IMG/VR virus record: IMGVR_UViG_3300038603_000024
Coordinates: 1-64,000 of that record
DNA length: 64,000 nucleotides
Strand: one strand, 5' to 3'
Origin: a virus
Lineage: Duplodnaviria; Heunggongvirae; Uroviricota; Caudoviricetes
Shown: positions 1 through 64,000 of the stretch, piece by piece
How positions within the stretch are numbered: the stretch's first letter is position 1
Layout: each line of letters opens with the position of its first letter
Made by a program: the position numbers and the translations under genes
Notes under the pieces: generated by a model
What the model was told of the DNA's origin: nothing
The model's input: the letters and a program-made list of their open reading frames with translations, nothing else
Databases searched by the model: none

Positions 1-13
1 CGTTTCCTTTGCT

Positions 14-89
14 TGGACCACCCTCCGGGACTTGAACCCAGATCTGAAGCTTAGGAGGCAACTGCTCTATCCGGTTGAGCTAAGGGTGG
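14..89 (-). tRNA. tRNA-Arg(CCU)-like gene. It has a 7-bp acceptor stem, a 4-bp D-stem, the anticodon loop CUCCUAA, a 5-bp T-stem with a TTCAAGT loop, and 3' TCCA. Two U-U mismatches in the anticodon stem may mean a divergent or att-site-derived copy.
   Basis: I folded the reverse complement of positions 14-89 by hand into a cloverleaf. The anticodon CCT sits in a loop identical to the canonical tRNA-Arg(CCU) loop. The genomic CCA tail is at 14-16 on the complement. Confidence 0.55.
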
Positions 90-187
90 CTTGTCTCTCT
101 TTCCGTACACTCAGCCTAAGATTTGATCCACGGCCAGTCAACAGAAAAAGTGAAACCCGCGAAGATTTCTCAACGCGGGCCTGTTTG

Positions 188-1120
188 TTAGATGCATTTG
201 GCCTTGTATGCGTTAATGGCCTTGGCGTTTAGGCTCTTCGCCACGTCTTTCCATTCTAGCCCCATCCCAGCCAGTTCGTCAGCGCTTTCCTTCTTGACGT
301 CATTGCCGAACCACCTTGCGAAGTCACCGATGCGCTTGAAGTCAAATTCACCGTCACAAGCTTCGGACGCTGCTTGTTGGATACGTGCGTCAGTAATGAA
401 GGCATCGCAGAAGGCCAACACATTGGCAGGGATCTCTACCTTTGCAGTCGCTGCTGCTTTGGTTTTCTTGACCCGGTGAGCCTCACATTTCACCTTGCAA
501 ATCATTTTGGAATAGTCCTCACGACTTGCCCGACGTGGCGACAAAACAAATCCCTCCCCTGGTCCTGAAATATCCCACATCGCCTTAATGTATGGATCTT
601 CCTTGCCAATGCTTTCAGCTAGGTCGGACAGCTCCTGCGCTTTAGCCCCAACATCCTTGTCGTCAAAAAGGTTTAGCTCGAACTCTTTCATAATCGGCAG
701 GACTTCAACCCCATCGACATTAGGAACCATCTCACTGATAACCTCTGGGTCACTGCACACTTCACCAGTGCTTAGGTCTTGGATCGCAAAGACAAAGAAC
801 ATCTTCTTAGCAATGTTGCTTACTGCGTCACTCTTTTGGACACCCGGTCCAGCCCATTCTCCGTAAACGGCACAGTTCATCGGGAAGTCGCTTGGGTTCA
901 GAGTGTCCACAAAGCCTGCAAAGCCAAAGTTGTCGTCTCCAACCTTAATGATCCGGCTGCGAGACTGAGCGTAAAGTCCGCCCTCATCTCGAACAATTGC
1001 AGCGTTAGTCCCGTGCAGTTTGATTTTCGCAATAAAGTTTCGCTCAGTCATTCCGTATCGACGTGCATTTTTCACAAAGTGAGAAAAGCTTTCGACGCTT
1101 GGGTACTTATGAAATTCCAT
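188..1120 (-). CDS. RNA ligase, Rnl2 family (T4 Rnl2-like nucleotidyltransferase).
   Basis: Motif I KLHGTNAAI contains the lysine adenylylation site. YGEWAGPGVQK, EGFVLSP and KVKCEAH line up with Rnl2 motifs III to V. An AGGAGA ribosome-binding site precedes the ATG. Confidence 0.8.
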   Translation of the reverse strand: MEFHKYPSVESFSHFVKNARRYGMTERNFIAKIKLHGTNAAIVRDEGGLYAQSRSRIIKVGDDNFGFAGFVDTLNPSDFPMNCAVYGEWAGPGVQKSDAVSNIAKKMFFVFAIQDLSTGEVCSDPEVISEMVPNVDGVEVLPIMKEFELNLFDDKDVGAKAQELSDLAESIGKEDPYIKAMWDISGPGEGFVLSPRRASREDYSKMICKVKCEAHRVKKTKAAATAKVEIPANVLAFCDAFITDARIQQAASEACDGEFDFKRIGDFARWFGNDVKKESADELAGMGLEWKDVAKSLNAKAINAYKAKCI

Positions 1121-1172
1121 GTCAGTTCTCCTGTTTGTTAACTCTTGTCAGCTTCGGTGTAGGCGCTGGGCG

Positions 1173-1952
1173 TCATACTGAGATAGGCGCTTTAATGACT
1201 GGATGTGGGTCATATCCAATCAGCTCAAAGTCCTCATACTTGAATGCAAAGATGTCGCTGACCTCTGGGTTTGTCCACATTCCCGGAAGGGGCTTAGAGC
1301 AACGTGACAGTTGCAACTCCACTTGCTCAACATGGTTCAAGTAGATATGAGCGTCACCAATCGTGTGAATAAGCTCACCAGGCTTATACCCAGTCACTTG
1401 AGCAATCATCATTTGCAGAAGCGCATATGAGGCGATATTGAATGGAACGCCCAAGAACATATCCGCAGACCGCTGGTACAGTTGCATATGCAGCTTCTCG
1501 CCAATAATGCGAACCTGCCATAGCGTATGGCATGGGGGCAAGGCCATCTCAGGCACATCGGCAGGATTCCATGCGGATACGATTAATCGCCTACTGTTCG
1601 GTGACGAATTAATGTCCTTTACCAGCCGTGCGATTTGGTCAACCCCGCCAAAGTCACGCCATTGCTTGCCGTATACTGGCCCTAGATCTCCATTGTCATC
1701 AGCCCACTCATCCCAGATAGAAACGCTATTGTCTTGCAGGTACTTGATGTTGGTTTCGCCAGACAAGAACCACAGGAGTTCATGGATGATAGACTTTAGA
1801 TGTACGCGCTTGGTGGTGACGATTGGGAATCCATCGCTCAAATCATATCGTGACTGCATCCCGAAGTGGGATATTGTGCCCGTTCCAGTCCTATCATCGC
1901 ATACCGTCCCGTTTTCTAGAATGAACTGCAACGCATCATGATACTGTTTCAT
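1173..1952 (-). CDS. thyA: Thymidylate synthase.
   Basis: The N-terminus DRTGTGT...[27 protein letters not shown] is the canonical ThyA signature. Confidence 0.95.
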
Positions 1953-2146
1953 CCTCTAAACATCTCCTTGTGCGGCTCAAAGTCTCCACACTTGTCACTG
2001 AAGTCACTAAACGCAATCGGCGCGTTGTCTGGGTCATGTGACCACCACTTACGCGCGCCCTCTGCGACATCTGGCGAAAAGTTGCGGGGACATTTTCGGT
2101 TGACGCACTCCGCACTGCAAAACGTCTTGTCCAGATAACAGATCAT
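1949..2146 (-). CDS. Small Cys-rich protein (65 aa), possibly zinc-binding. Translationally coupled to thyA through an ATGA overlap.
   Basis: ORF listed in the track, with several Cys pairs. It overlaps thyA by 4 nt. Confidence 0.4.
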
Positions 2147-2313
2147 TCATTATCCACCCTGTCTAAAATTTCTAGCGCCTGAGATGGGAACACGTTTTCC
2201 ACCCAGTCCCTGTATTCTTCATGCAACTGCTCTGCGATAGCCCCGCTTTCCTTTACGCCCCAATGGTATAGGACTGACTCAAATCTCTCTTGCAGCGTCA
2301 AATCTTTAGCCAT
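2143..2313 (-). CDS. Hypothetical 56-aa protein (MAKDLTLQERFESVLYHWGV...). Coupled to its neighbours by TGATG and TAATG overlaps.
   Basis: Hand-translated. The ORF is below the 60-aa track cutoff and shows start/stop overlaps at both ends. Coordinates are approximate to within a few nt. Confidence 0.35.
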   Translation of the reverse strand: MAKDLTLQERFESVLYHWGVKESGAIAEQLHEEYRDWVENVFPSQALEILDRVDNE

Positions 2314-2450
2314 TAGAACACAGGCTCCCCATCCTTAATCCAGTATTGCAGATTGGCAATCACAACCCCGTTTCGGTCATACACATACGGGGCTTCCTTT
2401 GTGGACAACATTCCTTGCGCGTGCAAATCAGCGCTCATGTCTGGTGGCAT
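2313..2450 (-). CDS. Hypothetical 45-aa protein, starting at the internal Met MPPDMSADL.
   Basis: A GAGGAG ribosome-binding site lies 8 nt upstream of this internal ATG. The longer listed ORF (2313..2543) would overlap the upstream gene. Confidence 0.35.
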   Translation of the reverse strand: MPPDMSADLHAQGMLSTKEAPYVYDRNGVVIANLQYWIKDGEPVF

Positions 2451-2487
2451 TTTATTATCTCCTCTATGTAAGTGACCTAATTCATTT

Positions 2488-2763
2488 TCACTGGAGCAGG
2501 CTAATAACGTAGCCCATGCCAAAGAACATGGTGACTTTAACAACCGTGCTCAAAGTCACCATCCACAGATTGTCATTTTCGTCATCGACACTTTGGATGA
2601 CAAGCAAGGTAATAAGAGTAGTGATCCCCCATGAGTATACAAACTCAAGCTGGTGAAAGTTGAACGCCGGGACAACATGCCAGTTGAATAGCTTCATAAC
2701 TACAAACGCTTTGTACATCGACAGTGGGAACCAAAGCGCAATCGCGGTCAAAAATTTAAGCAT
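2488..2763 (-). CDS. Small integral membrane protein (91 aa, 2-3 TM segments).
   Basis: Hydrophobic segments are visible in the translation. It is the first gene of the leftward operon. Confidence 0.45.
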   Translation of the reverse strand: MLKFLTAIALWFPLSMYKAFVVMKLFNWHVVPAFNFHQLEFVYSWGITTLITLLVIQSVDDENDNLWMVTLSTVVKVTMFFGMGYVISLLQ

Positions 2764-2820
2764 CTTTTCTCTCCTAAGTGTTAGACCTACCCCATTTCTA
2801 GAGTAGGTCTGTGTTGCTGT

Positions 2821-5676
2821 CTAGGTCAAATCTACGATTTCACAAACTCCGGCGCTACAGGCTAGAGTGCTAGACCCTTTGGTCGTGTCTTCGCGCTCGA
2901 ACTCAGCTAGGCCAGACCAGTCAATCGCGCTGGGCATCTTGGCAAGCATGGCCTCGTATTCCTCGCGTGTGCAGTCCTGATATGGTGCCTGCTGGTACGT
3001 GTGATCCGAGTGAGGCAGGAAGCTAATCCCGCTAACCTCATCAAAGTGCTTGTAGACCCAAGCGCCAACTTCAAGCCACTCATGATCTCGCACAGAAACC
3101 GTAACAGACGGCTTATGCTCACACCAGTGACGCTGATATGTCAGCCAGAACTCAAGCTGTTCCAGGGCTGTCATGTCGTTGCGCGTGATAGCACCTTCTG
3201 GCGACTTCATAGGGAAGCTGAAAACCGTAGTGGTATCAGGCTTCATCACGTCAGGCTCATTGGGAATGCCCTGCGACTTCATGAACTCCGTCAGCGGATC
3301 TTTGTTGTCACCTCGAACAGTTCGGATGTAGTAGTCGCTGTGACGCGCGTGGATGCCGCTTGCGGTATCTGTTAGCTGGCTAACCGTTCCCGATGGCTTC
3401 ACACACGTGATAGCTGCCGACTGTGGAATGCCAAGGCGTTCTGCCCATTCCTTGTTGGTGTCGATTGCGGTTTGGCGGAGGGTGTCCAAAACTCGCGGCA
3501 GAGGGGGCTCTGAGTAACCGCACATGCCTACATCATTAAGTACTGAACAATCCATAATACCTGTTAGGCTTACACCAAGAAGGCGCTCCTCTTCAGTATT
3601 CTCACGCCAAATATCGCGCAGATACGGGAAGTGGGTGTAGGTGCTTTGGATGGTGCCAAGGATGGTGGCCAGTTTTACCTTTCGTTTCAGGTCTTCAAGC
3701 GTATCATCTGCACGGCATACTACCTCTGTTAGATTGCAAAAGGAATACGGGCGCAAGATAATTTCACTATTTCCTGTCACAATGCCATTAAATGTCCCGC
3801 GCGACGTTTCAGGCTCAGTGAAGCAATACGTCATCTCATAGCGGTCAAGAGGCTCAATCGAAGCAACGCGAACAAACCGACGCGCATCACGCTGAGGGCT
3901 TTTGCCATTGTGATCAAGTCGGCTCAGGTTAAGACCCATTTCCATGAGGTCGTAAGCGTCAGAGCTGTTAATCAGGATGCGCTTTGACTCTTTGCAGAAG
4001 TACTCCTTCATGCCGCCGCGACCGTCAGGCATTTCACGATAGCCAGCGGGTGCTGCAGCTACAACCTTGGCTCGGACTCCCATAGTGGTAAGCATGAGGC
4101 GAAGGCGGTCCAGAAAATCGTGGTCAACAGACGCCAACTGGAACGAAACGCCATGTGTGCTGCGTAGAATTGTTCCGTCAGCATCAAGAAGCCCAGCCAG
4201 CCAGTTCAAGCGATATTCCAGCGTTGCATCCATAGGCACGAATGACTTGTCCATCATAGGCCCGTGATTCCACACTTTGCGCTCAGTTTTCGAACCGTCT
4301 GGGTAAACTTTGCCAATCAAGCGGTCAATGCATGGATACTTAGGCTCATAGACCCAAGAGCGTGTCATGCCCTTGTTGCCATCCCCGGAGTAGAAGCCTT
4401 GAGAGTAAGCATCAATCTGGGGATCATTGTCACCTTCAACGACAGGCATATCAAACTTTTCAAGCTTGTCGCCAACTTTGATATCGCTGGTCTCGACAAA
4501 ACCCTTCCCGTCAATCACCCAGCGGTGATTCCAGGTACAATCAAGATATGATCCATCAGTCAATGTGACGCGAACAAGGTCAGCTTCACCGGCAGCATAT
4601 GGAACTACAGTGGCCCAGTTTTCACCGTTCCAGATTTCAGTTTCCTCGCCAACAGTTTCAACGATTGGCTTGTATCCGCTGGACGTCAGGATTTCGGTCT
4701 CAGGCGAGCAACAGCATGGATTTGTCCCGAAGTCCCAATCAGTATCACGGCGACCATTCTTAGCAGCCTGATTAACGCTTGCTTGCCGATTGAAGATGCC
4801 GCGCTCACCGGACTTGCTTTCCATCAGGGCCAGCCATTCACGCATAAAGCTTTCCGCGTCGGGCTTGTCGGTGAATGCAACGGAGTTGTTGGCAAGAGCG
4901 CGCTGAGGATCAGTCACCCACCACTGGCCTGACTTGGCATGGCGCATACGGTCATCACTGAGGTTGCTGAGGCTAATCATAGCAGAGCGACGAACGCCAC
5001 CCACAACCACAATCTCGCCAATCTTACACATCAGGTCGTGACACTCGATGGATGTCAGCTTGCGGCCCTGTGCTTTCTTGAATACGCCAATGGTGAAGTT
5101 AAACAGATCAACCAGCGGATCAGGGCCAGAAGCGCGACCGCCAAATGTCTTGAGCTTGGCACCTGCGGGGCGGACTGCAGACACGTCCCACGTGGGGGTA
5201 TGACCGGACCACAAGTGTTCTAGCAGTTCACGATATGATTTGGCCCATCCCTCCTTACTGTCTTCAACGACAATAACCGGCACATCACCATCCATCTTCT
5301 CAGGCACTTCTGGAAGCTTGTTTACATACTGCCGCTCAACACTGAAGCCCACGCCAGTGCCACACAGCAGGATAAACATTGCCTCATCAAACGAGCGCGG
5401 ATGATCTACTGGCAGGTATGAGCAGTTGTAGATGCAAGTATTGTCTCGATCAGCAGCAGGACCAGCGGTCATCAGTGCGCGCATCGACGGGGCAGTTTCC
5501 AGACCACGAATAGCTTGGCTCAGTTCTTCAACAGTCTCGGCATCAGCGCCAGACGGAACGACGATATTCTCAATATATCGGTCTACAGTTTCATCCCAAG
5601 TTTCTCGCCGGTTTTCTTCTGGCAGCCATCGTGCATAGCGGCTTACCGCGATAAACTTCTGATAGTCATTCATCAA
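2821..5676 (-). CDS. Ribonucleotide reductase catalytic subunit, probably class II cobalamin-dependent, interrupted by an intein.
   Basis: Removing the intein restores the active-site motif N-P-C-S-E. A C-terminal CSAGVC redox pair is present. No NrdB gene is in the window. A GAAGGA ribosome-binding site precedes the start. Confidence 0.8.
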   Translation of the reverse strand: MMNDYQKFIAVSRYARWLPEENRRETWDETVDRYIENIVVPSGADAETVEELSQAIRGLETAPSMRALMTAGPAADRDNTCIYNCSYLPVDHPRSFDEAMFILLCGTGVGFSVERQYVNKLPEVPEKMDGDVPVIVVEDSKEGWAKSYRELLEHLWSGHTPTWDVSAVRPAGAKLKTFGGRASGPDPLVDLFNFTIGVFKKAQGRKLTSIECHDLMCKIGEIVVVGGVRRSAMISLSNLSDDRMRHAKSGQWWVTDPQRALANNSVAFTDKPDAESFMREWLALMESKSGERGIFNRQASVNQAAKNGRRDTDWDFGTNPCCCSPETEILTSSGYKPIVETVGEETEIWNGENWATVVPYAAGEADLVRVTLTDGSYLDCTWNHRWVIDGKGFVETSDIKVGDKLEKFDMPVVEGDNDPQIDAYSQGFYSGDGNKGMTRSWVYEPKYPCIDRLIGKVYPDGSKTERKVWNHGPMMDKSFVPMDATLEYRLNWLAGLLDADGTILRSTHGVSFQLASVDHDFLDRLRLMLTTMGVRAKVVAAAPAGYREMPDGRGGMKEYFCKESKRILINSSDAYDLMEMGLNLSRLDHNGKSPQRDARRFVRVASIEPLDRYEMTYCFTEPETSRGTFNGIVTGNSEIILRPYSFCNLTEVVCRADDTLEDLKRKVKLATILGTIQSTYTHFPYLRDIWRENTEEERLLGVSLTGIMDCSVLNDVGMCGYSEPPLPRVLDTLRQTAIDTNKEWAERLGIPQSAAITCVKPSGTVSQLTDTASGIHARHSDYYIRTVRGDNKDPLTEFMKSQGIPNEPDVMKPDTTTVFSFPMKSPEGAITRNDMTALEQLEFWLTYQRHWCEHKPSVTVSVRDHEWLEVGAWVYKHFDEVSGISFLPHSDHTYQQAPYQDCTREEYEAMLAKMPSAIDWSGLAEFEREDTTKGSSTLACSAGVCEIVDLT
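3769..4713 (-). mobile_element. Intein (about 315 aa) with a LAGLIDADG homing-endonuclease domain, inserted directly after the catalytic Cys of the reductase.
   Basis: The element starts C-C-S-P-E-T-E-I-L, which fits Hint block A. LAGLIDADG blocks are YSQGFYSGDGNKG and LNWLAGLLDADGTI. It ends IVTGN, followed by a +1 Ser. Confidence 0.75.
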
Positions 5677-5772
5677 AGTTTCAATTCCTTCTCTATGATG
5701 TTCAAGATGGCCTTACGCGCCTGAACTTCGGGCACGACATAGTGTCGCCGTTTCAATTTCTGCGCCATCACT

Positions 5773-6249
5773 TCACAGCGCCACGAATGTTTTGAACATA
5801 AGCCACTTAGCACAGTGGTTATATGCGTCAATGCCAATGCCGTGATCTGCGTTTACAAGGAATGCGCGCTTATGATCAATCTTGACATCATCCAAAGCGA
5901 CCCAGAGCATGTTGTCTGTTTTGTTGCGGTCTAGCCACTCATTGATTGCAGTCAGCCTGTCTACATCTGGGTAGACCGTATGCATATCCTCATGTAGGTC
6001 ATCACCAAATCCAGCGGCTACAAATTGATTGATCAGCCCTGGAATCCTGCCGTGTTGATGGAGATGCCTATTGTGAGTCGTGTTGAACACAATCTTAGCG
6101 CCCGACGCATCAATGATTTTCCGCAAAACAGCGACACACCTATCGTCTAGCTCCTGCTCCCAGGAGGCCATCTTGTTGAACAGAAATGACGTGTATGGAA
6201 TCATAGGTCCATCAATGTCTAGGAATATTACTTTATCCGGCATCTTCAC
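5773..6249 (-). CDS. HAD-superfamily hydrolase, a putative nucleotide or polynucleotide phosphatase.
   Basis: The N-terminal motif VIFLDIDGP fits the DxDG nucleophile motif. It is ATGA-coupled to the dut stop. Confidence 0.65.
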   Translation of the reverse strand: MKMPDKVIFLDIDGPMIPYTSFLFNKMASWEQELDDRCVAVLRKIIDASGAKIVFNTTHNRHLHQHGRIPGLINQFVAAGFGDDLHEDMHTVYPDVDRLTAINEWLDRNKTDNMLWVALDDVKIDHKRAFLVNADHGIGIDAYNHCAKWLMFKTFVAL

Positions 6250-6680
6250 TCTCCCGTTGACCCGAAACCGCCGGTCCCGCGCTCTGTTTGTTTTTCAATC
6301 TCTTCAACCTCAACAATGTTGGTTTCGACATTCTTGACCAGCATAGCTTGTGCAATCCGCTCGCCTACTTTGGGGAAGTACAAAAAGATCCCGGCTGTGC
6401 CATCATATGTCAGCTTAACTTTGACCTCGCCAAGGTAATCCGCATCAATCACCCCAACCGCATTAGCAAGACGCATATCGCCCTTAAACCCATGCCCGCT
6501 GCGGCTGTAGATCTTCACATGGTACCCGTCCGGGATATCCATGATAAGACCGGTTCCGTATGTCGCGGTATTCCCACGGATTTCACGCGACACTGCCACC
6601 AGATCAAAGCAAGCCGCGCCATCAGTCTGGAACGCAGGAATCTCCGCGTCTTCATGAATGCGCTTAATTCGCAGATCCAT
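6246..6680 (-). CDS. dut: dUTP diphosphatase.
   Basis: dUTPase motifs are present: VIDADYLGEV, GERIAQ and C-terminal RGTGGFGSTG. I took the start at MDLRIKRI, which has a GGAG ribosome-binding site; the listed ORF extends further 5'. Confidence 0.9.
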   Translation of the reverse strand: MDLRIKRIHEDAEIPAFQTDGAACFDLVAVSREIRGNTATYGTGLIMDIPDGYHVKIYSRSGHGFKGDMRLANAVGVIDADYLGEVKVKLTYDGTAGIFLYFPKVGERIAQAMLVKNVETNIVEVEEIEKQTERGTGGFGSTGE

Positions 6681-6904
6681 ATATAGTACTCCTTTATCAG
6701 GGTGAACGCCAAATGTAGCCGAAAACAGCCAAAACGGCAAGTCATCACGCCGCGTAAAACGCACTATTAGACGTGACAAAATGTGACCTGATTGACTCTC
6801 CTCGTGCCATCACCACTACCACCGTAAATAGCGCCGGTCAACGCAAAACCGCTATACTTCCGGTTTATGTCGTGCTATCCATATAGCAGAGCAATGGAGG
6901 TCAC

Positions 6905-7135
6905 ATGACAGAAGAACAGAAGATCAATGTCCGCGTAGGTCAGAACATCCGGAACATCCGCAAGGAGCGCGGATTGAGCCAGGGGCAGACGGGCAAGCTA
7001 ATCGGGGTCAGCTTTCAGCAGATCCAGAAGTATGAGACTGGCACAAACCGTGTGAGCGCGCCGAAGCTGGTTCTACTGGCTAGGGAGTTGGACGTGTCGC
7101 TTATGGACTTGTTTGAAGGCGTGGAGGGTGTGTAA
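6905..7135 (+). CDS. XRE-family HTH transcriptional regulator (Cro/CI-like).
   Basis: HTH segment NIRNIRKERGLSQGQTGKLIGVSFQQIQKYETG. It is divergent from the metabolic operon, with a GGAGG ribosome-binding site. Confidence 0.8.
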   Translation: MTEEQKINVRVGQNIRNIRKERGLSQGQTGKLIGVSFQQIQKYETGTNRVSAPKLVLLARELDVSLMDLFEGVEGV

Positions 7136-7434
7136 TGGCTAAGATCTACCTATCAGGCCCAATGACCGGACTGCCTGAACACAACTACCCGCGCTTTCAT
7201 GAGGTGGCGGCTAAACTGCGCGATGAAGGCCATGACGTATACAACCCGGCGGAGTATGCGTGGGAGGGTGAATTTCCCATCCGTACTGCGTTTGCCGAAT
7301 ATACGTCTGTCATCTGCACGTGGGCGGACACGATTGTATTGCTGGAGGGCTGGCAAGACTCGCGCGGCGTTGCTGTTGAGCTGCTGCTGGCTGAGATTTG
7401 TGGACTAACGGTGAAGGAATGGAGCGATGACTGA
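7135..7434 (+). CDS. DUF4406 / nucleoside 2-deoxyribosyltransferase-like protein.
   Basis: The N-terminus KIYLSGPMTG...(Y)NPAE is typical of this fold. It is coupled to the regulator stop (TAATG). Confidence 0.55.
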   Translation: MAKIYLSGPMTGLPEHNYPRFHEVAAKLRDEGHDVYNPAEYAWEGEFPIRTAFAEYTSVICTWADTIVLLEGWQDSRGVAVELLLAEICGLTVKEWSDD

Positions 7435-7771
7435 GCAAAATATTTTGGCTGTCCTTTTTGCTTTCTTTTTATGTGCAGCCTACTTTTGTAGGAAGGAGAG
7501 CGAGAAAAGGGCTAGGCGAAGATCAAAAGAGCTGGCTAGAACTATACAAGAAGTTGGGAAACAGGAGATGGAACAGATGAAGACTAACAACGGTCACGGG
7601 CTTGAATGCCTGCACATGACATACGTACTGCGCGACATGCTTCACACATATGTAGAGGACACTCTGTGGGTCGGGGCGCATCCTGAACTGCGAGAAGCCA
7701 TTGACAATGCGTCTGACGCGCTGGGCGTTCTGTATCAGGAAATCGGCAAGAGTATGCCTGACGATAAGTAA
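7427..7771 (+). CDS. Hypothetical protein with an N-terminal TM helix.
   Basis: ORF from the track, hydrophobic N-terminus, followed by a terminator. Confidence 0.4.
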   Translation: MTEQNILAVLFAFFLCAAYFCRKESEKRARRRSKELARTIQEVGKQEMEQMKTNNGHGLECLHMTYVLRDMLHTYVEDTLWVGAHPELREAIDNASDALGVLYQEIGKSMPDDK

Positions 7772-7776
7772 TAAAA

Positions 7777-7808
7777 AGCCCCCGCCGATTGAGCGGGGGT
7801 TCTTCTTA
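7777..7808. terminator. Bidirectional rho-independent terminator. The hairpin is AGCCCCCGC-loop-GCGGGGGT, flanked by A-runs and T-runs.
   Basis: A 9-bp GC stem with T-rich tracts on both strands, sited between convergent transcription units. Confidence 0.55.
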
Positions 7809-8061
7809 TGCGCCTAACGTTCACTCTAGGTTACGCTATCCCGGATTAACGTTCTGTTTAAGTTACGTTAGCCGGAGTATCATGCGCATAGATCATACGC
7901 ATTTGCCTTCTAGCCAAGCGCGACCTTGTTTAGTCAGATATGCAAAGCCTAGCGCCCATCCTGTAAGGCCCTCTTGATTCAATTGGCAATACTGTGAATA
8001 CCATCGCTTGTGGCAAGCATTAGGTGATTTTGCTAGGTACAAAAGTCTACGACGCCTAGTG

Positions 8062-8331
8062 TCATTCACGACTAGCAGCCTCCCCAGCCAATGCAGCATA
8101 CGCAGCCCCATCAATAAAGCTGTCCGCCCGATAGCCGCCCTGGTTGGATCGCACCAGCTTCAGCACCTCCATAAACTGCCAGCCCTGTTGCTCTGTCATG
8201 GAAACGCCTGTGATGGCTTGGAACGCTGTGACGGTTGCCGCCATGCTGCGCTCGCCTTCAGGCTTGTCATAAGTCTTGGCTCGGTCTTCCATTTCCGATG
8301 CCGCTTGTTTCAGTACTTCATTTGCCTTCAT
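8062..8331 (-). CDS. Hypothetical small phage protein (89 aa, starting MKANEVLKQ).
   Basis: I chose the internal start because it has a GGAG ribosome-binding site. The C-terminal motif GGYRADSFIDGAAYAALAG looks like a conserved phage family, but I cannot name it. Confidence 0.45.
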   Translation of the reverse strand: MKANEVLKQAASEMEDRAKTYDKPEGERSMAATVTAFQAITGVSMTEQQGWQFMEVLKLVRSNQGGYRADSFIDGAAYAALAGEAASRE

Positions 8332-8522
8332 CTTTGATCTCCGCTTCTGCATGGTATGTTTCTGTGACCCTAAACAGGGAAGACAAGGGATATTTTTCAA
8401 CGTATCCATCCATTTGGACGCAATACATCTCACCCTTTGTATAAGTGTTTACGCAAACCCTTTTTATTGGCTGGCTAGTCTCATTTCTGTGGATGTTCAC
8501 AATCATTCTCATGTTTAATCTC

Positions 8523-9698
8523 CTAGAACCACTCTGTAAGTCTGTCTTTTTGCCCCTCGTGCGGGCAGTGAATAAATGCTTCAACCGCTTGCCGGTTAAC
8601 GTAGCCCTTCTCCATATGCCAGCTATCAGGCGAACTGGGGGACCGGATGTATTCAGCAACCATACCCTGACCCTCAACGCGCGCCGCCCCAAAGCTAACT
8701 TGAGTGAATGCCGTGTGATCTTTCTCGGACTGAAAAACATCAATGCCACGCAGCTTGCGGATTTTATGGTGAAAATGGTGAAGGTACGCATAAAGCAAAT
8801 CACATTGACCCACAAGATTCTTGCCCTGCTTCAGGAATAGGCTAGTAAGGCTTTCCTCTTTTGCCCCGTCACCGTGGGATAGCAGCAAGCCATTGCGACC
8901 GTAGCCGTAAAACTTTAGGTGTTTTTCTGACAGATTGTACGGAGTGGCGCGCACATTATCATGGTTTTTCACAGATGCAGCAATGGTTTGAGAGAGTGCC
9001 CAGCCAGAGCGCCAATCGTGGTTTGACATGCAGTGAAGCAGATCGACTTCAGCAAGTTCAGCACACTGCAGGATGGCATCAATGGAGGCGTGTTGTGCGG
9101 CCCGCCATGCGTTAAAATACGTCCCGTCCGTATCCTGTGGCGTTCCAGACGTGGTGGACTTCCCGTTATCCGTATGCAGGATGTCGTTCCCCATGACAAA
9201 CAGAATGCGCCCCACATCGTCAGAACGGCGCAGTAGCTCCCTCGTGCCCTCAATGACGCGGTGTCGGGCTGCCTCTACATTATAGTCATACCCTGTCTCT
9301 TCCGGCGTACACAGCTTGCCAAAGTGAACGTCTGCCAGATCCAAGACCATCAGCTTATCACCCTTGGCCCCGGTATTGACGCGAGGTGCGAAAAGCTTTC
9401 GGTCTAGCGGCTGGTAATCTTCTAGCGCGCTAATCAGCTTAGCCGCCATATCCTCAAAGTCTTTGCTTTTAGGCCGCAACTGGATGCTGTAGTTCTCATC
9501 CTTAATCCAGATCGTATCAGGCTCCATACCCGTTCCGACATGGTTCATCGCGGCCTGAATAGCAGGATCTTGCGCCGAAGCAGCTAGTCTCGACTTAACC
9601 TGTCGCTTGGTAAGCCCCATTTCTTCGGCAATCTCTGCGCGCGACAAGCCCTCAGCTTTAAGCCGTGCCGCTGTAATCTGTTCTTGTTTGATATCCAA
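8523..9698 (-). CDS. HTH-domain / metallophosphoesterase-domain fusion protein.
   Basis: The N-terminus GLSRAEIAEEMGLTKRQV is a sigma-4/LuxR-like HTH. Metallophosphoesterase-like motifs DLADVHFG, MGNDILHTDN, SNHDW and HHFHH follow. Confidence 0.55.
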   Translation of the reverse strand: MDIKQEQITAARLKAEGLSRAEIAEEMGLTKRQVKSRLAASAQDPAIQAAMNHVGTGMEPDTIWIKDENYSIQLRPKSKDFEDMAAKLISALEDYQPLDRKLFAPRVNTGAKGDKLMVLDLADVHFGKLCTPEETGYDYNVEAARHRVIEGTRELLRRSDDVGRILFVMGNDILHTDNGKSTTSGTPQDTDGTYFNAWRAAQHASIDAILQCAELAEVDLLHCMSNHDWRSGWALSQTIAASVKNHDNVRATPYNLSEKHLKFYGYGRNGLLLSHGDGAKEESLTSLFLKQGKNLVGQCDLLYAYLHHFHHKIRKLRGIDVFQSEKDHTAFTQVSFGAARVEGQGMVAEYIRSPSSPDSWHMEKGYVNRQAVEAFIHCPHEGQKDRLTEWF

Positions 9699-9758
9699 AG
9701 CAAACCTCCTACGTCTACACCAAAGGTTGTAGCACGATTGGCTTGCCCCGTAAACAGA

Positions 9759-10049
9759 TTAGGTCGCTGGTGGACCTACGTATTGGAAGGTGTCACCGCC
9801 GCTAACAATGCAGCTCACCCCATCCTCAACATAGGTGATAAGGACCGCCCAATAGCCGGTGATCTCATTGGCCCACTGTTCAACGTAGAAGTTCTTTTCC
9901 TTGCCAACGGTAACGCGATACATCCCAACGTCCTTCATGGCATTGTAGAACCCAGCGGATGAGCCGCAGTTATCAGGTAGCTCATTAGCATTGGCTGGGC
10001 TTGATACGATGAATAGCGCGATAAGCGCGGGTGCGAAATACTTGAGCAT
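9759..10049 (-). CDS. Small secreted protein (96 aa) with a signal peptide.
   Basis: N-terminus MLKYFAPALIALFIVSSPANA is a hydrophobic signal with an AxA cleavage site. Confidence 0.5.
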   Translation of the reverse strand: MLKYFAPALIALFIVSSPANANELPDNCGSSAGFYNAMKDVGMYRVTVGKEKNFYVEQWANEITGYWAVLITYVEDGVSCIVSGGDTFQYVGPPAT

Positions 10050-10143
10050 AACTGCCCTCCGTGTGTGGATACAGAGCGCAGGATTACGCCCGATGCCACT
10101 ATATCACAAAAGTGCAATTGTTCATAATCGGACAAGGAAAGTA

Positions 10144-10249
10144 GACCAACCGGGGATTGCAGACCGTGCATTTGACGACTAGGCCAAAGAGTGGGAACCG
10201 TCCTATCTCCGGCAATCTCTTACTTACTTGACGACAGCCGGTTGGTCTT
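10144..10249. promoter_or_regulatory. 11-bp inverted repeat AGACCAACCGG / CCGGTTGGTCT with an 84-nt spacer, 95-200 nt upstream of the 10049 start. Candidate operator or structured leader.
   Basis: Exact reverse-complement match found by eye. Flanking direct repeats TTGACGAC. Confidence 0.3.
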
Positions 10250-10460
10250 AGTACACGAAACCCGAAGGCTCGGAATCGTCAGGCAAGCCCGACCAGTTGA
10301 GCGTGGCGACCGGCGTATAGCCTAGCCCCGTGCCATTGGCAAAAACCACGCTCATGTGGTGATACAGGTTCGCATATCGGCGGCTTTGATGGCATCTCCG
10401 CACTATTGCCGATATAGGGGTGGAAACGCGCAACCTAAATGCAACCCCGCTCTGTATCAC

Positions 10461-10507
10461 CACAAAAGAGTGGACATCCCGCTTACCAGATACGGGGACA
10501 CTCTTAC
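10461..10507 (-). terminator. Terminator-like hairpin on the minus strand (GAGTG-TCCCCG...CGGGA-CACTC followed by TTTTGTGG) inside the long non-coding region.
   Basis: Imperfect stem of about 10 bp followed by a T-run on the minus strand. It sits 470 nt downstream of the SPFH gene stop. Confidence 0.3.
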
Positions 10508-10978
10508 GCGGTGCCAGTGCTCGTCGCGGTGCATTCAAGGTCGGTCCCGGATATAGGTGTCCGCGCCGCCAATTCATCGCAGAAAAGAACACACAAGTTC
10601 TGCGATATAGAACGCCGCGAGACAACTGCTGCACGTTCTAACTGTTGATCGTGGCGTAGTTCCGACTTAACGGCTTTGTGGCCTGACCCACCAGATTTTC
10701 GAGTTTGCACCCCGTCACTGGTTTACTACTCACCGCTTTGGCCACGATCATGAGGTGTGACTGCCTTATGCTAGTATTCGGCAATGACTTACGATTTCCA
10801 ACTAGCGATTGGTTCTTGTCGTCTATGTCACACCACAAAATAGCGGTTTAGCGCAGGGATCGCACACTTATGTGACGGCTTTTGCGACCCTATCCCGGCC
10901 AAGGGAAACACCGCTGCGCTATGTCTTGCCTACCACGCCATTTCAGGTAGCACAATAGGCAAATTTCAAAACCCGCGA

Positions 10979-11947
10979 TTACTTTACGCTCATCAAAACG
11001 TCAGTATCTTGACCCATCATAGTCTGGGGCAACTGCCCATTCCAGCGCTGGGCGCGGGTGTACTCAATGAACAGAGGGTTAGCAGCCAGAGCCTTTTCAA
11101 CATCACGGATGCCCTGAGCCTCAGCAGCTTTGCGCAATCGTGTTGCGTCAGCTTCTGCTTCAGCCTCTGTTCGCACCTTGTATGCGTTACCGTCGGCTTG
11201 GGCCTTCAGGGCGTCACGCTGGGCTTCTGCGGTCTGCACGGTTTGCAAGGATTCCAGCCGCTGCCGTTCAAGGTTGTACTGTTCGCGCGCGGCGTTTTCG
11301 CGGGCCTGCTCTTTTTCAAGGACAGACTTCATGTAAACCTCTGGCAGGGCTACATTCTCGATCTGTGGACTGTTGACCGATACAGGATACCCAGCCATCA
11401 GATCTGTCAGAATAGCCAGAACCTCAGCCGTTGCTGCCTGTCGATCACGGATCAGCTCATCAGCATTGAACTTGCCGATTGCAGCCTTTGCAGCTTCACG
11501 CAGCTTGGGATCAAGAATGCGCTCCTGAAACTGCCCCAGAGAGCCGTACTTCTTGTAAATATCCATCACCGCATCCGCGCTTGCAGTCCAGTTGACAGAA
11601 ACGGTTGCAGTGACAGGAAGTTGGTTCTTGGTTGCTGCCGCCAGATCCTCAACGGTCTTGCGCTCACGGATTTCGATCTTGCGAACCCCATCAATAAATG
11701 GCGCTTTAAAGTGCAGTCCAGGGCCAACCTGATACTGCGCCTCACCGAAGCGTGTAACGACACCTCGCTCACCCTCCCCAACAGTGAAGAACGAAAACCC
11801 TAGAACAACAATACTACCAATACCAATGGCAATATCTCGAATGATTGCCCCTAGCCGAATATCTGATGTCACTTTTACATCGCCATAACGATCCTTGCGG
11901 GTTTTTTCGTAAGTGTATCGTCCAGTATTCCGAATTTCTACAGCCAT
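10979..11947 (-). CDS. SPFH/band-7 (stomatin/prohibitin/HflKC-like) membrane protein.
   Basis: An N-terminal TM helix is followed by the band-7 core VVTRFGE...GPGLHFKAPFID and a long coiled-coil tail. Confidence 0.85.
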   Translation of the reverse strand: MAVEIRNTGRYTYEKTRKDRYGDVKVTSDIRLGAIIRDIAIGIGSIVVLGFSFFTVGEGERGVVTRFGEAQYQVGPGLHFKAPFIDGVRKIEIRERKTVEDLAAATKNQLPVTATVSVNWTASADAVMDIYKKYGSLGQFQERILDPKLREAAKAAIGKFNADELIRDRQAATAEVLAILTDLMAGYPVSVNSPQIENVALPEVYMKSVLEKEQARENAAREQYNLERQRLESLQTVQTAEAQRDALKAQADGNAYKVRTEAEAEADATRLRKAAEAQGIRDVEKALAANPLFIEYTRAQRWNGQLPQTMMGQDTDVLMSVK

Positions 11948-11956
11948 ATTTATCTC

Positions 11957-12106
11957 CTATTGTGTGTAGTAAATAGCCAAAGCCCACAGGGTAATGACAG
12001 CGATAATCCCGCAGACAGCGAACCAGAGACCAACAATCGGTCCGCCTTTGTCGCCATCAAGCCATTCATCAACGGCTTTCAGTTTCTTGGATAGTGGTGT
12101 TTCCAT
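11957..12106 (-). CDS. Small single-TM membrane protein (49 aa) immediately upstream of, and co-directional with, the SPFH gene. Possible NfeD-like partner.
   Basis: Hand-translated ORF METPLSKKLKAVDEWLDGDKGGPIVGLWFAVCGIIAVITLWALAIYYTQ with a strong AAGGAGAGG ribosome-binding site. It is below the track cutoff. Confidence 0.45.
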   Translation of the reverse strand: METPLSKKLKAVDEWLDGDKGGPIVGLWFAVCGIIAVITLWALAIYYTQ

Positions 12107-12572
12107 ATTTCCTCTCCTTATCCTGCTATCAACATATACGTGTAGCGCATGGTGTCAAGGGGGGATGGTGGGGTCGAGTGGTATAAGAAAATGTTATATG
12201 CCCTAGCCAGAGCTATAAGCTTAACTTATTTGACTTCCGGTTCACTATGCTATAAAAAGAAAAAAGGCCCGCAGCGCTACAACGCTCGGAAGGTAAAGCG
12301 CCAGGATTACAGCCTACGTTGGGATTTGACCTCCAATATGGCGGATTTTGGTTGACCAGCCTAGAAAATGGTCAGGCAGGCGTCAGGAAACCGGCGGGGC
12401 GAGAGCCAAAGGTAAACTAGTACTGGGCGAAAGCTGGGCGTGGTCTGCCCCCCGTGGATAGGATAGGTAGGTATCTCCACGGCAGGAAAAGGGATCAGTA
12501 TACCCAGAGTAAGGCTTGACCAATCCTCTGGCATGGTGCAGTTTGCATGAAGTAAAGAATAGGAGAGACCGA

Positions 12573-13871
12573 ATGACTAATGGTGAAATTTACGTCGGTG
12601 ATGAGCTGGTGTCCCATACCGGACGCCGTAAGCTGAGCGATATCGTTGCAGAGTATGAAGAGCGGCTTTCTAGGATTGATGATGAGTTTGAGGAATTCGA
12701 GCGGGCGCAGACAGCACTGAAAGCGGCTTGTTGTGTGTCGGGCGTGTGGCCCTACGGAAACCTTGATGTGGGCCACGTGGGTAAGCGTCAGATGAAGGAA
12801 TTTCTTCTGAGGTCCGCTTGGCGTTGCGCATATAAGGAGTACAATCTTGAGTACCTTGCAAGCGCATCCGATAAGAGTAAAATTGAGCGCATGATGGAAG
12901 ATCCGCCAGAGTTCAATATGATGAATCTCTATGAGTGGTTTGGTGATCTTGCACAGAACCCTCGTGCGTCAATCTTGCGCGGATTAGCTGAGGTGTTCGC
13001 GGATCTTGACCCGGCATTCAAATCCCATGAAAAAATGAAAGTCGGCGTCAAGGGGCTTCCCAAGCGCGTCATCCTGTCCAATGTCGGAGATTACGGGTGG
13101 GGCCGTGATAGGCTCTTGTCAATCTTGAACTCTATTGCGGCAATCAAGGGAGAGAAGCTGGCGGACTATAAGGAAACAAATGACATTTTGGATAATGGCG
13201 ACTGTTTGCGGGATACGCGAGGCGTTTGGCTGAAGCGTTTTGCAAACGGCAATGGGCACTTGTTCTTTTCACCTGATACGCTGAAGGCTGTGAACTTGGG
13301 GCTGGCGGAATATTATGGGGATGTCCTGCCTGATTGCCCTGAGGCGCGCCCTGCCAAGAAGGCCAGCACCGAAGTAGCTAAGGATCTGCAATATTTCCCA
13401 ACGCCTAAGGCTGTGATTGATAGCGTTATGAATAACGCCTATTACATGAAAGGGAAGAAGGTTCTTGAGCCATCTTGCGGCTGTGGTCGTTTTCTTGAGG
13501 CGATTGCAGTAGAGGGTGGCGATGTGTTTGGCATTGAGTACGACTCGGGCCGAGCGGCTGAGGCGCGCGCGAAAGGCTTTAAAGTTCTTCAAGCTAACTT
13601 CTTGGAGGTCGCCCCGTCTCCCGACTTTGATATGGTTGTTATGAACCCGCCCTTTTATGGCCGTCACTATGCCAAGCATGTTCGTCACGCCCTTGAGTTT
13701 CTGAAGCCCGATGGAACGCTTTGGTCTGTGCTTCCGTCTACAGCTCGATATGATCATGGGGAACTTGATGACTTGAAACCATACTGGTACGATCTTCCTG
13801 TCGGGTCGTTCCGGGAAAGCGGCACTAATATCAGCACGTCGGTTGCAAGGATCCGCAAGAAGCAAACATAA
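12573..13871 (+). CDS. Orphan N6-adenine DNA methyltransferase with a roughly 280-aa N-terminal domain of unknown function.
   Basis: Motifs QYFPTP, VLEPSCGCGRFL (SAM motif I) and MNPPF (motif IV). I took the start at MTNGEIYV, which has an AGGAGAG ribosome-binding site. Confidence 0.8.
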   Translation: MTNGEIYVGDELVSHTGRRKLSDIVAEYEERLSRIDDEFEEFERAQTALKAACCVSGVWPYGNLDVGHVGKRQMKEFLLRSAWRCAYKEYNLEYLASASDKSKIERMMEDPPEFNMMNLYEWFGDLAQNPRASILRGLAEVFADLDPAFKSHEKMKVGVKGLPKRVILSNVGDYGWGRDRLLSILNSIAAIKGEKLADYKETNDILDNGDCLRDTRGVWLKRFANGNGHLFFSPDTLKAVNLGLAEYYGDVLPDCPEARPAKKASTEVAKDLQYFPTPKAVIDSVMNNAYYMKGKKVLEPSCGCGRFLEAIAVEGGDVFGIEYDSGRAAEARAKGFKVLQANFLEVAPSPDFDMVVMNPPFYGRHYAKHVRHALEFLKPDGTLWSVLPSTARYDHGELDDLKPYWYDLPVGSFRESGTNISTSVARIRKKQT

Positions 13872-13881
13872 GGACAGACCC

Positions 13882-14145
13882 ATGGATGAAGAGTTTAACG
13901 ATTTCCACCTCACCGATATGGACTACTTTGTTGCTGCTCTGGCTCAAGCACACTTCAGCGGTATGGATCTGATTGACGTGCTAAAAGCCGCTCAGGACAG
14001 CCGTAGCGCGCAGGCGTTTGACGCTAGGATTAACAGCCTGTCAGATCACGTGCCCGACGGTGGTATCCGGTGCGCAGAGGACTTTATTGCGGTGAAAGAG
14101 CTGCTGTCCACAATCCCCGGCCTTCTGCCAGAGGGTTTGGCTTAA
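13882..14145 (+). CDS. Hypothetical acidic protein (88 aa).
   Basis: ORF in the track. I took the internal start MDEEFNDF. Confidence 0.35.
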   Translation: MDEEFNDFHLTDMDYFVAALAQAHFSGMDLIDVLKAAQDSRSAQAFDARINSLSDHVPDGGIRCAEDFIAVKELLSTIPGLLPEGLA

Positions 14146-14322
14146 AAATACCGGCGGTGCGACCTTCTACAGTGTTCGCGCCCCATCACCCTTACAAACA
14201 GCGCCCACAGCGGCCTATGCTGGTTGTGGTAGGCGTGACTGCACCAAGAGACGTTTCGCCCTGTGGCGGCCCTATGTGAGAGCCTGGACAGGTTGCAAAT
14301 CACGTCCACTAGATGGTGCATC

Positions 14323-14709
14323 CTACTTTCTCCATCGTTTGACCGTTAAGGCTCCTGCGTCTGCGATAGTAATGGCTGGCACAAGAATCATTGCCATTTC
14401 GTTTATATGTGCCGGAACATTGTGAATTGTCAGTGACAGTCCTAGTAGCGGGTTGATAATGCTGACGATGTAGATAGCGGCCCACCAGATCCCCCACGGA
14501 ACCACGATGAGCCACCTGCCAAGGCTTGTGGCTGACCACCTGTCCTGCGCTTCGATCCTCGCAATGTCCTGTGCAGCCTGAAGCGCGGCAATGCGTTGCT
14601 CTGCCTCTAGCTTGGCTTCAGTCGTCTCCGCATTCAGCTTGGCTTGGTACGCCTCTTTAAGCTGTCGGGCGATGGGTCCGCCTAGGAAACTGAGGATCGC
14701 TTGCAGCAT
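14323..14709 (-). CDS. Lysis-associated membrane protein (N-terminal coiled coil, C-terminal TM segments).
   Basis: Last gene of the lysis cassette, ATGA-coupled to the holin-like gene. Confidence 0.4.
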   Translation of the reverse strand: MLQAILSFLGGPIARQLKEAYQAKLNAETTEAKLEAEQRIAALQAAQDIARIEAQDRWSATSLGRWLIVVPWGIWWAAIYIVSIINPLLGLSLTIHNVPAHINEMAMILVPAITIADAGALTVKRWRK

Positions 14710-14921
14710 TACTCTTTCTTCTCTTTAGCGGTCCAGCTTGCCCAGAAGCCCAGCACAGCCATCAGGAGGCCGACTACAGCGGGCCAGTTCTCAAGGGCGA
14801 TTAGCGACATCAGCAGGGCTGCAGGATCGTCCACAGCGGCTAGGATCGCCAGCATAGGGCCAAGGGCGGTCAGGAGGTGACGCAGCGCGCCTTGGACTTT
14901 AGGGTTGCGAAGTTTGCTCAT
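14709..14921 (-). CDS. Holin-like protein (70 aa, two TM domains).
   Basis: Its size and topology fit a class II holin. It overlaps the endolysin stop. Confidence 0.5.
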   Translation of the reverse strand: MSKLRNPKVQGALRHLLTALGPMLAILAAVDDPAALLMSLIALENWPAVVGLLMAVLGFWASWTAKEKKE

Positions 14922-15682
14922 TTGCTTAGCGCCTCTACAATTGCTTTGACCAGTTTAACCAGCCAGTGGTCATCGGGGTATGTTGTGTTGGCTAGGGCCT
15001 TGTCTGGCTCAGTCTCTGGACCGGGCGACGGTTTGTGCAGCGTGTCAATCGCCTGCCCGCGCTTCCACTCGGTGTCCTTGATCTTGGACCACTTGTTGTA
15101 AGCCTGCCTTAGCTTCACGTCGTACTTGTTCTTCTTGTATCCAGGGCCATTGTATCCCCGTGCAAAACCTGCCCAGTCGTGGCGGCGCAACTCATCATCC
15201 AGTCCAGCCGCAATGATGAACTTAACCATTGCCTCTAGCTGACTACCTTCGCTCTCAGTGAACGCCAGAACCATTTCCTCTGCCCGGTTATATTCGCACA
15301 TCGCAAAGTTCTCGCCCAAGATCTGACCTAGACCCCAAGAGGCAGACCGCAGAGCCGCTTCCTTGTTGATCTTCATAGCTCGCTCCAGGCGGGGGTAACT
15401 GTCTTTCGGGTAGTTCCGTTTCCAATTCCGGTAAGCAAGCCCCTGTGCGACCGCCTTGTCCCGCTCTGCGCCGCTAAGGTTGCGGTAGAAGACGTGTGGC
15501 TCAAACAGCATGGCTGGCCTGCCCTGACTGTCATATCCACTCCCGCGCGCCTCTACATCAAGCACAGCGTGGATTTCATCTTCCCCCACGCCAATGGTTG
15601 CGCCCAATCGGGGGAGGTCTGTATCTTTCAGCCTGATAGCTGTGCCCTTAAAGTTCATCGGTGGTCTACCTTCAATGTGCAA
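14918..15682 (-). CDS. Endolysin, N-acetylmuramidase (DUF3380 family).
   Basis: EARGSGYDSQGRPAMLFEPHVF matches the DUF3380 muramidase signature. Confidence 0.7.
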   Translation of the reverse strand: MHIEGRPPMNFKGTAIRLKDTDLPRLGATIGVGEDEIHAVLDVEARGSGYDSQGRPAMLFEPHVFYRNLSGAERDKAVAQGLAYRNWKRNYPKDSYPRLERAMKINKEAALRSASWGLGQILGENFAMCEYNRAEEMVLAFTESEGSQLEAMVKFIIAAGLDDELRRHDWAGFARGYNGPGYKKNKYDVKLRQAYNKWSKIKDTEWKRGQAIDTLHKPSPGPETEPDKALANTTYPDDHWLVKLVKAIVEALSK

Positions 15683-15788
15683 CTAGGAGCGCTGCAGTTT
15701 TTCCCGTTGTCTTGCGGCGCGAATGATGGGAGCACCCCGTGTGCTACTGCCGCGATTAAGGCTGATGTCATAAGCATTTTCACGGTGT

Positions 15789-16031
15789 TCATTTCCCAAA
15801 ACCTGCCCACTTTGAAATTTTCTCTAGAAGGGCGCTCACTTCGGTTGACCGAAAGAGAATAAAGAAGGCTATAATCGCAGCCCATGCCTTCAGGTTGGAT
15901 ACAAAAGCATGGATTGGCTTTACCAAAGGCCACATGAGATTCACGCGCTGCATATTGCGGTGGTACTCTTGCCATTCTGCCTCACTTTCTGGAGGCGTCT
16001 TCCGGTAGCTATTGAGGTCATTGTCAGCCAT
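15789..16031 (-). CDS. Small single-TM protein (80 aa).
   Basis: ORF in the track, overlapping the upstream gene end. Confidence 0.35.
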   Translation of the reverse strand: MADNDLNSYRKTPPESEAEWQEYHRNMQRVNLMWPLVKPIHAFVSNLKAWAAIIAFFILFRSTEVSALLEKISKWAGFGK

Positions 16032-16578
16032 TTGACATTACCTCCCGCGCATACTCCGCGCCACTCGTGTTGCTAGTGTTACGATTTTCTTTGTTAACCA
16101 CAGATCCACCAGCACGGAAAGCACTATTGCCCACCATGCCACGCCCTCTAGCGCTAAGTTCAGAAAGTCTGCCAATGAATTCATGCCGCAGCGACCACCC
16201 AATGAGAAGCATCGCGGCTATCAGCAGAATGTCGCCTGACATATATGGCAACGAACCAACCACACGCGGTGCATCAGTAACCCGTGCCCACAAGCCAGTT
16301 AATCCGTTCAAGGCCAAAAACGACCGAATAAACAAAATGTGTCGCCAGAACTGACTCTGGGTGGCGGTCACTCGCGGGATTGCGGATGCCGCCACTATCC
16401 AAGTAGCAGAAATTAGAAGGATGAGTAAGTCGCTGGATATGGGGAATGCGTCGTAAAACCTGATGGATACTAGCCCAGCCAGGATGATGAGTGCTGATCG
16501 AACAAAGTGGCCGTTCCCCAGCCAATAAGACAGAGCAGCCATCGAAACAGCAAGGCCCATGAGGAACGGCCAAACCAT
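16024..16578 (-). CDS. Multi-pass membrane protein (184 aa), possibly lysis-related.
   Basis: 4-5 hydrophobic helices, located upstream of the endolysin. Confidence 0.45.
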   Translation of the reverse strand: MVWPFLMGLAVSMAALSYWLGNGHFVRSALIILAGLVSIRFYDAFPISSDLLILLISATWIVAASAIPRVTATQSQFWRHILFIRSFLALNGLTGLWARVTDAPRVVGSLPYMSGDILLIAAMLLIGWSLRHEFIGRLSELSARGRGMVGNSAFRAGGSVVNKENRNTSNTSGAEYAREVMSNG

Positions 16579-16808
16579 TACTTGCCGCCCCCAGAGCGGG
16601 TGGAGATCTGACCGTCATCGCCCCACACTTTCAGAGGACCAGCCACTGATTCAGCAGCAGCCAGATGGCTAAGGACCATACTAGCCGTGTCACGCGCTTC
16701 ACATTGGTGTGTTGCGCAGCAGTGGTCACGGATTTGAATAACCGTGTTGATGACGTCCCGCAGTTTCTTCTGTGCGTCATCCATTTTGGCTTGGGTGATT
16801 TTGCTCAT
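16578..16808 (-). CDS. Hypothetical protein (76 aa).
   Basis: ORF in the track, coupled to the downstream gene. Confidence 0.35.
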   Translation of the reverse strand: MSKITQAKMDDAQKKLRDVINTVIQIRDHCCATHQCEARDTASMVLSHLAAAESVAGPLKVWGDDGQISTRSGGGK

Positions 16809-16913
16809 CCGAATTCCCTAAGTTCAAAGGTGGTAGTTAACAAGTTAAACAGTACCACAAAAGAAAAGCCCGATCCAGAGACCGGGCGATTCAATAGACA
16901 ATGCATAGGGGTT

Positions 16914-17126
16914 TTAGCCCTTATTGCGCATCATCATTTCGGAGGGTTGGGTGTACATGCCGCCCTTGTTGGATTCAATGGGGCCGGTTTTCATGCCCAT
17001 AGGGGTGCTGTAGCGGGAGCCGTCAGGTGCGCCAGTCATCATGCCGCCCATTTTCATGTCACCGCCTTTGTTACCCATGTCGGACTTCATGCCGCCCATC
17101 ATCTTGTCGCCGTAGTGCTTTGGCAT
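16914..17126 (-). CDS. Met/Gly-rich small protein (70 aa, about 21% Met) with repeated MGGM, MGNKGG and MGMK units.
   Basis: I took the start at MPKHYG, which has an AAAGGA ribosome-binding site. Composition counted by hand. Confidence 0.45.
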   Translation of the reverse strand: MPKHYGDKMMGGMKSDMGNKGGDMKMGGMMTGAPDGSRYSTPMGMKTGPIESNKGGMYTQPSEMMMRNKG

Positions 17127-17166
17127 CTTGTTGATCCTTTCGTGTGTTGTACAACAATACGAACAT

Positions 17167-17180
17167 CTTAACATGTTAAG
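17167..17180. promoter_or_regulatory. Palindromic motif CTTAACATGTTAAG, copy 1, upstream of the Met-rich and basic-protein genes.
   Basis: Exact 12-bp palindrome TTAACATGTTAA. One of at least five near-identical copies, all 5' of leftward virion transcription units. Confidence 0.45.
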
Positions 17181-17200
17181 CTTTAGGAATCTAGTCCGTG

Positions 17201-17353
17201 CTACTTACGCTTCTTAGCAGACTTAGCCGCCTGCTTAAACGCCTTGGCTGTCGGGTATCCCTTTTCGCCCGGTCGTTTGGGACGCTTACCTGCTTTGCGC
17301 CGAGAATGTATATTTTCGTAAAGCCCCGGCTTCTTCTTCGTGCTTTTAGCCAT
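17201..17353 (-). CDS. Lysine-rich basic miniprotein A (50 aa, MAKSTKKKPGLYENIHSRRKAGKRPKRPGEKGYP...KSAKKRK).
   Basis: Hand-translated, below the track cutoff. It is co-directional with three other basic miniproteins. Confidence 0.45.
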   Translation of the reverse strand: MAKSTKKKPGLYENIHSRRKAGKRPKRPGEKGYPTAKAFKQAAKSAKKRK

Positions 17354-17373
17354 CTGCTAAGTCCTTGATTTTG

Positions 17374-17685
17374 CTACCATTTCGTGACCGAAGACCAGTG
17401 CGCCGCGCTCATTTTGCCCTTTGCAATGTTCTTTGCATGGCGCGCTTTGAAGGAAGCCCGTCGCTTTTTAGCTGCTTCGCTCTCGCCTTTCTTGGGTGGA
17501 GACCCTTTGACGTTTTGTTGGCCGAAGCGGATCGTCTTGATTTTTGACCCTTCTTTTGCTACGACAACGTGCGACTTGGTGGGGTGGTTGGGGGTGCGCT
17601 TCGGTTTGTTCACGCCCTTAACCCCCGCCCGTTTAACTGCGGCCTTGGCTTTGGCAGCGACGGATTGCTTGCCCTTCTTAGCCAT
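17374..17685 (-). CDS. Lysine-rich basic miniprotein B (103 aa).
   Basis: ORF in the track with AKKAK-type repeats. Its start overlaps the stop of miniprotein C (TAATG). Confidence 0.5.
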   Translation of the reverse strand: MAKKGKQSVAAKAKAAVKRAGVKGVNKPKRTPNHPTKSHVVVAKEGSKIKTIRFGQQNVKGSPPKKGESEAAKKRRASFKARHAKNIAKGKMSAAHWSSVTKW

Positions 17686-17810
17686 TATTTTTTCTTCTTC
17701 ATCTTTGGCTTGGCTTTGATCGGGCCTTTGCCTTTGACTGCCGGGGTCTTGCGCTTGACCGGCTTGGTGGTGGATTTGCGGTACTGAACGCGCGGGGTCT
17801 GGGTTGCCAT
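17685..17810 (-). CDS. Lysine-rich basic miniprotein C (41 aa, MATQTPRVQYRKSTTKPVKRKTPAVKGKGPIKAKPKMKKKK).
   Basis: Hand-translated. It fills exactly the gap between B and D. Confidence 0.4.
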   Translation of the reverse strand: MATQTPRVQYRKSTTKPVKRKTPAVKGKGPIKAKPKMKKKK

Positions 17811-17811
17811 G

Positions 17812-17985
17812 TTACTTCTTCCTTCTCTTGCGCTTTGCGCCTGCCTCGCTTAGTGCGATGGCCTTGGCCTGCTTTGCGCTTGTGACCTTTCGGCCTGAAC
17901 TGGATTTAAGGGTGCCGCTTTTGTACTCGCGCAGCACCTTGCTGACTTTAGCAGACTTGGCGGCTTTTGTCCTTGGCTTGGGCAT
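17812..17985 (-). CDS. Lysine-rich basic miniprotein D (57 aa, MPKPRTKAAKSAKVSK...AKRKRRKK).
   Basis: ORF in the track. I took the internal start, which has an AAAGGTGA ribosome-binding site. Confidence 0.45.
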   Translation of the reverse strand: MPKPRTKAAKSAKVSKVLREYKSGTLKSSSGRKVTSAKQAKAIALSEAGAKRKRRKK

Positions 17986-18035
17986 TATTTCACCTTTCTG
18001 GCGTTGGGGGCGCATTGGCACCATTTGTATTTAAC

Positions 18036-18893
18036 TCATATGTATGACTTTATTTTAACTCTATAGTTCAACAGGGTTGCACTTGATGTGAAACCTCCAT
18101 TTGTAGACGAACTGAATACATCTCCAACCTTTACGTCAAACAAGTATCGCTCGTTACTTCCTTGAATGAAGTTCCCTAATTCTTGCTTCAGCGCGTGGTT
18201 CTTGGTCGTACCATTTATTAGCACCCCGTTTAGAGTGTCTTGGCAGCTAACATTGCTATACGTCCCATCTGTATTTTGCGGGTCTACCCTGAATTGCGTT
18301 GTTACCTCAACTTGACCATTAAAATTGAACGTCAAGTCTCCGGACGACTGCGTAATAAGCCCAGTGAAGTCTGTGCTAGTTATTGAAAGGTTTATATCTG
18401 TTGAGTCTGTGTTTACGGATGAAGTTAAGTCTGCAGATGTAATATACTCAACGCGGCTGCGAACAGACCACGCCGCAACGGTTTGGGAGTTTACGACATC
18501 CTTGTATACGGCGAAGGTGATAGACTTATTCGGCTTGATCCTGATAGTAGATAGCCCCTGAAAAAATGAGCCGCCGCCGGATATTGATACGACAATATCA
18601 TTATCTGAGTTGCCGCTTGATGACAGGAAATCAGACAGGTTAGCGACCCTGACCTCTTTAACCACACCGTTCTCTGGCACATCAGATGGGTCTGGCAGAG
18701 TCAGTGAGAAATCGCCGGTCCCCGTCCCAGTGTCTATTGCAAGCTCTCTCGGCAAGCTGCTTCCGGAGAGAGCAGTATTGGTCCCGGTATTTATATACTG
18801 GAGATCGTGGTATCCAGACGATATAAGCTTCCCGTTTCCATCTATCTTAAAGTGGTTTTCGTGGACTCTATCGTCGTGCAAGTGGGTAGGCAT
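18036..18893 (-). CDS. Tail or fiber-associated structural protein (285 aa, Ser/Thr/Gly-rich).
   Basis: Composition and position at the distal end of the tail gene block. Confidence 0.4.
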   Translation of the reverse strand: MPTHLHDDRVHENHFKIDGNGKLISSGYHDLQYINTGTNTALSGSSLPRELAIDTGTGTGDFSLTLPDPSDVPENGVVKEVRVANLSDFLSSSGNSDNDIVVSISGGGSFFQGLSTIRIKPNKSITFAVYKDVVNSQTVAAWSVRSRVEYITSADLTSSVNTDSTDINLSITSTDFTGLITQSSGDLTFNFNGQVEVTTQFRVDPQNTDGTYSNVSCQDTLNGVLINGTTKNHALKQELGNFIQGSNERYLFDVKVGDVFSSSTNGGFTSSATLLNYRVKIKSYI

Positions 18894-21800
18894 TATGTCA
18901 CCTGTGTTGTTATAAGGGTTCCGTCAGTGCCAACGCTGAGACGCCAGCGTGTATTGTCTGAGGCAACTAGAACAAGCTCTTCGCCCAAGTTTACCGAATC
19001 GCCTTGGCTGTTTTCTGCCCTCAAAGCCACGTCAAAGGCCAGCACGGTCTCATGCGTGTAGGTGGTGCTAAACAGACCAAACTGCGGCAGGGTCGCGTGG
19101 TCTTCTAAGTTTTGCACCACGCTTGGGATTGGCTCAAAGTCTTCATAGTTGAAGAACCTCGCATTCTCATCCGCAACGGAGATATGACCGCCCAGCCCCG
19201 CGCCAAAGTAGGTTTCATATGTCCGGTTGGTGTCGATCTCCGCCCGGTCGCCAGAGATGAACAAGTTGCCATTGCTCCCCGGCTTGAAAGCGAAGACCTG
19301 CCATCCGTCAACATTGGTTCCCTCAATCTCCACCTGCCGGGTTGTTCCTGTGGTTGCGGGAACTGTGCGGGTTTCGGTGTAGCTCAGAATAACCTGAATG
19401 TCGTTGATGGTAGCCACCCCCCCGTTCACTCGCTCTGTGACGCTTACGCGGATCTCATGCTGCCCGTCTCCATTACGGTTCGGGTAGTATCGCGCCTCAA
19501 CAAACGCCTGCTCACTGCCGTCATTAAGGGTGAAGTTTGCGAAGGTCTCAACCGGTCCACCCACTCCAGTAAGCGTTGCCTGCCCTGCGCCGAACAGGTT
19601 CCCGTTGGCGTGGCCGCGATAGTCAATCGTCACCGTTGTTGATGCCGTCGGAATGTTACGGGTGAAGAACAGCTCATCCGCTTCTGGGACAGGAATGCCA
19701 TTCTGGAAAGTCAGCGTCGGGATCGTCTGCCAAATACCAGGGCCAGAGACTTGAGTCGCAGGCGCAGGATAGATGGTGTCAGTGATGGTGCTTGCTGGTT
19801 GTCCCGGAACTCGAACATTGACCGAGTAAGAGCCATTGACATAGCTGATCAGGTCTCGCCCAGTGGTGCCATCAAATGCTGTGACATAGCTCGCTTGGTT
19901 GGCGGGTTGTCCCGGCGGGATGTACAACAGCTTGCGCCGGACTTGATCTCCTGAAAGCTCAGACAGTGGCCGCGAGTTCTTTAAGCCGCCGCTTCCCGCG
20001 TTTTCATTCGGCTCATAGAACACTGATTGCGTTGTGCTGGTGGATCCGGAAATCTGGTTGTTATAGGTGGTCGGGTTGACTGTTGGGGTGCTTTCCTCAG
20101 TGACGCTGGTGTTGTTGTCCAGAACATCAATAACGGCATCTGGCAAGCTCAGCGCGGCGTGTTCCAGCTCTGCGTCAATCCGGTCAAGCGCCTCCTGATG
20201 GTTTGCAAGCTCATTGGTCCATGCACCCACCTGTTCAACCGTGGTGCGCTCCACCTCAAACACATGGCCAGAAGTGAGGCCCGTCAGCAGGTAGACGAAG
20301 TAGGTAACGCCGCCCTCTGTGAAGCTCTCGATCACGTCAACACCAAGCTGGCCCTGCATCAACGGAGTGACCGTATCAGCCGTGACGTTCTTCAAGACGT
20401 ACAGGTGCGGCTGAGCAGTTGCAACGAACATTCCGGTGTTGTTGTTTGTGAACTGCGGGTTGTTCGCCGGAACCTGAGTAAAGTCGCTAAGCTGGGTCGG
20501 GTAAGCCCCGGTGCCGTCATAAGTCGCGAACCGCGCGCTTGGGTCAGGCTCGGAGTGAGTGACGCTGATGATCGGCTCCAAGCGGTCCTCAATCTCAGCA
20601 TATGTCACGCCTTGATCGGGGATGGCTCGGTTTAGCTTCTCTTGCACAGATGCAGAGAGGCGCTCCTCTGGCAGGTTTTGCACGTTCTGCGTGACGTCAA
20701 CGGTGCTGGGGTCAAGCTGGAAGTGCTGCTGGACCTCAGTCAACCACACCTCAATCGTCGCTAGGAACGGGTAGTTGATCGATTGGGCGCGCTGATAATG
20801 GCGATAGGTGCTGTTTGTGAACGTCGCATCGTCAACAAACGTGAAGTCATTGGCAAGGTTCCAACGCTCTACAATGGCGCCGTCAGTATCCCGCAGAATG
20901 ACGTCAATCGTGCTTTCCGGGTGGCCGGTGATGAAGTTCGGCGAAACGCCAACGGTCATGTAGCTGTTGAACAGGTTATGACCAAGTTGAAAGCGCAGTT
21001 GTGCGTCTCTGTTTTCACGCCCGCCGACATAGCGGTAATTATCGCCTGCGCGTGGGTTGTTTGGATCGGTCGATGGTGTGATGAATGGGGCGGTCGTAAG
21101 TGGGTTCTCAGACAGCCATACAACGCCCTCAGAACCAAGTTGAGAAATCAGGCCCGCATCAACCCGGTTGTCGATCTCTGTGATTTCTTCATGGAAGTTG
21201 GAGGCCGCGCGGCTGGTGCGCTCAAAGCCCGTCCGCTCCCAAACAAACCAGTTGTCGCCGTCCGTCCAGCTCGTGAATGCATCGGCATCCCAGACCACGT
21301 AGTCGCCATCATTGATAACGCGGTCACTCACGCCAGCGTCAAGCAGGCCCTGCCGCAGGGTTCCATCGTTCGGGTTGGACCCGGCAACGCGGAACGCATA
21401 GCCTTTCAGTACCTCCCCGGCACCCGGCAGAAGCGATCCGTCCGCGTTATTCCAAGTGCGAGTTTGCAGAACCACCTCGCCAAAGGTGGCAACCGGATCT
21501 GTTGCCTGCTGGACAGAGATCCGCTCAATAGGTTGGATAGACCCACCAATGCGCTCAACCCTATAGGTTACAGACATGCCCTGCCCAAGCGTGGTGGGGA
21601 ACGCCCCCTCAGCGAAACCGACACTCACATTTGGCGCGGTGATTGTCAGTCGGTTGCGGGTGATGAACGTGCTGCTACCGCCGTTGTACTCAATCGTGCG
21701 AGTAAGAACCTCAGCAAGTCCACGGGCCGCAAGATCATCAAACGCCAGCGCCAGCTCTGTTGGGTTAGGGAACTCAAATGTGTAACGCCCATTTGGTTGT

Positions 21801-22249
21801 CCGCGCGCGCCAGACAGAGTTAGGCTTTGCCTACCTCCATACCAGATGTCTTGGTTTCCGCCGGGAACAACGTAGTTAGGAAAGAAGCTGCCGGTAAACG
21901 TGACAGGTTCAGAACCAAGTCCGGTGCCGTCAACGAGATCCAACGCTTCACGAACGGTATCCACAGAGGCGGCGCTAAAGATCCCCCGTGCATTGGCGTT
22001 GTCATACGAAACCATTGCGGCTGACACTGTACCAGGGGTGCCACCGTCTAGCTGGAAGCCATCAATAACAGCCGCCATCGCCTGTACTGATGCGCCAGAG
22101 GACAGACTCGCCAATGTTCCGGTAAGTGAGCCAGTGTCCAGCTGTATTTCGTCTGCATATCCTAACGTACCACTAGAGGACGTAAGCGTTACGGGAATAG
22201 AGCGATCAACCATGGAACACCTCGTAGTCGATAGGGGCTGTGCGCCCAT
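18893..22249 (-). CDS. Large tail protein (1118 aa), a host-specificity or fiber-type protein.
   Basis: Size and position. No catalytic motif recognised. Confidence 0.45.
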   Translation of the reverse strand: MGAQPLSTTRCSMVDRSIPVTLTSSSGTLGYADEIQLDTGSLTGTLASLSSGASVQAMAAVIDGFQLDGGTPGTVSAAMVSYDNANARGIFSAASVDTVREALDLVDGTGLGSEPVTFTGSFFPNYVVPGGNQDIWYGGRQSLTLSGARGQPNGRYTFEFPNPTELALAFDDLAARGLAEVLTRTIEYNGGSSTFITRNRLTITAPNVSVGFAEGAFPTTLGQGMSVTYRVERIGGSIQPIERISVQQATDPVATFGEVVLQTRTWNNADGSLLPGAGEVLKGYAFRVAGSNPNDGTLRQGLLDAGVSDRVINDGDYVVWDADAFTSWTDGDNWFVWERTGFERTSRAASNFHEEITEIDNRVDAGLISQLGSEGVVWLSENPLTTAPFITPSTDPNNPRAGDNYRYVGGRENRDAQLRFQLGHNLFNSYMTVGVSPNFITGHPESTIDVILRDTDGAIVERWNLANDFTFVDDATFTNSTYRHYQRAQSINYPFLATIEVWLTEVQQHFQLDPSTVDVTQNVQNLPEERLSASVQEKLNRAIPDQGVTYAEIEDRLEPIISVTHSEPDPSARFATYDGTGAYPTQLSDFTQVPANNPQFTNNNTGMFVATAQPHLYVLKNVTADTVTPLMQGQLGVDVIESFTEGGVTYFVYLLTGLTSGHVFEVERTTVEQVGAWTNELANHQEALDRIDAELEHAALSLPDAVIDVLDNNTSVTEESTPTVNPTTYNNQISGSTSTTQSVFYEPNENAGSGGLKNSRPLSELSGDQVRRKLLYIPPGQPANQASYVTAFDGTTGRDLISYVNGSYSVNVRVPGQPASTITDTIYPAPATQVSGPGIWQTIPTLTFQNGIPVPEADELFFTRNIPTASTTVTIDYRGHANGNLFGAGQATLTGVGGPVETFANFTLNDGSEQAFVEARYYPNRNGDGQHEIRVSVTERVNGGVATINDIQVILSYTETRTVPATTGTTRQVEIEGTNVDGWQVFAFKPGSNGNLFISGDRAEIDTNRTYETYFGAGLGGHISVADENARFFNYEDFEPIPSVVQNLEDHATLPQFGLFSTTYTHETVLAFDVALRAENSQGDSVNLGEELVLVASDNTRWRLSVGTDGTLITTQVT

Positions 22250-22718
22250 TGTTGGTTTGCATTAGCAAGTTGTATAGCTGCCCGTTGATTGTTCTGGCGC
22301 TATTGGTGCGCTGGAATGTGTCTAGGATTGGGATTCCCAAGGTCTTCTCCGTTATCCTCGTGATTGGCCTATCGGCTGGCTCTAGAATCCCTAGGATCTC
22401 AGTGGCTGGAAAGTTGACAGAAATCTCATAGCTTGACCCCGGCTGTTGGACATCAACGCTTGTCAGGTTGGCTAGGTCCACTGTCGCAAAGTCATTTGTC
22501 GCCCGGATGGCGTAGTATGCCAGCTCGTCGGGCTGCGTAGTCCTGATCTGGGTTGTTAGGGTGTTAGACATGATCGTTTGCCCGCCAGATGTTGTGCCGC
22601 GAATCTGGAACGTCACCTGACCGTCAGAGCTTGTATCAATGCCCGTCAGAGCGATCTGGACTGTATGCGTCCCGTCAGATGATGGCACAGTGATTATCTT
22701 GTCATCACCACCTGTCAC
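22206..22718 (-). CDS. Virion structural protein (170 aa).
   Basis: Sits within the contiguous leftward structural operon. Confidence 0.35.
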   Translation of the reverse strand: MTGGDDKIITVPSSDGTHTVQIALTGIDTSSDGQVTFQIRGTTSGGQTIMSNTLTTQIRTTQPDELAYYAIRATNDFATVDLANLTSVDVQQPGSSYEISVNFPATEILGILEPADRPITRITEKTLGIPILDTFQRTNSARTINGQLYNLLMQTNNGRTAPIDYEVFHG

Positions 22719-22834
22719 GACAAGGTTCAGCGCTGTAATCTGGTCTGTCGCCTGAGTGGTAAATGTGAACTGCGCATTCTCATTCAGGTTTGTGCCTGTC
22801 TCGACGCGGGATGGAACTGTGGAACTCAGCCCGC

Positions 22835-24028
22835 TTACGCCCGGATCTGGAGTGACGGGGGTGTAACGCCAGTCACGTTCAGATTGATAACCCCGTTGGT
22901 GTCGTCGTACTGAACAGTCAGGCCGTTGTGTGTGCCTCCAGTGAGCATAGCCGCGACAAGATCTTGGGTTTCCTCATCGGTTGGCAGGTCAGCCTCTGTC
23001 AGAATACGCTCATCAACAACAGTCCAGAACCGCGTCCCAAAGTACGGAACATTCTGACCCACAATAGTGAAGCCAAGTGGGTCTGCGTCTACATCTGTTT
23101 GCGTTGTGACCGAGCCAAGGATTGTGAACGGCGTTGCGTCTGGTGACAGGAGGCGAACATAAAGCTCCTGCCCTGTATCCTGAAACGCTGGCTCCAGAGA
23201 TGTATCTAGAACAAAGTCAGACGTTCCGGGGTCACCAGTCAAGTCAAATACATCACCGTCTGCAATCTGTGCTGGCGTGTGGCTTCGATAGATCACTCGT
23301 GCGTTAGCGTCTGTGCCGCCGTGAATCTGGATGTAGAATTTCCCGTTTGTCCCGCGCGTCACCCAATTATCAATGATTGCCTTAGTGATGTTGGTGAAGT
23401 TAAAGGCAAGCTCTGTGGTCGTATGCGTGGTGTCAGTTCGGCTTTGGAAAACAATCGGGCCTTGACGCGCTGTCGCAAGTTCAATCGAGAATGTGCCAGT
23501 GCCTGCTGCTGTAAGTGGCCTACTGCCAATAAGGGCATAGACCTGATTGAACATGTCATAGGCGATAAACCGCCCCTGAGACGCAGAAATCCTCAGGTTA
23601 AGGAAGTTCAGGGAGTTGTCAGGAATACCAAGAGACTTGGCGCTTTCGATAAGGTCAGAAACCTCACGCATAGAGGACGCAACAAGAGCGCCCCCCTGAA
23701 CCATTGGAATAGTCCCGTCAGGAACTCCGGGAATATTTGCCATCCCGTCACGGCCTGCAACGCCAAGCGCAGAGCTATTATCCAGCCAAGATGTGCCCGC
23801 TGAGTTTCGCACTTGATACTGTGCCACAGCATTCCCGCCATCTGTGTATTGCAGGATGATGTTGAGGCTGGTGTCGTTATTGTAGAATGTCAGGTTAGAG
23901 GGATTTGCAGAAAAATAAGAATCACGCGCACTTTCTGCCGCCGCGCGATCTGCTCCCTCAAAACGGTTCTGCGCAGGGCCTAGTGTAAAGCCGCCTCCGC
24001 CACCGCCAATCAATCCAGGATATGGCAT
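22835..24028 (-). CDS. Tail protein with a poly-Gly N-terminal linker (397 aa).
   Basis: N-terminus MPYPGLIGGGGGGF. Structural-gene context. Confidence 0.4.
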   Translation of the reverse strand: MPYPGLIGGGGGGFTLGPAQNRFEGADRAAAESARDSYFSANPSNLTFYNNDTSLNIILQYTDGGNAVAQYQVRNSAGTSWLDNSSALGVAGRDGMANIPGVPDGTIPMVQGGALVASSMREVSDLIESAKSLGIPDNSLNFLNLRISASQGRFIAYDMFNQVYALIGSRPLTAAGTGTFSIELATARQGPIVFQSRTDTTHTTTELAFNFTNITKAIIDNWVTRGTNGKFYIQIHGGTDANARVIYRSHTPAQIADGDVFDLTGDPGTSDFVLDTSLEPAFQDTGQELYVRLLSPDATPFTILGSVTTQTDVDADPLGFTIVGQNVPYFGTRFWTVVDERILTEADLPTDEETQDLVAAMLTGGTHNGLTVQYDDTNGVINLNVTGVTPPSLQIRA

Positions 24029-24474
24029 TAGCTGATAGACCTCCAGTGATCCGCAACCATGAACGTGACGCCTGTAACGCCGTTCAGGATGATGCGACTA
24101 TACTTGGCTTGGCTATTGAACGAGGGTGGGGTGTAGGTTGCCACTGCGTTAGGGGAGCCAGTCGTTGCGGAGATGATTGTATTGGCTTGGATGATGTGAG
24201 AATTTGTCTCAGATGGCATCAGCCAAAGATTTTCATATGGCCCAGCCTCAACAGTAACCGTGCCAGCAGTGGGTGTGGCTGGTACTGGATTGTCTGCCGT
24301 GCCAGAGAAAAACTGAATGAAAACATTGCCTATGTTGTAGTTCATAGACATTTCTTCAGTGAAGAACGTACCGTCAGCGACTGGAATTAGAACGCCGCCA
24401 TCGGTTGTGATAGCTGTATTGCCATCGGTTCTTTGGAATTGATAGCGCGTGGCGCGCCCTACAACGGAGGTCAT
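24028..24474 (-). CDS. Virion structural protein (148 aa).
   Basis: Coupled to the upstream gene. Confidence 0.35.
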   Translation of the reverse strand: MTSVVGRATRYQFQRTDGNTAITTDGGVLIPVADGTFFTEEMSMNYNIGNVFIQFFSGTADNPVPATPTAGTVTVEAGPYENLWLMPSETNSHIIQANTIISATTGSPNAVATYTPPSFNSQAKYSRIILNGVTGVTFMVADHWRSIS

Positions 24475-24583
24475 TACTTGTCCCTTTCCAATTACAAACG
24501 CGCGTAATTAAAGAAAAGGACGCCCCTCCCGCGAATATAACATGCATCACGGAATGGGGCAATAGTGCAAGCTGGATGGCAGG

Positions 24584-27259
24584 TTAGCCCCTGTCGTTTG
24601 TCTTCATCCCGACCACCATAGCGGCGACGTGAACCGGGTAAGGTGCCTGCGCCTGAATGCAGACGCGAGAGTCTGTGCGCCAGTCTCCGTTGAATTGCTG
24701 CATATCAACATCGTACTCTGACAAAACCGCGCCATCAGGAATGATCTGCCCGTCAGCGCCGAACCTATTCAGGCCGGTTAGATTGTTAGCGTCCCTGCCA
24801 ATGCGAACCCCATCAGGTGCCGTATCCACCATAAACAGGCCAAGGTGATCAACCTTCTTATACTGGTTCAGCGGAGTGCCAAGCGCTGCCCCGTATGCCA
24901 GTTTGGTGGACTTCCAGTTGCCGGTATAAGGTAGTCCAACTGTGACCTCGCTATATGGCGTGGTGTTGGGGATTGCCCCGCCTGATACAGTTGCCATATT
25001 GCTTTGATCGTGGATAGCCTGTCCGTCAGCCCAGACAATGACCTGTTGGCCTTCAAGGTGGTCCAGCCCGTCAATCGTGGCGCTAGGAGTGTCGTTGCTG
25101 ATGTGCACAAAGCTGTCAGCCATCCGGTTCAGTGTGCCGCCGTTTGCGTTTGTGCTTCTGGCTAGGCGCTGGAACTCATACACTGTGTCATTGTTGAACG
25201 TGCGAGCAACGGACAGGTAGACTTCATCCTCAATAGTGGATGGCAGGACTTCCACGTCCTCAATAACCCCGTTGGTAGTCACGCGAGACCACGCTACGAC
25301 ATTCTCTGTCGGCTCATATGTCAGAACCCGTGCGGTGCCATCATTGAGGACAAACCAGATACGGGTATCGGGCTGTCGCTGAACCGCGATAGACCTAATC
25401 CCTGGCTCGCAAACGCGGGTGTGTAGCTCTGTCAGATCTCTAGACGCATAGTCAACCACGCCGCTTTCTAGGGCTAGTTCAAAGACACGGGAGCCGGAAC
25501 GCTGGACAAATACCGCGTTCTTGTCGATCTCAACAGGTGCGATATTGGCGCAGCCGCGAGTAGATGCTTTACGAGGCACGAATGCGTTAGCGGTCAGAGG
25601 CTCATCAAACGAACTGGCTCGGATAGAGATTTCCGAAATGTCCGTTCCGACAACAAGGCGCTGTAGGGATTGAAGCCAGACGATACCGCGCGCAGTCTCA
25701 GCGTTGACAGTCCTAACCACTGGCCCGGAATCCCCGACCTGCGTGTCATCAAAGCTAAAGAACCTATCACTGATAGAGCCAAAAACAGTATCACCGCGAC
25801 CCCACCAGATCCTCCCATCATGAAATGCAACAGTGTTAGGCCATCCAAAACGAGCAGACCACTCCCCCCTATCCCACTGAGTAGTTGGGTTTGTGCTGCC
25901 GAAGAACTGCAAAACCTCCATAGTGGCAGAGGTTGGAGACAAAACGCGAAGAATGCGGCAAACCCCAGTTGTAGACCCGCCAGCATATCGCAACTCAACT
26001 GTTGCTGTCCCCGCCGTGTAGGCAGACACGTTAAGCCTGAAGAAAACAATCTGGTTGTCTAGGTTGTTGGTAATGCTCGCAGTTTCCGTGCCAGTGAATG
26101 TGCGCTGCGTGGTCCAGCTCCCCGGCTCAGCGATGGAACTTTCCAAATCAATGGTTCCGTTCCAGTCTTGCGACGTGTTTACGACAACGGTGAAAGTTCT
26201 GGACGTTGACCCTACACCAGTAACCCTAATGTTTTCAGTAGTTTGATTCGCACCTGAAAATGTGGATGAGACATTTTGCTCATTGTGAATAAGGCGAAGC
26301 AAAGACCCAATGTCAGAGTTGTCAAACAGTGGCCTTGATGCAGTCAGTGTGCCGTTGCCATCCGTAACTGAAGGCTGGATTGTGGTTGTTGTTGGATCTT
26401 CCACCCGGAATGGACCGTCATCAACCTGATACCTAACAACAGACCAGGAGGTATCGCCCCTCCGTTCAATCTGCCGCTGCTGAAGCCCGTCAATCCCAAG
26501 GAAGAGAATATCCCTGCTTTGGTCGTGGCTAATCCCCCTGAGATTTTCAGAGGTCCACGGCTGAGAGATAGAGAGAACACCTGCTGGCGAAACTTCGCAG
26601 GACGATAGAACAACAGTCCTGTTTTCAGGTGTTAGTAGGTCAATCCAAAAGCTGGAGGCCCCTGGTACAAATGCAATGCTGTGCTGTCCGGGTCTCAAAA
26701 CCTGACTGCTGATAAGATCGGTCCCGCCCGCTGTAGTGCCTACGTTCAGAGTTACGAGGCCACGGTTTACGACAATATCAAGCCCATGCTCTGTCTGTTG
26801 ATCTCCTACCGAAACGGAGACCTGCTGCCGTGCTACAGCCTCGCTTGCAGGTGCGCCCTCAAGGACAAGATTCCCAGCGTCAACTCCCGCAGTTGCCGTG
26901 CCAGTGCTTTGATTCGACCAGCCAGTAAATGAGTTGAAATCCCCATTCTGAACCTGTGTCGCAACAGACTCCCTGCGGACAAGCCGCCCGTTCTGCATAA
27001 CGCGCAGTTGTCCATCGCTGAGCGCGAGCATATACCGCGTGTCACTATCCACAACAAATGGAATCATAACGGTATTGGCAAGAGAGTCGTCCAGCCTTTC
27101 AAGCCCCGGCCTAAAACTCATTTGCCCAATAACTTCCGGGAACAAGTTTTCCATCCGCTCCGCTGCGAATTGAAGCCTTTGCAGATCAAATCTGGCTAGG
27201 GCTGACGGTCCGACCTCGCCGCCGTTAAGGCTGTATACTGGAGCATTTTGTCTCGGCAT
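24584..27259 (-). CDS. Large tail protein (891 aa).
   Basis: Size and context. No motif recognised. Confidence 0.4.
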   Translation of the reverse strand: MPRQNAPVYSLNGGEVGPSALARFDLQRLQFAAERMENLFPEVIGQMSFRPGLERLDDSLANTVMIPFVVDSDTRYMLALSDGQLRVMQNGRLVRRESVATQVQNGDFNSFTGWSNQSTGTATAGVDAGNLVLEGAPASEAVARQQVSVSVGDQQTEHGLDIVVNRGLVTLNVGTTAGGTDLISSQVLRPGQHSIAFVPGASSFWIDLLTPENRTVVLSSCEVSPAGVLSISQPWTSENLRGISHDQSRDILFLGIDGLQQRQIERRGDTSWSVVRYQVDDGPFRVEDPTTTTIQPSVTDGNGTLTASRPLFDNSDIGSLLRLIHNEQNVSSTFSGANQTTENIRVTGVGSTSRTFTVVVNTSQDWNGTIDLESSIAEPGSWTTQRTFTGTETASITNNLDNQIVFFRLNVSAYTAGTATVELRYAGGSTTGVCRILRVLSPTSATMEVLQFFGSTNPTTQWDRGEWSARFGWPNTVAFHDGRIWWGRGDTVFGSISDRFFSFDDTQVGDSGPVVRTVNAETARGIVWLQSLQRLVVGTDISEISIRASSFDEPLTANAFVPRKASTRGCANIAPVEIDKNAVFVQRSGSRVFELALESGVVDYASRDLTELHTRVCEPGIRSIAVQRQPDTRIWFVLNDGTARVLTYEPTENVVAWSRVTTNGVIEDVEVLPSTIEDEVYLSVARTFNNDTVYEFQRLARSTNANGGTLNRMADSFVHISNDTPSATIDGLDHLEGQQVIVWADGQAIHDQSNMATVSGGAIPNTTPYSEVTVGLPYTGNWKSTKLAYGAALGTPLNQYKKVDHLGLFMVDTAPDGVRIGRDANNLTGLNRFGADGQIIPDGAVLSEYDVDMQQFNGDWRTDSRVCIQAQAPYPVHVAAMVVGMKTNDRG

Positions 27260-27277
27260 ATTACCTTTGACCTTTTG

Positions 27278-27772
27278 TTAGAAGTTGTTGGCAAACTCAA
27301 TTACAGCTTCTGGGCATTCAGGCCAGTTTGCATCGTCATAAACGTCTGCGCCCTGCTCAGCCAGATTGTGCCACGTCTGACGCATGGAGGCGATCCAGAG
27401 AAGACCCTGAGTGTACAACCCCTTACCTGTGTCATCCAGCAGCCCAGCGGCAACCGCAGCAGCCATGTTGAGCTGTTTCGTGGTGCTTGCGACTGCGAGA
27501 ATACGGCGCTTACATTCCCTCTGCGCTTCGTCCGTGCGCTCCTCTAGCGGGATGTCGTATTCAATCCACTCTAGAGCGCCATCAACCGGCGTGTCTGAAA
27601 GCCTGTAGCGTTTGCCGGGTTTTGCCTCTGGCTGGTCTGGCACCGCAACAGGTGTCATCCCGTATTCAGCGCGCAGTTCATCAGTCAGCAACTTTGGAAA
27701 GCTAACCGTTGGATTGTCCGTGCGCAGGTCACGGTCTGTGTATGGATATTTGTCGCCGTTCTGGTATGTCAT
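27278..27772 (-). CDS. Tail-associated protein (164 aa).
   Basis: Context only. Confidence 0.3.
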   Translation of the reverse strand: MTYQNGDKYPYTDRDLRTDNPTVSFPKLLTDELRAEYGMTPVAVPDQPEAKPGKRYRLSDTPVDGALEWIEYDIPLEERTDEAQRECKRRILAVASTTKQLNMAAAVAAGLLDDTGKGLYTQGLLWIASMRQTWHNLAEQGADVYDDANWPECPEAVIEFANNF

Positions 27773-27778
27773 TGTGTT

Positions 27779-28774
27779 TTACTCCGCCCGAATTGCCATG
27801 TAGATGTAATTATCGTTGACGCTGTTTATAACACCGGAGCTGGAGGTTATTTCAAAGCCAGTAGATGTTAGGTCAGCCCAAGTTCGAGACGCTTCGCTTG
27901 TCACGTCATTAGCCTCTAGCACTGCATCGCTGCCAGAAGTTATGCCCCTAGTGGTATCAAAGATAAACCAGTCGGCGTTAGCCCCCGTAGCTCGTTTAAT
28001 CAACAGAAACTGCGGTTGCCACCCTAGGTTAATTATGGGTCCATTGCTGGACCCGTTGCCTGTATAACTTCCGCACTGAATGTTTCCGGCAGGCTCATGT
28101 GCAAAAACGTATGCTACATAGTTTTGTCCGGATGTATTGACGTCAGCGTCAGTGCCTAGGGTAAAGTTGGTTGATGTAGGGGCAGTGTCGTTAAAAGCCG
28201 TCGCGGTATCAATCCTGGCGTTGGCTTCATTGAGAAGAAGTCTGAAATCCTCTGGGGCGGTGGCGTCGACAGCCCGGTGGTATACGCTCCAGTTCCGGAA
28301 ATCTAGACGCTTAATCCAGATCATGCCCGGAACAGAACCCAAGTTATGTGTAACTGTCCTACCCGCAGTTCCGTTTCCTGTATAAGTTACGACATCAAAG
28401 AACTGAGGAGCCTTGCGAAAGGTCCACGTAACTGCACTCCCTACGTTGTCAACGATATTAGCAATGCCCAAAGAGAACCCATTCGAGTTGAAAGACGTGA
28501 GACTTTGACTATTTGTAGATTCGCCGGATGGGGCGTCTGTAGACAAATACCTAGCAGACCCCCGCTCCGTATCAAACACATGGTGGTTCGAGGAGTTTGA
28601 CCGGCTCTTAAACCACACCATGCCGCCCTCTCCCGCCAAGTCTATGCCGTTGTTTACAGTGCGGGGTTGACTGTTGGTGGTGAAGATATCTGTAGAAAAC
28701 AGGTCTGCGACTGAAGGTCCGGGCGCACCCCCCGCATTAGCCGCCGCCATCATTAGTAATTCCCAAATCTTCAT
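27779..28774 (-). CDS. Tail fiber or structural protein (331 aa).
   Basis: Context. Overlaps the tail-spike gene stop. Confidence 0.4.
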   Translation of the reverse strand: MKIWELLMMAAANAGGAPGPSVADLFSTDIFTTNSQPRTVNNGIDLAGEGGMVWFKSRSNSSNHHVFDTERGSARYLSTDAPSGESTNSQSLTSFNSNGFSLGIANIVDNVGSAVTWTFRKAPQFFDVVTYTGNGTAGRTVTHNLGSVPGMIWIKRLDFRNWSVYHRAVDATAPEDFRLLLNEANARIDTATAFNDTAPTSTNFTLGTDADVNTSGQNYVAYVFAHEPAGNIQCGSYTGNGSSNGPIINLGWQPQFLLIKRATGANADWFIFDTTRGITSGSDAVLEANDVTSEASRTWADLTSTGFEITSSSGVINSVNDNYIYMAIRAE

Positions 28775-31700
28775 GACAAGTCACTTCCCGCTTCAAATCC
28801 ATACCAAGGCGATCCGCCATTTGTGGTAAAGAACACATACGCCGCAGTCTCCCCGCTTGCTGGTGCCGATGGCGCAGTACCTCCAGGCCAGTCAACACTC
28901 GCAGGCCACGTGATAGTGTGAGTGCCACCAGCTTGAATCCTTACAGCGAACCCGTATGCGTGACCTGTTGGCGGGTTCACAAAGGAGATTGTTGTGTTTC
29001 CGGTTGTGTTAAGGCTGAAAACTTCCGCGTCTTTAAAGTCCAGACTAGGCGTAGTCCCAGTCATGACATTAAGTCTTGCCTGCGGCCCCATTACGGCATC
29101 AAAGCCCTGGCCAGAGCCACGACGATAGTAAAGACCCGGACCTGCATTACCAAGTGTTTCGGTTGTAGCTGTCCCATCAGAAACAACTAGCGCAGAACCG
29201 GGACCAGTTGGAACAGTCGCCTGCGGGATAAATCCAGAAAGACGAATGCTGATGATGTTGTTGGTCTGCATATTGAGGGTGCCGCTCATCTGGCCAGCAC
29301 CGTTGATGGTCATGAACCCGTTGGCAGTAAAGCCCCCCGGAAGCGTCAAGAATCCAGAAGACGAAATAGTTGCCTGCGTCCCGCTAGCCCCTACTGTCAG
29401 GCTATTAAAAGTTGGATCTGTCGGGATAGAACCGCCACCAGTAACAGCCCCCGCCAGAGTCCCGGTATAGCTGCTGCTTACAGTCCCGGTAGGCGAGGTG
29501 GTCACAGACGTGCTGCCCAAGACTTCCATCTCGCCAAGAGTATTGCCTGACAGGTTATTTGGACCCAGCCAGACGTTTGACACGGCGGAGTTACCTACAG
29601 ACAGACCATATCGGCTGTGGCCTGTTGATACGTTCCCAGTGACTACAATATCTCTAGTGAAGCCGGTCGCATTGGCCCGGATGTTAATGCCTGCTGTGGC
29701 GGATTGGAGAACATCATTGTCAGCGACTGTATTGTTGCCAATTATAACCCTCTGAACGTATGTGTTTGGCTGGTTAGCGGCAACCCGGATGCCAGACTGC
29801 CTAGAGCTGCGCACAACGTTGCCGGTGATTACAATGTCCTCGATAGCGTTTGCTTCGCCAGTCACATCCTGCTGGTTGACATTAATACCAATGCCAGAGG
29901 AATCCGAAGGTTGCAGACCGGACCAAATGTTTTCGTCACCAGCCCTCAGAGACAAGTTGTCAGAGCAAAGGATTCGTTTCGCAGCTTCTTCGATAAAGAT
30001 GTTGTTGCGTCGGTTCTGATCTGTCGTATTGTCAGACACAGTGATGTCAAACGAGAATGCGTCAACATCAATCCCGTCTGTTGTGTTCTGATTGCAGGTG
30101 TTGTTTGTGATCCTTCCGCGCCGTGCGTTAAATGGTCGAATGCCTGGAGCGCGACGATTGTCAGCATCAACACCGTTTTCATTTACGATGTTATTGTCAA
30201 TGGACCAATCAACACCGCTAGTTCCAGCAGATCCTTGAACCCGAATGCCATCAAATGCGCAATCGTGAACGTAGTTCCCCTCTGCCTCAAAGCCGTTACT
30301 GTTGAGGAAGTAAAGGCCGACTGTGCTTGCATCGGAAGTTGTCTGGTTTGCCTTGTTTCCGTTGAAGTTAATGCCACGGACAAAGAATCGGCCAGATGTT
30401 ACGCCGTTGTAGCGGATGATGTTTGCATTCGACGCATTGCGCAGGAAAAGCTCCGCCCCCGGCCTACCTTGAATGGAGACTGGATTAGTGACAGTAATCC
30501 CCGTTGTCTCATAGGTCTCACTGAGCAGAGTTACTGGCTGGTCAATGGAGTTTGCGTAAGTGAACGCGGCATTAAGGGCGGCTGTCATGTCAGTGCTTCC
30601 ACCAACGACATTAGCGGCAAAGTGGTTAGGGGTTACAATGTCATGCGGAATCCACCCCGGCGCGTCAGAGATAGTTGTCGCGCCAGTTTGATACCGATAC
30701 AGCACCCTCCTATCTGAGGCGAGTTGACCGTCTGTGGGGCTTAGGTTGCTGAGGTCGTTGATGAAAGCAACCCGGCCCGGATAGGTGTAAATGTTGGTAC
30801 TGCCGCTGCCAGCTTGGCCATTAATTGTCACCTCAGTGCCCGACAAGGTGCCAGTGAGCGCTGTGCCAAGGTTCAGAGACGTCACCCCGGACCCAAGAAG
30901 CGTCCCGTTGTTTCTGACAGTAATTCCACCAGACCCGCCAGCTCCAGCAACAGGAGACCAAGTGGAGCCGGTCCCGCGCCAATACAGGCCGCTGCCAGAT
31001 CCACCAAATCCATTTGTAGAGGATGTCCCGTCAGACATAGCAACAAGATAATTGCCAGTGCGGGAAGGCTCTGACGTTTGCGCTTCGAACTGAGCTGCAT
31101 CAGCGTCTAGCTGAACCACATCATTAGGAGCGCCCAAGCGTAGGCGATCACCCGCAACCCCAACATACGGCATGGAGGCTTGGGTTGTCGTCCTATCCAT
31201 CATGCCAAGGCGCGTCAGTGAGCCATTGGATGCAAACCTAAACTCTCTATTATCGTGGGCTTCCAGAGATACAGCCGCTGGCTTGGGGGAAACATCAAGA
31301 GAGAAGTTTTGCCGATTGCCATCAATAAAGGAGTTCAGGTACGCTTCAATTACATCGTAGGTGGGTGCCCATGTGTTTGATCCAGAGTTTGCAAATTCAA
31401 CAAGGCTTGCCCCGGTAGCCCACTGTCGAACCTCAACACCGCGAATGTTTGGCCGTGCCGTTACGCCTACAGCATATGCATTGAACGTCAGCGCGGTTGC
31501 AGGAACCATATCCGCCGCATCTTGAATGAGCGAGATATTGTTGATGTTTACCCGGTCTGTGGCAAATGTCGAAAACCCGTTATCATGATACAAGCCACTG
31601 ATGGTCAGCTCATTCGTCTCACTACCCTGCCAGTCAATGATTTGGTTGTTATTCCTCTGAACAACTCCGACACCGCCGTTATAGAAGTGACAGTCGTAAA

Positions 31701-32892
31701 TATCCTGAATGCCAGCGGTTGCCCTGTAGCAGCAGCGCGTCCAGCGAATAGTTGTTTCACTTACCTTACAGTCTGACCTGCGGATCTCAACGCCCGTGCC
31801 TACGTAGTTGGCATTGTCTGCAAACAGCGTCGGGTTGAAGGATACATCAAGCTCACCGATGATACATTGGTTAATCCAGACTTCAGGACCGGATGTCGTG
31901 TCAACCAGAATCCCGTGGCCAATGTATTCATAGACCTCGGTCTGAAATACTTTGACGCGGCCTGCATCAACCTGAATACCTGAGCAAAGTCGCTCACAGT
32001 GAACCTTTACGTTTTGAATCCGACCATATGCCGACTGCCAGTCGATCACAAAGTCAGAAGCCCCGCTCCAGGATGAGCCAATCGCGATAAATGTGCCATT
32101 CTTCATGACAGCCGAACGGGCCACATCGAAGGTAACAGTGGAGCTAATCCCGTATCTCTTGCCCGCTAGATCCAGTTCCCAGACAGGGCCTGTAAATCCA
32201 GCGTTAGAGCTAACTTGCGAGTTCAGGTAGTTTTTCCACGCGACAATTGCCGCCGTGTCATCTGTTACCCCATCACCAACTGCGCCGAAATGCAAAGGTG
32301 TGCAAGTGTTAATGCAGTCAAGCCCATTTAGCGATGGAAGGTGTGTAGAAACCCCATCATAGACGTACAAACTTTCTCCGGCGATGATAAGATCACCAAC
32401 CGATAGGGTCAGCCCCGGAAGTCCTGTGACAAGCTCTGCGCGCGTGGCGTAGAAGAAGTTCCCCCCGCTACCGCCTGTCTGCCCGTTAATAGTGACTTCG
32501 TTTCCAGACAGAACCCCGGTAAGTGCGGTGCCAAGGTTAAGGGAGCGAACTTCTGTGCTAAGCGTAACGCCGTTGTTTCTAACGGTAATATCGCCACTGC
32601 CACCGCCAGAGAACAGGTCTGTGAAGGTAATAGGATTCCATTGCTGAGTGGAGCCTTCAAAGATGCGCAAGACAGACGGATCATCAGGATGCGGCCTAGT
32701 GTCGAGCCAAAGCCTGCTTGTGTCTGTTGGCGGGGTGTCTTGGATCTCGATATTATCAAAGACACCCACGTCCTTTAGCGCTGACAGGATAAGGTCAGAC
32801 CACTTTTCAGAGAAATTCCGGCCATTAGTTACATCACTACCCTCGAAAAAGAGCGCGTTGTGAATCCTGTTATCAAATGTCTCAGTCGTCAT
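28771..32892 (-). CDS. Tail spike / depolymerase with two right-handed beta-helix (pectate-lyase-like) domains (1373 aa).
   Basis: HFGAVGDGVTDDTAAIVAW is the Pectate_lyase_3 tailspike signature. A second run of PbH1-like repeats spans roughly residues 700-1000. Contains an internal 48-aa duplication. Confidence 0.7.
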   Translation of the reverse strand: MTTETFDNRIHNALFFEGSDVTNGRNFSEKWSDLILSALKDVGVFDNIEIQDTPPTDTSRLWLDTRPHPDDPSVLRIFEGSTQQWNPITFTDLFSGGGSGDITVRNNGVTLSTEVRSLNLGTALTGVLSGNEVTINGQTGGSGGNFFYATRAELVTGLPGLTLSVGDLIIAGESLYVYDGVSTHLPSLNGLDCINTCTPLHFGAVGDGVTDDTAAIVAWKNYLNSQVSSNAGFTGPVWELDLAGKRYGISSTVTFDVARSAVMKNGTFIAIGSSWSGASDFVIDWQSAYGRIQNVKVHCERLCSGIQVDAGRVKVFQTEVYEYIGHGILVDTTSGPEVWINQCIIGELDVSFNPTLFADNANYVGTGVEIRRSDCKVSETTIRWTRCCYRATAGIQDIYDCHFYNGGVGVVQRNNNQIIDWQGSETNELTISGLYHDNGFSTFATDRVNINNISLIQDAADMVPATALTFNAYAVGVTARPNIRGVEVRQWATGASLVEFANSGSNTWAPTYDVIEAYLNSFIDGNRQNFSLDVSPKPAAVSLEAHDNREFRFASNGSLTRLGMMDRTTTQASMPYVGVAGDRLRLGAPNDVVQLDADAAQFEAQTSEPSRTGNYLVAMSDGTSSTNGFGGSGSGLYWRGTGSTWSPVAGAGGSGGITVRNNGTLLGSGVTSLNLGTALTGTLSGTEVTINGQAGSGSTNIYTYPGRVAFINDLSNLSPTDGQLASDRRVLYRYQTGATTISDAPGWIPHDIVTPNHFAANVVGGSTDMTAALNAAFTYANSIDQPVTLLSETYETTGITVTNPVSIQGRPGAELFLRNASNANIIRYNGVTSGRFFVRGINFNGNKANQTTSDASTVGLYFLNSNGFEAEGNYVHDCAFDGIRVQGSAGTSGVDWSIDNNIVNENGVDADNRRAPGIRPFNARRGRITNNTCNQNTTDGIDVDAFSFDITVSDNTTDQNRRNNIFIEEAAKRILCSDNLSLRAGDENIWSGLQPSDSSGIGINVNQQDVTGEANAIEDIVITGNVVRSSRQSGIRVAANQPNTYVQRVIIGNNTVADNDVLQSATAGINIRANATGFTRDIVVTGNVSTGHSRYGLSVGNSAVSNVWLGPNNLSGNTLGEMEVLGSTSVTTSPTGTVSSSYTGTLAGAVTGGGSIPTDPTFNSLTVGASGTQATISSSGFLTLPGGFTANGFMTINGAGQMSGTLNMQTNNIISIRLSGFIPQATVPTGPGSALVVSDGTATTETLGNAGPGLYYRRGSGQGFDAVMGPQARLNVMTGTTPSLDFKDAEVFSLNTTGNTTISFVNPPTGHAYGFAVRIQAGGTHTITWPASVDWPGGTAPSAPASGETAAYVFFTTNGGSPWYGFEAGSDLS
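30802..30945 (-). repeat. Copy 2 of the intragenic repeat (GSGGITVRNNGTLLGSGVTSLNLGTALTGTLSGTEVTINGQAGSGS).
   Basis: About 75% identical to copy 1. It sits at the junction between the two beta-helix domains. Confidence 0.6.
32455..32607 (-). repeat. Copy 1 of an intragenic 48-aa repeat in the tail spike (GSGDITVRNNGVTLSTEVRSLNLGTALTGVLSGNEVTINGQTGGSGG).
   Basis: Near-identical to the peptide at residues 650-697 of the same protein. Confidence 0.6.
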
Positions 32893-32924
32893 CAGCCTGT
32901 ATCCGCATCCTGTTTGCGGAAAAG

Positions 32925-32938
32925 CTTAACATGTTTAG
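32925..32938. promoter_or_regulatory. Palindromic motif copy 2 (CTTAACATGTTTAG), about 35 nt upstream of the tail-spike start.
   Basis: Matches the consensus TTAACATGTTAAG with one substitution. Confidence 0.4.
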
Positions 32939-32951
32939 CAATTGAATGCTA

Positions 32952-35456
32952 TCACCTAAACCCGCCGCCGGTCGCAACAATGCTAGATGGTGGGAGCCAG
33001 TACTCCTGATTATTTTCACGGCGAACCCGTTTTTCTGCGCGGCGCAGGTAGCCTGGATTAATTGTCTCTTGAAGTTGGAACCAGACAAGATAATCCATCG
33101 CTGACTTGGCATAGAACAGGTTGGCAAATGGCGTGTTGCTTTTGACAAGCCGTAGAAGATCACCGCTAATGTCGTCCTCTGCCCCGGTCACAATTCCTCG
33201 CGCGCGCTGCAAAAGGTCAATGGCCTCTGTTGCTGTGCCGATTGTTGGGCCAGCCAGAGTGTCCAGTGTGCCGCCACCGAAACGGTTAGCCTCACCGAAC
33301 AAGAAGTCACCGTAGATCCCAAGTCCGCCACCCTGCAACAGAGCAGCCACGAATGTCTCTGCGCTCATCTCGCGCGTCTCTCGCCCCTTTAGGATCTCTT
33401 TCGTTTGCATGACGAAATAGCCGAGAACGGTTGTGCCTACAATAGCATTGGCTAGGCCAGCATTGGCTCCGATTCCCTTGCCAAGTTGTTCACGAAACGT
33501 CCGCGACCCTGTTCCGTAAACCTGACGTCCGACAACTTTTGTAAGGCCAGTGATGCCAAAGCTTTTGAATTGCGTCGCAAACCTGATTGCTTCTCCAGCC
33601 ACAGTGCCGGGCCTGTAGCCCTGACGCAGGATTGCCCTTTCCCGCGCGCCCGCAGATGGAACCGCAAAGTCTGCCTCAGCCGACATAAGCGTAAAGAAGT
33701 TGTCAGATGCAGCATCTAGAACACGTTGATTTACCCCAGACCCTTCTAGCTGCCGGATATCACCGGGCATAATGTAGGAACGACCGTCCTCAGCCTCTCG
33801 TGTAGATTGGCGAATTACGTTCCACTGCGCCTCATCAATGCCGTAGATTCGCAGGAGGCGCTGCATGTCCTCTGGCAATTCATTAACCGTCCTGCCTGCG
33901 TTCATCGCGAAGTCACGGCTAATCATAAACGTAACGCCGCGTTTGTTTGCGTCGGACCAAGGCCCCAGAAGGTTCATCTTGAAGAAAAACGCCATCGCCT
34001 TCGAGGTGGCTCCTGGAAGATCATCAGACGCATTGGCGCGACTCATAAAATCGCCAAGCTGCCCCTCAAGACCTGCTCCAAGAAGATCTGCAAACTCGCG
34101 CTTTTCTCCCCCTTGAAGGCCCTCAATAGATGCTGTAAACGCATCCTGCCAAGCATCACCGAGACTGCGACCCTGATAAATTCGGTTAGTCGCCGTGAAT
34201 GCAATATCTGATGTGGCGGAGATTACAGCGCCACCAAGTTTTGCCATCGTCTGGATAGCGCGAATTGCAGAAGAAACGCGAGCGACCGTCGTGCCAGCGC
34301 CAAGATTGATATCCCCTGTCACTTCGTCCATTCGGTTTTGAATGTATCGGGGAACGCCCTTGCCAGCCTCAAGCTCGAACTTTTCCAGCTTTGCTTCATT
34401 GCCACGGTATTTCTCACGCGCAATTTTGACAACCCTTTCAAGCATTGCCTGCGGGTTAGTGCCGAAGTTTGAAATAATCGCAGTAGACCTAGCGTTTCGG
34501 TTCAAGTCTTGATGGAACGCCTCACGCAGAGAGCCGGTCCCAAACTGGCGGTCATAGTCAAACCAGTCGTCAACGGTCTTAAACTCCAGAACCCGCGCCG
34601 CTGCATCTTTCTTGGCTAGGTTGCCCGGACCCTTAAACGCGCGCTCAATATCAGACACGTCTTTGTCTAGGCGAATGCCAGTCTTTAGAGAGATGTAAGT
34701 CTCTGACAGGAATTTCTCAATTTGCTCAGGGCGAACACCCATCGCTTCATAATCAAGCTTTTGACGGACTGCATCTTTCCATTCTTTCTCCCCCGCAACA
34801 GCCATTTTTGCAGGATCGTGGCTTTGACGAACAACCCTGCCGGACTTTTCACGAATATGCCCGCCTTCTCGGTTGAGCCGCCGCACAGATGTGACCTGAT
34901 ACTTCTGCATGATCTTGGCAATTTCCATAGCCTCCCGGCTGACGTTAACGCCGCGCGGTTCTCGCCTATTTAGATCACCCAAAGCGTTAGCAACCTCCCG
35001 CTCGAAGTCGCCACTCATTTTGTTGTATTGCGTGTGCAGATTGGCTTTCTTCAGGTCATGAATAAGACCACCAGCATAAGAGTTCATCAAGCCATTGGTG
35101 ATTGCATCAACTGACCTCTGCGCCCCCTCAAACGGAGCATTGACGCCACTGATAGCAGCTTCCAAGCCAAGAGCAGGATTGTCCGTCATCTGGTCTGCGC
35201 GATTCATCAGGTCCAGAAGCTTATTTTCAATGACGATGTTTTTCAGCCGATTGCGGCGTTCAATCAGCGCGGCCTCTTCAGCTTGGCTGGCAATGATCTC
35301 CCCCTCTCGCAACAGGGCGGACTCAACGCTTTCCAGATTATCACTGGATTGGGCACGTTGCTTCCTGTTGTTGAGGTCTGCAAAGATATCCTCAATCTCA
35401 TCATCATCTAGCCGACCATTGTTAACTTGGTCAGCAATATTCAAACAATCAGCCAT
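32952..35456 (-). CDS. Large internal virion / ejection-type protein (834 aa).
   Basis: Gene order between the capsid genes and the tail spike. No enzymatic motif found. Confidence 0.4.
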   Translation of the reverse strand: MADCLNIADQVNNGRLDDDEIEDIFADLNNRKQRAQSSDNLESVESALLREGEIIASQAEEAALIERRNRLKNIVIENKLLDLMNRADQMTDNPALGLEAAISGVNAPFEGAQRSVDAITNGLMNSYAGGLIHDLKKANLHTQYNKMSGDFEREVANALGDLNRREPRGVNVSREAMEIAKIMQKYQVTSVRRLNREGGHIREKSGRVVRQSHDPAKMAVAGEKEWKDAVRQKLDYEAMGVRPEQIEKFLSETYISLKTGIRLDKDVSDIERAFKGPGNLAKKDAAARVLEFKTVDDWFDYDRQFGTGSLREAFHQDLNRNARSTAIISNFGTNPQAMLERVVKIAREKYRGNEAKLEKFELEAGKGVPRYIQNRMDEVTGDINLGAGTTVARVSSAIRAIQTMAKLGGAVISATSDIAFTATNRIYQGRSLGDAWQDAFTASIEGLQGGEKREFADLLGAGLEGQLGDFMSRANASDDLPGATSKAMAFFFKMNLLGPWSDANKRGVTFMISRDFAMNAGRTVNELPEDMQRLLRIYGIDEAQWNVIRQSTREAEDGRSYIMPGDIRQLEGSGVNQRVLDAASDNFFTLMSAEADFAVPSAGARERAILRQGYRPGTVAGEAIRFATQFKSFGITGLTKVVGRQVYGTGSRTFREQLGKGIGANAGLANAIVGTTVLGYFVMQTKEILKGRETREMSAETFVAALLQGGGLGIYGDFLFGEANRFGGGTLDTLAGPTIGTATEAIDLLQRARGIVTGAEDDISGDLLRLVKSNTPFANLFYAKSAMDYLVWFQLQETINPGYLRRAEKRVRRENNQEYWLPPSSIVATGGGFR

Positions 35457-35458
35457 GT

Positions 35459-38398
35459 TTAGCTCCTAGTTAGGCAGACTGCCGCAGCCTCTGCAACTTC
35501 ACGGTAAGCCCGCGCCTTTTCGTCAATCTGGTTCAGCTCGTCCAGTAATACCCTTGACTCTTCAGAAATACCGCTGGAAACATCTTTTGAAAAAGTTATT
35601 TCTGTAATCTTATTTCCAGCGTGCATACCTCTATATCCCTCATATCCTTGCGGAATATCAGTAGCTGGCTTCCAAAGTTCAAGGGGGTACAAGCCTTCTC
35701 TTGGCTCATCGAAAACAGGAACATCTGTTCCGGATGGAGACCTTCCCCATTTACCAGATACGTCATTAAATGTCAGGAGACTAGCTTTCCCATTCTTGAT
35801 AATAACCCTTGCCCCTTTTGCCCCAAGACCCTGTAAGCCTGCGGCGCTCAAGACCGCCGCATTTTCCTCAACATAAACTGTCTTTGAGCTTCTTTTTTTC
35901 TCACCAAAATCACCCTCATGACCGGCATCTTGCCTTGCAGCCTTGTCTCTCTGAGTGGTTCCGTCTCCAAACAATTTATATTTAGACCCTTTTGCTGTAG
36001 TGTATGTTGCTGCAATTTTATTTTTACCAACCGTAATGTCATTCTCAATCTGGTCAACGATCCTTTGAAGATAGTCGATATCCTCGCGCGCGCTAGCCTG
36101 AAGATCCGCATTGCCCCTACTTATTTCAGCCGCCCTTTGTGCCGCGCCAACGTCCGCGTATGGGTCTGAGGCAACGTCAGCAGATCTTGCAGCCAACTCT
36201 GATGCAACTTGCTTTTGCGCCGCAGGACCAGTTAGAGCCTCGCTAATAGGATCACTTGGGCTTGATAGTATCGATTCTTTCCTGGTGTCAATGCCACGTG
36301 GTATTTCAACCAGATCAGGATTCCTCTCAATCGAGCGAATATCAGCATCTGACATGTTGTGCGCGATAAGATATCTATTTTCACCAATCTTAACTACTTT
36401 AGAACCAGTAGGGGCAGATGTTTTTTCTTTAACGAAATCGTCCCTTGCTGGCGCGAAACTATCAACAATTGCCTCGACGTCACCGCCTTTTTCTTGAAGT
36501 TCTTCGAGAGCAATTTTAAAGTCCTCATCAGACAAGAATTCGATTTGATTTCTCTCAATGTATCCCCTTAGATCTTTTTCAATTTCAATATTAGAAAGGT
36601 TTCCGTGAACAAACTCGTATTCATCAGGGTCTATAAACAGCCTATCTTTGCGTTTGAAGTCTGCCAGATAACCACTTTTGGGCTCCAAGTCCACGTTATA
36701 CAAAAGGTTTTCTGCGTCTCTTATGATCGCACTTACTTTTTCTCGACTATTTAACCAATTACTATCGCCCTCAACATCCCTCTTAATCAGGTCGATGAAG
36801 CCATCTGGATCTAAATAGAATTCTGACCTAGACGTACCTGTGGCTTCTATGATTCCCGGAAACTCTTTTTCAAACTCGTTGGCGACAAGGTTGTCAAAGT
36901 CTTTTCTTCCACGCCTAGAAAAGAGGCCCGGCGCTGACCTTGGGGTAATTCCTTTAGATCGCAGCTCATCTGCCGCCCTACCTTCTGGGTGGACCTGCAA
37001 TGTCGCCCCGTCAACTTCAGGGCTCCTCCTAATAAATTCAACAAGCGGCTTCACAAAACGTGAATCGTCTTTTTGAGCCTGCTCTAAGCTATCTAAAATT
37101 GCGGCGCTTAGATCAATTCCTTCACTCTCTACGCCTGTTAGCCTTGAAGAATTTACAAAATCATCCGCCCTGCCAAGCTCCGAGAACTCAACTGGCTTTC
37201 CTGACGGCGTCCTAATGAAGTCGCCATCAGATGTAATCCTTACTGCAAATCCATCACGAATATGAACAACAGTTCCGCCGTTTTTATTCGCAAAATCATT
37301 AGCTTTTTGCTGTGAGTCAAACGCTAGTGGGGTTCCACTATCATCTCCTGCGAGATATGACGGTCTAGAGATGTATCCCACCCTATCTTGAACTGGCTCC
37401 TGGAATTCGACTCCAGAGGACCGGAATATAGGCGCTTGACTGCGCACATCGCGACCATCAAAAAATCTTGTTACATCAACAGACTGATCTGTGGCGAATT
37501 GCCTGAATGAAATTTCAGCGGCGTCTTTTTCTAGCTTTGGGTCAAGTCGCGCTCTTTGCGCCCTGCGACCGAGAACTCCAGCCACCGCGCCAACGCCGCC
37601 ACCGAACAACAGGCCAAATCCAACATTGGTAAGGGCATCGGCCATTGTGTAATCAAGCTGCTGCTGCTTGGATAGCCCGTAGTAGATAGGCTCCACAAGC
37701 GCTTGCCCTACAGCGCCTTCTGTTGCACCGATAGCAACCCTGCCACCTACCTGACCCAATCGGGATACAGCCCGCGCCTTCAATGCTGGACCGGCAACAG
37801 GAATGAATGTGGTTGCGACCTCAAGAGGGTCTGTTGCCATAGCCGCAAGTCCCGCGCCGAACTTCAGAAGACCCGCGCCAAGTCCTTGCGGGCTTTTCTC
37901 AATCAGAGCATTTCTGATAATTTCCGCACGTTTGTTGTCTGCAAGAATGCGAGCCTGTTCATTCGTCATTGGACGATCAAACGTCAGGCCAAGCTCCCCG
38001 TATTCCTCAGTTAGCGCTTCAGGTGGTTGCAGCCTGCCTTGCTCAATCGCATCTTGTGTGAGCGCGTTGATTTGTGTTTGCTTTTCACTTTGCAGCGCTT
38101 GGATCTCAGCCAGTGCGTCATCGCGCTCCTGGCCGTCTTGCAGAAATTCAACATTTGCTTCAAGCGCACGAATGCGACGTTGCCGCTCAAATTCAGCTTC
38201 CCTGACGCGGTTCTTTTCTTCCTCAGTGAATGCGTCAGTAGTATTGCCAAGCTCCCAGCTTTTAGCCGCAAGCTCGCCCATGGTTGGGGTTTCATAGACT
38301 GCCCGCAGACCTGTGCCTAGTGAGACAGTAAGGTCTGGGCCACTGACTTCACGCAAAAGCCGGTGATTTGCAAGTGGCCTGTTTAGTGGTTCTGCCAT
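35459..38398 (-). CDS. Large internal virion protein with coiled coils and a Gly-rich hydrophobic segment (979 aa).
   Basis: Long coiled-coil stretches and a GxxxG-rich membrane-like segment, as seen in ejection proteins and tape-measure-like proteins. Confidence 0.4.
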   Translation of the reverse strand: MAEPLNRPLANHRLLREVSGPDLTVSLGTGLRAVYETPTMGELAAKSWELGNTTDAFTEEEKNRVREAEFERQRRIRALEANVEFLQDGQERDDALAEIQALQSEKQTQINALTQDAIEQGRLQPPEALTEEYGELGLTFDRPMTNEQARILADNKRAEIIRNALIEKSPQGLGAGLLKFGAGLAAMATDPLEVATTFIPVAGPALKARAVSRLGQVGGRVAIGATEGAVGQALVEPIYYGLSKQQQLDYTMADALTNVGFGLLFGGGVGAVAGVLGRRAQRARLDPKLEKDAAEISFRQFATDQSVDVTRFFDGRDVRSQAPIFRSSGVEFQEPVQDRVGYISRPSYLAGDDSGTPLAFDSQQKANDFANKNGGTVVHIRDGFAVRITSDGDFIRTPSGKPVEFSELGRADDFVNSSRLTGVESEGIDLSAAILDSLEQAQKDDSRFVKPLVEFIRRSPEVDGATLQVHPEGRAADELRSKGITPRSAPGLFSRRGRKDFDNLVANEFEKEFPGIIEATGTSRSEFYLDPDGFIDLIKRDVEGDSNWLNSREKVSAIIRDAENLLYNVDLEPKSGYLADFKRKDRLFIDPDEYEFVHGNLSNIEIEKDLRGYIERNQIEFLSDEDFKIALEELQEKGGDVEAIVDSFAPARDDFVKEKTSAPTGSKVVKIGENRYLIAHNMSDADIRSIERNPDLVEIPRGIDTRKESILSSPSDPISEALTGPAAQKQVASELAARSADVASDPYADVGAAQRAAEISRGNADLQASAREDIDYLQRIVDQIENDITVGKNKIAATYTTAKGSKYKLFGDGTTQRDKAARQDAGHEGDFGEKKRSSKTVYVEENAAVLSAAGLQGLGAKGARVIIKNGKASLLTFNDVSGKWGRSPSGTDVPVFDEPREGLYPLELWKPATDIPQGYEGYRGMHAGNKITEITFSKDVSSGISEESRVLLDELNQIDEKARAYREVAEAAAVCLTRS

Positions 38399-38401
38399 GT
38401 A

Positions 38402-41400
38402 TTATCCCCCAAATAGGCCGCTAAAGAATCCACCTGATGTGGCTGGTCGCGTTGCGGCCCGCGAATCCCTGACAGCCCCGCCGCCGTATTGCTCAAATGC
38501 TGCTGGCGCTTCAGTGCGAACATCGGTGATGTCGCCAAACAAGACCTCGTATTCATCGCCGTCTTTGTTTGTGACAGGCAAGAAAAAGCCACCAACTTCA
38601 ATATTGAGAACAGCACCGTCACCAGTTGAATTATTTAACCAGATACCATCTTTTGCAGCCTGGATAAACACTTCAAGGTCTGCAAATTCAGGAAGTCTTG
38701 GATCATCCAGAGGAGCAGGGTCAAAGTCTCGCAAGGCTTGCTCTGCTGTTGCCGCTTCTAAGCCAAGTGACACTTGCGTTTCCGTGAACTCATTGGGAAC
38801 AATCACCTTTACATTCGGCTCATCAACCACGACTTCGGGGAAGATCTGTTCAAACGCACGTGCTGATGCGGCGCTAGCGTCCTCGCCACGTCGAATGTAT
38901 GTCATGGCTAGGCGTTGTGCGACATCAAAATTCCTGTTGAAAGTCTGAGCGGCCTGACCTGACAAGTCGCCAATCTCGAACACTTGGCGGTATTCCTGCG
39001 CTTCATCAAAGATTGCCTCATTCATCTCTGTATAGGAGATAGTCGGAACAGACTTCTTGAGGTCAGAAAGCTTTTCCCCGCGCAGTCCAAGGATCTCGGT
39101 CGCTAGGGCTGGATTGTCAGCATGGCGCAGTGCCACGGTGTATTCTGGGTCAAGGCCCGCTCGCTCAAGGTCTTGGATTACTTGCCCACGACGATTACCC
39201 CACGGGGCAAGCAAGGATTGAAGCTGTTGAGCCGTAACATCCTGCTCACCTTCTTCAAGTGATCCAACAATCTGTGTCGCAACGCCAGCGGGCAACACTT
39301 TGCGCAACGGGCCACGAACTCCGATACTGTCATAGATCTCATTCTGGCGCTGAGTATATGCGCTTGCAGCCGCAATAGCCTCTTGCGGGCTTATCGCCCC
39401 AGCCACGCGGGAATACAACCCCTCAAGATCTTGGTTGGTCCTCTGGATGTATCCAGCCGCATCTTCGCGCAGCGCTTCATTGCGAGCGTTCACGGCCCCT
39501 ACATAGTTCGCATATTTCTGCTGATCCCTGACGGTATTGCCGGGACGCTGCACAGCCTCTGCTAGTTGAGTGACCGTAGATTCAATCTCATCTGGCGTTT
39601 GCGTCCGAACCCTATTGGTTAGCTCTGCATCCTCTAGCGCCTGTCGGAACTGGCGTTGGAGTTGCTCGCCTGCCTTTTGATCTGTTTGATACAGGTCTGC
39701 AATCTGACGCTCAATCTCTGTCTGATTTTCCAGTCCCTCGCCAGTAGCAGCATAGAACGCAACCGTCTCTGTGATGTTCTCAGCCAGAATGCCACGGTCA
39801 ATCGCAACTTGCTCTTTGTACTTACGCTCTCCCTCTTTCAGGAGGGTCTGACGGGTGTCATAGTCCAGCACATCATAGCGCGCATCAGTTGGGCCTTGAC
39901 GGGCGAATGTAACGCCACGGCTTGCAAGACCTTGGTTGATGCCCTCAGAGAACCACTTCCCGCCCTCAGTGTATGGCTGGTTTTTATTATACCACAGAGC
40001 CAGACCGCCGGGGCCTTTGCCTCCCTTACTGCGGAAGTCAACGTGAATGGTGCCGTTGTCATAGTGTCCGACACCCCGCGCGCCCGATGCAACGAACAGG
40101 GAGATAAGCTGCTCTTTCTCAGCGTCATTGTAGCCAGACACATCAATATCAAATGCATCGCCGTGAGTGTGGCGGCTATCGGTCGAGAAGCTTGTTTTGT
40201 TATTGTGGTCCTGACTGCGGAAGCCACTGGTGATCCTCAGTGCGCCCTTGCCAAATGCAGCGGTCACATCATCCAGCACGTTAACTGCAGCTTGGTCAAC
40301 CTTCGCATCCTGAAAGCGGTCATTGCGGAAGTCAGCCCAATTGTAGAACTGAGATTCCATATCTTGCGGGCCAACCATCGCCTCGCCAAACTTGTACTGG
40401 TTGACAGCGGTTGTGCCAGAAATCCCGCCAAGGATATTGCGCACATATGGCTCAGTCTCGGAACGCTTAGGCAAGACAGAATAATCGCGTCCAGCTTCAA
40501 GCCATTTTTTAGCATTGGCTGGGCCTGCATTATACGCAATCAGAGCGGCCTCAATATCTCCATCAAACGCATCGAGTTGCTTATTCATGTAGTATTGGCC
40601 GTACTGGCGACCAATCTCAGGATCTTGCAGATAGGCTTGCTGTTCGGAGATTGACCCGTTTGTCGGATAGTTCGCGTCTCCGATCTCTTTAGCAATGTCA
40701 GCACCAGTGGCAGGTATGACTTGCATAATTCCTGCTGCGCCCTTGGGGGAAATAGCCAACGGATTGCCCCCGCTCTCTTGCTTTTCCATAGCAGAGAACA
40801 GAGTGCCACGTTGTGCATCAATGCGCTGTTGCTCTGTACCGCCACCAAGGGCAAGCACAGCATTCAGCGGGTTATTGTTAAACTCATTCCGCCACAGGGC
40901 CGCCGCTGCATCCTTACGCCATCCGCGTTCAAGCTGACGTTTCTCTTGACGGGACAAGCCAGATTCAGCAATCAAGGAACGTCCAGTTGCCAGTGCCTCA
41001 TCAAAGGATATATCCCCGTCAATGATCCGGGTGCGCAGGTTCTCCGCCTGAGACCCGATTTCATCGCGATAAAACGTGGTCCGGGCTTTGTACTCAACGT
41101 CGTCAGCCGCGCCAAGGAATTGGTTCTCAAACCCAATCAGCTTGGCATTGTACTGCGCCTTTTGTTCCTCTGGAAGTTCGTTAAAGAAATTGTCCGCGTT
41201 CTGCTTGAAGGTTTTAAGCGCGTTTTCAGTCAGGCCAAATGCTCCAGGCTCTGCATCCCTACTGGCTTGGGTCAGTTGGCGAAGCTGCTCACCTTTGAAG
41301 CGCTCAAAGTCAGCCGCTGTCTTGAACTTCTTGGCCTCATCTTCTTCTTGCTTGATCTGGGCAGAAATACGTTCCGCCCCCTGACTAATGGAAGCAAGAC

Positions 41401-41506
41401 CACGTGCGATAGGCGATGCGTCAACCACGCCGCCACGGAACTGAGAGCCGGGGCTTGCTGGTGCAGGCTGGCGAATTGTTTCTTGTGCTGTAGGAATTCG
41501 AGCCAT
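38402..41506 (-). CDS. Internal virion protein carrying lytic transglycosylase (SLT) and M15 zinc D-Ala-D-Ala carboxypeptidase-like domains (1034 aa).
   Basis: SLT motif ...ES..NPLAISPKGAAGIMQV. M15-like motif ITSGFRSQDHN...HTHGDAFDIDV. Confidence 0.65.
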   Translation of the reverse strand: MARIPTAQETIRQPAPASPGSQFRGGVVDASPIARGLASISQGAERISAQIKQEEDEAKKFKTAADFERFKGEQLRQLTQASRDAEPGAFGLTENALKTFKQNADNFFNELPEEQKAQYNAKLIGFENQFLGAADDVEYKARTTFYRDEIGSQAENLRTRIIDGDISFDEALATGRSLIAESGLSRQEKRQLERGWRKDAAAALWRNEFNNNPLNAVLALGGGTEQQRIDAQRGTLFSAMEKQESGGNPLAISPKGAAGIMQVIPATGADIAKEIGDANYPTNGSISEQQAYLQDPEIGRQYGQYYMNKQLDAFDGDIEAALIAYNAGPANAKKWLEAGRDYSVLPKRSETEPYVRNILGGISGTTAVNQYKFGEAMVGPQDMESQFYNWADFRNDRFQDAKVDQAAVNVLDDVTAAFGKGALRITSGFRSQDHNNKTSFSTDSRHTHGDAFDIDVSGYNDAEKEQLISLFVASGARGVGHYDNGTIHVDFRSKGGKGPGGLALWYNKNQPYTEGGKWFSEGINQGLASRGVTFARQGPTDARYDVLDYDTRQTLLKEGERKYKEQVAIDRGILAENITETVAFYAATGEGLENQTEIERQIADLYQTDQKAGEQLQRQFRQALEDAELTNRVRTQTPDEIESTVTQLAEAVQRPGNTVRDQQKYANYVGAVNARNEALREDAAGYIQRTNQDLEGLYSRVAGAISPQEAIAAASAYTQRQNEIYDSIGVRGPLRKVLPAGVATQIVGSLEEGEQDVTAQQLQSLLAPWGNRRGQVIQDLERAGLDPEYTVALRHADNPALATEILGLRGEKLSDLKKSVPTISYTEMNEAIFDEAQEYRQVFEIGDLSGQAAQTFNRNFDVAQRLAMTYIRRGEDASAASARAFEQIFPEVVVDEPNVKVIVPNEFTETQVSLGLEAATAEQALRDFDPAPLDDPRLPEFADLEVFIQAAKDGIWLNNSTGDGAVLNIEVGGFFLPVTNKDGDEYEVLFGDITDVRTEAPAAFEQYGGGAVRDSRAATRPATSGGFFSGLFGG

Positions 41507-41510
41507 CTAG

Positions 41511-42008
41511 TTAGCCTCCATACCTGTAAGGGCCGCTAGGCGCTGTTGCCCCGCCACCGCCACTTCCTCCAAATCTCTGAAATGCAGACTTAGCGCCTGC
41601 ACTGCCCGCGATCTCTCCGATACCACCAAGTAAAGACCCAAACGCACTAACCTTGCCCTGCTTTCTAGCCACTTGGCCTCTATACCTTGCGCCCTGCGCT
41701 GCTCCACGCCCAGCCGACAACTCAGTAGCCGCCGCTCGCTCTGTCTCTGCTGCGGTTTCACCGAACAACCTTACAACAGATGGGTCTGCCGCGCCACCTT
41801 GCGCCGCCGCAATAGCCCTTTGTCGGGACTCCAGAAGCGCCCCCTCTTTACGTCGCTCAAGCGCCCTGCGCTGGGACTGTGCCTCAATTTCACGGGCCTC
41901 AGCTTCAGCCTGTTGCTGCTGTGCCTTGCCAGCACTTAGAGCGCCTGCGGTGCTAACCACCGTACTTGCGAGCGCCGATCCCAGAGCAATAGCCTCTAGA
42001 CCTGTCAT
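41511..42008 (-). CDS. Gly/Ala-rich internal virion protein (165 aa).
   Basis: Low-complexity Gly-rich C-terminus, coupled to the downstream gene. Confidence 0.35.
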   Translation of the reverse strand: MTGLEAIALGSALASTVVSTAGALSAGKAQQQQAEAEAREIEAQSQRRALERRKEGALLESRQRAIAAAQGGAADPSVVRLFGETAAETERAAATELSAGRGAAQGARYRGQVARKQGKVSAFGSLLGGIGEIAGSAGAKSAFQRFGGSGGGGATAPSGPYRYGG

Positions 42009-42397
42009 TGTTTTTCTCCGTGTTTTTCTGCTCGCCAGATCCAGACCTGCCGCCCTGCTTCTTCCCTGTCCGTTGGCTTGAACCCAAGACGGGACAGGAA
42101 CTCACTTGCACGTGGAATGCGTTTGTCGCAGCTTGTCACCACTTCATCACATCCGCGAGATTTCATCTCATTGATTAGCCGAAAGGCGTATTTGTAAACA
42201 GAGGGTTTACGTGCCCATTTGCGCAGATCCAGAAACGCGACAACTTCACCAGCCTCATTTGCATAAACGCCGCCCATGCCAACAATCTGATTGCCAATCT
42301 TTGCAACCAGCCCCTCCCAAGGGTTTTGCAGGCGAGCGCCGTAGAACTGGAACATGTCCCGATCTGTTGCTTCTGATACAGTGAAGTGCTGCCCCAT
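42005..42397 (-). CDS. Hypothetical virion-module protein (130 aa), possibly with an acetyltransferase-like fold.
   Basis: ORF in the track. Weak GNAT-like impression only. Confidence 0.3.
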   Translation of the reverse strand: MGQHFTVSEATDRDMFQFYGARLQNPWEGLVAKIGNQIVGMGGVYANEAGEVVAFLDLRKWARKPSVYKYAFRLINEMKSRGCDEVVTSCDKRIPRASEFLSRLGFKPTDREEAGRQVWIWRAEKHGEKQ

Positions 42398-43074
42398 TAG
42401 ATCCGGCCCTGACGTGTGCTAATAGATCCGCCAAGAGCTGTCCGTTGACGATTCTGACGGACGCCAAACCCACGCTGTGCCCGGTTCCAACTGCCGCTGC
42501 GAACCCGTGCCTCTTTCTCATCACGCGCATCACGGCTCTTAGCCTTGGCTAGGCGCATCCGGGCTTCTCTCTCAATCTTATCCCTGTCAGTGGATGACTG
42601 GTTGAGCCGCTGGACAATATCCAAAGCAAGCGCTGCGCTGATGTATCGGGCGAACAGGTGCGACCATGCTGCAATCCCCGCCTCTTCCGCAAAGTCAGTG
42701 GAGATGTATTCGAGATAGAGCGTATCAGTGTCAGAGTGCAGAAGACCTGCGCTGTCCTTAAACAGATCCTCAAACTCATAGACATAAGCGTCCCGGATAT
42801 CAGGATACTCAGACGCCGCAATAGTAGCGATCCAGTCGTCAGGCTTTTGGAATGCGAACTGATACCCAATGGCGGGTGTTGCTGCAGGGTCAGCGTTGAT
42901 TTGAACGGTCTTGATTGCAAAGTTCCACGGCGTCAATGAAAGCGCATCCAACACCACATCGGTGAAGGATTCATTCAAAGCCTGTACTTGCGGAATGTTG
43001 TCAGTGAGGGCTGCAATTGGCTGTGATCCAATGAGCCTCAAAGCGTCGTTATATACTGAAAGGCGAGTTGCCAT
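42397..43074 (-). CDS. Putative head-tail adaptor or neck protein (225 aa).
   Basis: Position downstream of the capsid gene. Confidence 0.35.
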   Translation of the reverse strand: MATRLSVYNDALRLIGSQPIAALTDNIPQVQALNESFTDVVLDALSLTPWNFAIKTVQINADPAATPAIGYQFAFQKPDDWIATIAASEYPDIRDAYVYEFEDLFKDSAGLLHSDTDTLYLEYISTDFAEEAGIAAWSHLFARYISAALALDIVQRLNQSSTDRDKIEREARMRLAKAKSRDARDEKEARVRSGSWNRAQRGFGVRQNRQRTALGGSISTRQGRI

Positions 43075-43118
43075 GCGTGAACCTCGGACGTTTGTTTCCA
43101 GTAGTATACACGCAATCA

Positions 43119-43132
43119 GTTAACATGTTAAG
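43119..43132. promoter_or_regulatory. Palindromic motif copy 3 (GTTAACATGTTAAG), about 50 nt upstream of the 43074 start.
   Basis: Exact match to the core palindrome. Confidence 0.45.
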
Positions 43133-43181
43133 CGGAAAGGATACAGACACCCTTCCCGCTCATCTCATTGGTCTGCGCTGC

Positions 43182-43667
43182 TTAGAGTGCTAGTTCTTTG
43201 GCGCGTTCTTCAGCCATAGCTTTGGACGTAAAGCCGTATTCCATGACTTCTTTCGACGCCTTATTGACAACGCGCCACTTGTGAGCGCCACCCCAAGTCA
43301 CTTCAAGACCTTCGGGAAGCCCATCCTCGCCAATCTCATTGGTCGGGCCGCTGCCTTCTTCCAGCTCATCAAAGTACTCATCAGCATCCGGCGCAGCATA
43401 CACGTTTAGAATCCGAATGTGAGCTTGGAAATTGTCAAATGCCAAGACGCGCAGGCGAACATCAAGTTCTTTACAGTCCGACAGAATGCTAAGTTCCATG
43501 CCTTCGCGAAAAGAGTTGAGATAGTTCGCGAAATACTGGGGATGCATGATTTCTTTGAGGGTGGTTCCTGCTTCCGGCCACAGCGCCATGCGGGCAATCT
43601 TGTAATCTGCTGGTTCGGAGCGTCCGCCGCCAAGTTTGCGGATATGCTTTTTGGCTTGTTCGGTCAT
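43182..43667 (-). CDS. Virion protein (161 aa).
   Basis: Context only. Confidence 0.3.
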   Translation of the reverse strand: MTEQAKKHIRKLGGGRSEPADYKIARMALWPEAGTTLKEIMHPQYFANYLNSFREGMELSILSDCKELDVRLRVLAFDNFQAHIRILNVYAAPDADEYFDELEEGSGPTNEIGEDGLPEGLEVTWGGAHKWRVVNKASKEVMEYGFTSKAMAEERAKELAL

Positions 43668-43731
43668 TTCTTCGGTTCCCTAAACTAAATAAAGGTGGGC
43701 AAAGCGGGAGCCGAAGCCCCCGCCAAGTATC

Positions 43732-44043
43732 TTAGTCAGTGTCAGTGACGCTGATTGCAGTGCCGTCAGTCAGGTCTGCAGAGCCGTCGGCGGCGATAGA
43801 AGCAACCACCATCAACTGTGCAGCCAGAACCGGGCCGGTGCGGGTATACTGGTCAGTGAACGAGGTCCACTGGCGCAGGGTCACGAGGTCGCCCACGCGC
43901 ATACCCTTTTCATCTGCATCGGTGATGTAACCAGCAACGCGAGCGGTTGCCGGAGCATCTTCACCGTCAAGCAGCCAGTGCTGCCAGTTTTGGCCGCTAA
44001 AGCCGCTCTCGATTACCGAAAGACCGTTTGGAATATAAACCAT
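43732..44043 (-). CDS. Small capsid-associated or decoration protein (103 aa).
   Basis: Immediately downstream of the capsid gene. Confidence 0.3.
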   Translation of the reverse strand: MVYIPNGLSVIESGFSGQNWQHWLLDGEDAPATARVAGYITDADEKGMRVGDLVTLRQWTSFTDQYTRTGPVLAAQLMVVASIAADGSADLTDGTAISVTDTD

Positions 44044-44057
44044 AACTTACCCTTTCC

Positions 44058-44906
44058 TTACGCGATGGCCTGAGTGTCATCGTGGATGATCTGCAGGACG
44101 CCGGGCTGCTGAAGCAGACGTGCACCCTGGAAGATCGTGTGGCGGGCATAGGAGTAGTCCTGCTCACCATCATAACCAACGTTGACGTGGATCATGTCGT
44201 TGTTGACCGCGTGACCAACTGCACCGCGAGCAAACGCATAACACTGAGCGTTGTTGCCGCCGATGTTAGGCAGGCCAGTGTGCGGCATGTGAGTTGCGCC
44301 AGCCCAGCGAACGGGGCGTTCTTTACCAGCAACACCACCAGCCAGAGGCTTTTCATCCACGTAGTCCGCGCTAGTGAACTCATCAAAGGTCTTGATGCGC
44401 GCCCAAGCTTTCGGTGTCCACAGGATGGTAATGTCGTCCGAAGAGTAGACGTCCTGCTCGTTCAGCTCAGAGATAATGTCAACCACGTTACCGAAGGTCA
44501 GGGTGATTGCGTTACCGTTGTTGAACTGGTTGGTTGCGGTCGAGAGAGCGTCATCAATGATGATCTGGTCAATCTCACGCGCGGCGGTCAGTGCGCCAGC
44601 CTGTTGCATCGCCATACGCAGATCGGACTGCGAGGTGAAGATGTTGAAGCTGGACTGGGTTTCCAGAGAGTGGAATTCTTCCAGAGGCACGTTGACCTGC
44701 GAGTCGGTACGCTGGCGGGACGGGATAAGGCCGTTAACGCCACGACGGACCATGCGAGGTGCAGAGCCTTGAATCGGGAAGACAGCGGTGTCGCCTTTAA
44801 AGACGAGTTCGCGGGTTACGGCGTCTTTCAGGTAGGTCTCGCCGCGCTGGAACTGCAGAACCCATTCGTCTCGGTACTGCTGTTCTACGATCTGATAACC
44901 GGACAT
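44058..44906 (-). CDS. Major capsid protein (282 aa).
   Basis: It follows the scaffolding gene, has a long 5' UTR with the conserved motif, and is of a size typical for a major capsid protein. Confidence 0.55.
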   Translation of the reverse strand: MSGYQIVEQQYRDEWVLQFQRGETYLKDAVTRELVFKGDTAVFPIQGSAPRMVRRGVNGLIPSRQRTDSQVNVPLEEFHSLETQSSFNIFTSQSDLRMAMQQAGALTAAREIDQIIIDDALSTATNQFNNGNAITLTFGNVVDIISELNEQDVYSSDDITILWTPKAWARIKTFDEFTSADYVDEKPLAGGVAGKERPVRWAGATHMPHTGLPNIGGNNAQCYAFARGAVGHAVNNDMIHVNVGYDGEQDYSYARHTIFQGARLLQQPGVLQIIHDDTQAIA

Positions 44907-45040
44907 AGGTTATCCTCCATAGTGTTTGATATAACGATGTGGGGTTGGTCGCAGTTTCTCTTGGGTGGCCGCAGATGCGGGGCAAGACAAAGCGAATGCG
45001 CGGGGCCGAAAAGACGGGGTAGCCGCGTTATGCAAATAAG

Positions 45041-45056
45041 ATAACATGTTAAGTAT
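45041..45056. promoter_or_regulatory. Palindromic motif copy 4 (ATAACATGTTAAGTATTAC), about 140 nt upstream of the capsid gene.
   Basis: Shares the extended 15-mer CATGTTAAGTATTAC with copy 5. Confidence 0.45.
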
Positions 45057-45149
45057 TACGACGCAACCCTATGGGGTGTTAAGATTTCACAAAGAAAAAC
45101 CCCGACACTTGGCCGGGGTCTTCTTCAATGTTCAGCTATGTAAAGTGGC

Positions 45150-46301
45150 TTAGAGCTTGCCGAGTTTCGCCAGCTTTTCGTTGATTTCTCGGATCTCCAT
45201 TTGCACCCGGTCAGACTTGTATTCTTCCTTGTCTGTCAGGATGAGACCCATCAACTCTTTCTTGCGATCCTCAAGACCTCGCATACCAGCGGCGGTATCG
45301 CCAGCATACATTGCCACGCCGCCCAGTTGGTCAACAGCAGGCCCAGCCAGAAGGCGCAACAGGTTAGCGTTGTCCATCAGATAAGACCCGTCAGCCATAC
45401 GCGCAGACCGCAGTTCCTTCGCGCCATCACCGCCAATCGTGTTATCCAGCAGCGCCCGGATAGCATTCAGGTTGCCATCGTATTCCTTGCCCCACTCATT
45501 GGTCAGGGATGCGACTGTTTCAGCCTGGGTTTCGTCGGCAGTCTGGTTCATCGCCTGCCGCTGGCTTTCGGCAAAGGACTCGTACCACTCAATAGTTTTC
45601 TGCGCATACTGAGGCGGCACATGGTTTTCATGCATGAACTCGCGGTAGGTATCCAGAACCGGCGCGTCTGCATCGGAGGATTCAAAGCTTTCGCCAAACT
45701 CTACCTTATAATCAGATACGTCCTCTGGAATGTTCAAGCGCTTGCGATATTCAGCCAGCTCTTCATCCGTGGGATTGTCTGGCAGTTCAGGTGCCATCTG
45801 GTTTTCTTTTTGCAGGCGGCTAATCTCTTGGCGTTGCTTTGCAAATGCATTGGCTAGGGCTTGTGCGGAACGGTAGCGTCCGAGAAGCTTCTGCAGCATC
45901 TCGTTATCACCAGCCATGAAGTCACGAATGTCGGTCCACTCTAGGGACGGCGCTGCTGCCTCTTCAGGTTCAGCTTCTTCCGCCTTTGATTCGGCTTCTT
46001 CCTCGGATACTTGTTCTTCCGTTTCAGCTTCCGGCTCCTTTTCAGGTTCAGCTTCAGTCGTATCTTCAAGTGTGCCGGTATCGTCGCCTGTGTCAACAAC
46101 CTTATCAGCTTCAGCCGCTTCGGATTCTACTGCCTCAGCTTCCGGCTCAGGCTCTGGTGCTTTCTGTGGTTGGTTCAGCAGGGATGCGCGCTCAGGTGCC
46201 GCCTCTGGTGCTGGGGCGGTTTCAGTGGATACAGGTGCTTCTGTCGAAACCTGTGCTTCTGCCTGCGGTGCGTCCGCTACTGCTTGTGTTGCTTCTGTCA
46301 T
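45150..46301 (-). CDS. Scaffolding protein (383 aa, highly acidic, Ala/Glu/Pro-rich N-terminus, helical C-terminus).
   Basis: Composition and its position between the portal and capsid genes. Confidence 0.55.
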   Translation of the reverse strand: MTEATQAVADAPQAEAQVSTEAPVSTETAPAPEAAPERASLLNQPQKAPEPEPEAEAVESEAAEADKVVDTGDDTGTLEDTTEAEPEKEPEAETEEQVSEEEAESKAEEAEPEEAAAPSLEWTDIRDFMAGDNEMLQKLLGRYRSAQALANAFAKQRQEISRLQKENQMAPELPDNPTDEELAEYRKRLNIPEDVSDYKVEFGESFESSDADAPVLDTYREFMHENHVPPQYAQKTIEWYESFAESQRQAMNQTADETQAETVASLTNEWGKEYDGNLNAIRALLDNTIGGDGAKELRSARMADGSYLMDNANLLRLLAGPAVDQLGGVAMYAGDTAAGMRGLEDRKKELMGLILTDKEEYKSDRVQMEIREINEKLAKLGKL

Positions 46302-46326
46302 GTGTCTTACCTCAAACTAAAGAAAC

Positions 46327-46746
46327 TTAGGATTTTGATGATGGGAGTTTGTTGGCGGGTTTACGGCGTGGCCCTTTAATTTCGGGCTTGGGCGCAACGC
46401 TGGATCGTTCAGTTGTGATCCGCTGAATTGTCACGTCCGCAAAGTCGCTGTGGTGTAGGATCTGCGAACCAACATGCCGCATTCCTTGGCAGAAGTCGGA
46501 TTCCCTACGTCCATCCTCGCCATCCAAATAAAAGCCATTGTCAGGCAGTCGGGCGATGCTATAAACGATTGCGTCAATAGCTTGCTTCTGCTGCTCTGGG
46601 TTTGCGATGCCCTTCCGACAATTGGCGATTGCCCGAACATCGGAAATGCTGAGTTGCCCCACAACGCGAACACGCACAGGGTCATCAACAACCGATACCG
46701 GCTCTGAAGGTCGTCTGAGAGTTGGTTTCTGTTTCGTCATATTCAC
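46327..46746 (-). CDS. Hypothetical head-module protein (139 aa).
   Basis: ORF in the track, between portal and scaffold. Confidence 0.3.
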   Translation of the reverse strand: MNMTKQKPTLRRPSEPVSVVDDPVRVRVVGQLSISDVRAIANCRKGIANPEQQKQAIDAIVYSIARLPDNGFYLDGEDGRRESDFCQGMRHVGSQILHHSDFADVTIQRITTERSSVAPKPEIKGPRRKPANKLPSSKS

Positions 46747-46764
46747 CCCTAAAACAAAATTGGG

Positions 46765-48456
46765 TTACTGGATTCCACCGCCCCCGGTGACTTGCTGGAG
46801 CTGCTGAGCCACGCCAACAGCTTCACTTGCGACTTGCGCGCCTTGCTGGAGCTGCTGAAGGGCCTGCTGCTGTTGTTGCAGTTGCGCTTCGTCCTGCTTG
46901 ATCTTGTCCGCTTCCTCTTTGGTGAACAGCCATTCGGGGTTAGCTGTAACCTTGAAGGTGTCACGGAACATCCGGTCAACGTTCACATTAGCAACCACGC
47001 CAGGGTCAAGCTGTGCCATCGCCCCGATAATCGCCATAGACTCCTCAAACTTGCCAACAACCTGCTGTTCCCGTGCATCCCTCAGAGGGTTCTGGAACTC
47101 AAAGCTGGTATCCATATCCTGCAAGATTTCAGGGAAGCTCTCAGCGGTGCCGTATGCGCCAAGTTTGATCAGGCGATTGACGACAAGATCCAGCTCAGGC
47201 GCGATGACCTCGTTTTCCAGAGGCTCAAAGATTGGCAGGGTGCTACGGATGAACTCCTGCTGAAGAATCCGAACCTCTGTCGCTGTCCTGTTGCGGGTGT
47301 CAGGAAGGTTGATCTTGTCCAGATAGAAGCTGGATGTCAGATCTGCCACCTTGCGATCCATGAGCGCTTGCCCGACGCCGGGGTTCTTGCCCAGATCCAG
47401 AGGCACAAGAGGCGCGCCAAGTCGCTCATCGTACTGCGCGTCAACGTAAGTGACCCCGCCAGCAGTGACATCAATCGGGCCTTGGATAGCCTCAGACGTT
47501 GCAATCAGCGGCGGCTCAGTTGCCTTTTCCGTTGCCTCAATAATCGAGACAGCCATACGCTGAATGAGACGCGCGTCAGGCAGGGCAGTCATAGCAGCAG
47601 GGGAGTAGCCATAGGACCACCCCTGAACAGTGCGCCAGCGGGAAACGATATAGGGGAATACGGTCTCAGGCTCTTCTTTCAGAACCGTGCCATCTTCAAA
47701 CAGATAGACCGATGCGAACTCTGTGCCTTTCGGGAAGCTCTTGCGCATAACCGGCTCATACTGGTCAACAGGCAAGGCCACGTGGCGAACATCAAACTTG
47801 TCGTTACGGTCTCCCCGCTTCAGCGCGCCCTTAACCGCACTTGGCAGGTTTCTCTCTCCGAATTTCTTCTCAATACCACCCGCTGTCATCTTCATCTTGC
47901 GGTGCAGGTGGTCAACAATACCCCAGTCATTCTCCATCCAAGCGCAGTCTTTCAGGTGCCACGTCTTGAAGAAAATGCCGTTGTTGTCTTTGTTATTCGT
48001 TACGGATTTGACAGAGCAGCCGAATACCGCAAAGTCAATATCAGCCTCTGAGTTGGCCCGCGTGTATTTAGCGTCTGCCGCATAGATAGCCGCGCGGGTA
48101 ATGCGGGTCATCGCGTCAAGTTTACGCCGTGCCTCAGTGTCGTTCTTCACCTCTTCGTCGGGAACGGTGACAGCAAACCAATCCTGGTCAGCAGGGCGCA
48201 ACATAGTGTTAAACAGGTTGGCTAGGTCTCGTGCGACCCTGACAGTATCAGCGTCTGACAGGTGGTCTGCAAATTCCTCGCCAAGTGTGATTTCGTTGGT
48301 GAAGTCTGCCTTCTCTGGAGCAAACCAGTATGCCAGTTCTTGATTCAACTGGTCGAAGTTTTGCTTGTCGGAAAACAGCTTGTCGCCGAGAGCGATCAAT
48401 TCACTCCCGACCTTGCACGGATAGCCGCGTGTATGGTTCTCGTTATTGTCAGCCAT
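46765..48456 (-). CDS. Portal (head-to-tail connector) protein (563 aa).
   Basis: Size and gene order upstream of the scaffold and capsid genes, with a Gln-rich C-terminal tail. No diagnostic motif; assigned by synteny. Confidence 0.55.
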   Translation of the reverse strand: MADNNENHTRGYPCKVGSELIALGDKLFSDKQNFDQLNQELAYWFAPEKADFTNEITLGEEFADHLSDADTVRVARDLANLFNTMLRPADQDWFAVTVPDEEVKNDTEARRKLDAMTRITRAAIYAADAKYTRANSEADIDFAVFGCSVKSVTNNKDNNGIFFKTWHLKDCAWMENDWGIVDHLHRKMKMTAGGIEKKFGERNLPSAVKGALKRGDRNDKFDVRHVALPVDQYEPVMRKSFPKGTEFASVYLFEDGTVLKEEPETVFPYIVSRWRTVQGWSYGYSPAAMTALPDARLIQRMAVSIIEATEKATEPPLIATSEAIQGPIDVTAGGVTYVDAQYDERLGAPLVPLDLGKNPGVGQALMDRKVADLTSSFYLDKINLPDTRNRTATEVRILQQEFIRSTLPIFEPLENEVIAPELDLVVNRLIKLGAYGTAESFPEILQDMDTSFEFQNPLRDAREQQVVGKFEESMAIIGAMAQLDPGVVANVNVDRMFRDTFKVTANPEWLFTKEEADKIKQDEAQLQQQQQALQQLQQGAQVASEAVGVAQQLQQVTGGGGIQ

Positions 48457-48475
48457 TAGCAGCCCCGTGTGTTAA

Positions 48476-48661
48476 TCAGCCGAGAGTGGTTCGGCTAAAC
48501 TCTGCGGCACCCTGAGACGGGCGATCTACAAGAGTTGTTTGGCGGGTTCCGCTCTGGGATACTGCCCGCTGTTGCGCGCGACGGCGAACCTTCTCAAGCT
48601 CTGCCTCATCCGGCAGCGGCGCGGGCTTGGGAGGTGGTGGAGTTTTGAAAAGACCAGACAT
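48476..48661 (-). CDS. Small Pro-rich protein (61 aa).
   Basis: Starts about 20 nt downstream of motif copy 5. Confidence 0.3.
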   Translation of the reverse strand: MSGLFKTPPPPKPAPLPDEAELEKVRRRAQQRAVSQSGTRQTTLVDRPSQGAAEFSRTTLG

Positions 48662-48679
48662 AAGATTTCCCGAATTTAC

Positions 48680-48699
48680 TTGTCATGTTAAGTATTACC
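48680..48699. promoter_or_regulatory. Palindromic motif copy 5 (TTGTCATGTTAAGTATTACC), immediately downstream of a terminator.
   Basis: The terminator-then-motif arrangement suggests a promoter for the portal and capsid operon. Confidence 0.45.
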
Positions 48700-48700
48700 A

Positions 48701-48741
48701 TAAAAAAAGGCCCCAATCCAGTGGAAAGGGGCTGTAAGTAC
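48701..48741 (-). terminator. Rho-independent terminator on the minus strand (GCCCC-loop-GGGGC followed by TTTTTTT).
   Basis: 5-bp GC stem plus a 7-T run when read on the minus strand. It closes the packaging-region transcript. Confidence 0.5.
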
Positions 48742-48758
48742 ATTAGAGGCAGTCAGGC

Positions 48759-49100
48759 TTAGTCGGTATGGCTTTCGTTAAGACCAAGAGCAGATAGGAC
48801 GCGACGGGCGTAGTCTTTTTGAGCGGCGGCTTTGGCGGCTTCCTTTGTTTCGTGTTCAGATACTTGCTCCATGCCAACCAATACACCGCCAAGCATCCAT
48901 TTGCCGTAGGCATTTTCATACATACGGTATTCTGCATTGGCTGCAGATGTGGGATCTTTTGCGAACGTACCGTATTTGTCGGTGCACCATTCTAGATCCA
49001 TGCTTTCAGCGATAACTGAGAGGATAGCGTCGGCGGCCTCGGATGGGTGATGATTGCGGTATTCTCTAATGGTTTGTTCTATTTTGTCACGTAGGTTCAT
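48759..49100 (-). CDS. Hypothetical protein (113 aa, MNLRDKIEQTIREYR...).
   Basis: I took the internal start, which has a GGAGGT ribosome-binding site. The longer listed ORF overlaps the upstream gene. Confidence 0.4.
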   Translation of the reverse strand: MNLRDKIEQTIREYRNHHPSEAADAILSVIAESMDLEWCTDKYGTFAKDPTSAANAEYRMYENAYGKWMLGGVLVGMEQVSEHETKEAAKAAAQKDYARRVLSALGLNESHTD

Positions 49101-49104
49101 TTTG

Positions 49105-49509
49105 TTACCTCCACGGCGTGTCATTAGTGAAGAAGCAGTTGCCGCCGATACATCCGTCAAACTCATACTCACTTTCCCAGAATTGAGGCTTTCCCTCAGT
49201 CCGAAAGTGCGTTGACGTGATCTCCAGCCCATTGCCTGACAGCGCGTCCTCTGCCACGGCAACCGCTGCGTCCCATGCCCATTCGTCAGGTGCGCCATTA
49301 GTCTTTGGCTTGGGCGCAGTCTTGTCAACGATAGAGGCCCAAGGGAACTGATTATCCGCAAACACAACCCCGCAGGCTGTATCCGCATAGCGCTCATCCT
49401 CAACCCGGTTCTGAACAACAGCGACAACAGCCGCCATTGCGTCAGGGGTTTGGTAGTGTTCGCGTGACTCGAAGAAAGCCGCCAAGGCCAAACAGGTAAG
49501 AGGTGTCAT
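49105..49509 (-). CDS. Cell-wall hydrolase, SleB-like (Hydrolase_2 fold).
   Basis: AMAAVVAVVQNRVEDERYADTACGVVFADNQF matches the SleB-family core. Confidence 0.5.
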   Translation of the reverse strand: MTPLTCLALAAFFESREHYQTPDAMAAVVAVVQNRVEDERYADTACGVVFADNQFPWASIVDKTAPKPKTNGAPDEWAWDAAVAVAEDALSGNGLEITSTHFRTEGKPQFWESEYEFDGCIGGNCFFTNDTPWR

Positions 49510-50003
49510 GCTCGCTCGCTTTCTCTGTGTGCAGTGCCGCCGAAGTTCATCAGATTGTAATAGTCGCGCAAGTACTGCTCGTTGTCAGTTTTCGTGATGT
49601 AGCAACCAAACCTAGCGCCACTCCGAAAGAAACGTTTATCTACCGTAGTGGTTTCTGACCACTTATAGCCAAACACCTCAAACTTATCCTCAAGGTACAT
49701 TTGCACGGCGTTCATTCGCTGCTGACCGTCAATAAGAAGGTTGTTGTACTTGCTGCCGTATAGGCGATTGAAGGTGTAGGTGCCTACTGGCAATCCAAGC
49801 CAGAGGCTTTCAATCAGTCTGACGTTTTGATCTTTTGTCCATACAAGCCCGCGCTGCCAGTCCGGAAGAAAATACCCCATGACGCTTCGCAGTCCCTGAG
49901 TATTTTCCTCTTCTTGATCCTCATAATGCATCATTGCCTCGCCAATACATGCATCAAATCTATGACCTAGATCCATTGTTTTAGGCATCACGCGCTTGCT
50001 CAT
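49506..50003 (-). CDS. DUF262 / ParB-like (DGQQR motif) domain protein.
   Basis: NLLIDGQQRMNA is the conserved DUF262 motif. Lies downstream of the large terminase. Confidence 0.55.
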   Translation of the reverse strand: MSKRVMPKTMDLGHRFDACIGEAMMHYEDQEEENTQGLRSVMGYFLPDWQRGLVWTKDQNVRLIESLWLGLPVGTYTFNRLYGSKYNNLLIDGQQRMNAVQMYLEDKFEVFGYKWSETTTVDKRFFRSGARFGCYITKTDNEQYLRDYYNLMNFGGTAHRESERA

Positions 50004-50058
50004 CTCATCTCTCCTTTTCCTGCATCCAACATACATCCTCAAGTGGTGGCGTCAACAC

Positions 50059-52908
50059 TTATTTGCGACCTTTCCCGCGCAGTCTGTCCAATCGGTTGTT
50101 GCCCTTGCGTAGATTGGACGTGCCACCAAGGATGCGTTGGGGCTGATGTGCCGCCATCTGCTCCCGCATTTGTGCAACCCGTGGCTTCCTCAGTCCTACC
50201 GCGTGTGAGTAGTGCAGCATGATTGTGGTGTCTGCTTTGTCAGGGGACCGGCCAAGGCGTTCCTTGACTTTATCCTTCGGCTCTAGCTCAACCACCTGCT
50301 GCGCCACAGACGATGCGCCAGACTTCCATTCTTTGACACGGAAAGCACACAGTTCAACCAGCAATTCAGGATCTGGGGGGAGGGCAATATCATCGCCATT
50401 GTTCGGATCAAGCGCGTCACGCAGCGCCCACAGTGCCTCAGCTTTGAAGTTGCGGAATTTGTACAGCCCGTTGCGAGAGGGTCGCGTTGACTTGGTGGAT
50501 GATACAAAGCCGTAGCATTCAATCCCAGCCTCTGCCAGCTTGGTAAGGGCATCACCACCGTAACCGCCACCAGCATCGACAACCACCCGGCACTGTCCTT
50601 TGACCTGCTTCATGATCTCAGAAGCGGCTGTCATTCCGTCTGGGGTTTGCGATCCTGGAACAGTGTGGAAATGTCCGAACCATGCCCCGTGCCGTGCTTG
50701 TACAACAGTCCTATCTGCACCGCCCTGTGCGATGTCAGAGGCAACGGCAGTCATCGGAATATCGTCAGGCGGAGTGTCGATCCACCGGGCCTGTGCCAAG
50801 CGTACCCACTCGGAGGGGATGACTTGTTTCTCATCGTCTTCTTGGTCTGCGGTAAAGTCGCCATACAGCAGCTGGGAACGCAGAGGCTCAGGCAACGCCA
50901 TGACGCGCGCCTTGTAGCCCTTGTCATTGGCTAGGTACGGATTGTCAGCAACAAGAGACGGGATGAATGTTCGGCTCATGGCAATATACGGCTCACCGTC
51001 TACGATATGCTCACCGGGGCCATCAACCCAAACCGTCTTGCCCCTTACGATAATAGACCACCGCAGTTCACCCGGTTGTGCGCGCTGCGTCCGCTCCGCC
51101 TTGATCCACGGGTCAAACTCTTCTAACAGCCATTGCCCGTCACCACCTCGCGGCGGGTTGGTGCCTAGGATAATTCGGCATCGTTGGTCTGGTCGAGTAG
51201 TACGAAGCCAAGCAAACAGGGAGAACACCTGCTCTTTTAGGAACTCGCCAGCCTCATCAAACGCCATATAGTCCCGCGCGTTACCGGCGTGTTTTCGCCA
51301 GTCGTCGGCTTGCTGAAGGCCCGCAAACTTTAGGCTTTTCCCATCCCCCCATGTCCAAAGCTTCTCGACTTTGTTGTAACTTGCATCGGGAATTTTTTCA
51401 AAGACCTCATGAGAGAACGCAATCAGACCATCAAGCTGCGTGGCTTCACGGCGGAAGATGATGCCAGTGTGATGATACAGGGACGGACACCCGACCTCAA
51501 GCGCACTATTGTGAGTGACGATGAAGCTATCGCCCAAGCAATAACTGTGATCAGCGTTATCAACTTGGATACACTGCATAGGGACAGGCTCAACCGGCTG
51601 CACGTCTGCGATGTACCGGCGCAAAACGTACTCAGGTTTCGGCGTCAGGTTCTGCAACTTCGCCTTCCTCGGCAGGTTAAAAACCCTCTTGTCAGTGTTG
51701 AATTTCAGTCTGTAGTGATCATTGTGTCTGCTGTTCTTTTTGCTCAGCTCTTTCACTTTGATCGTGCTTTTAATTCCAAGCGTTCCAAGAAGTCTGTGGA
51801 CATCCTCAATAAGATCCTTGTCTGAAAAGGACACCTCACAATCACCTCTGCCACGGCAGGCGGTTCCGTCTGTATCCATAAGCCCGCGAAGCAAGTTGAG
51901 CCTCTGCTCATGCGAAGAGCTGAAATATACTTCCGGGATTCTCTTTATGACGAACTCGTTTTCTGACTTACTCCAATCTGTCTCCAGCAAACGGAACAGA
52001 TCTTTCCCTAAGTCTTTAGAATGCGCGGCCAGCATTTTCCTTCCTGGACGTTTCATCTCCTTGTATGAAAAGTCATAGACGTCTAGGTATGGCTTAAGCA
52101 CTTGCAAGTCGTCATCCAGCATGGCGATTCTAGAGTGGTATTTATCACCATCTCCGAGCCAGATGCCAAACACATATGGATCAATTGGCAAGTCAGCGCT
52201 TGGAAGCTGAATAGGCTTCATCACTTGAACGCTATGATTTTTCTCACCCCTTTTAGACGTAAGGGTTTCAAAAATCTCTTGCGTGGTTCGCGCCGATGGC
52301 CTTGGAGGCTCACTGTAGTTATATTTCCTCAGTGAGTTATTTTTCTTTGTAGTGTCGCTTTGCAACTTCCCCTTTGATGGGTTGGACTTCGCACGGCTCG
52401 GGCGGCTAGCCTTTCTAGCTTCCCTAAACTCAGGAGTTTTTCTAGATGCGCTTTTGCGCTCTGCGCTGGTCATTGTGATCCACTCGTGGCGAGCATCACA
52501 AATGAAGCTTTCACCCGTGTTGAATGTAACACGATATGCAACGTCTGGGGTGAACACCTCAGATTTAGCAACGACATTTGTTGGAAGCCCATCCGAGCCA
52601 AACACCACGTCACCGACCTTCAAAGTCTCCATGGTTTGCGGGCCTCGATTCGCTGTGTTGATTTTTGTGTTTAAAATCAAGGCCTTGCCGCCACCACTAC
52701 CCCCGCCAAAGAGGAGAATATCCGCCTCACTCAGCAACGCATCTGTCTGCGCTCCGGGGTTTGGGATAAACGGCGCTGTTCCGATAGCTGCGTCTACCGT
52801 CTCCTCAAGCTCTTTTCTGGCTTCGGGCGGCATTGCGTCGAGGATTTTCAGGAGTTCATCAATATCCATGTAGGGCCTGCAAACAAAGAAATAGGTTGCT
52901 TGGACCAT
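50059..52908 (-). CDS. terL: Terminase large subunit interrupted by an intein.
   Basis: Excising the intein restores the Walker A motif GGGSGGGK-S. The Walker B motif is YMAFDEAGEF, and a C-terminal nuclease region is present. Confidence 0.8.
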   Translation of the reverse strand: MVQATYFFVCRPYMDIDELLKILDAMPPEARKELEETVDAAIGTAPFIPNPGAQTDALLSEADILLFGGGSGGGKALILNTKINTANRGPQTMETLKVGDVVFGSDGLPTNVVAKSEVFTPDVAYRVTFNTGESFICDARHEWITMTSAERKSASRKTPEFREARKASRPSRAKSNPSKGKLQSDTTKKNNSLRKYNYSEPPRPSARTTQEIFETLTSKRGEKNHSVQVMKPIQLPSADLPIDPYVFGIWLGDGDKYHSRIAMLDDDLQVLKPYLDVYDFSYKEMKRPGRKMLAAHSKDLGKDLFRLLETDWSKSENEFVIKRIPEVYFSSSHEQRLNLLRGLMDTDGTACRGRGDCEVSFSDKDLIEDVHRLLGTLGIKSTIKVKELSKKNSRHNDHYRLKFNTDKRVFNLPRKAKLQNLTPKPEYVLRRYIADVQPVEPVPMQCIQVDNADHSYCLGDSFIVTHNSALEVGCPSLYHHTGIIFRREATQLDGLIAFSHEVFEKIPDASYNKVEKLWTWGDGKSLKFAGLQQADDWRKHAGNARDYMAFDEAGEFLKEQVFSLFAWLRTTRPDQRCRIILGTNPPRGGDGQWLLEEFDPWIKAERTQRAQPGELRWSIIVRGKTVWVDGPGEHIVDGEPYIAMSRTFIPSLVADNPYLANDKGYKARVMALPEPLRSQLLYGDFTADQEDDEKQVIPSEWVRLAQARWIDTPPDDIPMTAVASDIAQGGADRTVVQARHGAWFGHFHTVPGSQTPDGMTAASEIMKQVKGQCRVVVDAGGGYGGDALTKLAEAGIECYGFVSSTKSTRPSRNGLYKFRNFKAEALWALRDALDPNNGDDIALPPDPELLVELCAFRVKEWKSGASSVAQQVVELEPKDKVKERLGRSPDKADTTIMLHYSHAVGLRKPRVAQMREQMAAHQPQRILGGTSNLRKGNNRLDRLRGKGRK
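51508..52683 (-). mobile_element. Intein (about 392 aa) with a LAGLIDADG homing endonuclease, inserted in the terminase P-loop between the Walker lysine and Ser.
   Basis: It starts ALILNTKI (block A, with an apparent Ala1). The Hint core is KVGDVVFGSDG...VAYRVTFNTGESFICDARHEW. LAGLIDADG blocks are FGIWLGDGDK and LLRGLMDTDGT. It ends FIVTHN, with +1 Ser. Confidence 0.7.
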
Positions 52909-53221
52909 ACCAGATATTGTTGTGGATGTTAAGAGAAAGCCCGGACCATTAGCCGCCAGGGTCCGGGTACTGGCATCATCAAGCCTGCGGAGAGGAGAGG
53001 AGGAGAGACGCAGGCGATAGCTATGAAGTTACAATAGGTGTTTGTCAGGTCGAGTGCAACACCTATTTGATCCGCGCACTTCCCCAAACGCTTGCAGCCG
53101 TACTGGCTAGGAGGCCGGACTTAACGCTAGGCCATTGCAGCCAGTCTGGCAGCTTCAGGATGAGCGGCTTGGCGTTGGGTTTCATGTGGTATTTAATTCT
53201 GTCTTCTGTCGTAACCATTGA

Positions 53222-53704
53222 TTATTTCTCCAGTGATGTAAAAACTGCGCCTAGACTTTTAGCTTTCATTAGCGCCAATTTCGCTTTGTATCCCGCTGCT
53301 AGTAGTGTTGTTCCCGTTCCAGGTGATTGACCAACAGATCCGTCTGGTCGTTCAAACTTTATCTTTGGAGACATAAACAAGACTGCATCTGCCATCGGTG
53401 CAAACTCCTGCCACCACGGCGCTGATGTTCGATCAGGGAGCAAGGCAATGCCGTTGCCGTGATCAAAAAACTTGCTCAGCCAAAGCCGCTTGGTGGACTG
53501 GTGTCCAAATGGAGGGTTCATCCAGACAAAGCCGGTCCATTCCCGTTCCAACGATTTCTCCGAATAAAAGGAGTTGGCCGGGACGTACCGTGGCCCTTCG
53601 GGTGGACTGGCAACATCCAGATCAAAACGCACACCTAGCGCATGAAAGATATATGCCGGGGTGTACCATTCGTCGCTTTCTCCTGCTTTCTCATATGCTG
53701 CCAT
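53222..53704 (-). CDS. Phage Dam-type N6-adenine DNA methyltransferase (small, 160 aa).
   Basis: Motifs DEWYTP and MNPPFG. Confidence 0.7.
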   Translation of the reverse strand: MAAYEKAGESDEWYTPAYIFHALGVRFDLDVASPPEGPRYVPANSFYSEKSLEREWTGFVWMNPPFGHQSTKRLWLSKFFDHGNGIALLPDRTSAPWWQEFAPMADAVLFMSPKIKFERPDGSVGQSPGTGTTLLAAGYKAKLALMKAKSLGAVFTSLEK

Positions 53705-53716
53705 ATTTAAAGACCT

Positions 53717-53980
53717 TCATTCACCCAGCCCCTCTTTAGCAACAGCCACCATCCGTTTCCCGATGTGCGCCATGTTTGGTGTTTCCATTGCAACGATCTC
53801 GCGCAGTTTATTATGCGCCGCTGCAGCCACTTCCCAGCCCTTAGACGACTCGCGTGCACTTGCCACGTAGTCAGCTTTTGTCTGCAGGTACAACTTTTGC
53901 CACTCTTCGGACAGACGGAAAGCTCGTGACAATTCCCCGCCGCTAATCACGTCCACTAGTTTCTCTCGAAATGTCATCAC
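53717..53980 (-). CDS. Hypothetical protein (87 aa).
   Basis: ORF in the track, coupled to its neighbour. Confidence 0.3.
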   Translation of the reverse strand: MMTFREKLVDVISGGELSRAFRLSEEWQKLYLQTKADYVASARESSKGWEVAAAAHNKLREIVAMETPNMAHIGKRMVAVAKEGLGE

Positions 53981-54696
53981 ACTTCCTCCATGACAATCAC
54001 GTCACCGTTTTCGTTGGTGAATGTCCCGGTTGCTGGCTTGCCGTCTGTCCGAGTGTAGCTAATCACCACGTCATCGGTGCCATTCTCTGACCACATAGCG
54101 CCAGTGGTCCTGTCACGCTTCAGCGTTACCGTTTCGCGCACAGGATTAGGCTTGATGCGGTAGGCGAACTCGTCCTTCCACAGGTTTTCAGGTGAAAGCT
54201 CACCCCATCCTGACGGAGCAGGCGGGTACTCCCATTCAATAACTTTACCCTCATGGTGAGCAAACAACAGCTCTCCCTTTTCCTCTTCGGTCATTTCTCC
54301 CCACGTCTTAGTCCCGCCAAGTTCACCCACAACAGATTTAGTTTTCCCGTATTTTTCTGTGTAACTGGAGTAGGGAAAAACAAACGCTTTAATAGGTCCC
54401 GCCACACCCCTCATCTTCACGACAAGGTCGGCAAGCGTTCCGGTTTTAGGTTCACGCACAAAAGGACCGTCTTGACGCTCATCGCAGATTGCGTTCAGCT
54501 CGTCGTCTTCGATCCACTCGGAGATGAGGTCAGTTTCAGGATGATTAAGATTTTGGCGCTTGCCATATTTAGACCAGTATCCCTTTATTACATTGCAAGT
54601 AAATGGGTACCCGTCATAGCAGATGCCATCATCTACCATAGGTCCGACTTTTTCCCCACTGCGTGTCCGGTAGCATTTCCCAACTTTAATTTCCAT
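53977..54696 (-). CDS. Hypothetical protein (239 aa).
   Basis: ORF in the track. Confidence 0.35.
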   Translation of the reverse strand: MEIKVGKCYRTRSGEKVGPMVDDGICYDGYPFTCNVIKGYWSKYGKRQNLNHPETDLISEWIEDDELNAICDERQDGPFVREPKTGTLADLVVKMRGVAGPIKAFVFPYSSYTEKYGKTKSVVGELGGTKTWGEMTEEEKGELLFAHHEGKVIEWEYPPAPSGWGELSPENLWKDEFAYRIKPNPVRETVTLKRDRTTGAMWSENGTDDVVISYTRTDGKPATGTFTNENGDVIVMEEV

Positions 54697-54705
54697 AACT
54701 TCCTC

Positions 54706-55116
54706 CTATAGCCAAATCGGCTTTTTGCGACCAATCTTTGCCCAACCCTCATCGGTGAGCAGGATGTTTGCGGCTGCATCTTCAGCCTTTATAACCTGTA
54801 ATTGCACCAAGCCAATATCAATTAGCCCGCTCAAAATACTTCCGCCCTGATTGCGACTACACGGCATCGGCACTGACTTCTCTAGCCGGATCATCATATC
54901 CAAAGCGCTGCTCATGTGGCTCAGGTTTTCCTGCGACTTTGCAATCAGCTCAAGGATCTGTGTCGCGTGTCCGTCCTCGTTCAGCCGGTCAAACAGGTCT
55001 GGCAGTTCACGGCTGCGGATTTCTGCCCCGCCTAGCCGTTGCCCCTCGAAATAGTCCATGATCTCTCCTTCGTATCTCTCTGAACCTTGAACCGTGCCAA
55101 TAGTGTTGTCAACCAT
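54706..55116 (-). CDS. Hypothetical protein (136 aa).
   Basis: ORF in the track. Confidence 0.35.
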   Translation of the reverse strand: MVDNTIGTVQGSERYEGEIMDYFEGQRLGGAEIRSRELPDLFDRLNEDGHATQILELIAKSQENLSHMSSALDMMIRLEKSVPMPCSRNQGGSILSGLIDIGLVQLQVIKAEDAAANILLTDEGWAKIGRKKPIWL

Positions 55117-56062
55117 TATTCACCACCGATAGTCTCGCTTGAGACAAGTGTATGTCATTCCAATCAATACCCACAGTGTCTGGAATGTGTACGCTTACCT
55201 CGTAATCCCTGACTGCCAGCCGGTGCGCCAAGAGAAACGCTGCTGCTTGCCCGCCGTACTTTGGGTCATTGTCTGCAAAGATTGCGATCTGCTTGCATCC
55301 CTCTGGCGGCAACCATTTCTTGAGTAGCGCCGTATTGATAGCAGACCACACAGGCAGGCCGTACATGGCTGATGCGCTCATTGCAGTCTCAATCCCTTCG
55401 GCAATCCCAAGAGCGCCACCAGGAACGTACTCAGAAAGTCTAACGCATGATCCTTCTGGCAATTCCCCCGGCATGATCTTGCGCGGGCATTCCATCTCAG
55501 CTTTTGCTCTGCCATCGGGTCGCAAGAATGTCCGGTGCATAGATACTGGCTTTCCTGTTCGATCCACAATCATTGCCACCATCGCGGGCCTAATGCCCCC
55601 GTCACCGTCTCGAATGGATGGCGCAAACCGCAGTGAGTCTGGATAGGTCACTTCACCCACCCCGCGCGCAGTCAAATAACGGTCAACCAAATCACCGGAC
55701 TGCAAAGGCTGGGTTGCCTTGTACGTGGCGCGAAGGGCATTGCGCTTTTGCTCTGCTGTCATGCCGGATTGTTCATTCGGCGCGTCGTACTTCACATTGC
55801 CCACCATGTTGTCAATCTCATTTGCGATTTCATAAAACGGCTTGCCTGTGAACTCCATGGCTAGGTTAATCCCGTCACCTGATCCGCATGTGCAGATCCA
55901 AGTCCCTCTGCCTTCCTTGTCATCAAATCGAAAGTTCTTATCAGAATTACACAGGGGGCATGGCCCGTGTTTATTTTTCAGGAACTCTTCTGGCAACCCA
56001 AGGGACATTAGGATTCCACGCCACTTGCCCCGTGCAACGTTGGCAGTTCTATCACTCAGCAT
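55109..56062 (-). CDS. DNA primase (zinc-binding domain plus Toprim domain).
   Basis: CPLC...C-T-C zinc cluster. Toprim motifs IAEGIETAMS and FADNDPKYGGQ. Confidence 0.65.
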   Translation of the reverse strand: MLSDRTANVARGKWRGILMSLGLPEEFLKNKHGPCPLCNSDKNFRFDDKEGRGTWICTCGSGDGINLAMEFTGKPFYEIANEIDNMVGNVKYDAPNEQSGMTAEQKRNALRATYKATQPLQSGDLVDRYLTARGVGEVTYPDSLRFAPSIRDGDGGIRPAMVAMIVDRTGKPVSMHRTFLRPDGRAKAEMECPRKIMPGELPEGSCVRLSEYVPGGALGIAEGIETAMSASAMYGLPVWSAINTALLKKWLPPEGCKQIAIFADNDPKYGGQAAAFLLAHRLAVRDYEVSVHIPDTVGIDWNDIHLSQARLSVVNNG

Positions 56063-57541
56063 TTAGCTTCCTCTCCGTTTGCTGTTTTTCTTGGCCCAAG
56101 CGATCCGGCATGATTTCTCATAGTTCAAGAAACTTTGGTCTCCGGGCTTCATTACTTCTTCTAGGCTACGTGGCCACACTCCGAACTTCTTGCGATACAG
56201 GTTAGCAGCCCATCCGTGCTTATAGCCCCTCTTCATAGCCAGCCAAAGAGCCATGCTGTAGAAGTCCTGCTTCTCCTGTTTGGTCGGAACCTTGCGCTCG
56301 CCCTCGGTGATTTCAATCAGTTCACCGTCTTCTGTCTCCACCCCCGGAATAGGTTTGCGCTCATGTCCGCAGAACGGGCAGACCAAGCCAGTAATAAGAG
56401 TGCCACAATTTCCACACGCTTTCGGCAGCTTCTCTTTCTTCTCAGCCTTCTGACGTTGCTTCGGCGGGGTCTTGTCCAGCTCTTCGTGGTGAATATCCGT
56501 AACCAAGCCTAGTCGCAAACTATTCCCTGCATGGTCAAAGACTTTCAGGTCTTCTGTGCCAGGATTAACCCTCAATCCTCGCCCGATTTTTTGCAAGTGT
56601 AAAATCTCACTTTGAGTTGGGGCGGCGTCCACGATACAAGACACAGGCCAGTCAACGCCAGTTGTAAGCGTCCGAACAGAGCAGGCAACCTTGATTTCAC
56701 CGGACCTAAACTTGCGCTCAATCTGCTGTCGTTCCACAACATCTGTGAATGCATCAATATATGCAGTGGCTACCCCGGCGCGCTGGAAGTCCTCAGCGAT
56801 ACTTGCCGCGTGTGCCCTGTTCACTCCGAAGACAAGCGTTGGCCTATTCTCTCCGTTGCGCAGCCAGTTCTCAACGATAGATCCCATGATGGATTTACCG
56901 CTCATCACCCCTTCCGCCTGCTTGCTGTCGTAGTCGCCAGCAACGGTTTTGACGCCATCAAGATCCGGGATGTCAGGTGCGAACACTTGGAACTTGGACA
57001 AGAATCCCTGCTGGATCAACTCGCTCACAGTACAGGCGCAAATCAAATCATCCCACAGAAGCCCCATGCCCTTAGCCCACGGCGTAGCGGATAGGCCGAT
57101 GAAAAAGATATCATCCCGCTGCTGCATCAGGTCTTCAACAACCTTAGCTCTGATATGAGCCTCATCCACAATCACCAGATCCACTGGTGGCATATCGCGC
57201 CGTGCCAATGTCTGTACGGATGCAACCTGAACCCGTGCGTCTGGATTGGTCCGTGGGTGGCTTGCCTGCAAAACGCCGATATCCGTGATGCCCTCGTTTT
57301 CAAACGCTGACACGCTCTGGTCGATCAAGCTAACGGCAGGTGCGGTGAACATAACCCGCTTGCCCTTTTCCAGCGCACCCTCAATGAACCGTGACGCCAG
57401 AACAGTTTTGCCTGCTCCTGTTGCCAACTGACATACGATCTTTCGGTTGCCAGCGGCTGCGGAATCGCGAACCATTTTGAGAGCTTTGACCTGATGCGGG
57501 CGTAGGGTTTTGCGCTGAGGCGTAACCAACATATCCTTCAT
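56063..57541 (-). CDS. SF2 DEAH-box helicase with a C-terminal zinc ribbon.
   Basis: Walker A QLATGAGKT, VIVDEAH and C-terminal CGNCG...CPFCGH. I took the start at MKDMLV so that it abuts the upstream stop. Confidence 0.8.
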   Translation of the reverse strand: MKDMLVTPQRKTLRPHQVKALKMVRDSAAAGNRKIVCQLATGAGKTVLASRFIEGALEKGKRVMFTAPAVSLIDQSVSAFENEGITDIGVLQASHPRTNPDARVQVASVQTLARRDMPPVDLVIVDEAHIRAKVVEDLMQQRDDIFFIGLSATPWAKGMGLLWDDLICACTVSELIQQGFLSKFQVFAPDIPDLDGVKTVAGDYDSKQAEGVMSGKSIMGSIVENWLRNGENRPTLVFGVNRAHAASIAEDFQRAGVATAYIDAFTDVVERQQIERKFRSGEIKVACSVRTLTTGVDWPVSCIVDAAPTQSEILHLQKIGRGLRVNPGTEDLKVFDHAGNSLRLGLVTDIHHEELDKTPPKQRQKAEKKEKLPKACGNCGTLITGLVCPFCGHERKPIPGVETEDGELIEITEGERKVPTKQEKQDFYSMALWLAMKRGYKHGWAANLYRKKFGVWPRSLEEVMKPGDQSFLNYEKSCRIAWAKKNSKRRGS

Positions 57542-58407
57542 CACGAATAGCTCCCGGAATATCCCCAGCCAAGGCAAGGATCAACCGGGTTGTATGTCCC
57601 ATTGGGGTCTGATTCGACGGGTTCATACTCCATCAGCCAGTCAACAGCTCGTGACATCCAAGAACTCGAACGGTTTTCCTGCTCAGGTTCGGTGGTTTTG
57701 ACCATGCCAACGGATTGATCATCACGTGTTTGGTGATTGATTGGTACGTCAGAGGGTTTATCAACCGGGTTTTCCCAGCCAGAAGATGAAACCTGCGGGT
57801 ATGTGACCTCAGATTGTTTATGCTTTGGCTTGGGCTTTGCTACCTCAGTGTCTTTCGGTGCGGTCGAAACCTCGTGAGTGCTATGATTGTTAGTCTTACC
57901 CTTGGCTAGGTTATACGAATTATCCTTACAGGTGGACTCCCGTTCCAGCTTTTTGATGAAGCGGCTGGTGAAGCAACCCTCTGAAACTGCTCGCAAAAAC
58001 CGTTTTACCCAGCACAATCCGCACATACGGAAAATGGCCTCATGATCCACGCGATATTGGGTGGCGATATTACGCCCGCCGCGCATGTGAGAGACAGGAA
58101 TTAGAACGCCAGCTTCACGCAGGATGCTGAAGACTTTGGTAACGGTCCTCTCCGACACCCTTGCCTTGCGAGCAATCAACTTGCGGCTGGGGTGAATGTA
58201 ATCTTTGGGGCCAGACTTGTGGTGAAACCAATGATTGACGATTGTCATGATGACATCACGGTGGCATCGGTTATCAATCCCGCTTCTAATCGCTTGGCGC
58301 GTCAGTCGGCGGAATGCATTTTCCTGGCTGTCTTTAAAGTCTATCAAGGCTCGATCCCTATATACAGTGCCGAGCCAGTTGAACATCATAATCTGTTGTG
58401 TTACCAC
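57541..58407 (-). CDS. Putative replication-initiator / winged-HTH DNA-binding protein (288 aa).
   Basis: HTH-like segment KARVSERTVTKVFSILREAGVL. Sits immediately upstream of the helicase and primase. Confidence 0.4.
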   Translation of the reverse strand: MVTQQIMMFNWLGTVYRDRALIDFKDSQENAFRRLTRQAIRSGIDNRCHRDVIMTIVNHWFHHKSGPKDYIHPSRKLIARKARVSERTVTKVFSILREAGVLIPVSHMRGGRNIATQYRVDHEAIFRMCGLCWVKRFLRAVSEGCFTSRFIKKLERESTCKDNSYNLAKGKTNNHSTHEVSTAPKDTEVAKPKPKHKQSEVTYPQVSSSGWENPVDKPSDVPINHQTRDDQSVGMVKTTEPEQENRSSSWMSRAVDWLMEYEPVESDPNGTYNPVDPCLGWGYSGSYS

Positions 58408-58495
58408 TGAACTTGGCTTTTCGCTGATGCCACTTTAGCCTAACCGGCTGATAAATGCAAGGCCCCGCTTGTCTCCTTGGCGGGGCCTTCAATAT

Positions 58496-58864
58496 TTAGT
58501 CGGGCAGTTTGTACAGGAAAGTGTTTTTCTGCTTCCTTCGGACAACCTCGCCATCTGCAGCCAGTGCCTTTAGCACCTCGCGGCTAACTTTCTCGCTCAT
58601 GTCAGTAAACGTCGAAACGCGCTTGGCACACGCCCAGTCATCAATATTGGCTAGGACACTCTTAACATCATCCCTCCGGAAACGTCGCAGCCTCGCCTTG
58701 GCCTGAGACACGCTCTCATCAATTGGGATATGACCCATTCGCTCTGATGGCTTTTCCTTCGCGTACCCAGACAGGTAGTGGGACACCAGCGCGTCATTCT
58801 CTGCTTGCGTATACCGCGCCAGCCACGGCATGTCTCTGGATGTATTGCTTGTAGGCAGGTTCAT
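58496..58864 (-). CDS. Hypothetical protein with a C-terminal winged-helix-like region (122 aa).
   Basis: I took the internal start, which has a GGAGAG ribosome-binding site. Confidence 0.35.
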   Translation of the reverse strand: MNLPTSNTSRDMPWLARYTQAENDALVSHYLSGYAKEKPSERMGHIPIDESVSQAKARLRRFRRDDVKSVLANIDDWACAKRVSTFTDMSEKVSREVLKALAADGEVVRRKQKNTFLYKLPD

Positions 58865-58915
58865 GTGTTTCTCTCCATGTTTGATACGTAACGAATACCA
58901 CGCCAGATACACGTG

Positions 58916-59236
58916 TCAATTAAAAGTTGATCCGCCCTCGGTGTCTTCATCAATCGCCCCAATGGCTATCAGAGCCTCTGTCACGCTCTTAACGACGTAG
59001 ACAGTACCCAGCCAGGCGCAATGCCATGTTTCTTGATCTGGGGTTAGCTTACGCGCGCTAGGCGGCTTCTTTCCGTCCTTCACCTCTAACAGATAGTTGC
59101 CACCCCTAAACCCTACCAACAGATCGGGACAGCCTTTACCAACAGCGTGTAGGTGTTCGACTGACGCCCCTACCTTGCGCAAGGCTTTGACGATTTCTTT
59201 CTGATTGCGGTCCACCCGCGCGGCGTATTTGGGCAT
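58916..59236 (-). CDS. VRR-NUC domain nuclease.
   Basis: RVDRNQKEIVKAL...GCPDLLV...LLEVKDGK fits the VRR-NUC pattern. Confidence 0.6.
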   Translation of the reverse strand: MPKYAARVDRNQKEIVKALRKVGASVEHLHAVGKGCPDLLVGFRGGNYLLEVKDGKKPPSARKLTPDQETWHCAWLGTVYVVKSVTEALIAIGAIDEDTEGGSTFN

Positions 59237-59379
59237 ATCTATCTCCTGGATTGTTTCCCCACAAGATACCACAGGCCGCCGAAAAAGGAAAAGGGCCAGC
59301 GGTTAAGCCAGCCCAGTTCGGTGTTGCGTGTCAGTGTTAGCCGTGCTATATGTGCATTTGTCAGGCTAAGCCATTGATA

Positions 59380-59853
59380 TTAGAAGAGAATTTCCGATTC
59401 GTCCAGATTATGAGGGACAGCCGCTGGCGCTTGGAAATTCTGCTGGCCCTGGTTGTAGCCGCCTTGTTGCGCTCCATTATTGGCTTGGGCTTGTCCGCCA
59501 TTCGGGCCATCGAGCATAACCAGCTGAGAGCCGGGGCCTTGCAGCACCACTTCTGTCGAGTAACGGTCTTGCCCGTTTTGGTCCTGCCACTTACGTGTTT
59601 GCAGCTTACCCTCGATGTAAACCTTGGATCCTTTACGCAGGTACTGTTGCGCCACTCGAACAAGCCCTTCACCGAAAATGGTGATATTCACCCATTCTGT
59701 TTTCTCTTTGCGCTCTCCGGTGTTTCGATCCTTCCAGCTTTCGGAGCAGGCAATACTAAAACTGCAAGCTTGCCCGCCATTTTGAAAACTCCGAACTTCA
59801 GGATCTCGGCCAAGGTTGCCGATAAAGATGCACTTATTTACTGATCCGCTCAT
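59380..59853 (-). CDS. ssb: Single-stranded DNA-binding protein.
   Basis: OB-fold N-terminus [15 protein letters not shown], a Gly/Gln-rich linker and an acidic tail DESEILF. Confidence 0.9.
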
Positions 59854-59855
59854 GT

Positions 59856-60059
59856 TTATTCTCCTGTGTTTACTGTAATCAGGTGGTGGGTTGTTCCGTA
59901 CTCATCTACCCGCGCGGCGTTGGCTTCACTTGCCTCAACCTCTTTGCGGATGCAATGGCGCACGGCTTCATTGATGGTTTCGATTCCCTCGCGCTCCATC
60001 ATTGCGCGCAGCCTGTCCCACAATACGCGGGGCGCGGCAATCTTTTTCTCTTGGTTCAT
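59856..60059 (-). CDS. Small RHH/Arc-like putative regulator (67 aa).
   Basis: First gene of the leftward replication operon. I took the internal start, which has a GGAGAG ribosome-binding site. Confidence 0.35.
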
Positions 60060-60098
60060 GGTGTCTCTCCATCTGCGATAACCTGAACCTACCCCCAT

Positions 60099-60172
60099 TG
60101 CGGGTTACGATCAAGGGTTGACTGCGTTGTTTTTGGTGTTTATTGTGGTTTGCGAGGATAAGGAGAAACGAC
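60099..60172. promoter_or_regulatory. Divergent early control region, with a candidate rightward promoter TTGACT-N15-TTTATT.
   Basis: This is the point where the strand switches between the leftward replication operon and the rightward early operon. The -35 and -10 elements are recognised by eye only. Confidence 0.3.
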
Positions 60173-60496
60173 ATGGACTGCCTGCACTGCAATGACACTG
60201 GACTATTTCTCAACGGATCGGGCCACCGTTCTCGCGGCTATCCGTTTGGGGAGTCATCTTTTGAGGACTACTGCTCCTGCTCGCATGGTCGAGATCTGAA
60301 GCAAGAGGAACTGGCGCACGATACCGCTCCTGCATTCCCGTCTAGTGTTCTTGTCGATGCGTCCATTGATGCACACGACAAAAAGATGAAAGCGGCAGGC
60401 AAACATCAGTGCAAGGGATTTATTGGGGCTGAATGCACGATGTGGATTGATGAGCCTGGTCGGTGCCATGACTGCGAGGCGGAGTACAACCGATGA
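60173..60496 (+). CDS. Cys-rich putative zinc-finger protein (107 aa).
   Basis: Multiple CxxC, CxC and HxC pairs. GGAGAA ribosome-binding site. Confidence 0.45.
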   Translation: MDCLHCNDTGLFLNGSGHRSRGYPFGESSFEDYCSCSHGRDLKQEELAHDTAPAFPSSVLVDASIDAHDKKMKAAGKHQCKGFIGAECTMWIDEPGRCHDCEAEYNR

Positions 60497-60642
60497 AAGA
60501 GAGAAAGTTTATCGAGCGCGAGATTTGGGGTTGGCTTATCGTCGGTTCTATGATCTTGCTGATTGCACTCTGGGCCGTTCCCGCCGCGTATGGCGTGATT
60601 GTAGACCAGATCAACGTAAACCCAATGGAGACTTTTGACTGA
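60493..60642 (+). CDS. 49-aa single-TM protein.
   Basis: Hand-translated MKERKFIEREIWGWLIVGSMILLIALWAV..., with ATGA coupling at both ends. Confidence 0.35.
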   Translation: MKERKFIEREIWGWLIVGSMILLIALWAVPAAYGVIVDQINVNPMETFD

Positions 60643-60848
60643 TGGCACAGCCGACACCCGCACAAATCAAAGCCGCAATCTACACCGCCATTCGTGAGCA
60701 TGAGGCGCGTGTACGAGTAGAGCGCAAAGGTGATCCTTCTGGCTTGGTGGCTGGCCTGTTCCCCGCTACCGCATATTCGATCATTGAAGACGCAATCACA
60801 AAAGCCTGCGACGAACGCGCAGCACAGACAGAGGAAGTTGCAGCATGA
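60642..60848 (+). CDS. Hypothetical protein (68 aa).
   Basis: ORF in the track, coupled to its neighbours. Confidence 0.35.
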   Translation: MAQPTPAQIKAAIYTAIREHEARVRVERKGDPSGLVAGLFPATAYSIIEDAITKACDERAAQTEEVAA

Positions 60849-61444
60849 ACTGGCAAGACGTAGCGAAGGAACTTGCAAAGCCGCTTAGCCCCGATGCAAT
60901 CAAGCCCCCGCCACAGGGCAAGTATGGCGAGTATGTGGAGGCTCTGCATGTTATCCGGGAGGCTAACCGCATCTTTGGATTTGACGGGTGGAGCTATGAT
61001 GTGCGCAGCATCAACCTGACTAATGCCACTAGCGACAACGGTAAGCATCGTGTCGGGTATATGGCAGTTGTGTGCGTGACTATTGATGGCGTCAACCGTA
61101 CCGACGTTGGGCACGGTCAGGGCTTCGGTAAGAGTGAGGGTGACGCGCATGATAGCGCTGTTAAGGAGGCGGTTACGGATGGCTTGAAGCGGGCGCTGCG
61201 GACATTCGGTAATACCTTTGGTTTGGCTCTGTATGAAAAAGATCTTGCGGCACGTGAGGTCGGGTATTCCCTAAGCCAGGATCAGATCGACAGCGCGACC
61301 AGTGCCCTAGCCAAGTGTGAGACACTCAAGGCTCTGCAGGAAACCTACGTTGACATGTACCGGCGCAACAAGGCACTTGCCGAACATCAGGATGTTGTGG
61401 CTGCGAAGGACAAGCGCAAGGCTGAACTTGAGGCCGCATCATGA
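60845..61444 (+). CDS. Rad52-family single-strand annealing protein.
   Basis: Rad52/Sak-like core LHVIREANRIFGFDGWSYDV...GHGQGFG. Confidence 0.55.
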   Translation: MNWQDVAKELAKPLSPDAIKPPPQGKYGEYVEALHVIREANRIFGFDGWSYDVRSINLTNATSDNGKHRVGYMAVVCVTIDGVNRTDVGHGQGFGKSEGDAHDSAVKEAVTDGLKRALRTFGNTFGLALYEKDLAAREVGYSLSQDQIDSATSALAKCETLKALQETYVDMYRRNKALAEHQDVVAAKDKRKAELEAAS

Positions 61445-61578
61445 GTAAGGGACTAACCCCAGTTGAAACGCGGGTGGCGACGTATCTCAAAGCTATCTTA
61501 AAGTCTAACGATATTGAGACTATACATCGCGAAGCCCGTATGGCATTACGTATCTGTGAAGAGGAGAAAGCAAAATGA
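61441..61578 (+). CDS. Hypothetical 45-aa protein.
   Basis: Hand-translated, with ATGA coupling at both ends. Confidence 0.3.
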   Translation: MSKGLTPVETRVATYLKAILKSNDIETIHREARMALRICEEEKAK

Positions 61579-61688
61579 CAACCGCTGACAAACTGAACAA
61601 GCTGGCTGACACCATTGAGCGCCAGCATGGTCGTAAACTAGTAGCTGGCTTACGTGAGCTGGCTGATAAGATGAGCAAGGAGAAGTGA
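61575..61688 (+). CDS. Hypothetical 37-aa protein.
   Basis: Hand-translated small ORF that fills the gap exactly. Confidence 0.25.
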   Translation: MTTADKLNKLADTIERQHGRKLVAGLRELADKMSKEK

Positions 61689-61689
61689 G

Positions 61690-61965
61690 ATGAAATTTAC
61701 CTACGACATCAAGCAAGACGACCGCGAGTGTGTGGCTTACCTGCACAGCTGCGGTGCCTTGTTCTTTAGTGCTAAATCTACGTATTCAGAACATGGTTTG
61801 AAGCAAGGGACTATTAGTCTAGGCGGCAGATACAACTGTACATCAAAGGCATGTCCCAACGGAACTGCAACGCTTTGTGAGGTTATAAGAAACGATGGTA
61901 ATAGTGGTACCAAATTCTACCCCGGCGACAGCGTGACTATCACTTTTGAGGAGACCAAACAATGA
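61690..61965 (+). CDS. Hypothetical Cys-containing protein (91 aa).
   Basis: ORF in the track, coupled to the GapR-like gene. Confidence 0.35.
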   Translation: MKFTYDIKQDDRECVAYLHSCGALFFSAKSTYSEHGLKQGTISLGGRYNCTSKACPNGTATLCEVIRNDGNSGTKFYPGDSVTITFEETKQ

Positions 61966-62216
61966 CTGACCAAACTACCGAAAGCTACCGCGTAACAGCA
62001 GGCGAACTGCGCCAATTCATCGAGCGTTTCGAGACACTGGACGCTGAGAAGAAAGAGCTGGCCGAACAACAGAAAGAAGTCATGGCGGAGGCTAAGGCCC
62101 GTGGGTATGACACCGCCGTGATGCGCAAGATCATCGCTCTGCGTAAGCGTGACAAGGATGATATCGCTGAGGAAGAGGCCGTTCTGGCGATGTATCTTGA
62201 CGCGTTGGGGATGTAA
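61962..62216 (+). CDS. GapR-like nucleoid-associated protein (DUF2312 / UPF0335).
   Basis: LRQFIERFETLDAEKKELAEQQKEVMAEAKARGYDTAVMRKIIALRKRD...LAMYLDALGM matches the DUF2312 family along its full length. Confidence 0.7.
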   Translation: MTDQTTESYRVTAGELRQFIERFETLDAEKKELAEQQKEVMAEAKARGYDTAVMRKIIALRKRDKDDIAEEEAVLAMYLDALGM

Positions 62217-62246
62217 GTCTTAACCATTGGCTAGGGAGAATCCGTT

Positions 62247-62705
62247 ATGGCAGATGTGCATATGGTCAAAGCCCTTGGCGGGTTCGTCCCTGCTGATGTA
62301 AACGCGCAAGAGTGGATGGATAAAGTCAAGATGGGTCAGGTTGTCAAGGCAGAGATCCGGTTGATGCGCAACGGCGGCTTTCACCGCCGGTTTTTTTGCA
62401 TGTTGAACACAGCATACCAGAACCACGAATGGCCGGAGATTGAAACCAAGTGGGGCAAGGGAAAGACATCCTTTGACATGTTCCGCAAATGGGTGACGGT
62501 TAAAGCTGGTCACTATGAGGTAGACTTTACCCCAGACGGAGAGGTCCGCGTTATCCCTAAGTCTATCTCCTGGGCATCAATGGATCAGGCAGAGTTTGAG
62601 AAGCTATACAGCGACGTGCTGGACGTTATCCTGATGCACTTCCTGACGAACTGGACAACGGGTGACATGGATCACGCGGTTGAGCAGATGATGGGGTATT
62701 CGTAA
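62247..62705 (+). CDS. DUF1367-like phage protein (152 aa).
   Basis: General resemblance to the DUF1367 family. Weak. Confidence 0.35.
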   Translation: MADVHMVKALGGFVPADVNAQEWMDKVKMGQVVKAEIRLMRNGGFHRRFFCMLNTAYQNHEWPEIETKWGKGKTSFDMFRKWVTVKAGHYEVDFTPDGEVRVIPKSISWASMDQAEFEKLYSDVLDVILMHFLTNWTTGDMDHAVEQMMGYS

Positions 62706-62773
62706 ACTACGCGCCCGTGGTACACTAGAGAATATTTGCAATGACGCCCGGATGAGGGCAAAGGAGGGAATAA

Positions 62774-63373
62774 ATGACTGACACAAGCAAAGAAAAGGTG
62801 GAGCGGTTTCGTCCTGCCAAAACCGACATGGCGCACTACGAGACAGATGCAGACATGAAGAATGACCCAGATGGCTCTTGGGTTAGATACGAGGATTATG
62901 ACGCCCTCCGCGCCAAGCTGCAGTCGGCACGGGATGAGGCGCAACACGGCGACGACATTGCGGTTGACCAATTTGCCGCCGCGATGAAAGCCAAGCTTAA
63001 AGACGCACGTGAAAATAAAGGTCGATCAGGCTGGGACGATCCGAAGCGCTGCAGCGACATGTTCTTGGCCTCTGCCCTCCTGCGTCATGCTTATAAACAC
63101 AACGCTGGAACGTTTGAGGACATCGCCAACTTTGCCATGATGCTGCACCAGCGTGGGGTGAGCCCCGCAATTATGAAAGAAGCAAACGCAGCGTTTGACG
63201 CTGAATTCCGAGATGAGGCGCTGGAAGAGGCGGCACAAGCAGTGGAAAGTGTTCGGCATATCGAGAAAGACCACTGGTCCCCAGAGTACCGTCAAGGCGG
63301 ACAGGCTATGAACATCGGTGCGTGTGGTGTAATCCGCGCCCTCAAGTCCACCAGCAATGAGGGGGAAGGGTGA
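62774..63373 (+). CDS. Hypothetical protein (199 aa).
   Basis: ORF in the track with a GGAGGG ribosome-binding site. Confidence 0.35.
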   Translation: MTDTSKEKVERFRPAKTDMAHYETDADMKNDPDGSWVRYEDYDALRAKLQSARDEAQHGDDIAVDQFAAAMKAKLKDARENKGRSGWDDPKRCSDMFLASALLRHAYKHNAGTFEDIANFAMMLHQRGVSPAIMKEANAAFDAEFRDEALEEAAQAVESVRHIEKDHWSPEYRQGGQAMNIGACGVIRALKSTSNEGEG

Positions 63374-63579
63374 TGGTCAAACGCAGAAACACCGTTGAAA
63401 GATGGATCGCAGAAATTTTCCCAACAAAGGAAACCAATCGCAGGGCAGACCTTCGCGACCGAGAAATTGACAAGATGGTTGGCGCTCAAAAGAGAAAGGC
63501 GTCCGACAAAAGCCCTCATACAGATTGGCGATCATTGCTCAAGATTGCACAGGAGACCCCCAATGACCGATCTGATTAA
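63370..63579 (+). CDS. Hypothetical protein (69 aa).
   Basis: ORF in the track, coupled. Confidence 0.3.
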   Translation: MMVKRRNTVERWIAEIFPTKETNRRADLRDREIDKMVGAQKRKASDKSPHTDWRSLLKIAQETPNDRSD

Positions 63580-63601
63580 AGCAGCGCTGGAGTAGCGTCC
63601 T

Positions 63602-63994
63602 GTGAAGAGAACAGGGTTTAAGTCACGCGGCAAACCGTTACGCCGAACTGCTCTAGGCAAGAAGCCCAAGCCAATGAAGCAGATCAGCGACAGCCGCAAG
63701 AAGTACCGTAATAGCGCAGAGGGTAAAGCCGCCGCCGAATACATGGCTAAGGTCAAGCAGCTCCCCTGTGCTATTACTGGCAAGGCAGGCCCGTCAGACG
63801 TCCATCACTGTATTAGCGGTAGATACGGCTCACGCAAGGCCAGCGACTGGGACGTTATCCCCCTGTGCGTTGAACTACACCGCCACCCGTACCCTGACGC
63901 CATCCACACGAACAAGCGCGCATGGGAAGAGAAGCACGGGCCGGATACGGATTACATAGAGCAGACACGCAAGCTAGTAGAGGATATGGATTGA
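63602..63994 (+). CDS. HNH-like / DUF968-like endonuclease-family protein (130 aa).
   Basis: Cys/His cluster CAITG...DVHHCISG...LCVELHRH. Confidence 0.4.
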   Translation: MKRTGFKSRGKPLRRTALGKKPKPMKQISDSRKKYRNSAEGKAAAEYMAKVKQLPCAITGKAGPSDVHHCISGRYGSRKASDWDVIPLCVELHRHPYPDAIHTNKRAWEEKHGPDTDYIEQTRKLVEDMD

Positions 63995-64000
63995 GATGTT

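What the first reader, a model, noticed from the sequence alone, without database searches (positions are those of the whole stretch)
14..6249. Possible RNA-repair module: tRNA-Arg(CCU)-like gene with a mispaired anticodon stem next to an Rnl2-family RNA ligase and a HAD phosphatase
The tRNA-like element has a canonical acceptor, D and T arms and an Arg(CCU) anticodon loop. Its anticodon stem, however, carries two adjacent U-U mismatches: the sequence is GCTTC where GCAAC would pair. The gene 100 bp away encodes an Rnl2-type ligase, which seals nicks in duplex RNA. The same leftward operon ends with a DxDG HAD hydrolase. The combination resembles phage countermeasures to anticodon nucleases, such as T4 Pnkp/Rnl against PrrC, or ribotoxin-resistant decoy tRNAs. 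Alternatively the tRNA is the prophage attL tRNA copy, with the mismatches marking the recombination crossover. No kinase is present, so any repair pathway would be non-canonical.
Basis: partly seen in the sequence, partly recalled or inferred. Interest (0 to 1): 0.6.

Follow-up and report, generated by a model that had tools for sequence, protein, structure and literature searches.

The report
Phage tRNA-Arg with mispaired anticodon stem
A roughly 79 kb marine phage carries its own arginine tRNA with two adjacent U-U mispairs in the anticodon stem, plus an Rnl2-type RNA ligase and a small phosphatase, but these are three separable accessory genes, not a fixed RNA-repair module.

Summary
Window 14-89 (-) is a tRNA-Arg(CCU) with U28.U42 and U29.U41. 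ORF 188-1120 is an Rnl2-family RNA ligase. ORF 5773-6249 is a HAD_SAK_2 phosphatase.

The prophage attL idea is refuted. The tRNA lies inside a ~79 kb phage genome that was assembled many times with different break points, and no integrase was found.

The "module" reading is only partly supported:
- A sister phage keeps an identical tRNA and the HAD gene, but has ThyX where [small ORFs + ThyA + Rnl2] sit here.
- Rnl2 homologues rarely have a tRNA nearby (14 of 80 loci) or this HAD (1 of 80 loci).

The tRNA belongs to a marine-phage tRNA-Arg family with an unusual C1-G72 acceptor stem. In 11 distinct relatives, all five anticodon-stem pairs covary and stay paired. The only two unpaired cells in that alignment are this tRNA's. 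Its anticodon tracks phage codon usage (AGG is 15.7% of Arg codons), so it is most likely a working decoder.

The mispairs fall where the Toprim defence nucleases OLD and PARIS AriB cut tRNA stems. Those cuts leave 3'-OH/5'-P ends that Rnl2 can seal without a kinase. This is an attractive hypothesis, but it was not tested here.

The parts
14..89 (-). Phage-encoded tRNA-Arg(CCU), 76 nt with encoded CCA. It has a C1-G72 acceptor stem and U73 discriminator. The anticodon stem carries tandem U.U at 28:42 (window 61/48) and 29:41 (window 60/47).
   Evidence: It is identical in L001-L003 and in the sister phage L101/L102. Family alignment A3.
154..181 (-). GC-rich hairpin followed by a U-rich tract, immediately after the ligase stop codon. 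This is a likely intrinsic terminator. A second long hairpin and a possible TTGACT-N17-TAGGCT promoter lie between it and the tRNA.
   Evidence: RNA fold of 90-190 (-): -39.5 kcal/mol, z -5.1. The consensus scan did not call it because the loop exceeds 8 nt. It is conserved in the sister phage.
188..1120 (-). Rnl2-family ATP-dependent RNA ligase, 310 aa. Motif I is K34-L-H-G-T-N, motif III is E88, motif IV is E189-G, motif V is K209/K211. A C-terminal domain is present with conserved R246.
188..2784 (-). Swappable cassette made of small ORFs (2488-2763, 2143-2313, 1949-2146), ThyA and Rnl2. In the sister phage it is replaced by a single ThyX gene.
   Evidence: In the blastn of L001 against L101, homology ends 37 nt after the RNR stop codon and resumes exactly at the ligase stop codon.
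1173..1952 (-). Thymidylate synthase ThyA.
   Evidence: PF00303, 3.2e-116.
2821..5676 (-). Class II (B12-dependent) ribonucleotide reductase interrupted by a LAGLIDADG intein.
   Evidence: PF21995, PF14528 and PF02867. It is 74% identical at the DNA level to the Puniceispirillum phage HMO-2011 RNR.
5773..6249 (-). Stand-alone capless HAD phosphatase of the HAD_SAK_2 family, 156-158 aa. D11, D13, T57/T58, R98 and D120/D121 are invariant or nearly invariant.
6246..6779 (-). dUTPase, the first gene of the leftward operon. The gene call in L001 gives 144 aa, which corresponds to window 6246-6680.
   Evidence: PF00692.

Best explanation
This is the early, nucleotide-metabolism region of a free (not integrated) phage genome of about 79 kb. 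The phage is probably marine and probably infects an alphaproteobacterium. The region carries three accessory genes that were acquired independently.

1. The tRNA-Arg(CCU) is a working decoder. It comes from a marine-phage tRNA-Arg lineage and sits in its own position behind a terminator. It supplies AGG decoding for a phage whose late genes are rich in AGG. Its tandem U.U pairs are a derived feature that has been retained and that weakens the anticodon stem by about 4-5 kcal/mol.

2. The Rnl2-family ligase travels in a cassette with ThyA. It most likely seals 3'-OH/5'-P nicks in duplex RNA.

3. The HAD is a capless phosphatase whose substrate is unknown.

Shown here: the identity of each part, the phage context, the cassette swap, the exceptional mispairs within the tRNA family, and the match between anticodon and codon usage. 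Inferred: expression and aminoacylation of the tRNA, the ligase and phosphatase substrates, and why the mispairs are kept.
For: Phage context. The exact ligase is on at least 22 contigs of up to 79 kb, with phage genes on both sides of the tRNA and different contig break points.

Cassette swap. The sister phage (HAD 94% identical) has the same dUTPase-HAD-RNR synteny, ThyX in place of the cassette, and a tRNA identical at 76 of 76 positions. The surrounding 1,096 nt are 95.3% identical. By hand calculation, zero changes in 76 nt has P of about 0.02 at the flank rate.

tRNA family. Forty-two IMG/VR loci and Roseobacter phage CRP-13 carry tRNA-Arg(UCU) with the same CCACCCU/AGGGUGG acceptor stem. 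In alignment A3, 249 of 251 pair cells are standard, all 5 anticodon-stem pairs covary, and the 2 exceptions are this tRNA's.

Codon usage. AGG is 162 of 1,034 Arg codons (9.85 per 1,000) against 73 AGA here. The UCU-bearing relatives use AGA at 12.3 and AGG at 7.1 per 1,000.

No conserved linkage. tRNAs lie near 14 of 80 Rnl2 loci and the HAD near 1 of 80. The HAD sits in five unrelated contexts.

Against: - Two central mispairs cost about 17 bits of tRNA-model score relative to CRP-13 (53.2 vs 70.2).
- The nearest-neighbour model even prefers a slipped 4-bp stem with an 8-nt loop, so full decoding competence is not assured.
- Only two phage lineages carry this tRNA, so selection on the mispairs is not demonstrated.
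- The host, and therefore its AGG usage, is unknown.
- One relative of the HAD (L100) does sit in a cREC-HAD-RNA ligase cluster, and the closest ligase relative lies 1.5 kb from an 8-tRNA cluster. Some functional link to RNA or tRNA repair therefore remains plausible.
Confidence: 0.6

Rival explanations
1. This is a coordinated countermeasure against anticodon-stem nucleases. The U.U pairs make the phage tRNA refractory to Toprim nucleases (OLD or PARIS AriB type), which cut at 28/29 and 40/41. Rnl2 reseals the 3'-OH/5'-P stem nicks in host tRNAs without needing a kinase. The HAD clears any 3'-phosphates.
For: - P2-OLD cuts after C28 and C40 at paired CNG motifs. Phage tRNA-Thr variants resist it by altering the motif and also losing a stem pair. 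A single nick is repaired by T4 Rnl1 or Rnl2 without end healing (PMC12445682).
- AriB nicks 40/41 at a 5'-CA-3' step and leaves a 3'-OH (PMC12409363).
- In the related UCU family, 34 of 42 loci have C28-N-G30 paired with C40-N-G42, and most have C40-A41. This tRNA has U28-U29-G30 and C40-U41-U42, so it lacks both (read).
- The mispairs are unique in a family that otherwise covaries strictly, and they are retained in two lineages.
- SAK-type HADs and Rnl2 are listed as a predicted phage RNA-repair kit (PMC7824862).
- Other phage tRNAs for known targets also show U.U in the stem: L174 Lys(UUU) and L228 Thr(UGU).
Against: - No nuclease, host or cleavage data exist for this phage.
- tRNA-Arg(CCU) is not a reported main target of OLD or AriB.
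- The specificity rules come from E. coli systems.
- The sister phage keeps the tRNA without Rnl2 at this locus.
- There is no conserved neighbourhood among the three genes.
- U.U is also the commonest tolerated internal mismatch in general.
Confidence: 0.2
2. The tRNA gene is decaying or only marginally functional. The two U.U mispairs are slightly deleterious mutations that hitch-hiked to fixation.
For: - The model score is about 17 bits lower than that of relatives.
- The isolated anticodon arm is predicted to be barely stable, and a slipped register is marginally favoured.
- Only two closely related lineages carry the tRNA.
Against: - All 16 other helix pairs, A20, C35, the 7-nt loop and the CCA are intact.
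- There are zero changes in 76 nt while the flanks diverge by 5%.
- The anticodon changed in step with the phage's AGG-over-AGA preference.
- The 27:43 pair was changed on both sides and stayed paired.
Confidence: 0.12
3. No RNA repair is involved. The HAD is a (deoxy)nucleotide phosphatase that works with dUTPase, RNR and thymidylate synthase. The ligase acts in nucleic-acid metabolism, for example at RNA-DNA junctions.
For: - The HAD gene abuts dUTPase and precedes RNR in both sister phages.
- In L099 it lies between the primase-helicase and the DNA polymerase.
- The ligase is in a cassette with ThyA.
Against: - The Pfam family is defined from RNA-repair proteins.
- The protein is capless, like HADs that act on macromolecules.
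- L100 links the same HAD family to cREC and an RNA ligase.
- The ligase has all the Rnl2 motifs and the Rnl2-type C-terminal domain.
Confidence: 0.15
4. The tRNA is the attL copy at a prophage end, and the mismatches mark the recombination crossover.
For: Only the position of the tRNA at the very edge of the window supports this.
Against: - The sequence continues beyond the tRNA into at least 10 kb of small phage ORFs.
- Contigs of 78.1-79.7 kb are broken at different points.
- Any prophage would lie on the tRNA's 5' side, the opposite of normal 3'-end integration.
- No integrase was found.
- No cellular genome in 185,579 species representatives has a tRNA with this anticodon arm.
Confidence: 0.02

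Closest known systems
T4 RNA ligase 2 (Rnl2; PDB 2HVQ) and roseophage 'RNA ligase 2' genes (DSS3P8, vB_RpoS-V10, DSS3_VP1)
   Same: The size and two-domain layout match. Motifs I, Ia, III, IV and V and the C-terminal-domain arginine are conserved. There is a direct sequence match to T4 Rnl2, and identity to the roseophage proteins is about 40%.
   Different: It is only distantly related to T4 Rnl2: 47.9 bits against the equivalog cut-off of 197. T4 D120 and K209 are not conserved (read). The in vivo role is unknown even for T4 Rnl2 (my own knowledge).
T4 Pnkp/Rnl1 repair of PrrC-cleaved tRNA-Lys
   Same: A phage-encoded RNA ligase is present together with a HAD-fold phosphatase.
   Different: There is no polynucleotide kinase. 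The ligase is Rnl2-type, not Rnl1-type. The HAD belongs to a different family and is not fused to a kinase. The genes are 4.7 kb apart and their linkage is not conserved.
Nuclease-resistant phage tRNAs (T5 tRNA-Lys, Thr and Asn against PARIS AriB; phage tRNA-Thr against P2-OLD; anticodon-loop variants in eLife 2023, PMC10264068)
   Same: The phage tRNA differs from its relatives exactly in the part of the anticodon stem that these nucleases read and cut. Loss of stem pairing is one of the published resistance determinants.
   Different: The isoacceptor here is Arg(CCU). The change is a tandem internal U.U rather than a terminal pair loss or pair swaps. No nuclease is known and no resistance has been shown.
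Marine podophage tRNA-Arg(UCU) (Roseobacter phage CRP-13, HMO-2011-type contigs)
   Same: The unusual C1-G72 acceptor stem CCACCCU, the D arm and the encoded CCA are the same. The gene sits in the early region near thymidylate synthase. Identity is about 81%.
   Different: The anticodon is CCU, not UCU. The variable loop is 4 nt and the discriminator is U73. The anticodon stem is mispaired, whereas all relatives are fully paired.
Stand-alone 'Swiss-army-knife' HAD phosphatases of phages (Pfam PF18143; Iyer et al. 2021, PMC7824862)
   Same: It is a member of the Pfam family, it is stand-alone, and it is phage-borne with an RNA ligase in the same genome.
   Different: Here it is embedded in a dUTPase-RNR operon. 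Its biochemical activity has not been tested for any member that I could find.

Membership tests
Rnl2-family RNA ligase (PF09414 / TIGR02307) | Covalent nucleotidyltransferase motif I, KxHGxN, with the catalytic lysine | tested here: met
   K34-L-H-G-T-N aligns with T4 Rnl2 K35-I-H-G-T-N. G37 and N39 are invariant and K34 is at least 90% conserved across 39 homologues.
Rnl2-family RNA ligase (PF09414 / TIGR02307) | Motifs III, IV and V (GE(F/W)AGPG, EG(Y/F)V, KxK) | tested here: met
   E88, E189-G190 and K209/K211 are aligned to the T4 motifs and are invariant or nearly invariant.
Rnl2-family RNA ligase (PF09414 / TIGR02307) | Rnl2-type C-terminal domain and a family-level score | tested here: inconclusive
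   The alignment to T4 Rnl2 runs to residue 285 and includes R246, which aligns with T4 R266. Pfam scores 49.5 bits, above the cut-off of 27. TIGR02307 scores 47.9 bits, well below the equivalog cut-off of 197.
Rnl2-family RNA ligase (PF09414 / TIGR02307) | Seals 3'-OH/5'-P nicks in duplex RNA | not testable with these tools
   This needs a biochemical assay.
HAD_SAK_2 phosphatase (PF18143) | Pfam score above the gathering cut-off | tested here: met
   60.6 bits against a cut-off of 27.5.
HAD_SAK_2 phosphatase (PF18143) | HAD catalytic motifs I-IV and the Rossmannoid fold | tested here: met
HAD_SAK_2 phosphatase (PF18143) | Genomic association with RNA-repair genes | tested here: inconclusive
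   L100 has a cREC-HAD-RNA ligase cluster. Four other contexts do not. Only 1 of 80 Rnl2 loci has a weak hit.
HAD_SAK_2 phosphatase (PF18143) | Polynucleotide 3'-phosphatase activity | not testable with these tools
   This needs a biochemical assay.
Canonical bacterial-type elongator tRNA-Arg | Cloverleaf that scores above the tRNA model threshold; A20 and C35 identity nucleotides | tested here: met
   53.2 bits against a gathering score of 29. The D loop AACCGGAUA and the anticodon CCU were read. The roles as identity elements come from established E. coli ArgRS work (my own knowledge).
Canonical bacterial-type elongator tRNA-Arg | Five-base-pair anticodon stem | tested here: not met
   There are three standard pairs plus tandem U.U. 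All 11 distinct family relatives have five pairs.
T4-type Pnkp/Rnl1 tRNA repair system | Polynucleotide 5'-kinase | tested here: not met
   Pfam scans of 38 window ORFs found no kinase domain. Neither did the precomputed Pfam annotation of the 10 kb beyond the tRNA. About 4-5 kb of the genome was not seen.
T4-type Pnkp/Rnl1 tRNA repair system | Rnl1-family ligase (PF09511) | tested here: not met
   The ligase is PF09414, i.e. Rnl2-type.
Nuclease-evading phage tRNA | Sequence or structure change at the nuclease's recognition or cleavage site, relative to susceptible homologues | tested here: inconclusive
   The changes at 28, 41 and 42 remove the CNG/CNG and C40-A41 features that are present in most family relatives (searches compared). 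The relevant nuclease is hypothetical.
Nuclease-evading phage tRNA | Demonstrated resistance and rescue of infection | not testable with these tools
   This needs an experiment.
Prophage attL tRNA | Host DNA beyond the tRNA, and an integrase | tested here: not met
   Phage ORFs lie on both sides, the contigs are permuted, and no integrase was found.

The most novel reading that the evidence does not exclude
The tandem U28.U42/U29.U41 is a selected design that partly melts the anticodon stem. It makes a phage tRNA-Arg invisible to anticodon-stem-cutting Toprim defence nucleases (OLD or PARIS AriB-like). In the Rnl2-bearing lineage it is paired with a kinase-independent route in which a stand-alone Rnl2 directly reseals the 3'-OH/5'-P stem nicks in host tRNAs. 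If so, this would be a natural role for phage Rnl2, whose in vivo role is unknown to my knowledge.
Probability: 0.2. Interest if true: 0.7.

Novelty: new variant of a known kind. Interest (0 to 1): 0.4.

Why it matters
Phage tRNAs, Rnl2 ligases and SAK-type HADs are all known, so the gene set itself is ordinary.

The notable point is a naturally fixed tRNA with two central U.U mispairs. It sits in a family where that stem otherwise covaries perfectly, and the mispairs fall at the positions that newly described defence nucleases cut.

If the mispairs confer resistance, three things would follow:
- Evasion through the anticodon stem would extend beyond the E. coli T5 and P2 model cases to marine phages.
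- Evasion would extend to an arginine isoacceptor.
- There would be a testable natural substrate (stem nicks with 3'-OH/5'-P ends) for stand-alone phage Rnl2 enzymes.

If the mispairs do not confer resistance, the tRNA is still a useful case of how much anticodon-stem mispairing a working tRNA can tolerate.

Tried and rejected
1. The exact tRNA, and then its 17- to 20-nt anticodon arm, were searched in GTDB species genomes, IMG/VR and JGI metagenomes. Only chance matches turned up and none lay in a tRNA.

2. Two degenerate tRNA patterns found nothing. One pattern was mis-spaced by me and wasted a scan.

3. Intermediate relatives were sought through the ligase. Nothing lies between 100% and 55% identity. 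The 55% relative (L015) has a different tRNA set, and L016 has none.

4. The HAD gene, not the ligase, led to the informative sister phage.

5. Exact-protein look-ups of two window proteins failed.

6. HAD fold searches did not discriminate polynucleotide phosphatases from other capless HADs. PDB sequence search and PADLOC gave nothing.

7. The Burroughs & Aravind 2016 paper is not held in the library.

8. Clustering the neighbours of 83 Rnl2 loci found no conserved partner. The most frequent were an SNF2 helicase (16 loci), a calcineurin-like phosphoesterase (13), Rnl1 (9) and a mini-HAD-like ORF (8).

9. A +1-frameshifting reading of the slipped 8-nt-loop fold was considered and set aside. 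It rests only on a 0.8 kcal/mol difference in the nearest-neighbour model and ignores tertiary structure.
Full report
**1. Observation**

ARAGORN finds one tRNA in the window, tRNA-Arg(CCT) at 14-89 on the minus strand. Rfam's tRNA model gives 53.2 bits (E 1.7e-9) over the whole model. It flags exactly two non-standard pairs, both in the anticodon stem.

Read from the sequence, the RNA is:

CCACCCU UA GCUC AACCGGAUA GAGC A GUUGC CUCCUAA GCUUC AGAU CUGGG UUCAAGU CCCGG AGGGUGG U CCA

So G27-C43, U28.U42, U29.U41, G30-C40 and C31-G39. All other helices are paired. A20 and C35 are present and the CCA is encoded.

The neighbouring ORF (188-1120, minus strand, 98 nt away) is an Rnl2-family RNA ligase:
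- Pfam RNA_ligase, 7e-13.
- phrog_548 'RNA ligase', 1e-47.
- T4 Rnl2 (2HVQ), 5.9e-11 over residues 3-266, and no DNA-ligase match.
- TIGR02307 'Rnl2 family', 47.9 bits, which is far below the equivalog cut-off.

The catalytic motifs (K34-LHGTN, E88, E189-G, K209/K211) and the C-terminal-domain arginine are conserved across 39 homologues.

ORF 5773-6249 is a PF18143 HAD_SAK_2 protein (2.7e-16) with invariant D11-x-D13-G, R98 and D120-D121. Between the ligase and the HAD lie ThyA, three small ORFs and a class II RNR with a LAGLIDADG intein. dUTPase lies upstream. The HAD is the second gene of the leftward operon, not the last.

**2. Context: a free phage genome, not a prophage end**

The exact ligase protein is on at least 22 metagenomic contigs from ENA, JGI and Logan, many of them 78-79.7 kb. 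In L001 the sequence continues past the tRNA into 10 kb of small phage ORFs. The contigs are broken at different places: L001 is internal, while L003 ends 263 nt upstream of ThyA. This is what a circular or terminally redundant genome gives.

The window otherwise encodes portal, capsid, terminase (with an intein), primase, helicase, SSB, Rad52, methyltransferases and a muramidase. It has no integrase and no kinase.

The tRNA's 3' end points away from the operon, which is the wrong polarity for an attL tRNA. No tRNA with this anticodon arm exists in 185,579 species genomes, IMG/VR or JGI metagenomes. The attL alternative is rejected.

**3. The three genes are separable**

A sister phage (L101/L102; HAD 94% identical) has the same HTH / dUTPase-HAD-RNR(intein) arrangement. 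A single ThyX gene then replaces the block [small ORFs + ThyA + Rnl2].

In the blastn comparison, homology stops 37 nt after the RNR stop codon and resumes exactly at the ligase stop codon. The ligase therefore rides in a 2.6 kb cassette (window 188-2784).

The terminator-like hairpin, the spacer and the tRNA belong to the conserved backbone. The tRNA is identical at 76 of 76 positions, including both U.U pairs. The surrounding 1,096 nt block is 95.3% identical. By hand calculation, P is about 0.02 for zero changes at the flank rate.

Linkage across the wider families is weak:
- Of 80 IMG/VR loci with homologues of the ligase, 14 have any tRNA within about 10 kb.
- The HAD family is found near the ligase in 0 of 80 loci by tblastn and in 1 of 80 (weak hit) by profile search.
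- No kinase or other conserved partner emerges from neighbour clustering.

The HAD occurs in unrelated contexts:
- with small ORFs and a PRA-PH protein (L098);
- between primase-helicase and DNA polymerase (L099);
- between portal and terminase (L270);
- and, once, in a cREC-HAD-RNA ligase cluster (L100).

**4. The tRNA's family and the meaning of the mispairs**

The best GenBank phage match is an unannotated tRNA-Arg(UCU) in Roseobacter phage CRP-13 (80.8% identity). It has the same unusual C1-G72 acceptor stem CCACCCU/AGGGUGG.

A pattern search found 42 more such genes in marine IMG/VR contigs, giving 11 distinct sequences. In the 12-sequence alignment A3:
- 249 of 251 pair cells are standard pairs.
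- All five anticodon-stem pairs show changes on both sides.
- The only two unpaired cells are the window tRNA's 28:42 and 29:41.

The same tRNA changed 27:43 on both sides and stayed paired. The mispairs are therefore a lineage-specific departure in a family under strict pairing selection.

They cost about 17 bits of model score (53.2 against 70.2 for CRP-13) and about 4.6 kcal/mol relative to a GCAAC version. A slipped 4-bp stem with an 8-nt loop is nominally 0.8 kcal/mol better.

Background rates from the loci fetched:
- Of 99 distinct tRNA-Arg(CCU) genes in viral contigs, 86 have no stem mismatch, 12 have one (mostly at 27:43) and 1 has two at the stem top.
- Of 463 distinct well-formed tRNAs, 16 have an internal mismatch, and most of those are U.U.
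- Only two have a tandem internal mismatch: this one and a tRNA-Lys(UUU) in L174.

**5. Evidence that the tRNA is a decoder**

In 40 window ORFs, AGG is 162 of 1,034 Arg codons (9.85 per 1,000), twice AGA (73). It is concentrated in virion genes, for example 31 of 74 Arg codons in ORF 35459-38398.

The relatives that carry the UCU anticodon (GC 43%) prefer AGA: 12.3 against 7.1 per 1,000. The anticodon thus tracks the phage's own codon usage. This is expected if the tRNA is used in translation.

Host usage is unknown. The best cellular hits for the ligase and the HAD are from Paracoccus, a high-GC group in which AGG is rare (my own knowledge).

**6. Mechanistic reading of the mispairs and the ligase (inference)**

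Recent work shows that Toprim defence nucleases cut the anticodon stem:
- P2-OLD cuts after C28 and C40 at paired CNG motifs and leaves 5'-P/3'-OH ends.
- A single such nick is 'seamlessly repaired' by T4 Rnl1 or Rnl2 without end healing.
- Phage tRNA-Thr variants resist by altering the motif and also losing a stem base pair (PMC12445682).
- PARIS AriB nicks between 40 and 41 at a CA step and leaves a 3'-OH (PMC12409363).

In the UCU family, 34 of 42 loci have C28-N-G30 with C40-N-G42, and most have C40-A41. The window tRNA has U28-U29-G30 and C40-U41-U42, so it has neither motif and an unpaired centre (read).

T4 Rnl2 is a sealer of duplex-RNA nicks with 3'-OH/5'-P ends (PMC3884662 abstract). 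That would explain why no kinase is needed.

This fits well, but it is untested. The isoacceptor is not a known main target, the host and its defences are unknown, and the sister phage keeps the tRNA without the ligase at this locus.

**7. The HAD**

The fold does not settle the substrate. Iyer et al. (PMC7824862) list stand-alone SAK-type HADs with Rnl1/Rnl2 and tRNAs as a predicted phage RNA-repair kit, so the combination is already described as a kind.

**8. Verdict**

The parts are real and correctly named. The prophage reading is wrong. The 'module' is a juxtaposition of separable accessory genes.

The one unusual element is the conserved tandem U.U in an otherwise well-behaved phage tRNA, placed where stem-cutting nucleases act. 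I rate the finding as a new variant of a known kind, with interest 0.4. I give about 0.2 probability to the reading that combines nuclease evasion with kinase-free repair.

Noticed in passing
L001 13661-14026 (about 2.6 kb beyond the tRNA, outside the window): A 121-aa protein consisting only of a release-factor peptidyl-tRNA hydrolase domain (PF00472). Its best NCBIfam match is PrfH at 63 bits, below the cut-off. PrfH-like factors are linked to ribosome rescue and RNA repair in the literature. This is another translation-maintenance gene in the same phage.
   Followed up: partly
window 188-2784 vs L101 12876-13700: Sister phages exchange a ThyA-containing cassette (with Rnl2 and three small ORFs) for a ThyX gene at exactly the same junctions. 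This is a clean example of non-orthologous thymidylate synthase replacement.
   Followed up: yes
window 2821-5676 and 50059-52908: There are two LAGLIDADG inteins in one phage. One is in the class II RNR. The other is in a 949-aa protein with a weak terminase large-subunit N-terminal match.
   Followed up: no
L174 8451-8522 (IMGVR_UViG_3300032122_000001): A phage with 28 tRNAs has a tRNA-Lys(UUU) whose anticodon stem CCUUC/GUUGG carries tandem U.U at 29:41 and 30:40. This is the only other tandem internal mismatch among the 463 tRNAs surveyed. tRNA-Lys(UUU) is the main target of PrrC and PARIS AriB.
   Followed up: partly
L228 (IMG/VR marine contig carrying the C1-type tRNA-Arg(UCU)): Its tRNA-Thr(UGU) has a single U28.U42 mismatch (GUUGA/UCAUC). 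Thr(UGU) is the preferred substrate of P2-OLD and a target of AriB. L170 has a tRNA-Arg(CCU) with a single U28.U42.
   Followed up: no
window 90-153 (-): A long, very stable hairpin lies between the terminator and the tRNA (whole 101-nt leader -39.5 kcal/mol, z -5.1). It overlaps a possible TTGACT-N17-TAGGCT promoter. Several substitutions in the sister phage fall inside it.
   Followed up: no
L015 978-4318: The closest ligase relative outside this phage (55% identity) lies 1.5 kb upstream of a cluster of 8 tRNA genes.
   Followed up: partly
L100 6133-9370: A 120 kb phage contig has cREC_REC, HAD_SAK_2 (53% identical to the window HAD) and a short 212-aa PF09414 RNA ligase within 3.2 kb. This looks like a real RNA-repair cluster.
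   Followed up: partly
window 49506-50042 and 12516-13871: A small GmrSD_N/DUF262-like protein hits the PADLOC NsnA and PD-T4-2 models. A DUF4942 + methyltransferase protein hits 'mad2'. These may be phage-borne defence or anti-defence genes.
   Followed up: no
window 14-89 (-): The tRNA has C1-G72 and discriminator U73, while its relatives have G73 or A73. Both features are unusual for bacterial-type tRNA-Arg (my own knowledge). The C1-G72 stem is shared by the whole marine-phage family.
   Followed up: partly

What the first reader, a model, noticed from the sequence alone, without database searches (positions are those of the whole stretch)
2821..5676. Ribonucleotide reductase interrupted by a 315-aa LAGLIDADG intein immediately after the catalytic cysteine
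Excising residues 322-636 (nt 3769-4713) restores the conserved N-P-C-S-E active-site turn. The intein begins CC, so the boundary is ambiguous by one residue. It ends GN rather than HN, a rare but known penultimate variant. This is the second intein in one phage, both carrying homing endonucleases, which points to active intein traffic in this phage population. No NrdB-type partner gene is visible, so a class II cobalamin-dependent enzyme is most likely.
Basis: partly seen in the sequence, partly recalled or inferred. Interest (0 to 1): 0.5.

Follow-up and report, generated by a model that had tools for sequence, protein, structure and literature searches.

The report
Intein inside a phage ribonucleotide reductase
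A phage gene for a vitamin-B12-dependent ribonucleotide reductase is interrupted, right next to its catalytic cysteine, by a self-splicing protein element (intein) that carries its own homing endonuclease; this is real, but it belongs to an intein family already annotated in many phages.

Summary
ORF 2821-5676 (-) probably starts at the ATG at 5673. It encodes a class II, monomeric RTPR-type ribonucleotide reductase. Its best solved relative is L. leichmannii RTPR (E 2.6e-55), with the active-site and redox cysteines aligned.

Residues 322-636 (nt 3769-4713) are a 315-aa intein:
- About 85 of the 120 listed relatives (up to 92% identical in the extein) lack exactly this segment and read FGTNPCSEIILRP.
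- 33 full-length relatives carry it at the same point, and two carry endonuclease-less mini versions.
- An AlphaFold model (pLDDT 93) matches PI-SceI-type intein/LAGLIDADG structures.

Homologues read NPC|CV..., which settles the "CC" ambiguity. The Gly-Asn end is a family trait.

A second intein sits in the terminase P-loop. It is unrelated and has class-3-type residues. No nrdB was found.

The element is not new in kind. The family is present in 340 deposited phage genomes, including the annotated ICP1 NrdA intein. The NPC|SEI site is also that of the NrdJ-1 split intein.

Three points are modestly interesting:
- Relatives sit one codon earlier, with the catalytic Cys as +1.
- Some relatives end in Gln.
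- This subclade combines an invariant Cys1 with the class-3 Trp/Cys/Thr triplet.

The parts
2821..5673 (-). Precursor gene: class II (RTPR-type) ribonucleotide reductase with intein. 950 codons from the ATG at 5673; stop codon at 2821-2823.
   Evidence: ORF list; start context and homologue N-termini; phrog_367 ribonucleotide reductase E 9e-184; TIGR02505 296.8 bits with the insert present.
4714..5673 (-). N-extein (residues 2-321 in 951-aa numbering). It ends in the finger-loop motif G-T-N319-P-C321; C321 is the thiyl-radical Cys (codon 4714-4716). It also contains Cys85, equivalent to L. leichmannii C119.
   Evidence: Alignment to 1L1L: GTNPCGEISLANGEPCNL against GTNPCSEIILRPYSFCNL, and NNCWF against YNCSY; coordinates.
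3769..4713 (-). Intein, 315 aa (residues 322-636): Cys1 (4711-4713) to Gly635-Asn636 (3769-3774).
   Evidence: Precisely absent from about 85 of the listed relatives and present in 33 full-length alleles; empty-site DNA alignment; AF2 plus Foldseek; profile hits to solved inteins.
4432..4713 (-). N-terminal splicing (HINT) subdomain, intein residues 1-94. Block A is C-C-S-P-E-T-E-I-L. Block B is C-T381-W-N-H384-R-W386 (Thr B7, His B10, Trp B12).
   Evidence: Invariant columns C1, T6, L9, T10, C59, T60, H63 in alignment A1; aligned to Npu DnaE blocks A and B.
3874..4431 (-). Double-motif LAGLIDADG homing endonuclease domain, approximately intein residues 95-280. Motif 1 is AYSQGFYSGD432G; motif 2 is LNWLAGLLDAD500G. 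Domain limits are approximate.
   Evidence: PF14528 33 bits; G110-D111-G112 and W171-L-A-G...D177, D179, G180 invariant in 22 sequences; model helices 102-108 and 165-179, each followed by beta strands; Foldseek hits to PI-SceI, PI-PfuI, I-DmoI; the natural mini-inteins P0052 and P0075 lack this part.
3769..3873 (-). C-terminal splicing subdomain, intein residues 281-315. Block F is M-T-Y-C618-F-T-E-P (Cys at F4). Block G is F-N-G-I-V-T634-G635-N636.
   Evidence: C297, E300, G306, F308, N309, G310 invariant; hhalign places C297 opposite the F4 Asp of NrdJ-1, and the BIL alignment gives the same position.
2824..3768 (-). C-extein (residues 637-951). It begins with Ser637 (+1 nucleophile, codon 3766-3768) and Glu638. 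It contains Cys647, equivalent to L. leichmannii C419, and the C-terminal C940-x4-C945 pair.
   Evidence: Alignment to 1L1L; coordinates; TIGR02505 positions 378-723 matched.
51508..52683 (-). The 'other' intein of the same genome: 392 aa inside the large terminase gene (ORF 50059-52908), inserted in the Walker A motif (GGGSGGGK|A-L-I-L-N...F-I-V-T-H-N|S). It carries a LAGLIDADG domain.
   Evidence: PF14528 44.9 bits and Hom_end 25 bits; after excision the extein hits phrog_979 terminase large subunit at E 1.6e-36; sequence read.

Best explanation
The gene encodes a precursor of a monomeric, adenosylcobalamin-dependent (class II, RTPR-type) ribonucleotide reductase. The precursor cannot work until a 315-residue intein removes itself.

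The intein lies in the active-site finger loop, between the radical-bearing Cys321 and Ser637. The most likely route is the standard class 1 pathway:
1. Cys322 (intein residue 1) undergoes an N-to-S acyl shift, turning the C321-C322 peptide bond into a thioester.
2. The hydroxyl of Ser637 (+1) attacks it, giving a branched ester.
3. Asn636 cyclises and releases the intein. There is no penultimate His to assist; Gly is the family norm.
4. An O-to-N shift makes the native N-P-C-S-E loop.

The excised intein is a two-motif LAGLIDADG homing endonuclease. It is expected to cut intein-free alleles of the same gene around the NPC/SEI codons during co-infection. Repair from the intein-plus copy then copies the element in (homing).

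Shown here: the anatomy, the fold, the precise presence/absence polymorphism, conservation of the catalytic residues, and purifying selection.
Inferred, not shown: actual splicing, the identity of the first nucleophile, and endonuclease activity and target.
For: Extein:
- TIGR02505 (RTPR) rises from 296.8 to 324.3 bits when residues 322-636 are removed, and the Pfam barrel domain hit becomes significant.
- 1L1L matches at E 2.6e-55, with N406/C408/E410/C419, C119 and the C-terminal Cys pair matched.

Intein:
- LAGLIDADG_3 scores above its cutoff.
- The splicing-domain profile hits Npu DnaE, gp41-1, a BIL domain and Ssp DnaB.
- AF2 gives pLDDT 93.3 and pTM 0.90. Foldseek top hits are homing-endonuclease inteins: 7qsu E 2.4e-12, then 1vde, 1dq3, 2cw7. 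Mini-inteins and I-DmoI follow.

Population:
- 33 intein-plus alleles, 2 mini-intein alleles and about 85 intein-free alleles among the 120 best relatives, all with the same junction.
- DNA-level empty site.

Conservation in 38 complete family members: Cys1 38/38, Thr-x-x-His invariant, both LAGLIDADG Asp residues invariant, F4 Cys 38/38, terminal Asn or Gln, +1 Ser or Cys.

Selection: dN/dS is about 0.05-0.12 for the extein and splicing domain. In the endonuclease domain dN is 0.09-0.33 while dS is saturated.

Precedents:
- The NrdJ-1 split intein splices rapidly at native NPC/SEI junctions with an obligate Ser+1 (PMC13123727).
- The CIV RNR intein splices with a C-terminal Gln (PMC4031507).
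Against: - No experiment: splicing and DNA cleavage are inferred.
- The single sequence scores below the curated cutoffs of the intein models (TIGR01445 17.2 against 24.5; PF14890 14.3 against 35.8).
- The canonical assisting residues are missing. G6 is Gly rather than His, F4 is Cys rather than Asp, and the block F His present in some relatives (KNHTG) is Ser here.
- Position 2 is Cys instead of the near-invariant Val, giving three consecutive cysteines whose effect on splicing is unknown.
- TIGR02505 stays just under its equivalog cutoff (324.3 against 340.05). NTP versus NDP substrate is therefore not settled.
Confidence: 0.87

Rival explanations
1. It is an intein, but it splices by a class-3-like route. 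The block F cysteine (C618), not Cys322, makes the first attack on the N-terminal junction and forms a block F branched thioester. The N-extein is then passed to Ser637. Alternatively, both nucleophiles could be used.
For: - The three residues that define the class 3 signature are all present at the defined positions: Trp386 at B12 (two residues after the block B His), Cys618 at F4, Thr634 at G5. There is also a Ser at +1, as in almost all class 3 inteins (definition in PMC2807308; positions).
- F4 Cys is invariant in 38 of 38 members.
- PMC2807308 notes that 3 of 37 WCT inteins do start with Ser or Cys and left their mechanism open.
- Class 3 inteins are proposed to derive from a standard phage intein (PMC3196547).
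Against: - Cys1 is invariant in 38 of 38 members across 45-98% identity. That is not expected if it were dispensable.
- Trp at B12 is replaced by Phe in 11 of 38 members, including all pre-Cys members.
- F4 Cys is the second most common residue at that position in inteins generally (PMC4031507).
- The splicing-domain profile hits class 1 inteins best. No natural class 3 intein appears among its 40 sequence hits.
- Grafting WCT onto a class 1 intein does not create class 3 splicing (PMC7664689).
Confidence: 0.07
2. The intein is decayed and no longer splices, so this phage's reductase gene is effectively a pseudogene. The phage would rely on host dNTP synthesis.
For: - The penultimate His and the block F Asp and His are missing.
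- The Val2->Cys change is unique to this allele among 38.
- Single-sequence scores against the curated intein HMMs are below threshold.
Against: - The 950-codon frame is intact.
- The missing residues are family-wide features of 38 conserved members, not private lesions.
- dN/dS is about 0.1 in both the extein and the splicing domain.
- The identical protein is found on contigs from 35 blocks of the collection.
- The nearest relative (P0025, 98% identical intein) differs at positions 2-3 only conservatively.
Confidence: 0.04
3. The insert is not an intein but a permanent extra domain, or an assembly chimera that joins a LAGLIDADG endonuclease gene to the reductase.
For: phmmer of the insert alone against PDB sequences found nothing significant (best E 0.035). 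PHROGs has no family for it.
Against: - The insert splits the N-P-C-S-E catalytic turn.
- HINT halves flank the endonuclease in the high-confidence model.
- Junction residues are canonical (Cys1, Asn, Ser+1).
- The same architecture recurs in dozens of independent assemblies and in annotated phage genomes.
Confidence: 0.01

Closest known systems
NrdJ-1 split intein (environmental NrdJ gene; PDB 8ubs)
   Same: Same host enzyme type and exactly the same insertion point. Its native flanks are NPC and SEI, with an obligate Ser at +1 (PMC13123727; the 8ubs chain ends ...VHA-SEI). The splicing domains are detectably homologous (hhalign probability 93%, 22% identity).
   Different: NrdJ-1 is naturally split, has no endonuclease domain, ends in the canonical His-Asn, and has Asp at F4 and Val at B12. 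The window's intein is contiguous, carries a LAGLIDADG endonuclease, ends Gly-Asn, and has Cys at F4 and Trp at B12.
Vibrio phage ICP1 NrdA intein and its relatives in deposited phage genomes (Rheinheimera Barba phages, Staphylococcus, Corynebacterium, phiCbK-like phages; distantly SPbeta bnrdE)
   Same: Same intein family: 42% identity over all 315 residues (E 3e-68). The block A (CVAPETKILT), YCFTE, FNG..TG motifs and the two LAGLIDADG motifs are shared. It is annotated as an intein in GenBank HQ641347. 340 deposited phage genomes have a match.
   Different: - The hosts are class I NrdA/NrdE genes with an adjacent nrdB.
- The insertion is one codon earlier (SSNL|C...G-Q|C-Q-E), so +1 is the catalytic Cys itself.
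- The intein ends in Gln rather than Asn, and B12 is Phe.
- No deposited phage shows more than about 43% identity to the window's intein.
Chilo iridescent virus RNR (CIV RIR1) intein
   Same: A viral RNR large-subunit intein that splices with an atypical C-terminal Gln (PMC4031507). Many members of the present family also end in Gln, including 6 of the 33 full-length RTPR alleles.
   Different: I could not obtain its sequence, so membership in this family is not tested. The window's own intein ends in Asn.
PI-SceI / TliVMA / PI-PfuI (solved homing-endonuclease inteins)
   Same: Same bipartite architecture: a HINT splicing domain interrupted by a two-motif LAGLIDADG endonuclease. Foldseek E 1e-8 to 2e-12, query TM-score 0.57-0.64.
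   Different: Only 9-14% sequence identity. They are larger (about 360-540 residues in the solved chains) with extra DNA-recognition regions, sit in different host proteins, and have canonical His-Asn ends (the last from my own knowledge of those inteins).
Class 3 inteins (mycobacteriophage Bethlehem DnaB, Msm/Mch DnaB1)
   Same: Trp B12, Cys F4, Thr G5 and Ser+1 are all present. They are phage-associated (PMC2807308).
   Different: Class 3 inteins lack an N-terminal nucleophile, whereas here Cys1 is invariant. In the Bethlehem DnaB prototype the penultimate residue is His, whereas here it is Gly. Trp is not conserved across the wider family.

Membership tests
Intein (HINT protein-splicing element) | In-frame insert at a conserved site of a host protein, absent from orthologous alleles; removal restores the host motif | tested here: met
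   About 85 intein-free relatives read FGTNPCSEI; 33 full-length and 2 mini alleles are occupied at the same point. DNA empty-site alignment shows a 945-nt insert.
Intein (HINT protein-splicing element) | Nucleophile (Cys/Ser) as first intein residue, and Cys/Ser/Thr as first C-extein residue | tested here: met
   Cys322 and Ser637. Cys1 in 38 of 38 members; +1 is Ser or Cys throughout the family.
Intein (HINT protein-splicing element) | Block B Thr-x-x-His | tested here: met
   T381-W-N-H384. T60 and H63 are invariant in A1 and align with Npu DnaE T-K-D-H.
Intein (HINT protein-splicing element) | C-terminal Asn (or Gln/Asp) able to cyclise | tested here: met
   Asn636. The family uses Asn or Gln.
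Intein (HINT protein-splicing element) | Penultimate His (G6) and block F Asp (F4)/His assisting residues (common, not obligatory) | tested here: not met
   G6 is Gly (37 of 38 members) and F4 is Cys (38 of 38). There is no block F His in this allele. Functional inteins lacking these residues are documented (PMC4031507, PMC5050341).
Intein (HINT protein-splicing element) | HINT fold | tested here: met
   AF2 pLDDT 93.3. Foldseek probability 1.00 to PI-SceI and TliVMA, and to the Ssp DnaB, Npu DnaB, Mtu RecA and gp41-1 mini-inteins.
Intein (HINT protein-splicing element) | Curated HMM thresholds (TIGR01445 intein_Nterm, PF14890 Intein_splicing) | tested here: not met
   17.2 bits against 24.5, and 14.3 bits against 35.8, for the single sequence. 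A family profile does reach solved inteins at E 6e-6, and precomputed PF14890 hits exist for several relatives.
Intein (HINT protein-splicing element) | Demonstrated protein splicing | not testable with these tools
   Needs expression and mass analysis.
LAGLIDADG homing endonuclease (two-motif, intein-borne) | Family HMM above threshold | tested here: met
   PF14528 at 33.0 bits against 22.5.
LAGLIDADG homing endonuclease (two-motif, intein-borne) | Two LAGLIDADG helices, each ending in a catalytic acidic residue | tested here: met
   QGFYSGD432G and LAGLLDAD500G. Both Asp-Gly pairs are invariant in 22 sequences. Helices 102-108 and 165-179 in the model.
LAGLIDADG homing endonuclease (two-motif, intein-borne) | Site-specific cleavage of the intein-free allele | not testable with these tools
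   Only indirect support: the domain is conserved (dN 0.09-0.33 with saturated dS), and the intein is sporadically distributed among close alleles.
Class II ribonucleotide reductase, monomeric RTPR type | NCBIfam equivalog TIGR02505 above trusted cutoff | tested here: inconclusive
   It is the best family by far, but scores 324.3 bits against a cutoff of 340.05 after intein removal.
Class II ribonucleotide reductase, monomeric RTPR type | Catalytic and redox residues of L. leichmannii RTPR (C119, N406, C408, E410, C419, C-terminal C731/C736 pair) | tested here: met
   1L1L at E 2.6e-55. C85, N319, C321, E638 and C647 are aligned. The C940-x4-C945 pair has the same spacing.
Class II ribonucleotide reductase, monomeric RTPR type | No radical-generating beta subunit (nrdB/nrdF) partner | tested here: met
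   tblastn with an NrdB extein finds nothing better than E 0.13 in the window. No PF00268 gene in the 7.2 kb beyond the window start, or in related contigs. The far side of the window was not examined beyond position 64000.
Class II ribonucleotide reductase, monomeric RTPR type | Adenosylcobalamin dependence and NTP substrate | not testable with these tools
   Biochemical property.
Class 3 intein | No nucleophile at intein position 1 | tested here: not met
   Cys1 is invariant.
Class 3 intein | Trp B12 / Cys F4 / Thr G5 triplet, with Ser or Thr at +1 | tested here: met
   W386, C618, T634, S637. Trp is present in 27 of 38 family members, the rest having Phe.
Class 3 intein | Block F branched intermediate; splicing independent of residue 1 | not testable with these tools
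   Needs mutagenesis of C322 and C618.

The most novel reading that the evidence does not exclude
This RNR-specialised intein lineage may be a natural bridge between class 1 and class 3 inteins. It keeps an invariant Cys1 but also carries the full class 3 triplet (Trp B12, Cys F4, Thr G5), a Ser at +1 and no penultimate His. It might therefore use the block F cysteine as an alternative or redox-gated first nucleophile. That would make RNR maturation conditional, for example through disulfides among the -1, 1, 2 and F4 cysteines. The lineage has also changed its insertion register by one codon (NP|C against NPC|S), swapping the +1 nucleophile between the catalytic Cys and the following Ser.
Probability: 0.1. 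Interest if true: 0.6.

Novelty: new member of a known kind. Interest (0 to 1): 0.3.

Why it matters
As it stands this is a clean, well-supported annotation, not a discovery. A marine-type uncultured podovirus-like phage carries a B12-dependent RTPR whose activity depends on intein excision.

It matters in three practical ways:
- Intein-bearing RTPR alleles need the intein removed before they are used as phylogenetic or ecological markers of virioplankton. Marine RNR surveys already do this by hand (PMC12918982). About a quarter of the closest 120 relatives carry it, though that list is ranked by score and so favours intein-plus alleles.
- The family offers a natural series for studying how inteins tolerate loss of the penultimate His. 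The series covers Asn- and Gln-ended inteins, Ser and Cys at +1, full-length and mini forms, and Trp and Phe at B12.
- Contiguous relatives of the fast, promiscuous NrdJ-1 split intein at the same NPC/SEI site could be mined for protein-engineering tools.

If the class 1/class 3 hybrid reading were true, it would bear on the proposed phage origin of class 3 inteins.

Tried and rejected
- phmmer of the insert alone against PDB sequences gave only insignificant hits. A family profile and a structure model were needed instead.
- PHROGs has no family for the intein.
- I tested whether the Ser+1 codon family (AGY against TCN) marks intein-plus alleles, as a possible co-conversion or immunity marker. 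Both codon types occur in both intein-plus and intein-minus alleles, so I rejected this.
- I tested whether the two inteins of the window are copies of each other. They share only generic LAGLIDADG-domain similarity: 31% over 59 residues, hhalign confined to the endonuclease. Rejected.
- tblastn for nrdB and class I nrdA in the window was negative.
- An Rfam scan of the whole window found only the tRNA. There is no riboswitch or intron-like RNA near the gene.
- GC content of the intein (about 0.48-0.53) is barely below that of the exteins (about 0.53-0.55) and is not informative.
- dN/dS for the endonuclease domain could not be computed because dS is saturated in every pair.
- A neighbour-joining tree of the intein C-terminal part, meant to count register shifts, is unbootstrapped and poorly resolved. 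I do not rely on it beyond 'at least one shift'.
- Literature searches for a described one-codon register difference, or for RNR inteins at the thiyl Cys, returned nothing. That is no evidence of novelty.
- Tori & Perler 2011, which examined WCT inteins that start with Cys or Ser, is not held in the library.
- I could not obtain the CIV RIR1 sequence to test whether it belongs to this family.


Full report
OBSERVATION. The minus strand carries one uninterrupted ORF from 5676 to 2821 (951 codons). Its first codon is TTG and its second is ATG. Every homologue begins MN(D/E)Y, and a GAAGGA lies a few bases upstream. The real start is therefore almost certainly the ATG at 5673. The protein reads ...D-F-G-T-N319-P-C321 | C322-C-S-P-E-T-E-I-L ...

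THE HOST PROTEIN.
- With the insert present, NCBIfam's RTPR model (TIGR02505) is the top hit at 296.8 bits. After removing residues 322-636 it rises to 324.3 bits. That is just under the curated equivalog cutoff of 340.05 and far above any other RNR model.
- The Pfam barrel domain becomes significant only after excision.
- The best solved relative is the Lactobacillus leichmannii ribonucleoside-triphosphate reductase 1L1L (E 2.6e-55). GTNPCGEISLANGEPCNL aligns with GTNPCSEIILRPYSFCNL. So N406/C408/E410/C419 correspond to N319/C321/E638/C647, C119 corresponds to C85, and the C-terminal Cys-x4-Cys pair is present at 940/945.
- tblastn with an NrdB extein and with class I NrdA fragments finds nothing in the 64-kb window.
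- None of the contigs carrying this gene or close alleles shows a PF00268 gene nearby, including the 7.2 kb beyond the window start.

The class II assignment is therefore sound. Cofactor and NTP substrate remain inferences from homology. The viral RTPR clade is described in PMC10547690.

THE INSERT IS AN INTEIN.
- Sequence. Pfam LAGLIDADG_3 passes its cutoff (33.0 against 22.5 bits). The curated intein models score below cutoff for this single, divergent sequence, and phmmer against PDB is uninformative. A profile of the splicing domain alone (alignment A2) does reach solved inteins: Npu DnaE at E 6e-6, then gp41-1, a bacterial intein-like domain and Ssp DnaB. In those alignments block A (C-x-x-x-E-T-E-I-L-T) and block B (T-x-x-H) are in register.
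- Structure. AlphaFold2 on a 22-sequence alignment gives pLDDT 93.3 and pTM 0.90. The best Foldseek matches in the PDB are all homing-endonuclease inteins: TliVMA at 2.4e-12, then PI-SceI, PhoVMA, PI-PfuI and PI-TkoII. Mini-inteins and the free LAGLIDADG enzyme I-DmoI follow.
- Population. Among the 120 best relatives of the whole protein, 33 full-length proteins (933-1025 aa) carry a homologous insert at the same point. Two carry 130-132-aa mini-inteins that retain only the splicing halves. About 85 (623-669 aa, up to 92% identical in the extein) have no insert and read FGTNPCSEI(I/V)LRPYQFCNL.
- DNA. An intein-free allele (L005) aligns at 68 of 90 nt across the junction. The window has exactly 945 extra nucleotides between the Cys321 and Ser637 codons.
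- Authenticity. The identical protein is recorded on contigs from 35 blocks of the assembly collection, so the sequence is not an artefact.

BOUNDARIES AND THE 'CC' PROBLEM. 36 of 38 complete family members begin C-V. The nearest relative (P0025; intein 98% and extein 92% identical) reads NPC|CVAPETEIL. C322 is therefore intein residue 1. The third cysteine is a private Val2->Cys substitution. The spliced product is N-P-C-S-E.

FAMILY PICTURE. Searches with the intein and with its profile found relatives only in ribonucleotide reductase genes. A junction table shows four kinds of site:
1. Alpha subunits of class I and some class II enzymes, with the intein one codon earlier. The pattern is N-(L/P) | C ... 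(N/Q) | C-x-E, so the +1 nucleophile is the catalytic cysteine itself. There are 23 such C-terminal junctions, nearly all ending Gly-Gln.
2. RTPR-type and one other class II subfamily, with the intein after the catalytic Cys (NPC | C ... | S-E). There are 36 junctions, 29 ending Gly-Asn and 7 ending Gly-Gln.
3. NrdB, after the iron-ligand His (E-N-V/I-H | C ... G-Q | S-E-T/M-Y-S). There are 7 junctions.
4. A single further alpha-subunit site (P0164).

Two exteins of one subfamily differ in register: P0002 has ...GN|CAEQ and P0182 has NPC|...GQ|SEQ. RTPR-like exteins with Ala or Val after the Cys use the pre-Cys register (P0007, P0014, P0016). The register has therefore changed at least once within the lineage. 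A crude NJ tree does not resolve how often.

Across 38 complete inteins the counts are:
- Cys1: 38 of 38.
- F4 Cys: 38 of 38.
- G6 Gly: 37 of 38.
- G5 Thr: 36 of 38.
- B12: Trp in 27 (all Asn-ended and post-Cys) and Phe in 11.

ALREADY KNOWN RELATIVES.
- tblastn against deposited phage genomes finds the family in 340 records, all below about 43% identity. They include Vibrio phage ICP1, Rheinheimera Barba phages, Staphylococcus and Corynebacterium phages, phiCbK-like phages and, distantly, SPbeta bnrdE.
- In ICP1 the element is annotated as an intein. It reads SSNL|CVAPETKILT ... LTGQ|CQEI, with nrdB next door.
- The exact insertion point of the window's intein, NPC|SEI, is that of the widely used NrdJ-1 split intein (PMC13123727; PDB 8ubs). 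NrdJ-1 is distantly homologous (hhalign 93%, 22% identity) and has Asp where this intein has Cys618.
- Phage and marine-virus RNR inteins are documented (PMC3653736). They are routinely stripped from RNR alignments (PMC12918982 and PMC6370689).

MECHANISM. The best-supported route is class 1:
1. Cys322 undergoes an N-S acyl shift.
2. The acyl group is transesterified to Ser637.
3. Asn636 cyclises.
4. An O-N shift regenerates the finger loop that carries the thiyl-radical Cys.

The enzyme is necessarily inactive until this happens. The excised protein has both LAGLIDADG Asp-Gly pairs (D432, D500), invariant across the family. It should cut intein-free alleles and home.

Shown here: anatomy, fold, conservation, and selection. 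dN/dS is about 0.05-0.12 in the extein and splicing domain. In the endonuclease domain dN is 0.09-0.33 with dS saturated. Inferred: the chemistry and the DNA cleavage.

The main mechanistic rival arises because W386, C618 and T634 occupy exactly the B12, F4 and G5 positions of the class 3 'WCT' triplet, with Ser at +1 (PMC2807308). Three observations make a class 3 route unlikely, at about 7%:
- Cys1 is invariant.
- Trp alternates with Phe at B12.
- F4 Cys is fairly common among inteins generally.

THE SECOND INTEIN AND 'TRAFFIC'. ORF 50059-52908 is a large terminase: phrog_979 at E 1.6e-36 once residues 76-467 are removed. A 392-aa intein splits its Walker A motif (GGGSGGGK | A-L-I-L-N ... 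F-I-V-T-H-N | S) and carries a LAGLIDADG domain. It starts with Ala and has H-E-W in block B, M-Q-C-I-Q-V in block F and T-H-N|S at the end. By sequence inspection that is the class 3 signature. It shares only generic endonuclease similarity with the RNR intein.

Intein mobility in the RNR is supported by four observations:
- Intein-plus and intein-minus alleles are interleaved: the P0030 extein is 94% identical to intein-free P0103.
- One relative's intein (P0025) is closer to this one than its extein is.
- Endonuclease-less mini-inteins exist.
- The intein looks mosaic. Between the window and P0026, dS is 0.25 in the splicing domain, 0.61 in the extein and saturated in the endonuclease domain.

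CONTEXT. The gene sits in a nucleotide-metabolism cluster with dUTPase, a HAD phosphatase, thymidylate synthase and an RNA ligase. The portal is at most 28% identical to those of Pelagibacter podophages. The RNR DNA is 74% identical to Puniceispirillum phage HMO-2011 over 469 nt. This looks like an uncultured podovirus-like phage.

VERDICT. The element is a new member of a known, already annotated intein family, at an already known insertion site. Interest is modest. It rests on the family-level oddities: the one-codon register difference, the Asn/Gln termini, and the class 3 triplet combined with Cys1. I could describe these but not test them functionally.

Noticed in passing
window 50059-52908 (-); intein 51508-52683: The large terminase carries a 392-aa LAGLIDADG intein inside its Walker A motif (GGGSGGGK|ALILN...FIVTHN|S). 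It starts with Ala and has His-Glu-Trp in block B, Cys in block F (MQCIQV) and Thr-His-Asn|Ser at the end. By eye this is the class 3 intein signature. It is unrelated to the RNR intein apart from the endonuclease fold.
   Followed up: partly
window 4708-4716 (-), residues 321-323: Three consecutive cysteines: the catalytic Cys at -1, intein Cys1 and Cys2. Position 2 is Val in 36 of 38 family members. Only this allele has Cys. The exact protein is seen on many independent contigs, so it is real. The effect on splicing or on redox trapping is unknown.
   Followed up: partly
P0052 and P0075 (relatives; same site as window 3769-4713): Two related RTPR alleles carry 130-132-aa mini-inteins in which the whole LAGLIDADG domain is replaced by a short linker. 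This is the endonuclease-loss stage of the homing cycle.
   Followed up: partly
P0020, P0150, P0168, P0170, P0178, P0180, P0181 (NrdB proteins); P0164: The same intein family also sits in the RNR small subunit, directly after the iron-ligand His (EN[VI]H|C...GQ|SE[TM]YS). It occurs once at another alpha-subunit site (..HR|C...KQ|CAIAPT). Several NrdB copies have degenerate or missing endonuclease domains. The family appears restricted to RNR genes.
   Followed up: partly
window 3769-4713 compared with L006 (P0026): The intein looks mosaic. Against P0026, synonymous divergence is 0.25 in the splicing halves, 0.61 in the extein and saturated in the endonuclease domain. This suggests exchange of the endonuclease module, or of the splicing halves, between alleles.
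   Followed up: partly
P0048, P0060, P0061, P0063, P0065, P0091 (RTPR alleles): Six of the 33 full-length RTPR inteins end Gly-Gln instead of Gly-Asn, and all six have Phe instead of Trp at block B position 12. The Asn/Trp and Gln/Phe combinations co-vary, which may be only phylogenetic.
   Followed up: no
window 14-89 (-): tRNA-Arg (anticodon CCT) next to the RNA-ligase-like gene (188-1120). It is the only Rfam/ARAGORN hit in the window.
   Followed up: no
window 188-6779 (-): A nucleotide-metabolism block surrounds the RNR: RNA ligase-like gene (188-1120), thymidylate synthase (1173-1952), HAD-family phosphatase (5773-6249) and dUTPase (6246-6779). Related phages have MazG instead of dUTPase upstream of the RNR (L007-L009).
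   Followed up: no
window 12516-13871 (+): A 451-aa protein with DUF4942 plus a SAM-methyltransferase domain, probably a DNA methyltransferase.
   Followed up: no
L001 18214-18579 (about 2.5 kb beyond the window start): A small (121-aa) protein with a peptide-chain release factor RF-1 domain, encoded in the same phage contig.
   Followed up: no

Follow-up and report, generated by a model that had tools for sequence, protein, structure and literature searches.

RNase P releases the C4 RNA of phages P1 and P7 from the leader of an operon, and the RNase III processing hairpins of phage T7 are irregular, contain internal loops and are located between genes and just after promoters. In integrons, the attC core follows the consensus RYYYAAC / GTTRRRY. 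The E. coli boxA is UGCUCUUUA. The boxA sequences of lambda and of the rrn operons have been described (PMC2724277), and boxA shields untranslated arrays from Rho (PMC7665894). The put RNAs are protein-independent and act in cis on the host RNA polymerase (PMC9378689). The YrlA bacterial Y RNAs, some of them phage-encoded, combine a tRNA-like D/T module with a terminal stem that carries the Ro-binding motif GNCGAA(N)G, and a Ro60/TROVE gene lies next to them (PMC4201824).

In the marine phages considered here, whose hosts are probably Rhodobacterales, gene regulation is almost unstudied, and the literature on roseophage non-coding RNAs and tRNA-like elements yielded nothing relevant. The RNA module described here is located in a gene-free gap of a 64,000-nt stretch of phage DNA (IMG/VR record IMGVR_UViG_3300038603_000024, positions 1 to 64,000), referred to as the window. 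Its motif was first recognised by eye in the related locus L003, not by blastn.

Coding content and folding of the gap

The gap (10050-10978) is bordered by two minus-strand genes, an SPFH/Band_7 gene (10979-11947) and a 96-aa signal-peptide gene (9759-10049); SPFH and an exonuclease are its flanking genes, and neither an integrase nor a primase gene has been found among its neighbours. The longest frame (10248-10634, GTG start, 128 aa) gave zero matches in Pfam and PHROG, in tblastn against 50,697 phage records and among 5.8 billion proteins. In the stored gene calls of three independent public assemblies of the window phage the gap is empty, except for a 35-aa call in two of them. The original prediction that no convincing ORF is present has thus been borne out, and the tblastn and protein searches disclosed no conserved protein gene by homology. 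Megablast and blastn of 9700-11400 against the same phage records gave no DNA similarity.

No promoter-like site was detected by the promoter scan inside the gap or within about 1.1 kb upstream of the module copies in the window. The nearest one, a sigma-70-like site TTGACA-16-TATGTT on the minus strand (12131..12158), is a consensus match only and lies upstream of the 49-aa and SPFH genes. Because no such site lies inside it, the gap is probably an intercistronic spacer of the SPFH operon; its transcription is assumed from gene orientation.

The minus strand of the gap folds with a minimum free energy (MFE) of -342 kcal/mol (z = -3.9 with 20 shuffles and -3.5 with 12), and for 12 coding segments as long as the gap z ranged from -2.8 to +1.5. 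The gap is more stable than either control, which confirms the predicted structure beyond chance. The plus strand also reaches z = -3.3, so folding energy alone cannot separate the strands, and the decisive evidence for structure is instead homology, namely a covariance-model match that favours the minus over the plus strand.

Module units in the window

As judged from sequence comparison, the gap carries two tandem copies and one partial third copy of a conserved, folded phage RNA module. Three strands are near-invariant in every module: (i) E1, with the consensus CCGC(A/U)UUGAUGUGGUG and the window form CCRCUMUUUUGUGGUG; (ii) E2, with the consensus CACC(U/A)CAUGAGCGCGG; (iii) E3, with the consensus CCGCG(C/U)UCAA. 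Between E1 and E2 a long hairpin forms, imperfect and with conserved mismatches, whose apical domain is variable. Alternatively, the 3' half of E2 pairs with E3, located 40-115 nt downstream, and closes a multi-helix domain that in some phages resembles a tRNA's top half; one long hairpin and a competing distal helix make up a module of 150-250 nt. The covariance model matches the minus strand of the gap twice, has no further match elsewhere in the 64-kb window, and another search of the window for copies was also empty.

For the E1:E2 hairpin of unit B (10736..10852, minus strand) the covariance model gives 58.4 bits (E = 4e-12); on the plus strand it gives 16.4 bits. E1 of this hairpin, CCGCUAUUUUGUGGUGUGAC (10846..10827), is followed by a 65-nt apical domain and by E2 GUCACACCUCAUGAUCGUGG (10761..10742), and the unit is included in alignments A1 and A3. 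The second domain, P3 (10646..10750, minus strand), has been identified from inverted repeat I13, the E3 table and pair counts on alignment A2. In it UGAUCGUGG, the 3' half of E2 (10750..10742), is perfectly paired to E3 CCACGAUCA (10654..10646) around an 87-nt interior, and this helix is present in the MFE fold of the whole gap. The interior has GGUCAGGCCAYAAAGCCG in common with L168, and a similar block plus GUAGUAAACC occurs in L168 and L200 (compared partly by eye).

The E1:E2 hairpin of unit A (10340..10479, minus strand; inverted repeat I1, alignment A1) reaches 42.8 bits (E = 2e-8), whereas the plus strand reaches 23.9 bits. E1 of this hairpin, CCACUCUUUUGUGGUGAUACAG (10473..10452), precedes an apical domain of 84 nt whose ending, AUGCGAACC, is also found in DB2 and L194; E2 CUGUAUCACCACAUGAGCGUGG (10367..10346) comes next and is followed by UUUUU. 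In the P3 domain of this unit (10298..10354, minus strand; inverted repeat I5), UGAGCGUGG (10354..10346) is perfectly paired to E3 CCACGCUCA (10306..10298) around a 39-nt interior.

The third module (10143..10248, minus strand; inverted repeat I8) has an 11-bp perfect stem, AGACCAACCGG / CCGGUUGGUCU, with an 84-nt interior. The interior begins with CUGUCGUCAAGUAAGUAA, and so does the one following E2 in L191, with a 20/21 match at the equivalent position. On its sequence this element reads as a P3-type (E2:E3) domain with a wholly different closing stem and no E1-E2 hairpin.

All hairpins named in the original prediction are real, but their reading as independent features did not hold, since three of them belong to these repeated modules, in which pairings alternate. 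The 11-bp perfect inverted repeat with the 84-nt spacer is the stem of the third module (10143-10153 / 10238-10248, one base away from where it had been placed). The 8-10-bp stem ATATCGGC/GCCGATAT (10374-10381 / 10408-10415) lies in the apical domain of unit A. The AAGAGTG/CACTCTT stem is found within 10458-10472 / 10499-10513, and it is also the minus-strand hairpin with a T-run, a helix AAGAGUG / CACUCUU followed by UUUU (10466..10505, minus strand; inverted repeat I6), which has been seen only in the window phage. Its 26-nt loop explains why it is missing from the terminator scan. As its 3' arm is the start of the E1 of unit A, it competes with the E1:E2 hairpin of that unit.

Four further minus-strand elements accompany the units. 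A 15-bp hairpin directly 3' of the SPFH stop codon (10926..10962; MFE fold) contains five G·U pairs and for this reason can form only on minus-strand RNA; no relatives of it were found. Directly 5' of unit B, a doubtful hairpin closed by UAGCGCAG/CUGCGCUA (10849..10921) is suggested by inverted repeat I19 and the fold. Its block UAGCGCAGCGG recurs upstream of units in L044, as compared by eye. Between units A and B lies a 9-bp perfect hairpin AUCGCAGAA / UUCUGCGAU (10576..10606; inverted repeat I16), for which no relatives were found. The terminator scan gave a terminator-like hairpin UCCGAGCCUUCGGG followed by UUUCGUGU (10261..10274), 23 nt 3' of the E3 of unit A; it is weak evidence, because such sites are no commoner in the region than in shuffles.

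Local alignment of one half of the gap with the other gave a score of 28, against 22.5 ± 2.9 (maximum 35) for shuffles. As this is not significant, an internal tandem duplication of the gap has been rejected, and the units share only the short E1, E2 and E3 strands.

Covariation, strand and alternative pairing

The E1:E2 cells of the alignment are paired in 97.7%, with changes on both sides at seven pairs (56 cells). None of 500 shuffles matches this pairing, and slid controls are 27-55% paired. RNAalifold, unaided, recovers 16 of the 17 E1:E2 pairs. The apical pairs that lie outside the selection filter comprise four Watson-Crick types with zero mismatches, and L032 contributes two more compensatory pairs in the middle of the helix.

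For E2:E3, 95.5% of the cells are paired, changes on both sides occur at three pairs, and again none of 500 shuffles matches. Within the window, GAGCGUGG/CCACGCUC of unit A stands against GAUCGUGG/CCACGAUC of unit B; in DB2 a 1-nt insertion is matched on both partner strands, and L205 has GAGAGCGG/CCGCUCUC. Because E2 is almost invariant, this covariation comes down to four or five events, of which the window supplies three, and E3 was located partly by its complementarity to E2.

The strand follows from the wobble pairs. One E1:E2 pair is U·G in 49 of the 53 copies, A·C cells number zero in the 33-unit seed, and G·U is present in 7 of 27 E2:E3 helices; because of these G·U pairs the fold is placed on the gene-sense strand. 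Across the family, the covariance model also scores the sense strand far above the antisense strand. The two helices share E2 and are mutually exclusive, and forcing E1:E2 or E2:E3 shifts the folding energy by only -5.8 to +4.7 kcal/mol; with two exclusive pairings so close in energy, the module would be a two-state RNA. Sequence comparison thus shows the family, both predicted helices, their strand and the leader or spacer position, and of the candidates first proposed for the gap, the structured non-coding RNA is the one supported by a conserved family, compensatory changes and strand-specific G·U pairs.

Distribution and genomic position of the family

The covariance model recovers 53 distinct module copies (42.8-78 bits). 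The strict pattern occurs in 30 IMG/VR contigs and in 18 contigs from metagenomes. The module is also present in a single phage in culture, Octadecabacter Antarctic DB virus 2 (DB2); the carriers are marine phages whose hosts are probably Rhodobacterales. The extreme conservation of the strands across otherwise unrelated phages suggests a conserved host partner. The strict motif has no match in 185,579 bacterial and archaeal genomes. A looser E2-E3 pattern gave at least 120 matches in GC-rich genomes, of which the covariance model confirmed none of 100 tested, and the E1 motif was found in none of the 120 listed; as this permissive scan gave mostly chance matches among those listed, absence from the genomes is firm only for the strict pattern. 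The matches listed by the permissive TGTGGTG…YNCATGANCGYGG scan of viral contigs were likewise mostly due to chance and were filtered.

The Rfam scan proposed for the gap has been run, and no known family was matched. None of the 4,227 models of Rfam 15, including GOLLD, ROOL, HEARO, group I/II introns, ribozymes and riboswitches, corresponds to the module. At the gathering threshold the window yields only tRNA-Arg (17-89) and twelve family loci only one tRNA; at E <= 10 the gap gives zero matches, and at E <= 1 five array loci give only two 18-bit chance matches. Blastn of the gap against 36 loci fetched via the flanking genes found no match in the gap, even for relatives with a 78-79% identical exonuclease. 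The closest of these, L002 and L003, nevertheless have a unit in the corresponding position, 5' of their homologues of the small secreted protein and the exonuclease.

The number of units per locus is 1-3 or more, in tandem, in many unrelated phages and always with variable interiors. Units are found next to tRNA genes or between promoters and the first genes of an operon, which is often that for packaging; those of the window occupy what is probably an intercistronic spacer. In about ten loci a sigma-70 promoter TTGAC[C/A]-17-CATANT precedes the first unit by 70-190 nt, and the genes downstream are often small-terminase-like (as read from their N-terminal sequences only, with no family search). 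The DB2 unit follows the early operon and precedes the terminase genes, within a 5' UTR; the DB2-type promoter TTGACCCCGTCCGAAGAATAACGCATAC is absent from the window. In L182 the promoter is 3' of the unit, not 5', and a general promoter-unit-terminator layout was not found across the loci. A clear terminator after the unit was seen, among 28 loci, only in L002/L003 and L188, and because terminators do not generally follow the units, a classical attenuator is not evident. The intrinsic-terminator test gave, in this phage only, the E1:E2 hairpin of unit A followed by UUUUU and the upstream competing helix followed by UUUU.

Another proposal is that the gap is an unrecognised small protein gene (or genes) or a decayed gene remnant in which the hairpins are incidental. 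Small ORFs are present in all frames of the gap, relatives have small genes at the equivalent place, and L003 and L191 share a conserved 22-aa ORF just upstream of the unit. This ORF is, however, absent from the window, the 128-aa frame has no homologue in any search run, and the motif overlaps differing reading frames, or none, across the phages. In DB2 the annotated start of gp74 falls within the motif, and a better ribosome-binding site with an ATG lies downstream. The conservation is that of paired strands with variable interiors and is not codon-like, and a coding origin is highly improbable.

The motif might alternatively work as DNA, its strands serving as single-stranded recombination or priming sites (as in integron attC or plasmid ssi) or as boundary sequences for module exchange. 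Units are found at junctions of gene modules that differ between related phages, E1, E2 and E3 are near-identical in phages without other DNA similarity, the imperfect inverted repeats with conserved mismatches and a variable 40-85-nt centre recall attC, and folded single-stranded DNA likewise accommodates G·T wobble pairs. This explanation is nevertheless very unlikely. Units are co-oriented with the neighbouring gene in the loci examined for orientation, which was not scored systematically (the L032 unit points away from the exonuclease gene), and promoters precede them in the loci described above. Moreover, attC cores are absent, the window gap has no integrase or primase beside it, and the strict motif is missing from the genomes searched. 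Integron attC has been rejected for the unit, which ends in CCGC...GCGG, with E3 as CGCGYUCAA and no ORFs between tandem units.

Two other candidates of the original prediction are not supported. An attachment or recombination site does not agree with the zero genome matches of the strict motif or with tandem copies of variable interior in unrelated phages, and attP has been rejected, there being no integrase beside the gap and no genome counterpart of the strict motif. For a replication or partition origin, the proposed GC-skew and iteron analyses were carried out and neither pointed to one: the gap has no iterons, AT-rich stretch or skew turn. Its GC content is 0.49-0.56, cumulative GC skew falls through the gap and turns only near 12,000, and the direct-repeat families have two copies each at most and are mostly short, of chance length.

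Proposed function

The preferred reading, to which a probability of about 0.5 is assigned, is that the module is a cis-acting bistable RNA governing read-through or processing of its own transcript. The gap would be transcribed with the flanking minus-strand genes as a 930-nt untranslated spacer. The module, acting in cis on that transcript, would decide if the host RNA polymerase continues across the long untranslated region to reach the genes beyond it, or at which point the RNA is cut. Pairing of E2 with E3 would free the 5' part of E1, which in the window-type units resembles the boxA of the host-clade rrn operons, and the tRNA-like domain, where formed, could signal cleavage by RNase P. 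We infer the switch from the alternative pairings and these resemblances, and likewise any involvement of Nus factors, Rho or RNase P.

The likeness to boxA was noticed after the fact. The boxA of the Sulfitobacter rrn leader is ACGCUCUUUGAAA, and the E1 sequences are CCGCUCUUUUG in L003 and L188, CCACUCUUUUG in unit A and CCGCUAUUUUG in unit B. Against the host CGCUCUUUG, agreement is 7/9 for unit A (CACUCUUUU) and unit B (CGCUAUUUU) and 8/9 for L003 and L188 (CGCUCUUUU). The main family E1, CCGC(A/U)UUGAUG (CGC(A/U)UUGAU at the boxA register), is a poor boxA fit. The boxA-like stretch is paired in one of the two folds, and the covariance model found no module copy in the host-clade rrn operon.

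A more specific version, which is speculative and on balance unlikely, regards the module as a bistable phage leader RNA that mimics an rrn/tRNA operon leader in miniature and borrows the stable-RNA machinery of the host. The boxA-like 5' strand would be exposed, captured in the hairpin and later released by E3, which would build the tRNA-like domain. If this were true, Nus-factor loading (directed against Rho) and/or RNase P cleavage would be obtained on long untranslated RNA ahead of packaging or replication operons without a phage antiterminator protein.

In another explanation, the modules would be stable small RNA genes, cut from the transcript as are the tRNAs next to them in some phages, and acting in trans. 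They might serve as tRNA-like decoys that engage defence nucleases or tRNA-directed enzymes of the host, or as antisense regulators through the variable apical domains. Units directly adjoin real tRNA genes in L182, L193, L197 and L204, and in L204 the linker that follows tRNA-Asn (UUAACUAUUACUAAG) is matched by the one 3' of E3. A mimic of the tRNA top half would be expected to have a T-arm, with a 5-bp stem and a UUCRANN loop, stacked on a closing helix, and a 3' CCA or discriminator. T-arm-like hairpins number 7 (one being a real tRNA) in 6.4 kb downstream of E2, against 0.11 expected, an approximately 50-fold enrichment. E2:E3 domains fold to 3-4-arm junctions that are cloverleaf-like in L182 and L195, apical domain types are common to unrelated phages (unit A of the window with DB2 and L194; L032 with L183), and the L003 unit is arranged as a separate gene would be, with a promoter-like site on one side and a strong terminator on the other. 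On the other side, neither ARAGORN nor the Rfam tRNA model calls any unit, the units encode no CCA, unlike the real tRNAs beside them, and those of the window are without the T-arm-like hairpins found in others. At most loci the unit and the gene that follows have no terminator between them, and the DB2 unit lies inside a 5' UTR. Taken together, a trans-acting RNA is possible but rather doubtful. The identity of the module as a tRNA or tmRNA has been rejected, as ARAGORN in 27 family loci returned only ordinary tRNAs, all outside the units; in the window it found only tRNA-Arg(CCT) at 14-89.

The cis-acting reading can be tested, since a carrier, DB2, is in culture. The covariance model can also flag mis-annotated ORFs, such as gp74 of DB2, and mark operon starts in metagenomic phage contigs.

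Comparison with known systems

The tRNA-like mimics (the C4 precursor, YrlA and the tmRNA domain) resemble the module in L182, L195 and L104, where a closing helix and a T-arm-like hairpin before the 3' strand are likewise present. In contrast to them, the module has no CCA end and no D-arm or anticodon arm recognised by ARAGORN or Rfam. Rfam 15 gave no YrlA match in the gap or the five array loci, and a Y RNA has been provisionally set aside by its description (PMC4201824).

As in attC, tandem imperfect inverted repeats are found in which the structure of the centre is kept more than its sequence. However, attC functions as a folded bottom strand of DNA, with an integrase nearby and gene cassettes between the sites, whereas the module possesses a third strand, E3, and promoters upstream. 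The RNase III hairpins of T7 are likewise irregular, with internal loops, lie between genes or after promoters and are repeated along the genome, but each is a single hairpin of about 50-60 nt that has neither a variable apical domain nor a third strand competing for pairing, and there is no sequence similarity.

The HK022 put RNAs (putL and putR) are likewise phage-encoded, follow promoters, occur in two copies per genome and show compensatory stem changes (PMC9378689). They differ in being about 70 nt long, with two adjacent stem-loops that bind the beta' zinc-binding domain of RNA polymerase, and have no alternative pairing; they share no sequence similarity with the module and are known from lambdoid coliphages. 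The identification of the module as a put RNA has been rejected, given its one long hairpin with a competing distal helix and the gap free of promoter-like sites.

The boxA-boxB-boxC signals of nut and rrn are likewise cis-acting RNA elements of untranslated leaders and spacers, located after host-type promoters and, in rrn operons, beside tRNA genes. These signals prevent RNA polymerase from halting in long untranslated RNA (PMC2724277, PMC7665894). The window-type E1 resembles the Roseobacteraceae rrn boxA ACGCUCUUUG and is then followed by a hairpin, although most family members have UUGAUG in place of CUCUUU. While boxA acts single-stranded, the boxA-like stretch of the module is one strand of a conserved helix and would be freed only in the alternative fold. 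The module also lacks the 15-nt boxB-like hairpin and consists of 150-250 nt with two large variable domains. Its design, with three near-invariant strands, two competing helices and interchangeable domains, is unusual, and the module would be a widespread structured addition to the few phage leader and spacer RNAs on record, among them nut, put and C4.

Genomic setting of the gene-free region

Of the 80 kb that make up this metagenomic phage, the window covers about 64 kb and leaves out 16 kb; the same sequence is present on 54-81 kb contigs of ENA and JGI assemblies. The portal protein is T7-like, with 28% identity to the portals of Pelagibacter podophages, and nearly all window genes are carried on the minus strand. 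On that strand, the gene-free stretch (the gap, 10050-10978) has as neighbours an SPFH/Band_7 gene at 10979-11947 and, at 9759-10049, a gene for a 96-aa protein with a signal peptide, which is followed by an exonuclease with an N-terminal helix-turn-helix (8523-9698). Since the sole sigma-70-like site nearby (12158-12131, minus strand) precedes a 49-aa ORF together with the SPFH gene, and the promoter scan revealed none inside the gap, the latter reads as a 930-nt untranslated spacer within one operon. A DUF4942 and methyltransferase gene just upstream of this site (12516-13871) lies on the plus strand, opposite to nearly all else; near 12,000 the cumulative GC skew changes direction. The phage also encodes a tRNA-Arg(CCT), including its CCA end, at 14-89 (minus strand), and no RNA unit adjoins this gene. 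The ribonucleotide reductase (RNR; 2821-5676, minus strand, 951 aa) and large terminase (50059-52908, minus strand, 949 aa) genes look intein-interrupted. The RNR matches a terminase PHROG at residues 485-540 only and has LAGLIDADG_3 listed in the stored gene calls, while the terminase PHROG match splits across families (N-terminal, about residues 228-471; C-terminal, 481-728). In a variant contig (L042), the RNR call is 491 aa long, shows the usual RNR domains and carries no LAGLIDADG entry.

The original prediction of a stretch devoid of genes holds: three public assemblies make no call across it, and the 128-aa GTG frame, already discounted there, has no match in Pfam, PHROG, phage tblastn or 5.8 billion proteins. 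Set beside these searches, hidden or decayed genes in the gap are highly improbable. Against dinucleotide shuffles, the z score for folding of the minus strand is -3.5 to -3.9, compared with -2.8 to +1.5 for 12 coding segments of gap length; the plus strand reaches -3.3, so that folding energy by itself cannot choose the strand. The sole coding control close to the gap value, 29000-29928 (minus strand) within a 1373-aa tail-fibre-like gene, is unusually stable for coding sequence (z = -2.8).

Identification and anatomy of the module

DNA searches against 50,697 GenBank phages gave no match, and 35 relatives, fetched via the exonuclease gene, have no blastn similarity within the gap. Reading of the equivalent region in the closest relative (L003, exonuclease 79% identical) revealed CCGCTCTTTTGTGGTGTGTG…CACGCACCTCATGAGCGCGG, and both strands are present twice on the window minus strand. 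Further members have been identified by pattern scans, and one cultured phage, Octadecabacter Antarctic DB virus 2 (DB2, MW805364.1), by blastn.

In RNA sense, which is the gene sense, the module consists of (i) E1, CCGC(A/U)UUGAUGUGGUGUG in the main family and CCRCUMUUUUGUGGUG in the window, L003, the L188 locus and a few further loci; (ii) a variable apical domain of 40-85 nt; (iii) E2, CACACC(U/A)CAUGAGCGCGG; (iv) a variable domain of 40-115 nt; (v) E3, (C)CGCG(C/U)UCAA. Main-family units continue after E3 with a conserved linker, A(C)CUAUUCUAAG, at whose end either another E1 or the 5' UTR of the downstream gene begins directly. The window minus strand carries unit B (10736-10852, E3 at 10646-10654) and unit A (10340-10479, E3 at 10298-10306). 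The apical domain of unit A terminates in AUGCGAACC, as it does in DB2 and the L194 locus. The unit B interior has GGUCAGGCCAYAAAGCCG in common with locus L168; a comparable block together with GUAGUAAACC was recognized by eye in both L168 and L200.

A covariance model trained on 33 copies (the seed) recognizes 53 distinct copies at 42.8-78 bits, with 0 matches in 0.72 Mb of bacterial DNA pre-selected for E2-E3-like strings and 0 in the rrn operon of a Sulfitobacter. Carriers of the strict pattern are 30 IMG/VR contigs and 18 metagenome contigs (many of the latter from TARA Oceans), against 0 of 185,579 genomes; the diversity of the family is under-sampled, because members were collected by exact patterns. 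Neither the window gap nor typical family loci match Rfam 15.

Two alternative helices

The E1:E2 helix comprises 17 pairs, interrupted by mismatches at conserved positions (A/U·C, G·G or U·G, U·U). Over 53 copies, 97.7% of the helix is paired, with two-sided changes at 7 pairs; 0/500 shuffles attain this, and slid controls are 27-55% paired. The collection filter required complementarity at the first six pairs above GGUG only; the next two pairs lie beyond these and are therefore unbiased, the first being AU, UA, CG or GC without mismatch and the second occurring as five pair types. RNAalifold, unaided, recovered 16 of the 17 pairs. In a diverged copy from a more distant exonuclease relative (L032), A-U is changed to U-A and U-A to G-C at mid-helix pairs invariant elsewhere. 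About 600 nt separate this unit (L032 3106-3210, minus strand) from the exonuclease gene, upstream of which it is placed on the opposite strand, so that units keep neither a fixed position nor a fixed orientation with respect to the exonuclease.

The E2:E3 helix, of 9 pairs, is formed with the 3' half of E2 and is thereby incompatible with the base of E1:E2, which uses the same half. In the alignment with interiors removed it is 95.5% paired (0/500 shuffles), with double changes at 3 pairs, a covariation based on few events since E2 is nearly invariant and variation is rare. Every variant observed has a matching partner change: CGUGG/CCACG in unit A, GAUCGUGG/CCACGAUC in unit B, GAGAGCGG/CCGCUCUC in locus L205, and a one-base insertion in DB2 that is mirrored in E1 as well as E3. 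Units A and B differ mutually yet each fits its own partner, which argues for base pairing rather than a common protein-binding site. Across 24 units, forcing either helix shifts the predicted energy by no more than -5.8 to +4.7 kcal/mol.

The strand is indicated by U·G at one E1:E2 pair in 49/53 copies, with no A·C cells at E1:E2 in the 33-unit seed, by G·U in 7/27 E2:E3 helices and by five G·U pairs in the hairpin after the SPFH stop codon; as these would be mismatches on the opposite strand, the fold is assigned to the sense strand. The pairing patterns show a conserved, predicted two-state RNA fold of that strand, lying in untranslated leaders and spacers. A role of the module at the DNA level is quite unlikely.

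All repeats named in the original prediction are present, the 11-bp one being shifted by a single base, and their places can now be given. The ATATCGGC/GCCGATAT stem forms part of the unit A apical domain. The AAGAGTG/CACTCTT helix, found in the window phage only, joins an upstream strand to the start of unit A E1 and is a third competing helix. The 11-bp repeat (10143-10248) closes an 84-nt interior starting CUGUCGUCAAGUAAGUAA; because this opening sequence matches at 20/21 the interior following E2 in contig L191, the element is, on sequence likeness, an E2:E3-type domain whose closing stem is wholly different.

Promoters, arrays and downstream genes

At about ten loci a sigma-70 promoter, TTGAC[C/A]-17-CATANT, lies 70-190 nt upstream of the first unit (confirmed by the scan tool for DB2), and its spacer is conserved despite overlap with the ends of differing upstream ORFs in differing frames. 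The block at the DB2 locus (L186 3964-4070; DB2 38068-38174), present also in L118, L096, L174, L185, L168 and L183, contains the conserved promoter and 17-bp spacer, a small hairpin with a U-rich tail at about +10 (GGGUCGUCAUGGGCCU UCCUUUGUUG) and then a 10-bp hairpin GUGGUCCGCG…CGCGGACCAC, the whole overlapping 3' ends of upstream ORFs that differ in identity and frame. The arrangement resembles a regulated late promoter followed closely by a pause site or terminator. In DB2 the cassette separates the end of the early genes (gp72 “transcriptional regulator” and gp73) from gp74-76 and the terminase genes, where lambdoid phages have their late promoter region. The annotated start of gp74 (MW805364.1, 38238-38762; L186 4134-4658) falls inside the RNA unit; the true start appears to be the ATG at L186 4307, which has a ribosome-binding site and comes immediately after the conserved linker. 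Downstream genes at other loci are often small-terminase-like, as read from N-terminal sequences without family search. Terminators after units are exceptional (L002/L003 and L188).

A 22-aa hydrophobic ORF, MG(I/V)FA..WFIAV(L/I)DNSLRAAGM, is conserved in L003 (4916-4981, plus strand) and L191 (478-413, minus strand), otherwise different phages, and absent from the window. Equipped with a ribosome-binding site of its own, it is preceded by a promoter-like site, TTGACA-17-TATCTA, and followed by the RNA unit; a leader peptide and a small membrane protein are both conceivable products.

Up to three or more units stand in tandem, and at four loci units directly adjoin real tRNA genes. Downstream of E2, seven T-arm-like hairpins occur in 6.4 kb against 0.11 expected, one of the seven being a real tRNA; the window units have none. 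Some E2:E3 domains fold cloverleaf-like, without the CCA which adjoining real tRNAs encode. The likeness of these domains to tRNA points to RNase P as a possible processing enzyme, a role it has for the C4 RNA of P1/P7. Such domains also bear on the main rival explanation, the excision of stable small RNAs, which is possible but rather doubtful. In three contigs (L205 990-900, minus strand; L198; L204), units are followed by a further conserved stretch of non-coding sequence, consisting of a T-arm-like hairpin CCCACGGUUCGAGUCCGUG and then CUGCAAGGGA.GCAGA..GGCCCGCAACAUACGG..AACUUGUGACAG, with no tRNA call.

Proposed role and comparison with known systems

The module may be a cis-acting switch, governing read-through or processing of the transcript, a reading given a probability of roughly one half. 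That E1, E2 and E3 are almost identical in phages with nothing else in common suggests a host partner that is itself conserved, for which there are two leads, boxA and RNase P. In window-type units, the 5' portion of E1 (L003 CGCUCUUUU, unit A CACUCUUUU, unit B CGCUAUUUU) resembles boxA of a Roseobacteraceae rrn leader (Sulfitobacter, ACGCUCUUUGAAA), a likeness noticed after the fact, whereas the main-family E1 (UUGAUG) is a poor fit. The E2:E3 state would leave this boxA-like stretch single-stranded. Together with Nus factors, boxA shields long untranslated transcripts from Rho (PMC2724277, PMC7665894). In its action the module would be most similar to nut/boxA, put or RNase-P-processed leader RNAs, part of the defining features of each being observed, and as a family unmatched in Rfam it would join the cis-acting leader RNAs of phages.
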